From a virus (taxonomy: Duplodnaviria; Heunggongvirae; Uroviricota; Caudoviricetes): 27,620 nt of DNA. The notes beneath the pieces are model-generated. The model was given only the letters and a program-made list of their open reading frames with translations. It had not been told where the DNA came from and searched no databases. This document shows positions 1 through 27,620 of this stretch, piece by piece. Position numbers and translations under genes: made by a program. The stretch lies in IMG/VR virus record IMGVR_UViG_2506381017_000002. One strand, written 5' to 3'. How positions within the stretch are numbered: position 1 is the stretch's first letter; each line of letters begins with the position of its first letter.

Positions 1-1
1 G

Positions 2-1717
2 TATAACGATATGCTTTCGATGGCAATTAACTATGCTAGAGGTGCGCGTAATGAAGTTGGAGCTATTGATGTTAAATACAATGTATCTGTTGAATCTGAC
101 AAGATTGAAGTTCCTAACCTTACTCATAACCAAGAGTATGTACAGTCCTCAATTGCTTATCAGAAAGAAATGAATGAATTAAAGGCTGAGTACAACCGTT
201 TAATGGGCGAAGCTAATACTGCTGAACAAAAAGAAGCAATTAATTCTGAAATGATCTATAAGCAATTAGAACTCCAGGAAAAAGTTTACAAGTCCATGAT
301 TGAGGCCGATCAAAAGGCGATCAATGATTTACGTGAACAAGCTAAGAATCCAGATATGACTACTGAACAGCTTAAAACGATAACCGACCAAATTACAGAG
401 TATGAAAAAAATGTTATTGATGCCCAAAATAGCATTAAGGACGTTGTTAAGAATCGTTTTGAGTATGAAAAGTCTCTTATTGATAAGCAAATTGATGAGT
501 ATAAACGTGCCAGCGACACAATAAGTACTTTAGTAAGTATTGCTGATACCCTTCATTTAGAAGGTTCTACTCAAGCCGCTATTATAAATCAGCAATATGC
601 CTCCACTTACCGTGAGTACAATAATTACCTTGATTTACTCCAAAGACTTCGAAATGAATTATCTGGATACGAAAAGAATTCCTACGAATACAATCAATTG
701 AAGGCAATGATTGATGAATATCAAACTTCGCTTGATAGCACAATGTCTTCGCTTATGGATATAAGCAAAAATGAGTTTGGCCAGACTCTTGATTCCATTC
801 AAAAGGAATTTGAAAAGAGTGTTAACAAGGGAATGACCGCTGATCAGGCTAAGTTCGACCAAGATGTATGGTATAACCCCATGCAAAAAGAACTTCGCCT
901 TGAGGAAATGCGGTTAAAGATTGTTGAGTTGGAAGATAAGACGGTTGAAAAACGTATAGCTGCTCTCGACGCCCAAGAGAGAATGTCTAAGGCGGAAGCT
1001 GATTACGTTGACAAGCAACTTGATTTGGCACTTGCTCAACAAAAACTTGATAACACTATAAATAAAAAAGACGTCCGTTACCTTGAAAAAGATAAGGACG
1101 GCAAGTTTAACTGGACATACATTGCTGACCAAGCAAATGTAGAAGAGGCACAAAGAGCTGTCAACTCTGCAAAACAAGCTCTTGAAGAGTCAAAGATTTC
1201 CAATCGAAATGATTACATTCAAAAAGTCAGTGAAACTATTAATAGTATTAAAGACGGTTCGATTAATCAGGAAGAAGCTCGGAAACGTCTCGAACAGTTA
1301 AATGATTCATATAAGTTTATTCTTAAGGACATTCCTACTTTTGATATTGCAAAAGTTGAGGATGTCATCAAAGCCTACAATGACTATGAAAAGAAGAATA
1401 GCGACATATTAAATGATTACAAACGAAGCGTTAAGCCAGAGGTAACACAAGGCTATGAAACAATCGTTAAAGGATTTGGAGATCAGTTTAAAGCTGTATC
1501 AAAAGATCTAGGTGAGATTTTCGGAAAGCAGCTAAGAGAAGCTCTTAATCTACCAAGTGGCATTCGTAATGCATATGGTAATGGAAATGATAGATCATTA
1601 GTAATTAATGGTGGACTTACCATTAAGCTCCCTAATGTTAAAGACGCTGACGGTTTTACAGAAGCGATGAAGAATCTTCCCCAATTAGCTCAACAATACG
1701 CGACTAAGAAATTGTAA
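2..1717 (+). CDS. Tail tape measure protein, C-terminal part (5'-truncated by the window edge)
   Basis: Frame is open from base 2; long helical/coiled-coil sequence; C-terminal 'SLVINGGLTIKLPNVKDADGF..AM..L.Q.A.QY' ending typical of TMPs of large Firmicutes siphophages; lies directly upstream of tail genes. Confidence 0.8.
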   Translation, partial: YNDMLSMAINYARGARNEVGAIDVKYNVSVESDKIEVPNLTHNQEYVQSSIAYQKEMNELKAEYNRLMGEANTAEQKEAINSEMIYKQLELQEKVYKSMIEADQKAINDLREQAKNPDMTTEQLKTITDQITEYEKNVIDAQNSIKDVVKNRFEYEKSLIDKQIDEYKRASDTISTLVSIADTLHLEGSTQAAIINQQYASTYREYNNYLDLLQRLRNELSGYEKNSYEYNQLKAMIDEYQTSLDSTMSSLMDISKNEFGQTLDSIQKEFEKSVNKGMTADQAKFDQDVWYNPMQKELRLEEMRLKIVELEDKTVEKRIAALDAQERMSKAEADYVDKQLDLALAQQKLDNTINKKDVRYLEKDKDGKFNWTYIADQANVEEAQRAVNSAKQALEESKISNRNDYIQKVSETINSIKDGSINQEEARKRLEQLNDSYKFILKDIPTFDIAKVEDVIKAYNDYEKKNSDILNDYKRSVKPEVTQGYETIVKGFGDQFKAVSKDLGEIFGKQLREALNLPSGIRNAYGNGNDRSLVINGGLTIKLPNVKDADGFTEAMKNLPQLAQQYATKKL

Positions 1718-1722
1718 TCATA

Positions 1723-1753
1723 TTGACCGAGGTTAAAACCTTGGTTGTACATA
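1723..1753 (+). promoter_or_regulatory. Hairpin + GTACATA element, copy 1
   Basis: GACCGAGGTT-AA-AACCTTGGTT stem (with G-U pairs) followed by GTACATA; intergenic; near-copy at 2368-2399. Confidence 0.6.
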
Positions 1754-1822
1754 ACTTCTTATTCATTTTCTATAAAAGGTATGTCATCATATTAAAGACA
1801 CTTATCTAATGGAGGAATTGAA

Positions 1823-2344
1823 ATGAATAAAGTAAAAGTGTTTATTGTAAATCATAAACTTATTACTGTCGTATGTTTTTTTATTTTGATATATGCGATA
1901 GCAGGTGGACTATATTTAGCTGATCAACATAGAAAACAACAGGAATTTTATGATGAACACCCCTTAGTTAATAAGGTTTATAAGTCTCATGTCTTAGAGA
2001 AGCCAGCTGAGGGTGATTGGACTACTACAGACTCGTACTATATTTTTGGAAATAATGAATATAGAGATAAAGTTATTGAAATTTTCCAAGATGAGGGAGG
2101 ATTGAAGAGAGTAAAAGAAATAATGAATGATGAAAATGAATATAAAAAAGAATTTGAGTCTAATACCTCCGAAAAATATATAGTTGAAGATGGAAATAAA
2201 TTAATCATTGGTGATAATCCCGAAAATGTCTATTCTCACCAAGTAAAAGATGGTGAGAATTGGGTTGGAATGTATAATCCCGATAATAAAAATGAAGAAG
2301 AACCTGGTGAAATCCATAAGACTACACCAGTAAATATAGACTAA
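1823..2344 (+). CDS. N-terminally membrane-anchored acidic protein (moron-like; superinfection-exclusion candidate)
   Basis: GGAGG SD before ATG; basic N-terminus followed by hydrophobic LITVVCFFILIYAIAGGLYLA; E/D-rich soluble part; interrupts the tail operon. Function is inference. Confidence 0.75.
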   Translation: MNKVKVFIVNHKLITVVCFFILIYAIAGGLYLADQHRKQQEFYDEHPLVNKVYKSHVLEKPAEGDWTTTDSYYIFGNNEYRDKVIEIFQDEGGLKRVKEIMNDENEYKKEFESNTSEKYIVEDGNKLIIGDNPENVYSHQVKDGENWVGMYNPDNKNEEEPGEIHKTTPVNID

Positions 2345-2367
2345 TTCATAACATAAACATATTTTAT

Positions 2368-2399
2368 TTGACCAAGGACACTCTTCTTGGTTGTACATA
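2368..2399 (+). promoter_or_regulatory. Hairpin + GTACATA element, copy 2
   Basis: TTGACCAAGGA-CACTC-TTCTTGGTT-GTACATA; intergenic once the next gene is started at TTG 2431. Confidence 0.6.
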
Positions 2400-2430
2400 T
2401 CAAAGAATAAAAAGAAAGGAGCTGAATTGG

Positions 2431-4062
2431 TTGACGCAACCAATACTAAATCAGGCGTCTAATTACGATGCGAAGAACTCATATACATTCACATTTACGT
2501 ATTTGGGCGCAGAGCATACGACAACGAATACATTATCAATTCGTGAAGATGGTCCAGGAACAAAACCTGTCTACGAAAAGGATCAAGTGTCGCTAGATAA
2601 AAACCACATTTTACCAGCAAAAACTCTGAACAATGGTACGGCATATCTAGCAAAAGTTCGCGTTAAACTCAAAGATGGCTATTCTGAGTGGTCACCAGAG
2701 ATTAAATTTACGTGTTATACAACACCACGAATTCTATTTGATACGATTGACCAACATCAATTTATCTATACGAATGATGTATTAATGTCGGCTATTTATA
2801 CGCAAGCACAAAATGAGCCTGTTACGTCATATCAATATACTCTTTACGATCAAAGACATGTTGCTTTAGTTAAATATCCAATTCGGAAGCCGGAAAGAAA
2901 TTCTCCAACAAGATTTTCAGAACGTGTTTCAAATATAAAAAAAGGTAAATTATATTACATTGGATTGAAGGTAGTAACAGAGCACGGAATTATTTATGAG
3001 CAACTTCAAGAATTTACCGCTCAATATATCACGCCATCTGTATCGGGTATTATTCAGCCAACAATGAATAAAGATGACGGACAAATAGTTGTTGACCTTT
3101 TCCTAAAACAATTGTTAGGAACGTCAGCTCGTGCTTACATTCCTCATCGTAAAAATGATAATGCTGATAACTATACATATTGGAAAGATGATTATGTCTT
3201 TGTCCCAAAAGAAAACCCTTTGATTTATACCAAGTTAGCGATGGCGAAAGCGAGTGATTGGATCGGAAAGTTCTGGGTAATGAATGTTCAGAATGGATTA
3301 TTCCTAGACTTCTCGCCAGCCGAAGATAGAGGACAGCATATAAAGTTCTATAAACATGATGATTATATTACCTGTGAAAAAGAATTTGGACAGATTAAAT
3401 CCAGAACACGGTCTAATGTAATTAAGGATTTAAAACTGCGTCCTTTCTATATGTTTGTATATGTTAAGGAATATCGAGTTGAAATAAAGATAGTTCCTGA
3501 TCAGACATTCAAAGATGATGATTGGAATGAAGAGTTATCCAAAGAAGAATTGTCTCAGTACGGTGAAATAACTAAAGAAACTCAACAAATGATAGATGCA
3601 GCAGAAGCGAAAATTAACGCTGCAAGACAAAGGCTTCAACAAATCCACGATGAACATTGGCAACAATACATCACCAAGGTAGAGCAAGCAATATCAGACG
3701 CTAGAGCACGTATTTTAGGGCAAAATGAACTACGCGATCGAGTGATGGAAATTGACGACCAATATTGGGACTACTTTGAAAATACTGAAATGGTCAACTA
3801 CTGGAAAGAATTAGCAAAGGCGGAACGTGAGTCCGAAGCCAAGTATGAAATCTATCGTACCGAATATGAGCAAAGAATTAATGAAACTTTATCAGAAATT
3901 AAAAGTGGTGCTATGACGCTTGATGATGGACGTTTGAAGTTAACTCAATATAGCCTTGTGTATAGCTTTATTTTACGTGAAGTCATTGATTTTAACGATA
4001 CGAAGCTAACATTAGATGGACTTCAAGAGCTCTACGATGAATATTTACAAAAATATAAATAG
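2431..4062 (+). CDS. Tail-tip structural protein (N-terminal FN3/Ig-like beta domains, C-terminal TMP-like helical segment)
   Basis: Start revised from 2368 to TTG 2431 (AAAGGAG SD 9 nt upstream), giving 543 aa; 'LNNGTAYLAKVRVK...YSEWS' is an FN3-like signature; position right after the TMP. Confidence 0.7.
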   Translation: MTQPILNQASNYDAKNSYTFTFTYLGAEHTTTNTLSIREDGPGTKPVYEKDQVSLDKNHILPAKTLNNGTAYLAKVRVKLKDGYSEWSPEIKFTCYTTPRILFDTIDQHQFIYTNDVLMSAIYTQAQNEPVTSYQYTLYDQRHVALVKYPIRKPERNSPTRFSERVSNIKKGKLYYIGLKVVTEHGIIYEQLQEFTAQYITPSVSGIIQPTMNKDDGQIVVDLFLKQLLGTSARAYIPHRKNDNADNYTYWKDDYVFVPKENPLIYTKLAMAKASDWIGKFWVMNVQNGLFLDFSPAEDRGQHIKFYKHDDYITCEKEFGQIKSRTRSNVIKDLKLRPFYMFVYVKEYRVEIKIVPDQTFKDDDWNEELSKEELSQYGEITKETQQMIDAAEAKINAARQRLQQIHDEHWQQYITKVEQAISDARARILGQNELRDRVMEIDDQYWDYFENTEMVNYWKELAKAERESEAKYEIYRTEYEQRINETLSEIKSGAMTLDDGRLKLTQYSLVYSFILREVIDFNDTKLTLDGLQELYDEYLQKYK

Positions 4063-4079
4063 TAAAGAGGTGAGAGTTT

Positions 4080-5120
4080 TTGATTATAGGTGTCGATTAT
4101 TTTAATTATGGATTTGACCAACAATTTTATGATACTCCTATTCCAACTTCTGAGATTGACGAGGTTATGATGGGGGCCGGAATGTATGATGAAATGTTCA
4201 TTAGTGTGGATACAACTTTAGATGATTCACAAACCAAACCAGCTCAATGGAATCTGAAAACTATTATGGACGCTAAGTTCAATAATTCTCTTGAAGCTGG
4301 GAGTATTGACGGAGCTGGTCATATTGTCACCAAAATACAATGTTATCGTCGAGAATACATGAGCACGAATACGGATTGGCAATTAGTAGCGCAATTTGAT
4401 TATGATGACCATTATAACCTTTATACGGTAGTTGATAGATTCATTGAAAATGGCAAAACATATGAATATGCAGTTGTTCCATTAGCCAATGAAATTCAAG
4501 GTGACTTACAAGTTGGCCCACCAATTGATAGCAAGTTTTATGGCTCCTTTATTTCTAATCTAGGTTCGAATTATTCAATGAACATCGACTTCAAGTTCTC
4601 GGATTTAGTTTGGAATTCTAACACGAGTACCAGTGTGCCGCTTAATGGTCAATATCCAATAGTGACGTTTGGAAATGCAAACTATCGAACTGGTACAGTT
4701 TCGTTCTTACCACTTACTCCGCAACAAGAATTTGGTTATGAAAACGAAATTGATCCACACGCCGAATACATTAATAGAACTAATGTTATTGACTTCCTTA
4801 ATGATGGACAAACAAAGGTAATTCGTCGTGAAGATGGAGATATTATTGTTTGTGCAACACATAATATTAAAACTACTCCGAAAGATGAAAGTCTTGAAGC
4901 TATTTCTACGGTAACATTTGATTTCACTGAAATAGGTAAATTAGATTACAACACCATGGAAAAAGCGGGATTAATTGCTGATGCAGGTAAATCTGTCTAC
5001 ACATACGATGAAGATGGGAATATTAAGTGGAATCAGGAATATATTGCTGAAGATGGTTCTATTCAATCTAGAACTAGATATAGAAATTCATTCTTATATG
5101 AACGAGACAATTTAAAGTAA
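4080..5120 (+). CDS. Tail-tip / distal-tail-type structural protein
   Basis: TTG start with GAGGTG SD; FN3-like 'VVDRFIENGKTYEYAVVP'; synteny within the tail module. Confidence 0.6.
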   Translation: MIIGVDYFNYGFDQQFYDTPIPTSEIDEVMMGAGMYDEMFISVDTTLDDSQTKPAQWNLKTIMDAKFNNSLEAGSIDGAGHIVTKIQCYRREYMSTNTDWQLVAQFDYDDHYNLYTVVDRFIENGKTYEYAVVPLANEIQGDLQVGPPIDSKFYGSFISNLGSNYSMNIDFKFSDLVWNSNTSTSVPLNGQYPIVTFGNANYRTGTVSFLPLTPQQEFGYENEIDPHAEYINRTNVIDFLNDGQTKVIRREDGDIIVCATHNIKTTPKDESLEAISTVTFDFTEIGKLDYNTMEKAGLIADAGKSVYTYDEDGNIKWNQEYIAEDGSIQSRTRYRNSFLYERDNLK

Positions 5121-5132
5121 GAGGGATAAAGT

Positions 5133-7229
5133 ATGCCACTGAAATACAAAAAGCCCAATTACAATGAAACGTTATCGAATATTGTAAATGGACTTGAAGA
5201 AAAAGTAAGTGGTCGAGCAGCAAGTGTTTTACGACAACCAATTCGCAACCTTCAAACAACTATTCAAGTGTTGGATAATGATGGCTCCATAATTGATACT
5301 ATTACTGGAAAAACAACTGGTGGAACTATTAATTATGATGCAACTTCATTGATACGACGAACGGGAACTTTGAAGATGGTTGTTGATCCTTCATATATGC
5401 CAAACAACAAAAGTGTTTTTTGGTTCGATAAGAAGTTTAGAGTCTATCAAGGAGTTGTTGATTTATCTCGTTTCCCCAGAGAGGCAGTTAACTTTTTGCT
5501 AGGAACGTTTTGGGTTAACGAATCCTCTCTACGTTTTGATAAAACAACACGTGAAATATCAGTTACATTAGCTGACAAAATGACCTTATGGGACGGCCAA
5601 GGACTAGAAAATAAACTCAAAATAAAGCGTGGAACTCCTATGAGTGATGCTATTAGGGGAATCATGGAATTAGTGGGAGAAACAGATTTTGGGTATATGT
5701 ACACCAGTAATGGTGAAGAAATACTTCAGTACGATTACGAAAAGGAACCGGGAACTTCAATCAATGATATCATTGAAGACTTTCGTGATATGTACATGGA
5801 TTTTATCTGTGGATATAATTCTCTTGGTCAATTTGAGTATCGGAAGTTGCCTATTCAAAAGGAAGAAGAAATTCCTAAGCCTAAATGGGAATTTGATGCA
5901 ACTTCACAAGATAGAGCAGATCTCACCTTATCATTTCAAGAAAGCTACGACTTAAAGAATGTTAAGAACAGATTTGTTGTTATTGGGTCCACATCAACCA
6001 AAACAGGCTATACACCTAAAGGTTCAGTAAAAATTACTGATACAAATAGCGAGTTTAATATAGATGCTATCGGAACTAGAACAAAAGTTATCCAAAATAG
6101 TGATCTAACAAATGATCTACAGTGTGTATCTCAAGCACGATATGAAATGTGGAAAGCTGCACACTTCCAAGAAAAAGTAAGCATTGATGTTTCTCCAGTT
6201 TACTTCTTGCAACCCAATGATATTATTCTGGTCACCAATCCTGTAACAAAAAAAGTATATCAGTACATGATTGATACTATTCAAATTGACTTAGCTGTCG
6301 ATGGAATTATGTCAATTGACGCTCATAAAATGTACTTTGTTAAGCCGGATTATGGTGAGGCAGATATGCCAATTGTGGCGGCTATCAAAAATGGTATCAA
6401 TAAATTAGGCTGGTTGTCACTTCCAGAAGAAAGAATTAAGGATACGTATGGTATTTCCGCCGATGGAAAGAATTACTTGAGTATACGATTCGTCGTTGAT
6501 GAAGAAGGTGGATGGCAAGCAGAAACAACTGCGTATAACACTTCCAGAAATCAAACACTAGAAATCGACCTTCGAGATTTTGAAAAGCTCAATCTTAAGG
6601 ATGAAAATGGTGACGTTGGTAGATCTAAAGGTGATTATGCAGATCGTGTACTCGGACATGAAATGTTTCATGCAGTATGTAACGATTTCTATGGTGCTGT
6701 TAAAACGATGGATATGCCTGTGTGGTTCAAAGAAGGCTTTGCGGAATTGCTTCATGGTGGAAAAGATCGTTATGTAACGATAACGGGATTTGAAAACAGG
6801 GAAGCTAAGAAGCAAGCATTAATTAAGCGAGCTAGAAACCAACTAAACGGAACATGGGAGAGTACATCAGATGACTATGTAGCCGCGTATCTTATTGCTT
6901 GTGCTATGTATTATTTGGCTGGAGACTTAAAAGGTATTCATGACATGTTTCAGCGACTAGAAAAAGAAAGTAACTTAAATTTGAACTTTCTGTACAAAGC
7001 ATTACCTATTACTGAATCGGCAGGTCAAATCTTCGATAAGGTAATTGATGAAATGCAAAAGATGCCAATTTGGGATTTCTTAAATGACCCCACAGATGTA
7101 GACACATGTTCTATTGGTGGAAATCATATGCTTAATCTATATGGCAGACCGCTTAGTCCAGAAGATGTGTTTAACAATCAGACGGCAACAACTGATTCAT
7201 TAGGATTCAAAATTAAGTTTGACGAGTAG
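5133..7229 (+). CDS. Tail hub/endopeptidase-like protein fused to a C-terminal flagellinolysin-like zinc metallopeptidase (gluzincin)
   Basis: N-terminal ~400 aa resembles phage tail-hub proteins (TRT-type 'RRTGTL', 'LADKM', 'GYNSLGQFEY'); C-terminal domain has H509-EMF-H513 plus E534 in 'PVWFKEGFAELLHGG'. Confidence 0.75.
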   Translation: MPLKYKKPNYNETLSNIVNGLEEKVSGRAASVLRQPIRNLQTTIQVLDNDGSIIDTITGKTTGGTINYDATSLIRRTGTLKMVVDPSYMPNNKSVFWFDKKFRVYQGVVDLSRFPREAVNFLLGTFWVNESSLRFDKTTREISVTLADKMTLWDGQGLENKLKIKRGTPMSDAIRGIMELVGETDFGYMYTSNGEEILQYDYEKEPGTSINDIIEDFRDMYMDFICGYNSLGQFEYRKLPIQKEEEIPKPKWEFDATSQDRADLTLSFQESYDLKNVKNRFVVIGSTSTKTGYTPKGSVKITDTNSEFNIDAIGTRTKVIQNSDLTNDLQCVSQARYEMWKAAHFQEKVSIDVSPVYFLQPNDIILVTNPVTKKVYQYMIDTIQIDLAVDGIMSIDAHKMYFVKPDYGEADMPIVAAIKNGINKLGWLSLPEERIKDTYGISADGKNYLSIRFVVDEEGGWQAETTAYNTSRNQTLEIDLRDFEKLNLKDENGDVGRSKGDYADRVLGHEMFHAVCNDFYGAVKTMDMPVWFKEGFAELLHGGKDRYVTITGFENREAKKQALIKRARNQLNGTWESTSDDYVAAYLIACAMYYLAGDLKGIHDMFQRLEKESNLNLNFLYKALPITESAGQIFDKVIDEMQKMPIWDFLNDPTDVDTCSIGGNHMLNLYGRPLSPEDVFNNQTATTDSLGFKIKFDE

Positions 7230-7276
7230 ATTTTATTGAGGAGGACATTAATACATATGAGAGGAAGTTGTATTAA

Positions 7277-8011
7277 ATGTCGAGATCTACTTTTCCGCAA
7301 AAGATAGATGTATTTAGAGAATTATTTGATCTTCCGGCAAATCAAGTTGCAAATGCACTAGAATTGCAGAGATTAAAACAAAAGACAACACTAACAAATG
7401 ATGAACAAAACCAAATTTCCGCATTAAGCGCCCAACTACAAGATTATATGATTACGCCTGAAACCATGAATAAACTTCAGGACGCAATTGTAGAAATCGA
7501 AACATTCTTTGATGGGAATGTAAGAAAGTACATCCTTGAAAAGCAGAAAGAATGGGATACCTATGTCAATGATTTTGATTATATAGGCGAATGGGACGCA
7601 ACGAAGAAATTTAAGAAACATAATCTTATAACATATCAAGGTGCATTATATATTGTTACAAAAGATGTGGTAGCGGATAGGCAACATACACCAGATAATG
7701 ATTCCGATCATTATCGGCCTGCATCTAGTAAGGGTGACAAAGGTGATATAGGATTAAATGCTATTTTTAAGGGTGAATGGAATGGAGCAACTAGCTATAA
7801 GGCTGGTGATGCCGTGTCTGTTCGTGAAGGTCAAAGTTGGCGCCCATTAGATTTAGTATTTATTGCTAAAAAAGATAATCAAGGTCAAAAGCCAACAATA
7901 GGCGCTGCAAGCGATTATTGGTTCCCATATCATAATTTAATTGTTGTTCCTAAAGAATATGCTAACTATAAATTTCATCCAGATATTCATCGAATCCAGA
8001 TAGTTGATTAG
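7277..8011 (+). CDS. Baseplate/tail-fibre adaptor with two short carbohydrate-binding-like beta repeats
   Basis: 'YIGEWDATKKFKKHNLITYQGALY' and 'FKGEWNGATSYKAGDAV' repeats; 'MSRSTFP..ID.F' N-terminus recalled from large Firmicutes phage tail genes. Confidence 0.55.
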   Translation: MSRSTFPQKIDVFRELFDLPANQVANALELQRLKQKTTLTNDEQNQISALSAQLQDYMITPETMNKLQDAIVEIETFFDGNVRKYILEKQKEWDTYVNDFDYIGEWDATKKFKKHNLITYQGALYIVTKDVVADRQHTPDNDSDHYRPASSKGDKGDIGLNAIFKGEWNGATSYKAGDAVSVREGQSWRPLDLVFIAKKDNQGQKPTIGAASDYWFPYHNLIVVPKEYANYKFHPDIHRIQIVD

Positions 8012-8021
8012 AGGTGGGAGA

Positions 8022-8411
8022 ATGGAAGTTAGCGAACAACAAAAAGGATTATTAGAAGCCATGCGAACAATAGCTCAGCATGAAGCACAACGTAATTCAG
8101 GACCACAGTTTCAAACAGGTGTCGTGGTGGAAGATCCTGCTGGATATAAATGTATTGTCAGAGTGAATGATACCGAAAAAACATGTACTTTGCCAGAACA
8201 TTTGCATGATTGGGTAAGCAAAGACGATATAGTTCAAATTTGCGATATGTATGGAAATGGTGCTGAGCTAATTGTCACTGGATCTTCTGGATCAACAAGA
8301 AAGAAAACATTGGTTGTTAACGATGAAGATAAAGATAAGTTAACTGGTGGCGTTACTAAATTTGCAGATGATAGTGGAAATTTAACCGATAATACACTAA
8401 CGCTAGAGTAG
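8022..8411 (+). CDS. Small structural protein, OB-fold-like
   Basis: Start revised to ATG 8022 (GAGGTGGGAG upstream), giving 129 aa; 'TGVVVEDPAGYKCIVRVN...VSKDDIVQI' beta pattern; synteny. Confidence 0.5.
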   Translation: MEVSEQQKGLLEAMRTIAQHEAQRNSGPQFQTGVVVEDPAGYKCIVRVNDTEKTCTLPEHLHDWVSKDDIVQICDMYGNGAELIVTGSSGSTRKKTLVVNDEDKDKLTGGVTKFADDSGNLTDNTLTLE

Positions 8412-8425
8412 AGAGAAGGTATTAA

Positions 8426-9781
8426 ATGGCTGTAAAGAGAGCAAAATATTTAGTTGCAGATGATGAATATCATTTCGTAACGGACGACAAGGCTCTTAGA
8501 GTCCTAGATTCAAATAATAATGAAATTGGAACGTTTAGAGAATTAGGCTTTGAGGGAAAGCTAATCACAAGCGGTGATTATAGAGACATAAAACATACTG
8601 GAGTATACCGAATCAAAGGAGTAGGAGGTTTACCCGGAAACATTCCAGGAGACAAGGAATCCATTCTGACAGTTACATCGATTGGTGATCAGGGTAATCC
8701 AGAATTAACCTTTTATAAGGTAATTAGTCCTAACGGAGTAATTTTAGAAAATACTGTCTCACGGAGTAATCAGTCTGGATGGGGATCTGGTGGTGTTGAT
8801 TTACGAAATACCATTACAAGTATTAACAATATTATTGGTGATATTTCAAAACTTCAGACAGATTCCAAGAATATGACTGGGGCAATTAATGAGTTAAATT
8901 CCAAAATAAATAATGTATCTGGCAACTCGCAAAGTGGGTTGGAAGACTTAAAAAAAGATAGTAACAATAGATATTTGTTCAAATGGGGAGATACAGTCAA
9001 CGGTGACCTTTCAGTTAAGTTTGGGGCAAAATACAAACTTCGAGGTAAGAATGGTCACGACTACAATTTAGCTTCTATTGACGATAACAATAATATCCAT
9101 ATTGGCGATGCAGATACCAATTTACAGTTTTGGGGTAATGATAATCCTACTTTTAATGGTAAAAAGATATTCACAGAAGCTAATGTAGGTAGTGGATCGG
9201 GGTTAGATGCTGATAAGCTTGATGGAATTGATAGTTCAGGTTTCTTAAAGACTAATAGCGATGATACTAAATATAGTGGTCTTCGCATGGATAAACGGAA
9301 CATTCACTTCAATATCAAAGATGGCGAAAATACAGAAACAGGCTTAGTTTTTGATAAGAATAATAAGTGGACTGCTAAAGTTGTTGCAACCGATATTGGT
9401 GATGTCCATATTCAAACAGGTGGTAAAGAGTATAAATATCCTCCATTTACGTTCAATCAAGATCGTAATTTTGTTCAATATGGTGGTATGCACGTTATTC
9501 GAGCCAATGAGCCACAAATTAATTTTCAGACATTTGATGAAAAAACTGGAAACTTTGATAAAGGAGTAGGGTTTTTCAAGCCAACATGGGATCAAGGATC
9601 ATTAGCTGTTGGTAACTGGAATACTAGTGAGGTTGTTGCGCAATTTGCCGTTGGTACTAATCATGAAGCGGTTAAGCTCAATCATTCTCCTTATATTGGT
9701 GATCATAATAGACGGTTATTCTTGCAAGACGAACAGCCTAGTGGTGACGTTCCTGTTGGATCAGTTTGGATTGGTATTTAG
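8426..9781 (+). CDS. Tail fibre / receptor-binding protein
   Basis: Knob-like 'DYRDIKHTGVYRI', 'LQTDSKNMTGAINEL' and 'GSGSGLDADKLDGIDSSGF' fibre motifs; C-terminal 'QPSGDVPVGSVWI'. Confidence 0.7.
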   Translation: MAVKRAKYLVADDEYHFVTDDKALRVLDSNNNEIGTFRELGFEGKLITSGDYRDIKHTGVYRIKGVGGLPGNIPGDKESILTVTSIGDQGNPELTFYKVISPNGVILENTVSRSNQSGWGSGGVDLRNTITSINNIIGDISKLQTDSKNMTGAINELNSKINNVSGNSQSGLEDLKKDSNNRYLFKWGDTVNGDLSVKFGAKYKLRGKNGHDYNLASIDDNNNIHIGDADTNLQFWGNDNPTFNGKKIFTEANVGSGSGLDADKLDGIDSSGFLKTNSDDTKYSGLRMDKRNIHFNIKDGENTETGLVFDKNNKWTAKVVATDIGDVHIQTGGKEYKYPPFTFNQDRNFVQYGGMHVIRANEPQINFQTFDEKTGNFDKGVGFFKPTWDQGSLAVGNWNTSEVVAQFAVGTNHEAVKLNHSPYIGDHNRRLFLQDEQPSGDVPVGSVWIGI

Positions 9782-9794
9782 GAGGTGATTGTGG

Positions 9795-10466
9795 ATGCCA
9801 TTTGTAAAATATAGAGGAGCCAATGGTGAATGGATAAAGCTTGGTGGAGGTAATGTTCGTGTGTCTAATGGACATACGTGGATTCCTCCACGTGCAAGAA
9901 TATGGAATGGTCATGAGTGGTTGAACCTACTGGAGGAGCGTAAAATTACGACCTGGGAATGCACTGGTGTACAGTCGTTTTGGTCGTGGGGAGCCGCTAA
10001 AGGATGGTCAGCTTTAGTTAGACCAGACCGTCCAACGCAAGGTTGCTACCGTCCGTACCATGACTCCTACGATTGGGGAGATGAAAGCGCTCAAGTCTAC
10101 TTTGACTGGGGTAATATTCAAAATACACTTCGAGGAGCCAAAATAGATAAAGTCGAAATTTATATGCATTGTCTTCACTCTATGAATTATAACGGGGGAC
10201 AAGGAGTATTCGGACTCCACAATGCACCGGGTTGGCAATCTAAGTATTCTGAAACCAATTTCGGAGTTGCTCGCGCATGGTATAGCAGAAGAGACCAGGG
10301 ACAATGGATAACACTTCCAAATTGGGTTGGAGATAACTTTAGAGACGGTAGTGTTAAAGGAATTACATGTCGCGCCGGAGATACATCTGGAGTTAGATAT
10401 TTATGGTATGCAGGCTCAGCAGACGGTTGGAAAAAACCTAAGATTCGAATTACTTATTTAAAATAA
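9795..10466 (+). CDS. Putative receptor-binding / fibre-tip protein
   Basis: GGAGGTG SD with ATG 9795 as the likely start; Trp/Gly-rich beta domain ending 'PKIRITYLK', as seen in siphophage tail-tip domains. Confidence 0.55.
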   Translation: MPFVKYRGANGEWIKLGGGNVRVSNGHTWIPPRARIWNGHEWLNLLEERKITTWECTGVQSFWSWGAAKGWSALVRPDRPTQGCYRPYHDSYDWGDESAQVYFDWGNIQNTLRGAKIDKVEIYMHCLHSMNYNGGQGVFGLHNAPGWQSKYSETNFGVARAWYSRRDQGQWITLPNWVGDNFRDGSVKGITCRAGDTSGVRYLWYAGSADGWKKPKIRITYLK

Positions 10467-10473
10467 AGCATAC

Positions 10474-10523
10474 AATATTTTTGTTGTGTGTTATCATATT
10501 CATATAATCACAACGAAAATATT
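10474..10523. promoter_or_regulatory. 15-bp inverted repeat enclosing a sigmaA-like promoter of the next gene
   Basis: AATATTTTTGTTGTG (10474-10488) / CACAACGAAAATATT (10509-10523), one G-T pair; TTGTTG-16-TATAAT (10503-10508) lies inside it. Confidence 0.45.
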
Positions 10524-10546
10524 TAACACGGGAATTGAGGGGTTAG

Positions 10547-12055
10547 ATGGGAAAAAGACGAACACCTGAACAGTATGTTGAAGATGTTAAAGCGATACAT
10601 GGCGAAAAATATACAATTACTACACCTTTCATCAATATGAAGACAAAAGTAATGGTTTTATGTAATGATTGTGGTCATGAATGGTTAGTAGAGCCAAGCA
10701 GTCTCTTGAAAGGTTATGGTTGTCGCAAATGTGGTATACAAAATAGAAAACCTCGAAAAACAAATGACGAATTCTGTTCTCAAGTAAAGAATTTATGGGG
10801 AAATGAATATGTGTTTCTAGATAACTATGTTAATGCAACAACCAAAATTAGGTGTCTTCATTCTATATGTGGCACTATTTGGAAGGTTACTCCTAAGAGT
10901 TTTCTTCATAATAAAAAGGGTGGTTGTCCAACTTGTGCTTATGGTAAATCTCAGCAAGAATTCACAAAAGAAATAAAGAATCTAGTTGGGGACGAATATT
11001 CTTTCATAGAAACGTATATAGGAGACGGTTCTAAAATCCTATGTCGTCACAATATTTGTGGATATGAATGGAAAACTAAACCCAACACATTCTTAAATGG
11101 AAGTAGGTGTCCAAACTGCTTCGGTTCAAAAAGAAAAAGCACAATTCAATTTCAAAATGAGCTCGATCAACTTTATCCGGGAGAGTATGAAGTTTTAGGT
11201 GAATATAAAACTGCACATACCAAAATAAAGGTTCGTCATGTTCCCTGCGACTATACCTGGGAGATTAAGCCTAATGCAATATTGATTAAAAAGAGATGTC
11301 CGAGGTGTTCTATGCGAAAACAAGTTGTACGACAAACTAGACCGTATGACGATTTTGTGCGAGAGGTACATCAAAAATATGGCAACGCTTATATTGTAGA
11401 TAATTATCAAGGGCGTCATAAAAAACTTAAGGTGACTCATAAAGAATGTGGTTATTTATGGGAAACATATGGAAGTACTTTGCTCTCGGGCGTTGGGTGC
11501 CCTCGTTGTGCAGGCATCATAAAAACATCAGACGACTTTATAGCTCAGTTATCGGCATTGGTAGGGAGGGAGTATAGAGTAGTAGGCGAGTATTCAAAGA
11601 TGAGTGAAAAAGTAAAAATAAAACACGAAAAATGTGGTTATTTATGGCAAGTTACTCCGATGAATTTTATACGTGGAACCAGATGTCCAAGATGTAGAAA
11701 ATCCCACGGGGAATTAGCTATTGAAGCTTGGCTAAATAGTAAAAACTATGGCTATATTCCTCAGAAGAAATTTGCAGACTGTAAAGATCAGCGTTCACTC
11801 CCATTTGATTTTTATCTTCCCGATTATAATTTGGTCATTGAGTATGATGGAAGACAGCATTTTCAGAGTTGCGATTATTTTGGTGGAGAGGAAAAATTTA
11901 ATCTCCAACACAAACATGATTTAATCAAAAACAAATACTGCGAAGATAATAATATTAATCTATTACGTATTCCGTACACTGTTACCGGAGAAGATATCGG
12001 CAGGGCAATTCAGAACAGATTAGATGAATTAACACAACTCGATAACGTTGCTTAA
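10547..12055 (+). CDS. Free-standing endonuclease: six Zn-ribbon repeats + Vsr/DUF559-like PD-(D/E)XK domain (homing endonuclease-like)
   Basis: Six ~62-70 aa repeats with (H/C)xxC-G-x-x-W...CxxC; C-terminal 'LPFDFYLPDYNLVIEYDGRQH'. Confidence 0.8.
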   Translation: MGKRRTPEQYVEDVKAIHGEKYTITTPFINMKTKVMVLCNDCGHEWLVEPSSLLKGYGCRKCGIQNRKPRKTNDEFCSQVKNLWGNEYVFLDNYVNATTKIRCLHSICGTIWKVTPKSFLHNKKGGCPTCAYGKSQQEFTKEIKNLVGDEYSFIETYIGDGSKILCRHNICGYEWKTKPNTFLNGSRCPNCFGSKRKSTIQFQNELDQLYPGEYEVLGEYKTAHTKIKVRHVPCDYTWEIKPNAILIKKRCPRCSMRKQVVRQTRPYDDFVREVHQKYGNAYIVDNYQGRHKKLKVTHKECGYLWETYGSTLLSGVGCPRCAGIIKTSDDFIAQLSALVGREYRVVGEYSKMSEKVKIKHEKCGYLWQVTPMNFIRGTRCPRCRKSHGELAIEAWLNSKNYGYIPQKKFADCKDQRSLPFDFYLPDYNLVIEYDGRQHFQSCDYFGGEEKFNLQHKHDLIKNKYCEDNNINLLRIPYTVTGEDIGRAIQNRLDELTQLDNVA

Positions 12056-12125
12056 AATTAAATACTAGTTTTTAAGGAGGAAATTTATTAAGGAGGCAAA
12101 TAATTATCCGAAGGGAGCAATTAAT

Positions 12126-13424
12126 TTGCTTAATAAATTTCTAAAGAAGATGTTAATGGTAGCAGTAACTATCATTATGGTTGCCCCTGTATTAGCAGGG
12201 GTCGCAAGTGCCGATGGAAGATCATATGGACCAGACCTATCCAAATATCAAGGTGCATATGCCAGCAAGCCGTATACGCGTGACCAATTCGCAATTGCAC
12301 AAGTTGGTGGATACGTAAATGGTTATTTCTATGACCAATGGACATATCCAACACAAATTAGTTCAGGTATTGCTAATGGGTTGAGAATGCACACTTATAT
12401 TTGGTATCAAGTTGGTGGAAATGCTCAATTGGGGAAGCAGGTTGTAGATCATTTTCTACCAAAGATCCAAGCGCCTAAGGGGTCGATCATTGCATTAGAT
12501 TATGAAGATGGAGCATCTTGGGACAAGAATGCTAACACAGAAGCCATTTTAGCAGGTATGCGTGAAATTAAGGCGGCAGGATACGTTCCAATGTATTACA
12601 GTTATAAGCCGTACACCTTGGCTCACGTTGACTATAATCGTATTATTGCTGAATTCCCTAACTCTGGATGGATTGCAGCATACCCAGATTACAATGTTCG
12701 TACAGAACCATACTGGGGTGTATTCCCTTCACTTCCAGGAATTAGTATCTACCAATTTACAAGCACATATCGTGCTGGTGGTTTAGACGGTAATATTTCA
12801 TTAGCACCTAATGGTCATGACATTACTATGAGCGGTTACGTCAATGGGAATTCACAAAAGCCAAAGACCGAAACTCCTGCAACGGAACAAGGTAAGCAAA
12901 TTCATAAAGATACTCATAACTACACTGTAAAGCCAAATGATAGCTGGTGGGCAATAGCAAATCGTTATGGCATGGAAATGAACGCTTTAGCACAACTGAA
13001 TGGCAAGACCATCAATGATGTAATTCACCCAGGTCAAGTTATTCGTGTTGCTGATAAAGGAGATGGTCAATCTGTTTCAAACAAGGTTAACACCACCCCC
13101 GCACAACCATCAAATAATACTCAATACTACACTGTACAACCAAATGATACGCTCTCAGGTATCGCTACAAAATTTGGGACAACATATCAATCAATCGCAT
13201 TCCTTAACAGAATTGATAATCCAAATTGGATTTATCCTGGTCAGCGACTAAAAATTAATAGGGCGACTCAAAATAACAGTTCTAACAGAGTACACTATGT
13301 GCGTTACGGTGAAACACTAAGCGGCTTGAGTTATTCTCTTGGAGTTAATTACCAGACACTGTTAAGCAAAAATAATATAGCTAATCCTAATTTTATTCGT
13401 GTAGGTCAGGCCATTTACTACTAA
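12126..13424 (+). CDS. Endolysin: signal peptide + GH25 muramidase + 3 LysM
   Basis: TTG start with GGGAG SD; KK + hydrophobic stretch + 'ASA|D' cleavage motif; GH25 motifs 'PDLSKYQG', 'ALDYEDG', 'GLDGN'; three LysM repeats (YTVKPNDSWWAIA, YTVQPNDTLSGIA, HYVRYGETLSGLS). Confidence 0.92.
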   Translation: MLNKFLKKMLMVAVTIIMVAPVLAGVASADGRSYGPDLSKYQGAYASKPYTRDQFAIAQVGGYVNGYFYDQWTYPTQISSGIANGLRMHTYIWYQVGGNAQLGKQVVDHFLPKIQAPKGSIIALDYEDGASWDKNANTEAILAGMREIKAAGYVPMYYSYKPYTLAHVDYNRIIAEFPNSGWIAAYPDYNVRTEPYWGVFPSLPGISIYQFTSTYRAGGLDGNISLAPNGHDITMSGYVNGNSQKPKTETPATEQGKQIHKDTHNYTVKPNDSWWAIANRYGMEMNALAQLNGKTINDVIHPGQVIRVADKGDGQSVSNKVNTTPAQPSNNTQYYTVQPNDTLSGIATKFGTTYQSIAFLNRIDNPNWIYPGQRLKINRATQNNSSNRVHYVRYGETLSGLSYSLGVNYQTLLSKNNIANPNFIRVGQAIYY

Positions 13425-13446
13425 AAGAGATACAAGGAGGAAATTA

Positions 13447-14247
13447 ATGAAAGAAATTTGGAAAGATATAGAAGAATTTGAGGGATATTATCAAATCTCT
13501 AATTTGGGACAAGTTAAAAGTATGGATAGAGATGTTATTTATAGCAATGGGGTTATTCGACATTACGAAGAAAGAATTAGGACCCCAGTAACAGATAAGA
13601 ATGGATATTTGATGGTAACGTTAAATAAAAGTTCTAAAAGTTATCCTAAAAGAGTACATCAGCTTGTTGCCAGAGCGTTTATTCCCAATCCAGATAATTT
13701 ACCATCAATTAATCATATTGACGAAGATAAGACAAACAATCGAGTGGATAATTTAGAATGGTGTTCGGTTTACTATAACAATCATTATAATGGTAGATAT
13801 GAACGAATAAAGCGCTATCCCAAGTCGGTTTGCTTGTTTAATGTTGTAAATGGTGAGGTAATAAAAATCGAGTCTATATCTGAGGCTGCTCGTAGGCTGC
13901 ACGGGTCCGCCGGAAATATTGAAGAAGTGATAGATGCAAAAGGAAGGACTTTTAAGGGGTGGATGATATTTTCTGAACGCAATTTTAATGGCTTAGCTAT
14001 TAAACAGAGTTTGGAGGAATATAATAAACATCGCCCTAGGGGTATTGTCGTTGAATTTATTGACACCGAAGATAAAAGGTTCTATGCGACCGAAAATGAA
14101 TTCTGTCACGAATATAATGAGCATCCAGGTAGCATAAACACGTATTTAAGAAATAACAGAGATGTATTCAAAAATAAATACGTTATACGATACGCTCTCC
14201 CATTTGAGGAGTCTAAATATCAAAATGGGCAGTTGCTAGATTATTGA
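13447..14247 (+). CDS. NUMOD4-HNH homing endonuclease
   Basis: NUMOD4 'EIWKDIEEFEGYYQISNLGQVKS'; HNH 'VHQLVARAF...INHIDEDKTNNRVDNLEWC'; NUMOD1-like 'SISEAARRL'. Confidence 0.9.
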   Translation: MKEIWKDIEEFEGYYQISNLGQVKSMDRDVIYSNGVIRHYEERIRTPVTDKNGYLMVTLNKSSKSYPKRVHQLVARAFIPNPDNLPSINHIDEDKTNNRVDNLEWCSVYYNNHYNGRYERIKRYPKSVCLFNVVNGEVIKIESISEAARRLHGSAGNIEEVIDAKGRTFKGWMIFSERNFNGLAIKQSLEEYNKHRPRGIVVEFIDTEDKRFYATENEFCHEYNEHPGSINTYLRNNRDVFKNKYVIRYALPFEESKYQNGQLLDY

Positions 14248-14282
14248 TCTGGGTCGGCCAAAGAATCGCCGCATAACATATT

Positions 14283-14351
14283 TTTATAAAACATGGGTTT
14301 TATAAACTTTAGGGAATGTGTAGACTCAATGTCTACGCATTTTCATACATA
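14283..14351 (+). promoter_or_regulatory. Two tandem hairpins followed by ATACATA upstream of the fibre-levanase gene
   Basis: TTTATAAAAC-ATGG-GTTTTATAAA (perfect 10 bp) and GAATGTGTAGAC-TCAAT-GTCTACGCATTT, then ATACATA (14345-14351). Confidence 0.5.
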
Positions 14352-14424
14352 AATATATTTATACTAATCCACCGATTGGTAATTAAGGAGGAAAAATTAA
14401 TTACTCATGAGGTGAAATAAAGAT

Positions 14425-17400
14425 ATGAGATATTTAACAACATATCTTGACGATGAAATTAATTTCAAGTTTGGCAATAATGGCTCAATCATTGAGTTGA
14501 AAGCTGTTGATGACCATGCGGTTATGAGTTTCTCAAACGAAGAAAAACTCCTCATTCGTATTAAGAATGAGGAATCATATATCAAAACGGTGCCCGTTAC
14601 TGCCGAACGTAAGATTATTCAACTCCCTACCAAGTTATTAAAAGACCTAACGGTAGGTCAGTACGATGTTGAGTTATGGCAAGGCGAAGGTGACGATCAA
14701 GTTATCTATCCTGACGAAGGATTCCTTAGATTAAAGATTCATGGCAACGCATCACAAATTGATGGTAGCTTGGTTTCTTCTATTACTCTTGCTGATTTTG
14801 AAAAGAAGTTTAATGAACTAGCTCAAAAGATTGAGGATAAATTAGAGAAATTACCAGATATCGATGGGAAGAATATTAGCATCGATGTGAAAGTAGTTGA
14901 TGGCAACCTTTGTATTAACGGCAAAGATACAGGAATTAACCTAACTGCCAAGGATGGTAGGGACGGAAGAGATGGACATACGCCAGAAATCACTGTATCA
15001 GATGCAGGTACACTTGTTGTTGATGGAATTGACACTAATAAATCTTTAATCGGTCCTAGAGGTGAGAATGGACTTCCGGGTAAGGATGGAGTTGCTGGTC
15101 AAGATGGTAAATCTGCCTATCAAGTAGCTGTCGATAATGGGTTTGATGGGACAGAAGTCGAATGGTTACGCTCATTGCATGGAAATGATGGCCTTGATGG
15201 AAAGTCAGGTAGAGACGGACTTCCAGGACAGAGTGGTAAATCTGCCTATGAGATAGCTATCGCAAACGGGTTTATGGGAACTGAAACTGAATGGCTAGAA
15301 TCCCTCAAAGGTAAGGATGGGCGAGATGGTAATGACGCTAATGTCGATTTATCTGAATTCTTAACTAAAGAAACTGCGAATTCAGAATATGCTAAAAAGA
15401 ATGATGTTCCTCTTATCGTATATGATGCAGAAAACAATACTCTAACTATCAATGGTCAAAAGGTAGAAATACCTTCTCAAGTAGATTTGTCTAGTTATGT
15501 TACCAAGACTGATGCAGATAAATATGCTTTAAAATCTGATGTAAAGAATATTGTCCTTGATAAAAATGAAAGAACTTTAACTGTTGGAAAAGAATCAATT
15601 AATATTCCTAATAATATTGACCTTTCTCCTTATTACACTAAAGAAGAAATTGATAAGAAGTTAACTGACATTGCGACAAATGGAAAGGTTGACCTTACTG
15701 GTTATCTTAGACAGAGTGATTTAACGGATTACGCTAAGAAATCAGATATCCCAAGTCAACCAGACCTTACTCCATATGCTAAAAAGTCAGAGCTACCCAA
15801 GATTTCAATAGACGTTGAGAAACGAACGCTTACTTTAAACGATAGTGTTATCAATATTCCAGATAGTGTTGACTTAACTGACTATGCTAAAAAATCAGAA
15901 ATTCCAAGTATCGTATTAGACACGGAAACTAATACCCTAACCATTAACGGAACAAAAGTAGTTATTCCAGGTAATGTTGACCTCACTCATTACTACACTA
16001 AAGGAGAAATTGATGAAAAAATAGCTGATATTCAATCTGGCGGAAAAATTGATTTAAGTAATTATGTCAATAAGCAAGAACTTTCTGATTATGCTAAGAA
16101 AGCAGATATTCCTGAAACGCCTGACTTAACTCCTTATGAGACTAAAGAGAATGCAGATAAGACTTATGCTACTAAGAAAGCGTTGGAAGATATTCAACTC
16201 ACTCCCGGAAAAGATGGGAAGAATGGTAAGTCTGCTTATGATTTGGCGGTAGAAGCTGGTTTTGAGGGTAGCGTAGACGAATGGTTACAATCACTACATG
16301 GAGCCAATGGTAAAGATGGCCGAGACGGAGCTAATGGTCATGATGGAGCCAAAGGTCAGGACGGACAAAACGGTAAGAGTGCCTATGAGATCGCCATTGC
16401 TAATGGTTTTAAAGGAACGGAAGAAGAATGGCTCAATTCTCTTAAAGGTCGTGATGGTTCCAATGGAGCCTCTGGACGAAACGGGGCTGATGGAAAGAAC
16501 GGAGTAGACGGATTAAGCGCTTATGAATTAGCTAAAAAGAACGGATTCCAAGGAACTGAGCAAGAATGGTTAGGTTCACTTAAAGGTGAACAAGGACATG
16601 ATGGTATTCAGGGCCCTAAAGGAGATGCTGGTGAAAGAGGCCCACAAGGGTTCCCGGGGAAGGATGGATCAGATGGTAAGGATGGCGCTCAAGGGCCAGC
16701 TGGGGCTAACGGAAAAGATGGTCAATCCACATACCAATTATGGCTATCCAAAGGAAATACTGGTAGCGAAGAGGACTTCTTAAACTCTCTTAAGGGTGCT
16801 AAAGGAGACCAAGGTGCCCCTGGTAAAGATGGTGCTCCTGGGGTTAAAGGTGATACCGGAGAAAGAGGGCCTCAAGGGGAACGTGGAGAAACTGGTTTAC
16901 AAGGTCCTGCTGGTCCTAAAGGAGATATTGGTAATGTTGGCCCACAAGGCCCTAAAGGAGATAAAGGTGATACAGGTCCACAAGGACCTAAAGGGAATAC
17001 AGGGGATCGAGGTCCACAAGGTGTAGCAGGAAAAGATGGTCATTCTGTTTGGTATAATAGAATGCACTATAGTCCTAACGGACAACTACAGTGGTTTACA
17101 GATTTGACTAACGCAAGTGCTTCTAACCCACCTAAAGTTAATGATATTATGATTAATGCTGACGGTAATATTGCAATGATTACTAAGGTCAATATTACTA
17201 ATGATGCAGGTGAAGGTGGAGGAACGTTTAACTATGGTCCTTGGATTGGTAACATCAAGGGTCCCACTGGCCCTCAAGGTCCACAAGGATTAAATGGGAA
17301 AGATGGACTTTCAGCTTATGAGATTGCTAAACGAAATGGATTCACTGGAACTGAAAAAGAATGGTCGGACTCTTTACAGAATCAAAGTTTTAATAAAACG

Positions 17401-18852
17401 ACTATAAATAAAATATTTGATAAATACTCAAATAAGTTTCATATCAATATGCCAGATAATGGTTTCCTAAATGATGTGCAAGGGGCATTCTATCGCAATG
17501 GTATATGGCATATGTATTTCCTGTATAATGCTGACGCAAAATATAACTCAAATGGCGACCAAATAGGTGGAAATGGAACTGAATGGTACCATGTTACCAC
17601 GAAAGATTGGGTGAAATGGAATTATGAAGGTGTCGCAATTCATAAATACAAAACCGCCTGGGGAGACGTTGCTTCTGGAACTATTTATATTGATTTTGAT
17701 AATCGTTTTGGCAAAGGTAAAGACGCAGTTATTGTATTTGCTACAGCCTATGGCGGTGACAAGGGTCAGAATGTAATGGGGTATTACTCAACAGATAACG
17801 GTTACACATTTAGTCCATTGCAGACAGATCCAATTCTTCGACATGTCGGTGGATCAGATACCAATTTCAGAGATCCATACTTATTTAGAATGGGAGATAC
17901 ATGGGTTATATACATGGCTGAGGGAGATAAATTTGGAATTTATACTTCAAACAATCCTCTGTCTGGATATAACTATATTGATGGCTATTTTGCGCCACAC
18001 GCATTGTTAGAATGTCCATCGCTGTTTAAGTTAAATGTAAATGGAAATCAAAATAATCAAAAATGGGTATTATTCTATGGGGGTAATGGTGGAGATGATG
18101 CTACTACGGGAACTTATGCTTCTGTAGGGTATTTAACAGATAAATATGCATTCAAAGCTGAGCAGGAAAATATTCGTGTTGATTATGGTCCCGATTTTTA
18201 CGGTGCAAAAATGTTTTCAAATGAATTTGGCAATAATGATTTCGTATATAGCAATGCATGGATGGGTAATTGGGGATATGCTACCAAAGTTCCAAATGAG
18301 GGCAGAATTGGGGCGATATCTTCAACAAGAAAGATAACATTGAGGCATGACGGAGTAAAGTATTGTTTAAATAATGAAATTGTCGGAGTATTTCCTGATT
18401 ACCTTGATAATCCGATTGTGGGTACAAATCTAAAAACTAATACAGGGCTACCTATGTTTAAAGGCGACAGTTTTTATTTGAAATTTAGAATTAAAGATGT
18501 TCAAAATTTAAATGAAAACATGACGATTAAATTAGTTGGGAATCAATACGATTCTGATATGTTGTTTAACTTTAAGGATAATAATGTTAAAGTTCATCGA
18601 TATAATAGCTCTTTTAATAATAATATCTATGGTAGAGACAGAATATTTAGCACCAATCTTGATAAAGAAAATGATTTGTGGATTGAATTGCTTGTTGACC
18701 GAACTTGTATAGAAATGCGCTTATCTAATGGCGATATTTTTACAATGACAAAATTCCCTGCTGGACGGAGTAGAGAAAATATATGTGTTAGCGCAGATAA
18801 CACAGTCAATTTCGATTATGAATATTATCAAATAATGCCACAAGAGGTGTAG
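14425..18852 (+). CDS. Collagen-like fibre with BppU-like N-terminus and C-terminal GH32 levanase (LevB-like)
   Basis: N-terminal 'YDVELWQG..DQVIYPDEGF' BppU_N-like motif; G-X-Y runs; GH32 motifs ND1017VQ, RD1150P, E1196CP; segments 'GNGTEW', 'EGVAI.KY', 'YSTD.G..F', 'MAEG.K' match B. subtilis LevB as recalled. Confidence 0.85.
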   Translation: MRYLTTYLDDEINFKFGNNGSIIELKAVDDHAVMSFSNEEKLLIRIKNEESYIKTVPVTAERKIIQLPTKLLKDLTVGQYDVELWQGEGDDQVIYPDEGFLRLKIHGNASQIDGSLVSSITLADFEKKFNELAQKIEDKLEKLPDIDGKNISIDVKVVDGNLCINGKDTGINLTAKDGRDGRDGHTPEITVSDAGTLVVDGIDTNKSLIGPRGENGLPGKDGVAGQDGKSAYQVAVDNGFDGTEVEWLRSLHGNDGLDGKSGRDGLPGQSGKSAYEIAIANGFMGTETEWLESLKGKDGRDGNDANVDLSEFLTKETANSEYAKKNDVPLIVYDAENNTLTINGQKVEIPSQVDLSSYVTKTDADKYALKSDVKNIVLDKNERTLTVGKESINIPNNIDLSPYYTKEEIDKKLTDIATNGKVDLTGYLRQSDLTDYAKKSDIPSQPDLTPYAKKSELPKISIDVEKRTLTLNDSVINIPDSVDLTDYAKKSEIPSIVLDTETNTLTINGTKVVIPGNVDLTHYYTKGEIDEKIADIQSGGKIDLSNYVNKQELSDYAKKADIPETPDLTPYETKENADKTYATKKALEDIQLTPGKDGKNGKSAYDLAVEAGFEGSVDEWLQSLHGANGKDGRDGANGHDGAKGQDGQNGKSAYEIAIANGFKGTEEEWLNSLKGRDGSNGASGRNGADGKNGVDGLSAYELAKKNGFQGTEQEWLGSLKGEQGHDGIQGPKGDAGERGPQGFPGKDGSDGKDGAQGPAGANGKDGQSTYQLWLSKGNTGSEEDFLNSLKGAKGDQGAPGKDGAPGVKGDTGERGPQGERGETGLQGPAGPKGDIGNVGPQGPKGDKGDTGPQGPKGNTGDRGPQGVAGKDGHSVWYNRMHYSPNGQLQWFTDLTNASASNPPKVNDIMINADGNIAMITKVNITNDAGEGGGTFNYGPWIGNIKGPTGPQGPQGLNGKDGLSAYEIAKRNGFTGTEKEWSDSLQNQSFNKTTINKIFDKYSNKFHINMPDNGFLNDVQGAFYRNGIWHMYFLYNADAKYNSNGDQIGGNGTEWYHVTTKDWVKWNYEGVAIHKYKTAWGDVASGTIYIDFDNRFGKGKDAVIVFATAYGGDKGQNVMGYYSTDNGYTFSPLQTDPILRHVGGSDTNFRDPYLFRMGDTWVIYMAEGDKFGIYTSNNPLSGYNYIDGYFAPHALLECPSLFKLNVNGNQNNQKWVLFYGGNGGDDATTGTYASVGYLTDKYAFKAEQENIRVDYGPDFYGAKMFSNEFGNNDFVYSNAWMGNWGYATKVPNEGRIGAISSTRKITLRHDGVKYCLNNEIVGVFPDYLDNPIVGTNLKTNTGLPMFKGDSFYLKFRIKDVQNLNENMTIKLVGNQYDSDMLFNFKDNNVKVHRYNSSFNNNIYGRDRIFSTNLDKENDLWIELLVDRTCIEMRLSNGDIFTMTKFPAGRSRENICVSADNTVNFDYEYYQIMPQEV
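15106..17379 (+). repeat. Seven copies of a ~26-aa 'G(K/L/Q)SAY..A..NGF.GTE.EWL.SL.G' module interleaved with collagen G-X-Y tracts
   Basis: Counted in the translation; longest uninterrupted collagen run is 27 triplets at 16795-17040. Confidence 0.85.
15343..16190 (+). repeat. Tandemly duplicated 'LTING..V.IP..VDL..Y.TK / DLT.YAKKSDIP' shaft modules
   Basis: Four '(I/V).D....LT(I/V/L)...I.IP..(V/I)DL' units and two 'YYTK.EID.K..DI...GK.DL..Y' units in the translation. Confidence 0.75.
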
Positions 18853-18856
18853 ATAA

Positions 18857-19039
18857 ATGTCAAAAATAGTATATAAATTAAATACTGAAAATGTATATAT
18901 TTCTGCAAGATAGGTTGAAGATACAAATTCTAAGGTTGTAATTAACGGTGCTGCCAATAATAATTGGGTTATTTACAGTACGGAAGGGTTAGCATTCCAA
19001 GATGGTGGAAACCAATCGAATAAAAATATAGGTATTTAA
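18857..19039 (+). pseudogene. 60-codon ORF interrupted by one in-frame TAG (18911-18913)
   Basis: GAGGTG SD then ATG 18857: MSKIVYKLNTENVYISAR*VEDTNSKVVINGAANNNWVIYSTEGLAFQDGGNQSNKNIGI-TAA; fills the gap exactly up to the terminator. Confidence 0.5.
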
Positions 19040-19046
19040 TAATTTT

Positions 19047-19083
19047 AAACAGTCTTTCTTTACAGGGGGCTGTTTTTATTTTA
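19047..19083 (+). terminator. Rho-independent terminator ending the late/fibre unit
   Basis: AAACAGTCTT...GGGGCTGTTT stem with G-U pairs followed by TTATTTTA. Confidence 0.7.
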
Positions 19084-19202
19084 TTCAGACGGTTTACAGC
19101 GAAAATTACCGTCAACTATATGGTATAAAAAATATATTCTCAATAAATAAAATTTTTATTTAGAAATTTATTGCCATTTGGTAATAAATCAGGAAAGGAT
19201 GT

Positions 19203-19385
19203 TTGAAAATGCTCAAACAATCTTTAATTAAAATTTTCGAGAAAGTAATGGGATATATAGTTGATTACAGTATAGTTATTCTTTATTTGGCAACAATTTG
19301 TTTGATTTGGAAAGCCTTTAATATTCATCCGTTTGTCACTCTTCCAGTCATGGCATATGTAATGAAGTACTTTATAAAATCTTAG
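19203..19385 (+). CDS. Small membrane protein (1-2 TM)
   Basis: AAAGGA SD; start TTG 19203 or ATG 19209; hydrophobic YSIVILYLATICLIW and PFVTLPVMAYVM; has its own terminator. Confidence 0.6.
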   Translation: MKMLKQSLIKIFEKVMGYIVDYSIVILYLATICLIWKAFNIHPFVTLPVMAYVMKYFIKS

Positions 19386-19391
19386 TTTTAT

Positions 19392-19424
19392 AAAACGCTC
19401 AGAAGAGATTCTGGGCGTTTTTTT
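19392..19424 (+). terminator. Rho-independent terminator
   Basis: AAAACGCTCAGAA-GAGA-TTCTGGGCGTTTT followed by TTT. Confidence 0.85.
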
Positions 19425-19457
19425 GCTTAAAAAATTGTTACCGATAGATGCAATTCT

Positions 19458-19487
19458 GTGACTCGCCTACACGGTTTTTGATATAGT
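19458..19487 (+). promoter_or_regulatory. Putative sigmaA promoter of the replication operon
   Basis: GTGACT-18-TATAGT with an extended -10 TG (19479-19480). Confidence 0.35.
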
Positions 19488-19513
19488 AACGAAGGTGAAA
19501 GGGGTTAGAAAGC

Positions 19514-20563
19514 TTGCAAGCAAAGGAATTAAAGGAATACATACTAGCTGATACAAAGAGACTTTACATAATTTTACGCAATGCTGGATTTCATGATTTC
19601 CGGGAGCGAGCCGAAGAAATTAGGTGCGCCTTGCCTAACTACACTAATCCTACGGGTGTCATGATTAAACTAAATAATTCATTGAATACATCGCTATTTG
19701 AATTGGGGTATTCCGGGGATATTTTGGGAGCCCTAGGCGTTGTTCTTGAAAAACAATTTTATGAAGTGATGAGTTATATTCATAGCCTATTGGGTTTGTC
19801 CAGCAATCATGTTGCCAACTCATTTGATCCATTGGCGACTTTAAAAAAGTTGTCGAAAAACTCTAATACTCAACATCGTCGGATAACAAATAATAAGTTA
19901 TACGATAAAGGGGTTTTAAATAAATTTGTCAACGGAATTCATGCATCGGTAATTGAGGAAGGAATTTCCCCGGATATTGCTAGGCGTTTTGATGTTATGT
20001 ACGACCCACACTTAGATAGAGTTGTTTTCCCACACTATGACTGGAATGAATTTGACAAAGTTGTGGGTATTCAAGGGCGCTCAACTATGTCTAAGGCCGA
20101 ACTTGAATTAACAGGGACGCCAAAGTATCTGAATTACATTAAGGATTATTACAAGCTATTAAATCTGTATGGATATAATCAGGCTTATCAAAATATTAAT
20201 GATCATAAAAGGATAATCTTATTTGAGGCTGAAAAGTCAGTATTAAAGGAGTTTACTTTAAGCCGAGGAGATGGGGTGTCAGTTGCCTTAGGTGGACATT
20301 CAATTAGCGAGCAGCAAGTTGATTTTATTCTACGCAAGTTACCTGTCGATGGGGAAGTAATTATTGCATTTGATCATGACGTAATGACTAAGGAACAAGA
20401 GGGAGAAGAATATATTTTGAGTCAAGCTAAGAAGTTCTCTCCGTTCCGCAAAACAAGTTATATATTTGATAGTTACAATATTTTGGGCGAAAAAGACTCG
20501 CCAATAGATAAGGGTAAAGTGATTTGGGATCACTTATTGAAATGGAGGAAATTTATCAGTTGA
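19514..20563 (+). CDS. dnaG: DnaG-type DNA primase (TOPRIM)
   Basis: 'RVVFP..D..VVGIQGR', 'PKYLN', TOPRIM 'ILFEAEKSVL...VALGG...IIAFDHD'; the N-terminal Zn finger looks degenerate. Confidence 0.85.
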   Translation: MQAKELKEYILADTKRLYIILRNAGFHDFRERAEEIRCALPNYTNPTGVMIKLNNSLNTSLFELGYSGDILGALGVVLEKQFYEVMSYIHSLLGLSSNHVANSFDPLATLKKLSKNSNTQHRRITNNKLYDKGVLNKFVNGIHASVIEEGISPDIARRFDVMYDPHLDRVVFPHYDWNEFDKVVGIQGRSTMSKAELELTGTPKYLNYIKDYYKLLNLYGYNQAYQNINDHKRIILFEAEKSVLKEFTLSRGDGVSVALGGHSISEQQVDFILRKLPVDGEVIIAFDHDVMTKEQEGEEYILSQAKKFSPFRKTSYIFDSYNILGEKDSPIDKGKVIWDHLLKWRKFIS

Positions 20564-21750
20564 GATTAAATAAAGAACAAAGAAAAGCTTTAGAAAAGAA
20601 ATACGGGGTAGATAGAATTTGGAGTTTCTCACGCCTTCAAACATTTCACAATTGTATTCAGGAATATGTGCATCTATACCTTCGTCACGATGTGCCACGA
20701 ACAGATAATGTTTACACGATTTTTGGTAGTGAGGTTCATGATATTACCGAAGGGTTAACTAAAAAAGAATTTGATTTAACTTCAGCTAAATCCTTATGGG
20801 ATAACTTCGTAAAACGTTGGGAGAATGACCCCGATGGATTAAGATTTGATACCGAGAAGATTAAACAAGGTTATATTGGAAATCTCGGTCATTACTTTAC
20901 TCATACAAACATTCCGGAAGGAAGTAAATTCCACACAGAATTACCTGTTATGACAAAGGTTGGTGGGACAAAAGAGAAGCCTCATTATGTATTTGTCGGA
21001 TATATCGATACTGAATACATTGACAAAGAAGGCAATGTAGTTTTAGTAGATTATAAGTCTTCTAGTAAGTCTAGTTTCTCTAAATCAAAATTGCCAGAAA
21101 AGTCTATGCAATTAATGCTTTATTCCATTGGTATTCATCAACAGGAGAATATTCCTTATGAAAAAATCAAAGCACGCTTTGACATGATGAAATATGTAAC
21201 TGTCCATTATAAGCAAGAAAATGGTAAATGGAATACCAGTGTGCAAGAACGATCGATTTGGGTTCTAAAAATGCAAAAGAAATTGGAAACCAAGTTAAAG
21301 AAATTAGGTATAGATAAAGAAGAAGCAAGAAAATTGATTCAAATTGCTTCACTTGCGAATAATATGGACAACCTTCCCAAAGAGGTTCAAGACCAATTTT
21401 ATATAACTAATTATTATATTGAGTTAGATATTAATGAAGACGACTGCAATGATTTGTTGAGAAAGATTGAAAAACAATGTGATGAAATCATTGAGTTAGA
21501 ACAATTATCACCAGATGCGCAAGATAGTTTTGCTGATGTGAATCATCATTATAATCCAGATGATTACTACGATAAAAAATTATGTGCATATCACACTTCT
21601 GCTAAGTTCTTGGAACAAGAGAAGACGTTAATTGGTGAACCACAGTCAGAATTTAAGATTGAAGATAAGGGTAATGACGTTTTAGATTTATTTAAATCTG
21701 ACAATAAGGAACGAAATGATGAAATTCTTATGAAAGAACTATTTGCTTAG
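20560..21750 (+). CDS. PD-(D/E)XK RecB/AddB-like exonuclease
   Basis: Start revised to TTG 20560 (GGAGG SD; TTGA overlap with the primase stop), giving 396 aa; 'WSFSRLQTFHNC', 'GSEVH', 'GYID...VDYKSS', 'QLMLY'. Confidence 0.85.
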   Translation: MRLNKEQRKALEKKYGVDRIWSFSRLQTFHNCIQEYVHLYLRHDVPRTDNVYTIFGSEVHDITEGLTKKEFDLTSAKSLWDNFVKRWENDPDGLRFDTEKIKQGYIGNLGHYFTHTNIPEGSKFHTELPVMTKVGGTKEKPHYVFVGYIDTEYIDKEGNVVLVDYKSSSKSSFSKSKLPEKSMQLMLYSIGIHQQENIPYEKIKARFDMMKYVTVHYKQENGKWNTSVQERSIWVLKMQKKLETKLKKLGIDKEEARKLIQIASLANNMDNLPKEVQDQFYITNYYIELDINEDDCNDLLRKIEKQCDEIIELEQLSPDAQDSFADVNHHYNPDDYYDKKLCAYHTSAKFLEQEKTLIGEPQSEFKIEDKGNDVLDLFKSDNKERNDEILMKELFA

Positions 21751-21765
21751 ATTAGAGGTGCTAGT

Positions 21766-22305
21766 TTGAAGAAAATTCATTTAATCAATGTTGATACAAG
21801 CAACGGCGCAAATGAAGAGGCAGGAACATGTGAACTATGCTTCTATACGATGTGGTGTGATAATCCTACATTTATTTTTGAGATGGATGGTGAACGTCTT
21901 GCTATTGATGGATACTGGTGGGATTGGGGCGACTATTCTGAAATATTTATTAATAATACCGTAGACTTTGGATTATGGTTAGACACACAAGAGTTTGCTG
22001 ACGATACTGATTTTAATACCGATTGGTTATTAAATATTGTCGATAAATATAACAGAACTGTAGCTCAGACCGAATACAAAGACATTAACGGTCGTCCAAT
22101 ATATATGGATTCCAAAATTGCTGTGGAATTCGATCATAAACAGATAGAAGCTCATATTGGATACGATGGATATTGTCCAGAGATATCTTTTGTCAATCCA
22201 TTTACTAGTAAATATGAATATTTAGAAAGTAATGATTATGGAAATCTAAAACCTTATAAGGTTATTAGGTTAGAAGAGCACACGAATAATAAGGTTGCAG
22301 CATAA
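21766..22305 (+). CDS. Hypothetical phage protein (GTCELC / WDWGDY N-terminal domain; YopX-like C-terminal motif)
   Basis: GAGGTG SD + TTG; 'YKDINGRPIY..S.I' resembles the YopX 'KDKNG.EIYEGDI' motif. Confidence 0.6.
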   Translation: MKKIHLINVDTSNGANEEAGTCELCFYTMWCDNPTFIFEMDGERLAIDGYWWDWGDYSEIFINNTVDFGLWLDTQEFADDTDFNTDWLLNIVDKYNRTVAQTEYKDINGRPIYMDSKIAVEFDHKQIEAHIGYDGYCPEISFVNPFTSKYEYLESNDYGNLKPYKVIRLEEHTNNKVAA

Positions 22306-22321
22306 ATTAAGGGGTAATTAA

Positions 22322-25300
22322 ATGAGCTACAATTATTGGATTTCTTGCCATCAACATACTCATTTTAGTAACAATTCGTACTTTGAAGTTGTTACAAAAC
22401 CAGAAGATTATATTAAATATGCTGAGGAAAATAATCTTCCCGCGGTATGTATTACTGAGCATGGTGGTGTTCAAGGATGGATTAAAAAGAAAGAATTAGT
22501 TGATGCGGCAGGGCTCAAGTTCATAGATGGAATTGAAGCGTATGTAACAATGAATCTTAATGATAAGAATCGGGGCTATCATACTATCATTATTGCGAAG
22601 AATTATGAGGGGGTTAAAAAAATTAACAAACTTTCCTCCGATAGTTTTAATCGCGAAGATGGGCATTTTTATTATCGCCCCCGGATTTTATTTGATGACT
22701 TAGAAAGTGCTGTTAAGCAAGGAAATATTTATGTAACTACCGCTTGTTTAGCTGGTGCAGTTGCCCAAAATCTTCCAGAGCATAGCGAGAATAAGGATAG
22801 ATCTGAGGAGAAGCAATTGGTTTTAGAAAAATGGTTACAGCTCGCCATTAACTATCCAGACAATGTATTCCTTGAAGTACAACCTCATCATGATAAAGAG
22901 CAGATTAGGCTTAATCATTCGCTACAAAACTATGCAACAACATATGGATTGAAGCTGATTGCTGCAAACGATATTCACTCACTTAATCCAGAACATGATC
23001 GCCTGCGTAAGATTATTAAAAAGGGTAAGAAAAATAGATATGATGACGATGATAAATTTGAATTATGGTGTAAGTCTCGTTCGGAAATGTTTGAAGCATT
23101 TCAAGAACAGGGCGTATTAACGGACAAAGAAATAAATGATGCTCTTGATTTAACTGTTGAAATTGCTAATTCTGTAGAGTCATTCGAATTAGATAAAAGT
23201 CATAAATATCCTCAATTATACACGGACCCAGACAAAGAATTTCAAAAACGTATTAAGCAAGGCTTAGTTGATAGAGGGGTTGATAAACTACCTAAAGATG
23301 AACGAAAGATATATATTGATCGAGTTAACCGTGAATACAAGGTTTATAAGCATAATGGAGCAATTAACTATATGTTGTCCCATCAAGACATCTTAAATGC
23401 AGCCAAGGCTCATGGCGTTCGTTTTGGTTATTCAAGAGGTTCTGTTTCGGGCTCTTTAATAGCATACTTATGTGGTCAAACCGAAATGGATTCCGTGAAA
23501 TTTAACTTAAACTTTGGACGCTTCATGAATCCATCTAGGATTAGTCTCGCAGACATAGATACAGACATGTGGAAACCAGAGCAGCAATGGACACAGCAGT
23601 GGATCTTACAAAATCCAAAATGGCACGCCGCTTCAATTATGACTGCAAATACCTATGGATTAAAAGCCGCGATTAAGGCTATTGCAGACGGAATGGAGCG
23701 ATATGAAGGAAGACCAGCTTATATTCAGTCTATCCGCAACCAGATTGCAGAGGATGGTTTTATTCCTGAAGCTTTATACGAAGAGCATCAACAGTTAATT
23801 GATGACGCCAAGAAGGTTGTTGGAGTTATAGATTCATTTGGTCGTCATGCAGCCGGAATTGTAATTGACACTAATACAATTGACGATGCAATGGGGACTC
23901 AGACCATTTCAGGCTGGGATTATCCTGTTACGCAGGTAGCAATGAAAGAAATTGACCATGTTAATTGGGTTAAGTACGACGTATTAGGACTAGATAATAT
24001 AGGGTTAATCTCACGTACCGCTGAATTAGCGGGGATTCCCTTTCCAACACCCGATAGTGATTTTATAGATTTTAACGATGAAAAGGTATGGAAGTCTATG
24101 AGAAATAATAATATCGGTATTTTTCAATTCGAAGGGGATAGAGCCGGTAAAATCTTAAGAAGTCTATTCTCAAAAGAAACGCTCCAAAATATTAAAGACA
24201 AGGTTCCAAATGTAAAATATATGGATTTATTATCACTTGCCAATGGCGCGATGAGACCGAGCGGAGCAGGATTCATCGATGCAGTTACTCATGGTAAATT
24301 CAAAGACAATGGTCATCCAGCTTTGAATGAGTTTCTAGCTCCAACTCTCGGATATCTCGTCTACCAAGAACAATTGATGGAGTTTCTAGTTAAATTTTGC
24401 GGATTTTCAGAGCCCGAAAGTGATTTAGTTCGGCGGGGCATAGGTAAGAAGGATAAAAGGATTATGGACGAAGAAGTCCCTAAAATAAAGCCAAATTTCG
24501 TTAAAACAATGATAAATGTTTATCAAGATACTCAAGAACACGCTGAAAAAATAGCCGATGACTTCATTCAAGTTTTCATGGACGCAGCTAATTATGGTTT
24601 CTCCATCAATCACTCAATGGCTTATTCTTATATTGGGTATATTTCAACTTGGCTTCGATACTATTATCCTCTTGAATGGTGTACGGCGGCCTTCCAAATC
24701 TGGAAGGGAAAGCAGGATAAACTTAACAAAGTAGTTAGATTTGCAGAGTCTCAACGTATAACACTTAAACCTTTTAAATTCAGAAAATCAAAAAGTGACT
24801 ATTATATGGACTCTCAAAACAATTCTATATATGAGGGAACTGCTAGTATTAAAGGAGTATCAAGCAATGTCGGCAATTACCTATATTTACTACGCGATAA
24901 ACAAAATAAAAACTTTGTAGACTTATTAATGGACATTTATGACAATTCACAAATAGAAGTAAAAAATGTTGGAGATAGTAGCAAGGATGGAACGTATGAA
25001 ATTAAAGAACTTTATAATACGTTTACTGAAGATGAATTAAAAGAAATCGATAAGCTAGTGAAAAATAATTCACTATCGCCGATCAAACAAGAAAGTCCAG
25101 CCATTGCTGTTACGCAAAGGGATTTGCTAAACTTGATCTTGCTGAACTTCTTCTCAGAATATGGTTCGCCGAAGAGGTTAAAATCTGTTTATGAAAAGTT
25201 TCATAAAAATTACAAGCCTAAAAATAAGAGATTCGTTGGTAAAAGTCAAAAATATCACGAATGTTTAGAATATGAAAAGTCGTTAGACGATGATAACTTC

Positions 25301-25639
25301 CCATTAATTACTACGCTACAAAACGAATATGATTTACTAGGTAGATGCCTAACTACTAATAGTAATATTCCATCTAATTATGCTTTTATTACCAGTCTAG
25401 TAGTAAGAAGCAATAAGGTCGTTGTAGGACTGTATTCAATTAAACACGGGAAAGAAATCAAAGCGTTTATTTCTAAAAGACTTTATAACTCAAGTAGTAT
25501 CGCAAAAGGAGATCTCATCAAAGTTGGTGATACTTCAGCTCGACCGAAGACCATTATGCAAGACGGTAAATGGGTGAAGAGCAGGACTGACAAGGACTTA
25601 TGGATCGACGGTTTCGAACATGTTAACAAGGCTAATTAA
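22322..25639 (+). CDS. dnaE: DNA polymerase III alpha subunit (family C, DnaE type)
   Basis: PHP 'HQHTHFS', 'RGSVSGSL', catalytic 'ADIDTD', 'GRHAAG', 'KYDVLGL', 'YQEQ.M', 'NYGFS.NH..AYS'; C-terminal OB fold. Confidence 0.95.
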   Translation: MSYNYWISCHQHTHFSNNSYFEVVTKPEDYIKYAEENNLPAVCITEHGGVQGWIKKKELVDAAGLKFIDGIEAYVTMNLNDKNRGYHTIIIAKNYEGVKKINKLSSDSFNREDGHFYYRPRILFDDLESAVKQGNIYVTTACLAGAVAQNLPEHSENKDRSEEKQLVLEKWLQLAINYPDNVFLEVQPHHDKEQIRLNHSLQNYATTYGLKLIAANDIHSLNPEHDRLRKIIKKGKKNRYDDDDKFELWCKSRSEMFEAFQEQGVLTDKEINDALDLTVEIANSVESFELDKSHKYPQLYTDPDKEFQKRIKQGLVDRGVDKLPKDERKIYIDRVNREYKVYKHNGAINYMLSHQDILNAAKAHGVRFGYSRGSVSGSLIAYLCGQTEMDSVKFNLNFGRFMNPSRISLADIDTDMWKPEQQWTQQWILQNPKWHAASIMTANTYGLKAAIKAIADGMERYEGRPAYIQSIRNQIAEDGFIPEALYEEHQQLIDDAKKVVGVIDSFGRHAAGIVIDTNTIDDAMGTQTISGWDYPVTQVAMKEIDHVNWVKYDVLGLDNIGLISRTAELAGIPFPTPDSDFIDFNDEKVWKSMRNNNIGIFQFEGDRAGKILRSLFSKETLQNIKDKVPNVKYMDLLSLANGAMRPSGAGFIDAVTHGKFKDNGHPALNEFLAPTLGYLVYQEQLMEFLVKFCGFSEPESDLVRRGIGKKDKRIMDEEVPKIKPNFVKTMINVYQDTQEHAEKIADDFIQVFMDAANYGFSINHSMAYSYIGYISTWLRYYYPLEWCTAAFQIWKGKQDKLNKVVRFAESQRITLKPFKFRKSKSDYYMDSQNNSIYEGTASIKGVSSNVGNYLYLLRDKQNKNFVDLLMDIYDNSQIEVKNVGDSSKDGTYEIKELYNTFTEDELKEIDKLVKNNSLSPIKQESPAIAVTQRDLLNLILLNFFSEYGSPKRLKSVYEKFHKNYKPKNKRFVGKSQKYHECLEYEKSLDDDNFPLITTLQNEYDLLGRCLTTNSNIPSNYAFITSLVVRSNKVVVGLYSIKHGKEIKAFISKRLYNSSSIAKGDLIKVGDTSARPKTIMQDGKWVKSRTDKDLWIDGFEHVNKAN

Positions 25640-25776
25640 TACCGTGGGAGGTTAATTAGTTCTTATTGGTGTGCGGATGGAAGCTGCTAAACACATGAAT
25701 CCCAAATAATAAAAACAGGAGCGCCTCTCTTCCATAGTATAAAAATGCTATGTCTTCCCAAGAGAGGCAATTTATA
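25640..25776 (+). promoter_or_regulatory. Candidate structured 5' leader with SD-sequestering hairpin
   Basis: GCCTCTCTT (25723-25731) pairs perfectly with AAGAGAGGC (25760-25768, contains the SD); alternative pairings are also present (see findings). Confidence 0.5.
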
Positions 25777-26205
25777 ATGAAGACTTTCCAGGTTACTATT
25801 ACTAATGAATGGTTTAACGCAAGCGAAGAATTAATTGCAGTTGTACAACAGCTATATGATTTACGTACAGCTTTACTTAAAACAAAATCATTGGAGGGCT
25901 ACAAAGCTTACTGTAATTGCTACACTAAGATGAACGCTCTATTGCGCAAGATAACTAAGACTGAAACAGCTAATGTGATGCTATGTAAGGTTGAACGTGG
26001 AATCTGTTGGATCTTAGAACTTGATTATCTTGAAGATGGCGATTCTCCAATTGAAATCTATGGTTGGCCGTCTATAGAAGAATTAAACGAAGAAGGCTTA
26101 GATACTCTCAAGGGAGAAAATATTACAGTAGTTCGTCTAGATGAAGAACTAGAAGATAATGACGAAGAAGGTTTCATCGAAGAATTAGTGGACGAATTTA
26201 AATAA
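25777..26205 (+). CDS. Hypothetical protein with acidic C-terminal tail
   Basis: Start revised to ATG 25777 (GAGAGG SD 9 nt upstream), giving 142 aa; ends 'LDEELEDNDEEGFIEELVDEFK'. Confidence 0.7.
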   Translation: MKTFQVTITNEWFNASEELIAVVQQLYDLRTALLKTKSLEGYKAYCNCYTKMNALLRKITKTETANVMLCKVERGICWILELDYLEDGDSPIEIYGWPSIEELNEEGLDTLKGENITVVRLDEELEDNDEEGFIEELVDEFK

Positions 26206-26225
26206 TAAGGTGGACTTTAATAAAT

Positions 26226-27590
26226 ATGATAGAAACAATCATTAATAACTTAAAAGCAATTATTGATGAAATTAGTGCGGAGAGCTCTAACAACAACAAA
26301 ATTACTATCTTAAAGAAGAATGCGGATAATGAAGAATTCAAAAAACTATTAAAGTTTGTCTATGACGACTTTATTCGTACAGGGTTATCAGTAAAGACGT
26401 TGAACGAAACACCGAGATCAAGTGTTGCGACTACAGATTATACTGGTGAATATACTCTTGAAGGTTTGATGAATTACGTAAGGGAACATAATACTGGGAC
26501 CCTATCCACTGTATACTTGATTCAAGACTTTGCTTCATTATTTGATGATGACACTAAGCAGTTTATCTATCAAATTTTTGGTAAAGAATTAAAGATCGGT
26601 ATCACGGCCAAAACTATTAATAAAGCGCTAGGCAAAGGATTTATCCGTGAATTTAGCGTTCAACTTGCGCATCCTTATCATAAGTATACAGAAAAGGTTC
26701 CAGGTAACGAATTTACCTTAACTCAGAAGTTGGACGGCCATAGATCTGTATTTATTGTTAAGAATGGCAAGGGGCAATTCTATACTCGTAAAGGGTTGCC
26801 GATTAATGGATTAGAGATACAAACAGAACAAGCGTTAAAACTTGCTGATTCGCTTGGGAATCATGGCGCTGAGGATTATGTATTAGATGGAGAACTATTG
26901 TTATCTAATGATGAGAATATGGAAACAAAAGATTTATTCCGTGCCACCTCACGTATATTACGTAGTGAGACTGCCGATAAGAGTAATATTCAATATAATG
27001 TCTTTGACGCCCTGTCCACAAAGGAATTCGAGGATGGTAAATCTGAAAATACATTTGACGATCGTAAAAGGTTCTTAACGATGGCTTTTAGCGACTTTGA
27101 TTACAATGAACCACAATCAATTGATCATATTCATCTTGTTAAAGATTTATATGTAGGTTCTGATATTTCAATAATTAAGAAACTGCAACATGAATTCGTT
27201 GAACCAAATGGTTGGGAGGGGCTTATGCTAAATCTTAATAATGAATATTATGTAACCAAGCGAACAAGTGGATTGCTTAAAATTAAGGAGTTCTTTGATG
27301 CCGACGTCTTGGTGAAGGATATATTCGAGGGGACCGGCAAGTTTAAAGGAACCCTTGGCGGAATTGTTGTTGATTACAAAGGATATGATATTCGTGTCGG
27401 GTCTGGATTTACGGACGCTGATAGAGAATGTTATTGGAATAATCCAGATGAGATTATTGGCAAGATAGTTGATATTAGCTATTTTGAAGAAACACACAAC
27501 CAGAAGAACGACGATATCAGTCTTCGTTTTCCCACATTTCTCTCAGTAAGATTTGACAAGACACCTGCTGACATTTCATATGAGGTTTAG
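26226..27590 (+). CDS. ATP-dependent DNA ligase
   Basis: Motif I 'QKLDGHR', III 'LDGEL', IIIa 'FDAL', IV 'EGLML', V 'LLKIK'; C-terminal OB 'VGSGFTD...SLRFP'. Confidence 0.95.
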   Translation: MIETIINNLKAIIDEISAESSNNNKITILKKNADNEEFKKLLKFVYDDFIRTGLSVKTLNETPRSSVATTDYTGEYTLEGLMNYVREHNTGTLSTVYLIQDFASLFDDDTKQFIYQIFGKELKIGITAKTINKALGKGFIREFSVQLAHPYHKYTEKVPGNEFTLTQKLDGHRSVFIVKNGKGQFYTRKGLPINGLEIQTEQALKLADSLGNHGAEDYVLDGELLLSNDENMETKDLFRATSRILRSETADKSNIQYNVFDALSTKEFEDGKSENTFDDRKRFLTMAFSDFDYNEPQSIDHIHLVKDLYVGSDISIIKKLQHEFVEPNGWEGLMLNLNNEYYVTKRTSGLLKIKEFFDADVLVKDIFEGTGKFKGTLGGIVVDYKGYDIRVGSGFTDADRECYWNNPDEIIGKIVDISYFEETHNQKNDDISLRFPTFLSVRFDKTPADISYEV

Positions 27591-27620
27591 AAGAAGCAAA
27601 AACTTTTTCAAAAAAAACGT

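Follow-up and report, generated by a model that had tools for sequence, protein, structure and literature searches.

What is the origin and function of the helical extension that ends one of the tail proteins of this virus? The window analysed here is a stretch of 27,620 nucleotides belonging to a large phage-plasmid of Limosilactobacillus; the TMP and tail-gene features described below lie on its plus strand. It opens inside a gene for a tape measure protein (TMP), of which the last 571 codons and the stop codon are present (nt 2-1717) and whose full length, in a near-identical relative, is a 3029-aa ORF (L008:7855-16944). The 571-aa fragment alone has no Pfam match. The full-length homologues listed, at least 71% identical over the C-terminal 340 aa, all carry PF10145 (Pfam PhageMin_Tail), as does the TMP of locus L011, and several of them are annotated 'phage tail tape measure protein' of Limosilactobacillus reuteri. 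Loci L008, L009, L010, L011 and L013 each have a TMP, 2730-3168 aa long, immediately before the tail-tip genes. The assignment is thus given by the PF10145 domain of the full-length homologues and by a very long, largely helical protein whose gene lies between those for the tail tube and chaperone and those of the tail tip. Internal tandem repeats are present in the window-type TMP.

The tail gene in question (nt 2431-4062) encodes a 543-aa protein consisting of two FN3 domains, a further beta domain and a helical extension of 187 aa. Its start is most likely the TTG at 2431, judging from orthologue lengths and the ribosome-binding site AAAGGAG at 2414, which also disfavour a start at 2368. 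Between TMP and tail gene, and outside the duplication described below, an ORF of 173 aa (nt 1823-2344) is translated with one N-terminal membrane helix, and the tail protein is therefore not, as had been supposed, the product of the gene next to the TMP in the window. Loci L009, L010, L011 and L013 hold no counterpart of this ORF, and there the tail gene directly follows the TMP.

The body of the tail protein was examined in an AlphaFold2 model of the monomer (pTM 0.37). Residues 1-198 (nt 2431-3024; pLDDT 80-94) are predicted to form two tandem FN3-like beta-sandwich domains, with many tandem-FN3 matches in Foldseek and VIA-align, among them fibronectin 6xay (Z 12.1, rmsd 3.9, 180 residues aligned). 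At the level of sequence, the protein has no Pfam match at E <= 0.01, PF00041 (Pfam FN3) included, and a PDB-sequence search returned only weak matches to cytokine-receptor FN3 domains (E 0.007-0.7). The third beta domain (aa 199-356; nt 3025-3498) has predicted strands at 264-356 and low pLDDT at 200-260; in an alignment of 76 homologues it closes with a conserved strand that is the terminus of all short-form orthologues. No Pfam or PHROG tail family, and no Dit or baseplate family, matched the protein. Dit is absent among the listed fold matches, in lists that are full of FN3 and barely cover residues 199-356. From its gene position and FN3 folds, the protein is probably external and located at the tail tip.

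The 187-aa extension (nt 3499-4059) is homologous to a unit of about 95 aa in the TMP (aa 371-465 of the window fragment; nt 1112-1396), which was delimited by hhalign, HMM and AlphaFold2 and is located some 105-200 aa from the C-terminal end of the TMP. The unit is predicted to comprise a beta-hairpin followed by a long helix, a DGS turn, a helix, a DIPTFD loop and a helix, with helices at 146-186, 192-210 and 219-244 of the last 340 aa (pLDDT 70-87). An ungapped block of about 50 residues, first noticed by eye, is present as described: composition-adjusted BLASTP aligns TMP aa 402-452 (nt 1205-1357) with nt 3856-4008 of the tail gene (17/51 identities, E 3e-7). The two segments are alike in being helical and charged and in having many heptad-like patterns, and generic helical-bundle fold matches reach only Z <= 8.8, as might be seen if chance or coiled-coil composition accounted for the resemblance and there were no common ancestry. 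This explanation, already at odds with the composition-adjusted BLASTP result, is rejected by shuffling. Smith-Waterman (SW) alignment of the two segments originally paired gives a score of 115, whereas 2000 composition shuffles give 45+-8 and heptad-class shuffles 46+-8, and no shuffle reached that score (Gumbel fit, p ~1e-5). When the extension was slid along the whole 3029-aa TMP of the near-identical relative, the best windows fell in the unit region with a score of 121, whereas none of the other coiled-coil parts, about 600 aa, exceeded 79.

Profile methods point the same way. A comparison of 19 extensions with 21 TMP C-termini in hhalign gave Prob 98.2 and E 3.6e-14, and the short anchors WTY/WDY and YNDY/YDEY of the preliminary description lie inside this alignment. 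An exhaustive hmmsearch of 1.84 billion (1.84e9) representative proteins with the extension profile yielded 12 matches which, outside the extension's own family and one 70-aa fragment of it, were only TMP C-termini: seven TMPs of 2135-2934 aa matched near their C-termini (E 2.7e-11 to 1.7e-4), and the remaining three were short ORFs co-linear with TMP C-terminal pieces. No other coiled-coil protein was matched, and we regard a chance resemblance as practically negligible. Extension and TMP unit have in common a predicted order of long helix, G-containing turn, helix, loop and helix, and by profile similarity nt 3583-4059 belong to a TMP C-terminal helical unit that is defined here and corresponds to no database family. 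The earlier reading of the tail protein as an FN3-type module joined to a TMP-derived domain is supported by the tandem FN3-like model and by the fact that the extension's only detectable relatives are TMP C-termini.

How is the unit arranged within the extension? The preliminary description held that a single segment of 185 aa (TMP aa 281-465) had been copied co-linearly. Its C-terminal half stands on the BLASTP match above; its N-terminal half does not, as TMP aa 276-370 and extension aa 1-92 score 30 against 33+-6 for shuffles (p 0.66; hhalign E 0.059). Homology of the proposed TMP partner segment (nt 842-1111) is accordingly unsupported by SW and hhalign, and the anchors DQAKFDQDVW..KE/DQTFKDDDW..KE and KKDVRYLEKD/LRDRVMEID are, at this shuffle level, coincidental. 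It is true that a local alignment of the whole segments spans them end to end, and that in one TMP (P0244) the HMMER envelope covers profile positions 22-189. The whole of that score, however, is contributed by the C-terminal half, and an HMM built from only the N-terminal half of the extension hits the downstream unit in 14 TMPs, that is, in every TMP tested, P0244 included. All HMM matches to TMPs fall on this one place near the C-terminus. A single co-linear copy is thus very improbable. Because shuffles score as well as the N-terminal halves do and the extension's N-terminal half matches TMP aa 377-437 instead, the alignments identify the extension as two tandem, diverged copies of one TMP unit of ~62-95 aa.

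The extension begins with an acidic linker and the start of the first long helix (aa 357-384; nt 3499-3582), its least conserved part (mean identity 44% among long forms), which has no significant match to the TMP by hhalign or SW shuffles. Copy 1 (aa 385-445; nt 3583-3765) is a shortened unit of long helix, turn and helix; it aligns without gaps to TMP aa 377-437 (SW 88, p ~4e-6; hhalign E 9e-9). Copy 2 (aa 446-543; nt 3766-4059) is a full unit with the FIL+(D/E)(I/V)xxF loop and last helix, and matches the TMP unit more strongly (SW 106, p ~2e-8; hhalign E 8.5e-16; BLASTP E 3e-7). AlphaFold2 places helices at 367-425, 431-492, 497-511 and 528-542, the first three separated by turns and the last two by a loop, and the predicted helices of extension and TMP unit fit the two-copy reading. 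With five helices and turns in a hairpin-like layout, the extension model is not a canonical parallel coiled coil. Copies 1 and 2 are each 22% identical to the TMP and 14% to each other, and in a tree of units they are not monophyletic together, a result that fits one acquisition followed by duplication as well as two acquisitions.

As to how widely the extension occurs, the preliminary description had left it to the orthologues, and these are divided. It is present in 18 diverged long forms, 52-75% identical overall, and absent from about 45 short forms of 345-386 aa, 40-59% identical, which end at the conserved last strand (residue ~357). The short forms come from elements of Liquorilactobacillus, Ligilactobacillus, Enterococcus, Vagococcus and Bacillus, those of Ligilactobacillus, Vagococcus and Bacillus including plasmids. 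The TMP adjoining one short form (L011) retains the unit. Since there are tail proteins lacking the extension, one of them beside a TMP that has the unit, the TMP was most likely the donor and the tail protein the recipient, in a transfer that took place within the Limosilactobacillus clade. We propose that in an ancestor of the Limosilactobacillus elements, DNA coding for the TMP unit, ~1.5 kb upstream, would have been copied and joined to the tail gene at its 3' end, immediately after the part encoding the last beta strand of the protein. The unit would have been copied twice or duplicated in place, and both copies would then have diverged to about 22% identity with the TMP.

Is the extension simply a functionless remnant of such a local duplication? 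It is dispensable across most of the tail-protein family, and sequence comparison marks it as conserved yet faster-evolving than the body (52-59% identity in extension copies versus 70-75% in the body). In the L. mucosae-type form it has decayed to a truncated 123 aa in which the invariant residues are lost. Against this, 18 lineages, whose extensions are as little as 41% identical, have kept a frame of 187-206 codons open; 21 columns are invariant, including H, W, Y and an E-I-D motif, and 11 more are nearly so; and the helix-turn pattern is kept. None of this is expected of neutral sequence, and we consider a remnant unlikely. Because elements with the short form manage without the extension and the L. 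mucosae-type form is degenerate, we view it as an accessory rather than a core part of the tail.

Somewhat favoured among the possible roles, and in our view the best explanation, is that the TMP-derived two-copy extension serves as an accessory, self-associating helical stalk. In the TMP, a long helix-turn-helix unit must pack against copies from other TMP subunits, TMPs being assumed to be trimers by analogy with T5; on a peripheral FN3 protein it would keep this ability to bundle. The elongated (~85 A) antiparallel helical stalk would then tie neighbouring copies of the tail protein together, or offer a docking surface at the tail tip. One candidate docking partner is the collagen-like fibre encoded at nt 14425-18852; a query with its N-terminal domain was unmatched in one genome that carries a 98% identical extension.

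The preliminary description had suggested two other roles, co-assembly with the TMP and action as a decoy. Taken together, the idea that the extension is an outside-displayed mimic of the TMP region ejected first, either engaging the host-envelope or phage partner of the unit or acting as a decoy, seems to us unlikely. Co-assembly would mean that the extension binds the TMP unit or its partner (a chaperone, the hub lumen or a host membrane factor) and so couples an outer tail protein to the tape measure in assembly or DNA delivery; in its favour, the homology to the TMP unit is genuine and that unit must associate with itself in the TMP oligomer, and in T5 the TMP is a trimer with its C-terminus in the hub cup, from which it is the first part to be expelled on infection (PMC10038345). 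FN3 arrays, however, are external and the TMP occupies the tube lumen, which would make contact before ejection sterically unlikely, and elements with the short form assemble without any extension. Moreover, extensions are no closer to their own TMP than to those of other lineages (the L009 extension scores 74 with its own and 92 with that of the window), and this absence of concerted evolution, weak evidence as it is, does not favour co-assembly, to which we give little credence.

As a decoy, the exposed TMP-like module would soak up exclusion or defence proteins that recognise the C-terminal region of the TMP and thereby shield the tape measure. The TMP is the reported target of Ltp-type exclusion lipoproteins (Bebeacua et al. 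2013, cited in PMC3952083), and in the window a membrane-anchored moron lies directly between TMP and tail gene. Yet the moron is absent from other long-form relatives and hence not linked to the extension, and the copies, about 22% identical to the TMP, have chiefly residues of the core and turns in common with it, so that they would make a poor mimic of a surface epitope. Such a function is decidedly improbable. Ltp-type exclusion, which shows the TMP to offer a target while DNA is being injected, supplies the starting point for the decoy idea; the parallel serves as a lead only.

How does the extension compare with known tail systems? A limited full-text literature search turned up no such arrangement, nor did the preliminary description know of one. 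Duplication of units inside TMPs is documented (Belcaid, Bergeron & Poisson 2011, PMC3271669; Katsura-type tail-length rulers), and in both situations a short TMP-coding unit is copied locally and the copies diverge; the window-type TMP, too, has internal tandem repeats. Those duplications stay within the TMP gene and alter its length, whereas in the present case two copies of the unit lie outside the TMP, at the C-terminal end of another tail protein, one whose body is a beta-sandwich. [quoted passage not shown] 2023, PMC10038345), again a tail structural gene or piece duplicated into a neighbouring tail-tip component, with divergence to very low identity (9% in T5, ~22% here); p140 is a whole-gene duplicate that keeps its tube-ring role, while here only an internal unit of ~95 aa was copied and fused to an unrelated protein. 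The extension also resembles add-on modules in that a conserved tail-tip scaffold exists in short and extended forms, the added part being restricted to one clade and not required for the basic architecture. Siphophage tail tips are known to carry such modules, including 'evolved' Dit proteins with carbohydrate-binding insertions and BppU of TP901-1, which has an Ig-like N-domain and a helical linker. BppU is also mentioned in PMC10038345. The known add-ons are carbohydrate-binding, Ig-like or adaptor modules of independent origin, unlike the present one, which derives from the phage's own TMP.

TMPs are commonly regarded as rulers and injection devices complete in themselves. Little is understood of their C-terminal regions, although these leave the tail first and are targeted by exclusion systems. 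Here a defined TMP C-terminal unit has been transferred to another tail-tip protein, which is probably external, and has been maintained by selection in one host clade, and this marks it as a module that is autonomous and can be reused. Some related phage-plasmids have the extension, others lack it and others again have a degenerate version, a natural comparison with which to look for what the unit binds. Should it bind a host or defence factor, this would cast new light on the ways in which injection is helped or shielded, and a mimic or decoy, if real, would mean that a phage can guard or aid its DNA-injection device in a new way, by copying a part of its own. If the unit acts only as a bundling stalk, it would be a tidy case of tail-gene tinkering.

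The C-terminal extension of the 543-aa tail protein (aa 357–543, nt 3499–4059) and the C-terminal region of the tape measure protein (TMP) share a real similarity, as judged by BLASTP, shuffled sequences, hhalign and exhaustive HMMER searching. With composition adjustment, BLASTP recovered the block singled out in the preliminary description (17/51 identities, E = 3e-7) and gave a second match at another offset (E = 1e-5). The two segments claimed to correspond reached a Smith–Waterman score of 115, far above composition shuffles (45±8) and heptad-class shuffles (46±8), and none of 2000 shuffles attained it (p ~1e-5, Gumbel fit). As a natural control that takes account of coiled coils, the extension was slid along the full 3029-aa TMP; the top windows, scoring 121, fell exactly in the claimed region, and the remaining ~600 aa of TMP coiled coil scored at most 79. 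Profile–profile comparison of 19 extensions with 21 TMP C-termini gave a probability of 98.2% and an E-value of 3.6e-14 over 106 columns. The most informative result came from searching 1.84 billion representative proteins exhaustively by HMMER with the extension profile. The 12 matches comprised the extension's own family and a 70-aa fragment of that family, seven TMPs (2135–2934 aa, matched ~100–235 aa before the C-terminus, E between 2.7e-11 and 1.7e-4), and three short ORFs that are co-linear pieces of TMP C-termini; no unrelated coiled-coil protein was matched among these representatives. Pfam, PHROGs, PDB sequences and the ESM Atlas returned nothing usable for the extension; a TBCA match was sub-threshold (E = 0.0018), and a match to 'Tet4 variant' had no passing stretch.

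The relationship is not the single co-linear stretch of 185 aa first proposed. Because the second BLASTP match suggested an internal repeat, both segments were halved and the halves compared. The N-terminal halves (TMP aa 276–370 and extension aa 1–92) score 30 against 33±6 for shuffles (p = 0.66; hhalign E = 0.059), so that co-linearity fails there. Against TMP aa 366–470, the first half of the extension scores 88 without gaps (p ~4e-6, hhalign E = 9e-9) and the second half 106 (p ~2e-8, hhalign E = 8.5e-16). An HMM of the first half alone matches the downstream TMP unit (nt 1112–1396) in every TMP tested, including one whose HMMER envelope had seemed co-linear, and the matched unit ends ~130–135 aa before the C-terminus. 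These comparisons resolve the extension into an acidic linker (tail protein aa 357–384), a first copy of the unit (aa 385–445; long helix, turn, helix) and a second (aa 446–543; long helix, turn, helix, loop, helix). AlphaFold2 models fit this arrangement: helices are predicted at aa 367–425, 431–468/470–492, 497–511 and 528–542 of the tail protein (pLDDT about 75–90), and the TMP unit is modeled as a beta-hairpin followed by helices at 146–186, 192–210 and 219–244 of the last 340 aa (pLDDT 70–87). Queried with the model of the TMP C-terminus, VIA-align found only generic helical bundles, with Z ≤ 8.8, below the meaningful level for helical proteins. The body of the tail protein, described at the outset as FN3-type, indeed holds two FN3-like domains (Z = 12.1 to fibronectin 6xay), along with a third beta domain. 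No internal start or ribosome-binding site for separate expression of the extension was seen in nt 3430–3620.

The TMP itself has further repeats. In the near-identical relative's locus L008 (L008:7855-16944, full length 3029 aa), the region of aa ~1700–2010 holds ~6 tandem copies of a ~24-aa lysine/glycine-rich unit followed by ~7 tandem copies of a ~30-aa 'NISINxSGNA'-type unit; TMP length varies from 2834 to 3047 aa across close relatives. The last ~65 aa (window 1520–1714) carry a motif, 'L-x-L-P-N-V ... F ... A ... L-P ... A-x-Q', that might represent a broadly conserved end for hub binding. By eye, the same motif and the beta-hairpin preceding the unit recur in the 1508-aa TMP of Enterocloster phage PMBT24 (L001:6315-10841), which is otherwise unalignable with the window TMP.

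What might the extension do? The TMP-derived unit is a helical hairpin, and FN3 arrays are external tail decorations. The proposal we prefer is that the extension would form an accessory helical stalk ~85 Å long, bundling neighbouring copies of the tail protein or offering a docking surface. Taken together with the anatomy, this reading seems to us somewhat favoured; the role by itself is a tentative proposal, at a little under even chances. Within the TMP, the unit would have to pack with copies from other TMP subunits; in T5, the C-terminal end of the TMP forms a trimeric coil inside the hub cup and is the first part to be expelled (PMC10038345). It is conceivable, if unlikely, that the extension mimics the TMP, co-assembling with it or binding its partner. 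That it serves as a decoy for TMP-directed exclusion proteins is very improbable: the premise is real, as the TMP is the reported target of Ltp (going by the reference list of PMC3952083), but the copies have mainly core and turn residues in common with the TMP, and the adjoining membrane ORF is missing in other long-form relatives. Docking of the collagen-like levanase fibre is not supported, since the N-terminal 160 aa of the fibre, used as query, were not found in genome G267, whose extension is 98% identical, and the fibre N-termini at loci L009 and L010 show only weak similarity; co-occurrence of the extension with this fibre domain finds no support in these comparisons.

The window covers the block for tail tip, lysis and replication in a large phage-plasmid of siphovirus type. 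Its first ORF encodes the last 571 aa of the TMP (nt 2–1717), homologues of which contain PF10145 and are annotated as tape measure proteins. Directly downstream lies a single-pass membrane ORF of 173 aa (nt 1823–2344), its membrane helix N-terminal and its tail acidic, occupying the interval between TMP and tail protein (window 1717–2431). It looks like a moron insertion: it is missing in four relatives (L009, L010, L011 and L013), where the tail gene follows ~60 nt past the TMP; G001 and the decayed locus L012 do carry it. The start of the tail protein is placed at TTG 2431 on the basis of an AAAGGAG box, the lengths of orthologues and the gene boundary in a relative. After it come genes for a protein of 346 aa (nt 4080–5120) and for a hub protein of 698 aa (nt 5133–7229; PHROG 'tail protein', DUF5048), then fibre-like genes. 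Farther on, a GH25-LysM endolysin gene (12126–13424) is flanked by two HNH/homing-endonuclease genes (10547–12055 and 13447–14247). Directly 5' of the giant TMP, all relatives examined carry a Phage_integrase-family gene of ~342–374 aa (L009:1-522, L010:1-1018, L011:672-1796, L008:6826-7854), in the position where tail assembly chaperone genes are normally expected. In the G001 record (L008, G001:C1:255000-274999), neighbouring genes abut exactly, stop then start, in one frame throughout and without the intergenic DNA of the window; it looks like joined coding sequences, not a natural chromosome.

A gene 100% identical to the tail protein lies on a 128.8-kb non-mobilizable plasmid of Limosilactobacillus reuteri, and the family occurs on such plasmids of 108–188 kb in Limosilactobacillus (including L. 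mucosae), Ligilactobacillus, Vagococcus, Bacillus and Clostridium, the plasmids of L. mucosae, Ligilactobacillus, Vagococcus and Bacillus measuring 108–148 kb; this phage-plasmid group is widespread and little studied. In a collection of 50,697 phage records, window nt 1–8000 had no DNA match and the TMP C-terminal 571 aa no tblastn match; the tail protein matched just a 381-aa protein of Enterocloster phages (PMBT24), along that protein's first ~250 aa, and this relative lacks the extension. The 119 tail protein homologues fall into two classes. Long forms (543–565 aa, 52–100% identical) carry it, and all those with an organism name are from L. reuteri. Short forms (345–386 aa, 40–59% identical) stop no more than a few residues from the conserved final strand, at ~aa 357; they come from Liquorilactobacillus, Enterococcus mundtii, Aerococcaceae, Ligilactobacillus, Vagococcus and Bacillus. 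A truncated 473-aa form matches an L. mucosae plasmid; in the L. mucosae-type lineage the extension is 123 aa long: copy 2 is gone, and copy 1 no longer has its invariant residues.

This distribution gives the transfer a direction. Since short forms lack the extension and the TMP beside one of them (L011) retains the unit along with its entire C-terminal region (43% identity), the TMP most likely had the unit ancestrally and the tail protein gained it later. In relatives without the membrane ORF, the source lies only ~1.5 kb upstream of the insertion point, which makes local duplication a simple origin, and we infer that the extension arose in this way. Each copy is ~22% identical to TMP units and 14% identical to the other. 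In a tree of units (61 columns), the copies form two clades with support of 100 each, their placement relative to the TMPs being unreliable. Both copies are older than the radiation of the long forms, and one gain followed by duplication or two separate gains would fit the data. Gene conversion between extension and TMP was considered and rejected, as no extension resembles the TMP of its own element more closely than it resembles foreign TMPs. A swappable N-terminal anchor, suggested by 824/837-aa proteins sharing only their first ~60–70 aa with the tail protein, was likewise rejected, the locus being decayed and cut by transposases. In the 837-aa gene (L012:6001-8514; plasmid NZ_CP065541.1 44593-44775) these residues are 98–100% identical and the rest is unrelated; at L012, a TMP fragment lies alongside several transposase genes, marking a decayed, rearranged copy of the element.

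The extension is constrained, more loosely than the body: 21 columns are invariant and 11 nearly so among sequences down to 41% identity, and mean identity is 52–59% in the copies against 70–75% in the three body domains. This conservation speaks against a functionless remnant, which we regard as quite unlikely. Nor does this tail design depend on the extension, since the short forms lack it.

Add-on modules confined to particular clades are a familiar feature of tail-tip proteins. Duplication of units inside TMP genes is already known (PMC3271669), as is the emergence of new tip components from tail-gene duplicates, such as T5 p140 from the tube protein (PMC10038345). In limited full-text searches of the literature, no description of a module taken from the TMP onto a different tail protein came to light. 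The extension would be of high interest only if it acted as a TMP mimic or a decoy; otherwise its interest is moderate.

Follow-up and report, generated by a model that had tools for sequence, protein, structure and literature searches.

What is a protease of the kind carried by bacterial flagellins doing at the end of a phage tail protein? The question is raised by a gene in a 27,620-nucleotide stretch of viral DNA from the Caudoviricetes (IMG/VR record IMGVR_UViG_2506381017_000002; 'the window'). A sequence-only reading of this DNA had proposed a flagellinolysin-like gluzincin fused to a tail-hub protein and beginning near nucleotide 6363, which corresponds to residue 411 of the 698-residue gene product, P0001. 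The parts of this protein to which we refer throughout are as follows.

5133-7229, + strand: the tail hub-protease fusion gene P0001, 698 amino acids (open reading frame list and translation).
5133-6347, + strand: predicted hub domain, residues 1-405, with the fold of gp27, Mu gp44, VgrG and Tal (AF2 model mb5c53357038c, pLDDT 81.5; Foldseek).
6348-7226, + strand: flagellinolysin-type (MEROPS M101) gluzincin metallopeptidase domain, residues 406-698 (HMM, alignment, AF2 and VIA).
6567-6578, + strand: D479-L-R-D482 in the 'IDLxDF' block, with a putative Ca2+-site Asp (spacing and alignment only).
6657-6671, + strand: zinc-binding and catalytic motif HEMFH, with H509, E510 and H513 (motif scan, alignment and homolog counts).
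6732-6743, + strand: predicted third zinc ligand E534 and 'basement' Ala A537 (motif scan and alignment; E262 and A265 of FliA(H)).

Translation and a motif scan find HEMFH, E534 and the flanking motifs each where the sequence-only reading had put them. HEMFH occupies residues 509-513; given the composition of the protein, only 0.004 HExxH motifs would be expected by chance. The codon for E534 lies at nucleotides 6732-6734, and this residue, together with A537 (E534-G-F-A537), lies in WFKEGFAE and falls within PVWFKEGFAELLHGGKDR, which begins at residue 529. The flanking motifs start at residues 426 (GWLS), 443 (ADG), 476 (LEIDL), 502 (YADRVLGHE), 578 (TSDDY) and 657 (DTCSIGG). In FliA(H), the flagellinolysin of Clostridium haemolyticum, the third zinc ligand is E262, the hydrophobic 'basement' is A265, and a Ca2+ site includes Asp206 (PMC5595980). 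D482 of P0001 stands 27 residues before H509, exactly the spacing of Asp206 in FliA(H), and is the putative Ca2+-site counterpart of that residue.

Residues ~406-698 are a complete flagellinolysin-type (M101) gluzincin domain. The NCBIfam model for flagellinolysin, NF033876, matches residues 418-696 over profile positions 45-318 of 384 with an E-value of 2.1e-36, far above chance; the score of 126.2 bits is below the curated equivalog cut-off of 205 bits, which is set for whole proteins. In an exhaustive phmmer search with the domain, the matches sampled past the tail-type group are flagellins in which the protease is flanked by Flagellin_N and Flagellin_C (best E-value 1.7e-19; local identity up to ~40%). 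We sorted 258 collected proteins into 118 of the tail type, 113 of the flagellin type and 27 others. Alignment A1, which spans the full domain, gives 24-29% identity to 17 flagellin-type and other non-tail domains, and shows eight residues to be invariant in both the tail and flagellin groups (H509, E510, H513, W531, E534, G535, Y582 and Y586). The IDLxDF block is retained by most of the flagellin-borne domains in the same alignment.

The fold agrees. The AF2 model of the protease domain (pLDDT 95.1) superimposes on AFDB entries named 'Flagellinolysin' and on flagellin entries with TM scores of 0.76-0.85. Foldseek against the PDB returns weak matches, the best to the clostridial collagenase ColH (E 0.03); re-alignment with VIA brings out the similarity to the peptidase domains of ColH, ColT and ColG, with Z-scores of 11.4-12.9 and rmsd values of 3.6-3.9 over ~225 residues (best, ColH 4ar1, Z 12.9). 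FliA(H) was itself modelled on this template family (PMC5595980). Among viral structures in BFVD the protease domain has no match at E<=0.001, and phmmer searches of PDB sequences with the protease domain and with a profile of the N-terminal domain yield chance-level matches only. Classification as a Peptidase M9 enzyme can be ruled out: Pfam PF01752 scores 12.6 bits against a gathering threshold of 26 (E 0.083), and it is the fold alone that is similar. Pfam, NCBIfam and PHROG find no M23, CHAP/NlpC or lysozyme-like peptidoglycan hydrolase domain in P0001. The identification as a flagellinolysin-like gluzincin is thus borne out by profile, exhaustive search and fold together, flagellinolysin being the closest family rather than some unrelated peptidase.

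Could P0001 simply be a flagellin, or a chimera made during assembly? Several of its homologs do carry the name 'flagellin' at NCBI. Pfam, however, detects no Flagellin_N or Flagellin_C in the 698-residue protein at E<=1, and custom HMMs built from the N- and C-terminal regions of the flagellin hits match none of the 118 tail-type proteins, in keeping with the original remark that flagellin D0/D1 domains are absent. The protease is not set between Flagellin_N and Flagellin_C in a hypervariable region; what precedes it is a phage hub, and the NF033876 score falls short of the cut-off for true flagellinolysins. The 698-residue frame also recurs at 99-100% identity in G001, G002 and G267, which are independent of one another, and ~115 homologs have it as well. 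Domain searches and independent identical records rule out both ideas, and we regard the chance that either is correct as negligible.

That the N-terminal domain is a hub rests on a predicted structure. Against the PDB, the hub model is matched by Foldseek with probability 1.00 and E-values of 2.5e-16 to 1e-8, covering ~350-400 of its 412 residues. The solved hubs matched are those of CIS, diffocin, Mu, T4 (gp27), VgrG, 80alpha and lactococcal phage p2, and the NF5 tail-associated lysin, all at a sequence identity of only ~8-14%. PHROG 1887 ('tail protein') matches residues 23-398, and Pfam DUF5048, of which our literature search found no mention, matches residues 306-400. Judged by this model, residues 1-405 have the gp27/Tal fold of a tail or baseplate hub. 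The fold, together with the position of the gene downstream of a tape measure gene, also supports the tail-hub half of the sequence-only reading.

That position is the one in which the hub genes of Gram-positive siphophages, whose products are known as Tals, are found. The surrounding genes in the window are these.

2-1717, + strand: tape measure gene, 3' end; the product counts 2,431 amino acids from the ATG in the near-identical record G002 (L003:12667-19962, - strand).
4080-5120, + strand: conserved protein of 346 amino acids (phrog_27355) in a Dit-like position, directly upstream of the hub gene.
7277-8011, + strand: tail protein of 244 amino acids that includes a CBM5/12-like segment, encoded just after the hub gene (PHROG 26419 'tail fiber'; sub-threshold CBM_5_12).
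12126-13424, + strand: GH25 muramidase with three LysM repeats, an endolysin separate from the tail-tip enzyme.
14425-18852, + strand: collagen-like tail fibre of 1,475 amino acids with a C-terminal GH32 (fructan hydrolase) domain (PF00251, Collagen repeats, PHROG).

The order, a giant tape measure protein followed by small proteins, the hub and the CBM protein, is kept in a relative of 37% identity, L006. There the syntenic tape measure protein is 2,516 amino acids long and carries PF10145 (PhageMin_Tail), the position of the 346-residue protein is taken by one of 318 amino acids (292 in Thomasclavelia phage TR-TP1), and a CBM5/12-like neighbour again follows the hub. A protein of 564 amino acids is also encoded upstream of the hub gene in the window. 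In the long fibre, PF00251 (Glyco_hydro_32N) matches residues 1009-1312 with an E-value of 3e-43, and PHROG adds tail fibre and levanase matches; this fibre is probably the polysaccharide depolymerase of the virion. The tape measure protein and the tail proteins scanned yielded no further domain of a wall-degrading kind. Because the sheath family PF04984 was found in neither G001 nor G002, the tail appears to be non-contractile, an indication rather than a proof.

In a collection of 50,697 deposited phage genomes, from which near-identical records may have been withheld, neither the protease domain (tblastn) nor nucleotides 4000-9000 of the window (megablast) finds a match. The long-tailed phages of Lactobacillales that carry the fusion, ~100-135 kb in size, form a lineage without a close relative in this collection. 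The nearest hubs in that collection, TR-TP1 gp36 and a tail protein of Geobacillus virus E3, are 22-26% identical over 81% of the N-terminal domain, and all three genomes, theirs and that of the phage studied here, are 90-141 kb. TR-TP1 also has a giant gene resembling that for a tape measure protein upstream, with the same synteny, but its hub is a bare 386 amino acids without a C-terminal protease, and so a tail of this architecture can as such do without the enzyme.

Within its own lineage, the fusion is old and stable. We found ~115 homologs of ~700 amino acids, in Lactobacillales-associated contigs of 100-135 kb, for which the named hosts are Limosilactobacillus, Liquorilactobacillus, Enterococcus, Vagococcus and Dolosigranulum. 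The identities of the N- and C-terminal domains to their homologs correlate closely (r = 0.95), the C-terminal domain being slightly the better conserved, and homologs of the N-terminal domain occur only in the ~700-residue architecture or as truncated calls, never with a different C-terminal enzyme. Three proteins (P0107, P0110 and P0111) retain just the first ~34-100 residues of the protease domain. Among tail homologs that cover the positions concerned, H509 and E510 are kept in 115 and H513 in 114; D479 and D482 are present in 117 of 117; and the position of A537 is occupied by Ala, Gly or Ser. HExxH and the third-ligand Glu are intact in all 114 full-length tail homologs, down to ~35% identity. 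An enzyme in decay would not be expected to show this, and we reject the idea that P0001 is a pseudo-enzyme.

How are the tail-borne and flagellin-borne domains related? FliA(H) and HgrFlaMP, the latter from Hylemonella gracilis, have the whole catalytic domain of ~290 residues in common with P0001, including the blocks GWL..AE..I...YGL, IDLxDF, DR..AHEMxHA, WFxEGxAE..HGxDxR, Y...Y and DTGSIGG. They differ from it in setting: in P0001 the domain is a C-terminal addition to a phage hub, rather than an insert between the D0/D1 helices of a flagellin, and is carried on the virion tail, presumably in three copies, whereas flagellinolysin passes through flagellar type III export and is polymerised in the filament. 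In our tree the tail-borne domains form a single clade (support 100/100) that adjoins the clostridial flagellinolysins; in the more careful tree, its sister relation to these, five in number, is weakly supported (74/40). On the evidence of sequence comparison, then, the tail-borne and flagellin-borne domains share a common origin. Other non-flagellar settings of M101 are scattered, and include RTX, collagen-lectin and S-layer-like contexts.

The sequence-only reading had gone further and suggested domain exchange between flagella and phage tails. The shared origin is upheld by the whole-domain alignment and the tree. A single branch of that tree separates the tail clade from all the other domains, so whether it nests among flagellinolysins, and with it the direction of any exchange, depends wholly on the root; M9, just 10-13% identical, is not usable as an outgroup. 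A short insert before DTGSIGG is present in the basal tail forms and in clostridial flagellinolysins, and has been lost in the group of 13 tree representatives to which P0001 belongs. How flagellins came by their protease insert has been posed as an open question (PMC5595980). We entertain, as a speculation that is quite unlikely to prove right, that the root of M101 lies on the phage branch, that flagellins acquired the domain from phages, and that we have here, at the tail tip, the first 'depolymerase' of a phage tail to work by proteolysis. If so, the tail hubs of Firmicutes phages would be the original home, or the vehicle, of the M101 domain; flagellinolysin would have had phages as its ancestral donor, and its wide lateral spread would be owed to them as vectors; and the tail-tip enzyme would strip proteins from the host surface, possibly exclusion or receptor-masking proteins, rather than cut peptidoglycan.

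What, finally, might P0001 do? We favour, at a probability of about 0.6, that it is the Tal-like hub of a large phage of Lactobacillales with a non-contractile tail, and bears at the tail tip an intact protease with which the host envelope would be opened. By homology, the gp27-like hub would be trimeric and would close the tail tube beneath the tape measure protein. In each subunit the final ~290 residues are predicted to be a catalytically intact endopeptidase dependent on Zn2+, and probably also on Ca2+, and three such protease domains would hang from the far end of the tail. When the tail meets a cell, these would cut peptide bonds in the host envelope, and so open a path for the tail tube and the tape measure protein. 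Fructan polysaccharide would be dealt with by the GH32 fibre, and the GH25-LysM endolysin would act at lysis only. Wall-associated or surface proteins are the most probable substrate, since characterised flagellinolysins are broad endopeptidases with specificity like that of MMPs; they are proven to depend on Zn2+ and Ca2+, and degrade casein and flagellin (PMC5595980, PMC7643111). S-layers, which the sequence-only reading listed among possible targets, are the weakest of its candidates, because the named hosts are not, to our knowledge, bearers of S-layers.

Other Gram-positive Tal proteins have M23, CHAP or lysozyme domains in the slot that the protease would take, and the precedent for enzymes in that slot is hydrolysis of peptidoglycan, not of protein. 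It is conceivable, if rather unlikely, that P0001 follows the precedent and is a gluzincin tail-associated lysin that cuts stem peptides or cross-bridges. The domain sits exactly where Tal lysins sit, C-terminal to a gp27-like hub; scans of the tape measure protein and of further tail proteins detected no M23, CHAP, NlpC or lysozyme domain, and the sole muramidase found is the LysM endolysin. It matches no known family of peptidoglycan peptidases, however, and we know of no gluzincin resembling M9 or M101 that cleaves the D-amino-acid-containing peptides of peptidoglycan. Characterised members of the family, moreover, cut ordinary L-peptide bonds (PMC5595980).

Action within the virion, while the tail is assembled or DNA is ejected, on the giant tape measure protein or on the hub itself, strikes us as very unlikely. 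Other siphophages are known to mature their tape measure and Tal proteins by proteolysis, and the ~2,400-residue tape measure protein touches the hub with its C-terminal end; recombinant flagellinolysin, too, appears to cleave itself (PMC7643111). Nevertheless, our analysis offers no evidence of a cleavage site, an endopeptidase of broad specificity kept beside structural proteins would require tight control, and relatives with the same type of tail manage without the domain. Less probable still is a structural or receptor-binding module in which catalysis is irrelevant. The C-termini of Tals do often bear binding modules, and the separate CBM and GH32 proteins imply a modular adhesion device, yet the zinc ligands, the general base, the basement Ala and the putative Ca2+ Asp are kept in 114 of 114 full-length homologs.

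A gp27-like hub with an enzymatic C-terminal extension is common to P0001, the Tals of TP901-1 and Tuc2009 (M23), 80alpha, p2 (ORF16) and NF5, and gp27-gp5 of T4. The sequence-only reading took the tail-associated hydrolases of Firmicutes phages to be usually M23, CHAP, NlpC or glycosidases; the known Tal enzymes are M23, CHAP, NlpC or lysozyme, whereas that of P0001 is an MA-clan gluzincin endopeptidase, and we know of none on the tail-tip hub of a Gram-positive phage before. No gluzincin Tal appears in the titles or abstracts of the papers that a search on tail-associated lysins and metalloproteases returned, and phage is not mentioned in the flagellinolysin papers searched. The clostridial M9B collagenases (ColH 4ar1, ColT 4ar8 and ColG 2y6i) share the gluzincin fold, HExxH and the downstream Glu; they are only 10-13% identical to P0001, which lacks their activator and collagen-binding domains, and flagellinolysins leave collagen uncut (PMC5595980).

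A virion-borne gluzincin with HExxH would not be without parallel. Baculovirus enhancin (M60-like) digests a protein barrier of the host and so gives the virus access to the cell, in a different family and host system. The analogy is functional only, the weak BFVD fold matches to baculovirus ORFs all having E-values above 0.001.

Should the protease of P0001 prove active on the virion, phages would have a further route through the envelope beside those known, namely by proteolysis at the host surface, and a compact, well-folded protease module would become available for enzybiotic or anti-biofilm use against lactic acid bacteria, enterococci and their relatives. Phage hubs misnamed 'flagellin' in public records could lead to non-motile species being wrongly reported as flagellated. 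The M101 family gains a large, monophyletic, non-flagellar branch, which bears on the origin of the flagellin insert (PMC5595980): a cutting domain of bacterial flagella is also found on the cell-piercing device of a virus, the hub at the tip of its tail.

Genes run along the + strand across the window (ORF list). The main features are these, G002 being an IMG/VR record 96% identical to the window and L003 a locus of G002:

Window 2-1717, + strand: 3' end of the tape measure protein (TMP) gene, the first window ORF
L003:12667-19962, - strand: TMP gene of G002, 2,431 aa from its ATG
Window 5133-7229, + strand: hub-protease P0001, 698 aa by ORF translation
Window 10547-12055 and 13447-14247, + strand: two HNH-type endonuclease genes, which flank the endolysin gene
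Window 14425-18852, + strand: tail fibre of 1,475 aa, containing collagen triple-helix repeats and, at its end, a fructan-hydrolase (GH32) domain (PF00251, E 3e-43)

In P0001 a gp27-like hub and an intact M101 protease are covalently linked as one protein, within a phage tail module. In a motif scan, HEMFH occupies residues 509-513, E534 and A537 lie in PVWFKEGFAELLHGGKDR, and the motifs GWLS (426), ADG (443), LEIDL (476), YADRVLGHE (502), TSDDY (578) and DTCSIGG (657) surround them; chance expectation of HExxH, from the protein's own composition, is 0.004. The sequence-only reading, whose feature began at nucleotide 6363 (residue 411), had named HEMFH, E534 and the flanking motifs, and each is where it was claimed to be. 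The kinship with flagellinolysin that it proposed was borne out by the NCBIfam profile NF033876 ‘flagellinolysin’: positions 45-318 of its 384 align to residues 418-696 at E 2.1e-36. At 126 bits, the match lies below the 205-bit equivalog cut-off, as expected since the flagellin flanks are absent, and with no flagellin scaffold P0001 was rejected as a flagellinolysin sensu stricto. The sole Pfam match in the C-terminal part, to Peptidase_M9, is sub-threshold (12.6 bits); classification as an M9 collagenase was likewise rejected.

Flagellinolysins constitute MEROPS family M101 and are, by experiment, Zn- and Ca-dependent endopeptidases (PMC7643111, PMC5595980). The catalytic domain of P0001 is a member of this family. 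In an alignment of 37 sequences (A1), homology spans the entire protease domain, and H509, E510, H513, W531, E534, G535, G542, Y582, Y586 and G663 are invariant in tail-borne and flagellin-borne copies alike. D482 precedes the first histidine by 27 residues, the same spacing as the Ca-site Asp206 of FliA(H) (PMC5595980).

An AF2 model of the protease domain, built on A1 (pLDDT 95.1, pTM 0.93), has as its top PDB match in Foldseek the peptidase domain of ColH, weakly (E 0.03). On VIA re-alignment ColH scored highest (Z 12.9), ahead of ColT (12.3) and ColG (11.9), with ~225 residues superposed at an rmsd of ~3.7 Å; these were followed by M30 lugdulysin (11.2), Vibrio collagenases (~11.1) and M1 aminopeptidases (~10); the neighbourhood reported for FliA(H) is the same (PMC5595980). 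Among AlphaFold clusters, the top rows comprise unnamed proteins of 698 aa (TM 0.84) and 614 aa (TM 0.85, aligned over residues 141-436), together with a 1,101-aa ‘Flagellin’ (TM 0.82) and a ‘Flagellinolysin’ (TM 0.76, E 5.5e-12). No BFVD viral structure matched at E<=0.001. The N-terminal part carries PHROG 1887 ‘tail protein’ (residues 23-398) and Pfam DUF5048 (residues 306-400), a family with no mention in the literature searched. In Foldseek, its AF2 model (20 homologs, pLDDT 81.5) matches solved central hubs in the PDB with probability 1.00 and E 2.5e-16 to 1e-8—those of contractile injection systems, diffocin, Mu gp44, T4 gp27, VgrG, 80alpha and lactococcal phage p2—as well as the NF5 ‘tail-associated lysin’. 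The earlier label ‘tail hub’ is therefore right.

Searched exhaustively by phmmer with the protease domain, 1.84 billion representatives yielded 207 matches, headed by about a dozen ~700-aa proteins with the domain at ~411-700 and followed by proteins of ~550-600 aa in which it starts near residue 150. Pfam scans of ten later-ranked matches identified eight true flagellins (seven with Flagellin_N and Flagellin_C, one with Flagellin_N alone) and two non-flagellar proteins. Our own HMMs sorted 258 collected proteins into 118 of tail type, 113 of flagellin type and 27 others, the last partly fragments, but with RTX proteins, one protein combining collagen and lectin, and one that is S-layer-like among them. 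M101 domains outside flagellins and tails (P0140, P0204, P0212, P0214, P0226 and P0242) accompany RTX repeats, collagen with legume-lectin, or S-layer-like/CarboxypepD_reg regions, and are scattered inside flagellin clades of the tree.

The fusion is stable. Word-based searches with either half recover one and the same set of ~700-aa proteins, with identities falling as low as ~35-42%, and many of these are carried on contigs of 100-135 kb. The few named sources are Limosilactobacillus fermentum, L. reuteri, Liquorilactobacillus hordei, L. mali, Enterococcus mundtii, Vagococcus fluvialis and Dolosigranulum pigrum. Several homologs (P0030, P0035, P0036, P0066 and P0070), L. reuteri and E. mundtii records included, are publicly named ‘flagellin’, apparently an artefact of annotation to which the flagellinolysin domain gave rise. 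Across 109 homologs, identities of the two halves to P0001 correlate at r = 0.95, the protease half being better conserved by 2.5 points on average, and all four catalytic residues are intact in 114 of 114 full-length copies; the protease is conserved under purifying selection. The domain occurs in 3 of 301 species-representative genomes of the host family and had no match among 50,697 deposited phage genomes. The nearest hubs in the latter, at 22-26% identity, belong to Thomasclavelia phages TR-TP1 and TR-TP2 and Geobacillus virus E3. Whereas P0001 bears a protease, the TR-TP1 hub is bare (386 aa, behind a giant TMP-like gene), and since it stands without one the protease is an add-on to this hub type.

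The comparison with flagellin-borne domains that the earlier reading called for was made with two unrooted trees, a quick one of 124 rows and a careful one of 65. The 18 tail-borne domains form one clade (support 100 and 100/100, respectively), and the fusion is well supported as a single event. With ten flagellin-borne domains this clade forms a well-supported set (98 and 100/93), the named members of which are all Clostridia: Tepidibacter, Inconstantimicrobium, Clostridium oryzae, C. oceanicum and a Clostridia MAG. The exact sister is weakly supported (74/40), and, as a single branch separates the tail clade from all the rest, its nesting depends on the root. In A1, a short insert before DTGSIGG is common to basal tail forms and clostridial flagellinolysins, and absent from P0001's group. 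Because of the breadth of diversity we lean, by about two to one, towards transfer from a flagellin or other clostridial source to phage, rather than from phage to flagellin.

Upstream of the ATG, the frame of the G002 TMP, a protein with no Pfam match, continues without a stop as far as a TTG, from which it would measure about 3,000 aa; at 0.145 nm per residue (PMC7838156), these sizes predict a tail some 350 nm long or longer. The sheath family was not found in G002 or in G001, a bacterial genome with a matching element, and the tail is therefore likely long and non-contractile. Integrase-like genes lie directly upstream of TMP. Products of 173, 564 and 346 aa follow TMP, then the hub-protease, a protein of 244 aa in which one segment is CBM5/12-like, several unknowns and, further downstream, a GH25-LysM endolysin between the HNH genes. 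This order recurs on a metagenomic contig of 101 kb, around a homolog with a 37%-identical protease domain: integrase, 2,516-aa TMP (PF10145), two proteins, hub-protease, CBM5/12 protein and, later, GH25-LysM endolysin. The fibre, which is likely to depolymerise levan or inulin on hosts that produce fructan exopolysaccharide, coincides with a local GC spike (0.45 at 16-17 kb) and precedes primase-like, exonuclease, DNA polymerase and ligase genes. G002 also has a second giant ORF in its structural region (2,370 aa, CBM_4_9; L004:5674-12786, - strand), with a holin-like gene nearby. CapR and treble-clef domains are present in one HNH protein, NUMOD4 and HNH_3 in the other. Around the first, the G001 span is ~1.7 kb shorter and barely alignable; the second is absent from G002. 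Each appears to be a presence/absence polymorphism, a pattern that fits mobile homing endonucleases.

The G001 element (~105 kb) is one block, G001:C1:180855-286540, with replication genes at its left end (~181 kb) and the fibre at its right (~286.5 kb). In the window the fibre directly adjoins the primase-like gene (18852-19514); the form from which the window derives is therefore circular or permuted. Window 18919-19038, a stretch of 120 bp, has four copies in G001, two beside the left end of the element and two near 2.04 Mb. Two other species-representative genomes carry the hub-protease gene off the chromosome's main contig, on a small extra one (G267:C2:41112-41993; G240:C3:98424-99299) that is number 2 or 3 of 3. 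It may be that the element persists or assembles as a replicon of its own.

As to what the protease cuts, proteins are the most likely substrates (probability about 0.55-0.6), because the flagellinolysins that have been characterised are endopeptidases that cut ordinary peptides with broad, MMP-like specificity (PMC5595980). That specificity sits less easily with cleavage of peptidoglycan peptides, the main rival and an improbable one, in whose favour no other tail-associated wall hydrolase was detected. Internal processing of TMP or hub, and a purely structural domain, are lesser alternatives; the intact catalytic residues count against the latter. The two papers characterising flagellinolysin and the AnnoView preprint do not mention ‘phage’. 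P0001 would work as does a Tal with a lytic C-terminal domain, its catalytic domain being M101. By homology with other hubs, three copies of it would assemble at the tail's distal end. The GH32 fibre would deal first with fructan; the protease domains would then be the first enzymatic parts to reach the cell wall, and by hydrolysing peptide bonds may open a passage for the tube and TMP.

Follow-up and report, generated by a model that had tools for sequence, protein, structure and literature searches.

Depolymerases carried on the virion, familiar for their action on capsules and O-antigens, are nearly always tailspikes of the beta-helix kind. An adaptor to the virion at the N-terminus, a trimeric stalk and an enzyme that cuts a surface polymer of the host are combined in tailspike and tail-fibre depolymerases (those against Klebsiella capsules, for instance) and in HylP, a streptococcal prophage hyaluronidase with a collagen motif; their catalytic domains are trimeric beta-helices. 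The descriptions of phage levanases that we found concern free enzymes from Bacillus phages (PMC4595243, PMC6966330). LevP, the phiNIT1 endo-levanase, and the SP-10 levanase are GH32 proteins with a propeller and a sandwich, presumed to degrade host levan; they are stand-alone soluble proteins of ~480 aa, encoded among small non-structural genes, and this type is reported not to be part of the virion (PMC6966330). Among baseplate fibres, FibU (gp68) of Staphylococcus phage 80alpha, of 390 aa and without an enzyme, is a proven peripheral and non-essential component, encoded away from the baseplate genes and adjacent to those for lysis (PMC7048315), and BppU of Lactococcus phage TP901-1 carries a receptor-binding protein, not a glycosidase.

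The window analysed here, a 27,620-nucleotide stretch of Caudoviricetes DNA (IMG/VR record IMGVR_UViG_2506381017_000002), is best explained as DNA of a large phage (or phage-plasmid) with a long tail that infects Limosilactobacillus of the mouse gut. One of its genes likely encodes an accessory tail fibre of the baseplate periphery with a fructan-cutting head. The protein has the same layout of N-terminal Ig-like domain, helix and collagen-like fibre as FibU. It shares the GH32 fold with LevP and the SP-10 levanase, to which it is only ~30% identical, but adds an anchor and a stalk, and it differs from the tailspikes and HylP in that a GH32 propeller, normally monomeric, sits on a collagen stalk that is segmented and very long.

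The fibre gene and its locus

The open reading frame at 14425-18852 (plus strand, as are the parts of the gene and the features next to it described below) encodes 1475 aa and is the sole long open frame in that stretch. A Shine-Dalgarno-like GAGGTG, read from the letters, is located at 14409..14414, 10 nt upstream of the ATG at 14425, and the start methionine is the same as in the relatives P0044 and P0045. The protein has a three-part architecture of an N-terminal Ig-like domain with a helix, a mixed stalk and a complete GH32 module. The long frame is no assembly artefact, because a 99.9% identical 1475-aa protein (P0043) occurs in independent Logan assemblies and the stretch 16900-18852 is present in full in mouse-gut metagenome runs from at least five studies.

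The gene is the last of a same-strand block that runs from TMP through the tail-tip genes to the endolysin, and a terminator-like hairpin with a T-run (19047..19085) closes this tail-lysis-fibre block. The order TMP, tail-tip genes, endolysin, fibre is kept in relatives with 62-96% identity in GH32, and the CL1 homolog is encoded between holins. The description of the gene as lying outside the tail module is accurate as to its position, 3' of the endolysin, but this position is conserved throughout the phage lineage and is normal for such accessory fibres. The tail module itself contains other candidate adhesins, for example a CBM_5_12 protein at 7277-8011.

N-terminal anchor

The anchor (aa 1-145; 14425..14859) consists of an Ig-like beta-sandwich (aa 1-106) followed by an alpha-helix (aa 122-141). 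It matches phrog_4440, annotated as 'tail fiber protein' (E 5e-31), and the domain was found in 294 homologs, mostly at their own N-terminus. In the structural model, which has pLDDT >90 for aa 1-110, strands extend across aa 2-106 and the helix at aa 122-141 leads into the stalk, as in the BppU/FibU-type layout. The top VIA structural matches were TP901-1 BppU (4v96_AA, Z 9.7), the 80alpha baseplate (6v8i_AK, Z 8.9, rmsd 3.2 over 105 residues) and the NF5 baseplate (9m8o_Q, Z 8.4), although generic Ig folds score Z ~7 and the baseplate proteins are higher by only ~2 units. FibU and BppU are the best structural matches, yet similarity to them was not detectable at the level of sequence or profile. 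Pfam BppU_N gave no match at E up to 1 for the window protein and none at 0.01 for 47 family members, a PDB profile search with the anchor returned nothing, and hhalign of the anchor against TP901-1 ORF48 gave a probability of 0.3%, which is a weak test with a single-sequence target. The original prediction of a BppU-like domain is thus upheld for the fold and not for the sequence. The absence of a signal peptide was confirmed in the translation, whose N-terminus lacks a hydrophobic signal-like stretch.

The anchor-collagen-GH32 architecture recurs with anchors that are just 16-18% identical (hhalign probability 98.8 and 97.7), which strengthens the case for display on the virion. A sub-lineage with collagen-GH32 and no Ig-like anchor (P0006, P0008 and P0048) counts against it.

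Stalk

The stalk is of mixed composition (Collagen, PF01391, E 1.7e-26), with 81 Gly-X-Y triplets, seven uninterrupted runs of 6-28 triplets and six to seven copies of a 'knuckle' motif, SAYEIAIxNGFxGTExEWLxSLKG. It had been described as a repeat shaft of ~870 aa; a long repeat stalk is indeed present, but it measures ~780 aa, of which true collagen repeat makes up only about a third. The proximal collagen-like segment (aa 210-296; 15052..15312) contains two 7-triplet Gly-X-Y runs, each followed by a 24-aa knuckle, and precedes a non-collagen repeat shaft (aa 297-602; 15313..16230; phrog_30808, E 2.8e-17) with about 10 repeats of the DLSxY/AKKSD type spanning aa 308-590. The distal collagen-like segment (aa 603-874; 16231..17046) has four knuckles, Gly-X-Y runs of 9, 8, 16 and 28 triplets and, in its DNA, tandem 36-nt repeats at 16915-17021. 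It is followed by a collagen-flanked knob of ~70 aa (aa 875-945; 17047..17259), to which family searches assigned no family, and by a last collagen run of six triplets with a variant knuckle (aa 946-986; 17260..17382). Among the matches to the collagen part of the protein was a hyaluronoglucosaminidase chain (6x3m).

Judging from Gly-X-Y chemistry, three chains would trimerise through the collagen-like segments, and each fibre would hold its three GH32 heads at a distance of some tens of nanometres from the tail. That GH32 enzymes are as a rule monomers counts against this three-headed arrangement.

GH32 head

The head comprises a five-bladed beta-propeller catalytic domain (aa 997-1312; 17413..18360), recognized by Pfam, alignment and model, plus a beta-sandwich at the C-terminus (aa 1313-1475; 18361..18852 with the stop codon). 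Glyco_hydro_32N (PF00251) matched aa 1009-1312 with E 3e-43, and Glyco_hydro_32C (PF08244) matched aa 1338-1442 weakly, at 19.5 bits against a cut-off of 21.9. The fold match spans both domains: the AlphaFold model of aa 985-1475 (pLDDT 90.1, pTM 0.90) aligned with GH32 structures at TM 0.80-0.83 over ~490-540 alignment columns, sandwich included. The head is therefore not a trimeric right-handed beta-helix of the tailspike type. The catalytic residues of the endolevanase LevB1 (PDB 9h8i, E 2e-41) align with the nucleophile D1017 (NDxxG; codon 17473-17475), the transition-state residue D1150 (RDP; 17872-17874) and the acid/base E1196 (EC; 18010-18012), all within the propeller. Across 35 aligned homologs, the most distant at 28% identity, these three residues do not vary, a pattern that speaks for selection on catalysis and, with the Pfam matches and the modelled fold, bears out the predicted GH32 catalytic and sandwich module with intact active-site residues.

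LevB1 of Bacillus licheniformis is the nearest solved sequence and shares the catalytic motifs, and to that extent the head is LevB-like; however, it is secreted by a bacterium, has no fibre and is 24% identical in the structural alignment, and the Bacillus-phage levanases lie across a long branch. Because structures of an endo-levanase, an exo-inulinase, an endo-inulinase and a levan fructotransferase all match the head about equally, neither sequence nor fold discriminates levan from inulin or endo- from exo-cleavage.

In a GH32 tree built without LevB1 itself, the fibre-linked enzymes form their own clade, whose members down to ~44% identity all have phage-fibre N-termini. LevP and the SP-10 levanase group with a Priestia enzyme, separated from this clade by a branch of 1.56 substitutions (SH-aLRT 100). 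A Leuconostoc prophage member is encoded directly after Dit, between Dit and the baseplate genes, and a search of 61 genomes of Limosilactobacillus, the host genus, found no member of the clade. The phylogeny, with the fibre-linked clade distinct and far from the free Bacillus-phage levanases, thus lends no support to the suggested acquisition of the head from a bacterial levanase.

Exchange of fibre heads

The fibre gene is a three-piece DNA mosaic with its joints in collagen-coding repeats. At joint 1 (aa ~820-828; 16884..16907), inside collagen-coding DNA, the left side is 98.6% identical to the gene for an 868-aa fibre in genome G001 and the right side 97.3% identical to the gene for an 806-aa GH91 fibre of the same genome. 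Joint 2 (17288-17295) lies within the collagen run and knuckle segment of aa 946-986. The knob is 92% identical to that of the G001 GH91 fibre, which contains two copies of it. At the same locus, the sister phage carried by G001 has a collagen-knob-GH91 head, a beta-helix matching the DFA-III-forming inulin fructotransferase 9j4i (E 6e-29). Such GH91 enzymes (9j4i, 2inu) are fructan-active, as GH32 enzymes are, but they are trimeric beta-helices and lyase-like transferases of an unrelated fold; the sister-phage head would fit the tailspike-type trimeric right-handed beta-helix, whereas the window head does not. GH91 homology also occurs in the window outside the intact gene, in a remnant, left by deletion, of a second fibre gene of the GH91 type (18857..19039); the remnant comprises an 18-codon N-terminal piece, an in-frame TAG and the last beta-helix turn, and its counterpart in a L. 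caviae relative (L009) is intact as 90 aa. GH32 is combined with a GH91-type beta-helix in P0047 and P0048 and with SGNH in other relatives, and in the clade member P0050 there is a fusion to mucus-binding MucB2 domains.

Sequence comparison thus shows the fibre head to be an exchangeable cassette, with collagen-coding repeats as the recombination joints; in sister phages, heads of GH91, GH32+GH91 or SGNH+GH32 type sit on the same stalk. The occurrence of these heads on one fibre strengthens the case for virion display, and the presence of two unrelated fructan-active folds, GH32 and GH91, makes fructan the likely target.

The same head variants bear on the possibility, which we consider unlikely, that the GH32 head is mainly a receptor-binding lectin, tethering the phage reversibly to cell-bound fructan as primary receptor while catalysis is slow or incidental. 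The 80alpha accessory fibres FibL and FibU have been proposed to bind reversibly with low affinity, the host fructansucrase is cell-wall bound and would place fructan at the cell surface, and the tail module has other candidate adhesins such as the CBM_5_12 protein; but the alternative GH91 and SGNH heads are likewise enzymes, the three catalytic residues are invariant in the 35 homologs, and binding and cleavage are compatible, as in tailspikes.

Host fructan and proposed function

A GH68 fructansucrase is encoded in 21 of the 61 genomes of the host genus and in G001, the carrier of the sister phage. FtfA of L. reuteri is a cell-wall-bound levansucrase (PMC3458588), so that fructan marks the cell surface, and mouse forestomach biofilm is enriched in GH68 transcripts (PMC4241727). 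The GH32 head is probably used to cut through the sucrose-derived sugar polymer of the host. Its copies would bind and hydrolyse beta-fructan (levan and/or inulin) made from sucrose by the wall-bound GH68 enzyme, after which the virion would make its way across the fructan layer or the biofilm matrix towards a receptor on the cell wall.

That the target is instead dietary fructan or fructan of other gut bacteria, with the fibre holding or moving the phage in digesta or mixed biofilm or freeing sugars locally, seems quite improbable. The restriction of GH68 to about a third of the host-genus genomes, a mouse-gut habitat with plant fructans and levan of other bacteria, and the MucB2 fusion of P0050 are in its favour, but the sister-phage carrier does possess GH68 and fibre-borne depolymerases, as known from tailspikes in general, normally match the glycan of their own host. 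A late-expressed soluble enzyme freed at lysis like LevP and PghP of phiNIT1, clearing fructan around neighbouring cells with a stalk serving only for trimerisation, is very unlikely, even though phage levanases known so far act as free enzymes (PMC6966330) and the gene stands after the endolysin and not with the tail-tip genes, since a 145-aa N-domain of a tail-fibre family and a ~780-aa stalk would be needless for a free enzyme, the Bacillus enzymes manage with ~480 aa and neither of these parts, the Leuconostoc homolog is encoded between Dit and the baseplate genes, and 80alpha FibU is a baseplate fibre encoded beside lysis genes.

A virion-displayed fructan depolymerase on a long stalk, as originally predicted, therefore remains the best explanation for the combination of an anchor domain, a long and presumably trimeric stalk, an intact GH32 head and no signal peptide, together with the head variants and the recurring architecture. 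The further suggestion that the head pairs with the tail-tip (hub) protease as a two-enzyme kit is speculative.

Implications

The window gene is a clean natural case of collagen-coding repeats serving as module-swap joints. A fibre-tethered GH32 propeller, if true, would widen the depolymerase repertoire, with a clade that extends across phages of lactic acid bacteria and a head interchangeable with GH91. Fibre-mounted fructanases may find practical use against fructan biofilms or in the production of fructo-oligosaccharides. More tentatively, a hitherto undescribed 'fructan toolkit' of long, collagen-jointed fibres may possibly be common to phages whose lactic acid bacterial hosts make fructan (Limosilactobacillus, Leuconostoc and others). 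Its GH32, GH91 and SGNH esterase heads would be swapped in Gly-X-Y-coding DNA, and the fructan coat made from sucrose would be what infection meets first, as receptor or barrier; how far phages prey on gut lactobacilli would then depend on dietary sucrose. If the proposed function is correct, fructan exopolysaccharide would count among the surface layers of gut and food lactobacilli that matter to phages, and in the L. reuteri mouse model the sucrose of the diet, the biofilm matrix and phage susceptibility could be linked in a testable way.

Architecture of the fibre and its GH32 head

The ORF at 14425-18852 (+) is open for 1,475 aa and encodes a collagen-GH32 fibre composed of an N-terminal anchor, a long stalk and a C-terminal head. 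This three-part arrangement with an intact GH32 head, an observation of the original prediction, was confirmed by the reading frame, Pfam, structural modelling and the catalytic residues. Pfam placed Glyco_hydro_32N at aa 1009-1312 (E 3e-43), with Glyco_hydro_32C sub-threshold, and PHROGs returned "levanase" over aa 998-1446. The nearest solved sequence was the B. licheniformis endolevanase LevB1 (9h8i; E 2e-41), to which D1017, D1150 and E1196 aligned on the NDxxG, RDP and EC motifs, and the three residues were invariant in a 35-sequence alignment with identity reaching down to 28%. This conservation speaks against the rival view of the head as a lectin-like receptor binder. The AlphaFold model of aa 985-1475 (pLDDT 90.1, pTM 0.90) matched GH32 structures with TM 0.80-0.83, spanning both propeller and sandwich. 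Structures of exo-inulinase, invertase, endo-inulinase, levan fructotransferase and endo-levanase matched it about equally, and the fold thus confirms the family, not the specificity.

The stalk is of mixed composition, with seven Gly-X-Y runs totalling 81 triplets (longest run, 28), a 24-residue "knuckle" that occurs six or seven times, always after a collagen run, and some ten repeats of the DLSxY type at aa 308-590. With the collagen rise of ~0.29 nm per residue, the collagen segments by themselves would extend over about 70 nm; their chemistry suggests a trimeric fibre. A 70-residue knob (aa 875-945; 17047-17259) has collagen on either side and is present twice in the GH91 fibre of G001, a bacterial genome carrying a sister phage. 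Searches with aa 868-950 returned no PHROG and, in the Atlas, only collagen-flank look-alikes besides one weak lead, PF19079 CFSR ("collagen-flanked surface repeat"; 0.88).

The N-terminal anchor

The first ~145 residues belong to the phage tail-fibre family phrog_4440 (E 5e-31), which had 294 matches at E <=0.001 among 1.8 billion representatives, the domain being mostly N-terminal in proteins of widely differing length. In small siphophages of Lactobacillus and Leuconostoc the homologs carry tail-fibre annotation, and in phage CL1 the homologous gene sits between holin genes. The model of the anchor shows an Ig-like sandwich and, after it, a helix. Structurally it comes closest to TP901-1 BppU (Z 9.7), to a baseplate fibre chain of 80alpha (Z 8.9; rmsd 3.2 for 105 residues) and to a baseplate chain of NF5 (Z 8.4), with values only modestly higher than the Z of about 7 scored by generic Ig folds. 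No sequence link to BppU was found by Pfam on the N-terminus (E <=1) or on 47 family members, by a PDB profile search, or by hhalign against TP901-1 BppU. The description of the anchor as BppU-like thus holds at the level of fold but not of sequence, and is to be taken as a statement on fold. Four proteins from the same phage group (P0006, P0008, P0048 and P0005; locus L023 and relatives) form a sub-lineage of collagen-GH32 proteins devoid of the Ig-like anchor, which start instead with a short conserved peptide, …PKITIGKVR.SSADGP….

Among described proteins the nearest analog is FibU of phage 80alpha, which combines a BppU-like Ig domain with a collagen-like fibre and is a proven, yet dispensable, part of the baseplate (PMC7048315). 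Its gene lies apart from the other baseplate genes and adjoins lysis genes (PMC7048315), and the position of the fibre gene, next to an endolysin gene and outside the tail module, is therefore not anomalous. These data speak against a second rival, that of a soluble enzyme set free at lysis. In the open-access literature we found no virion proteomics for the anchor family.

Genomic surroundings of the fibre gene

All genes of the window lie on one strand, as a single block of a large phage. The 3' end of the tape-measure gene (2-1717; 3,036 aa in a relative) is followed by tail-tip genes (2368-10466), an HNH endonuclease gene (10547-12055), a GH25-LysM endolysin gene (12126-13424), a second HNH gene (13447-14247) and the fibre gene; primase, exonuclease, Pol III alpha and ligase genes follow the fibre block in this order. 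Among the tail genes, the 698-aa tail-hub protein (5133-7229) contains a zinc-protease motif, HEMFH, at aa 509 and has a weak Peptidase_M9 match. The HNH genes flanking the endolysin are both missing from L009, the locus of a Limosilactobacillus caviae relative, and the related loci L010 and L011 have an ORF at the first site only; both resemble insertions of mobile homing endonucleases. The fibre block is separated from the replication genes by a 60-aa hydrophobic ORF (19203-19385) and a strong terminator with a 13-bp stem (19392-19421).

This gene order, in which a collagen-GH32 gene immediately follows that of the endolysin, recurs in a 123-kb contig from an L. caviae assembly and in several metagenome contigs, whose GH32 parts are 62-96% identical to that of the window. 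Only six related loci were detected in IMG/VR, and megablast of the fibre gene gave no match among 50,697 phage records, a set that may lack the record of the window itself.

The 177-nt spacer preceding the fibre gene is 92.5% conserved in L009. A sigma-70 scan revealed no convincing promoter in it, and across 12000-19600 found fewer sites than in shuffled controls. The spacer holds a hairpin, GTAGAC-TCAAT-GTCTAC, followed by CATACATA (14318-14351), with a loose likeness to hairpin-GTACATA elements at 1725-1753 and 2372-2399; the hairpin-linked motif TTTCATACATA was not enriched over chance within the window.

A mosaic gene with exchangeable head cassettes

The sister phage in G001, the nearest bacterial genome compared, has three genes at the fibre locus (L007 14493-19832). 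The first encodes an 868-aa fibre 99% identical to aa 1-834 of the window's protein, and the second is a 103-aa ORF. The product of the third, 806 aa long, has a short N-terminal piece of its own, then collagen, two knobs and, at the C-terminus, a beta-helix whose homologs are GH91 inulin fructotransferases of the DFA-III-forming type (9j4i, E 6e-29; 2inu, E 3e-26). A ~40-aa segment is duplicated at the end of the 806-aa protein. In G001:C1:268000-300000 (L007, L008) successive ORFs abut exactly, with zero intergenic bases, and phage genes continue into bacterial dNK and amino-acid permease genes; the sequence looks like concatenated coding sequences, and its gene order and spacing are not to be trusted.

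At the DNA level, the window's gene is a mosaic of three parts: 14425-16907 matches the first G001 gene at 98.6% identity, 16884-17288 the collagen-knob part of the G001 GH91 gene at 97.3%, and 17295-18928 the GH32 cassette found in the L. caviae and Logan phages at 94.9%. The two joints fall within Gly-X-Y-coding DNA, the first adjoining 36-nt tandem repeats. Contigs could be placed on the gene from one of four read runs, covering only 14381-16507 and thus neither joint. The joints are nonetheless supported as real by P0043, a 99.9% identical protein from independent Logan assemblies, and by word-index matches in metagenomes; at least five studies have yielded mouse-gut metagenomes that contain the exact 16900-18852 stretch. 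A pseudogene or assembly chimera was rejected on account of the intact frame, the conserved catalytic residues and the presence of the protein in independent assemblies.

Directly 3' of the fibre gene, the short ORF at 18857-19039 is what a deletion has left of a second fibre gene of the GH91 type. It opens with 18 codons that resemble the start of the GH91 gene, has an in-frame TAG at codon 19, and otherwise corresponds to the final beta-helix turn, where both share the peptide SKVVINGAANNNWV(I/V)YS; it is ~30 codons shorter than the intact 90-aa ORF of the L. caviae relative (L009 12825-13097). In two relatives' proteins, P0047 and P0048, the same beta-helix comes after GH32 within a single chain, and a third, P0045 (1,667 aa), joins an SGNH esterase to GH32. 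The GH32 and GH91 folds are unrelated, take each other's place or occur together on one fibre, and have action on beta-fructans as their sole common property. Since two unrelated fructan-active folds alternate on the same fibre, fructan is the probable target, and this swap is the strongest indirect evidence for it.

Origin of the fibre-linked GH32

All homologs down to ~44% identity have a phage-fibre-type N-terminal part (collagen or a typical fibre N-terminus), and a 577-aa Leuconostoc mesenteroides protein, 56% identical, has its gene immediately behind that of Dit in the tail module of a prophage. The anchors of two relatives' proteins, P0049 and P0002, belong to the same family at 16-18% identity (hhalign probability 98.8 and 97.7), indicating that the anchor-stalk-GH32 architecture is old and has been maintained. 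A quick maximum-likelihood tree, midpoint-rooted and with several labels assigned from N-terminal sequence only, placed the 22 fibre-linked rows in one group (SH-aLRT 86), with two long-branched Spiroplasma lipoprotein levanases as sister (support 96); the LevP, SP-10 and Priestia group was far from this clade (branch 1.56, support 100). Fibre-type GH32 was not found in any of 61 genomes of the host genus at E <=1e-30, which is not proof of absence but agrees with a review describing lactobacilli as devoid of extracellular fructan hydrolases (PMC3458588). The separate clade, the fibre N-termini and the 61 negative genomes do not support the proposed acquisition from a bacterial levanase, in the sense of a recent capture from the host. 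The metagenomic protein P0050 (1447 aa) fuses a fibre-clade GH32 to C-terminal MucB2 mucus-binding domains behind a non-phage-like N-terminus, and may be a bacterial surface fructanase nested in the clade, either descended from the phage clade or ancestral to it.

Fructan in the host setting and overall reading

GH68 fructansucrase scored above the Pfam cut-off in 21 of the 61 genomes, G001 included, and L. reuteri FtfA is a levansucrase bound to the cell wall (PMC3458588). The phage DNA occurs in mouse-gut samples, and mouse forestomach biofilm is enriched in GH68 transcripts whose closest match is L. reuteri inulosucrase (PMC4241727). It is beside these observations that a third rival, action on fructans not made by the host, has to be considered. 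The best-supported reading, drawn entirely from sequence, fold, synteny and comparison, is that of a virion-displayed fructan depolymerase on a stalk, which we regard as fairly probable. Phage GH32, collagen-like fibre and baseplate-type anchor are known parts, here in combination; the open-access literature yielded no report of a fibre-tethered GH32 or of this three-part combination. The swap of head cassettes is the notable history of this fibre.
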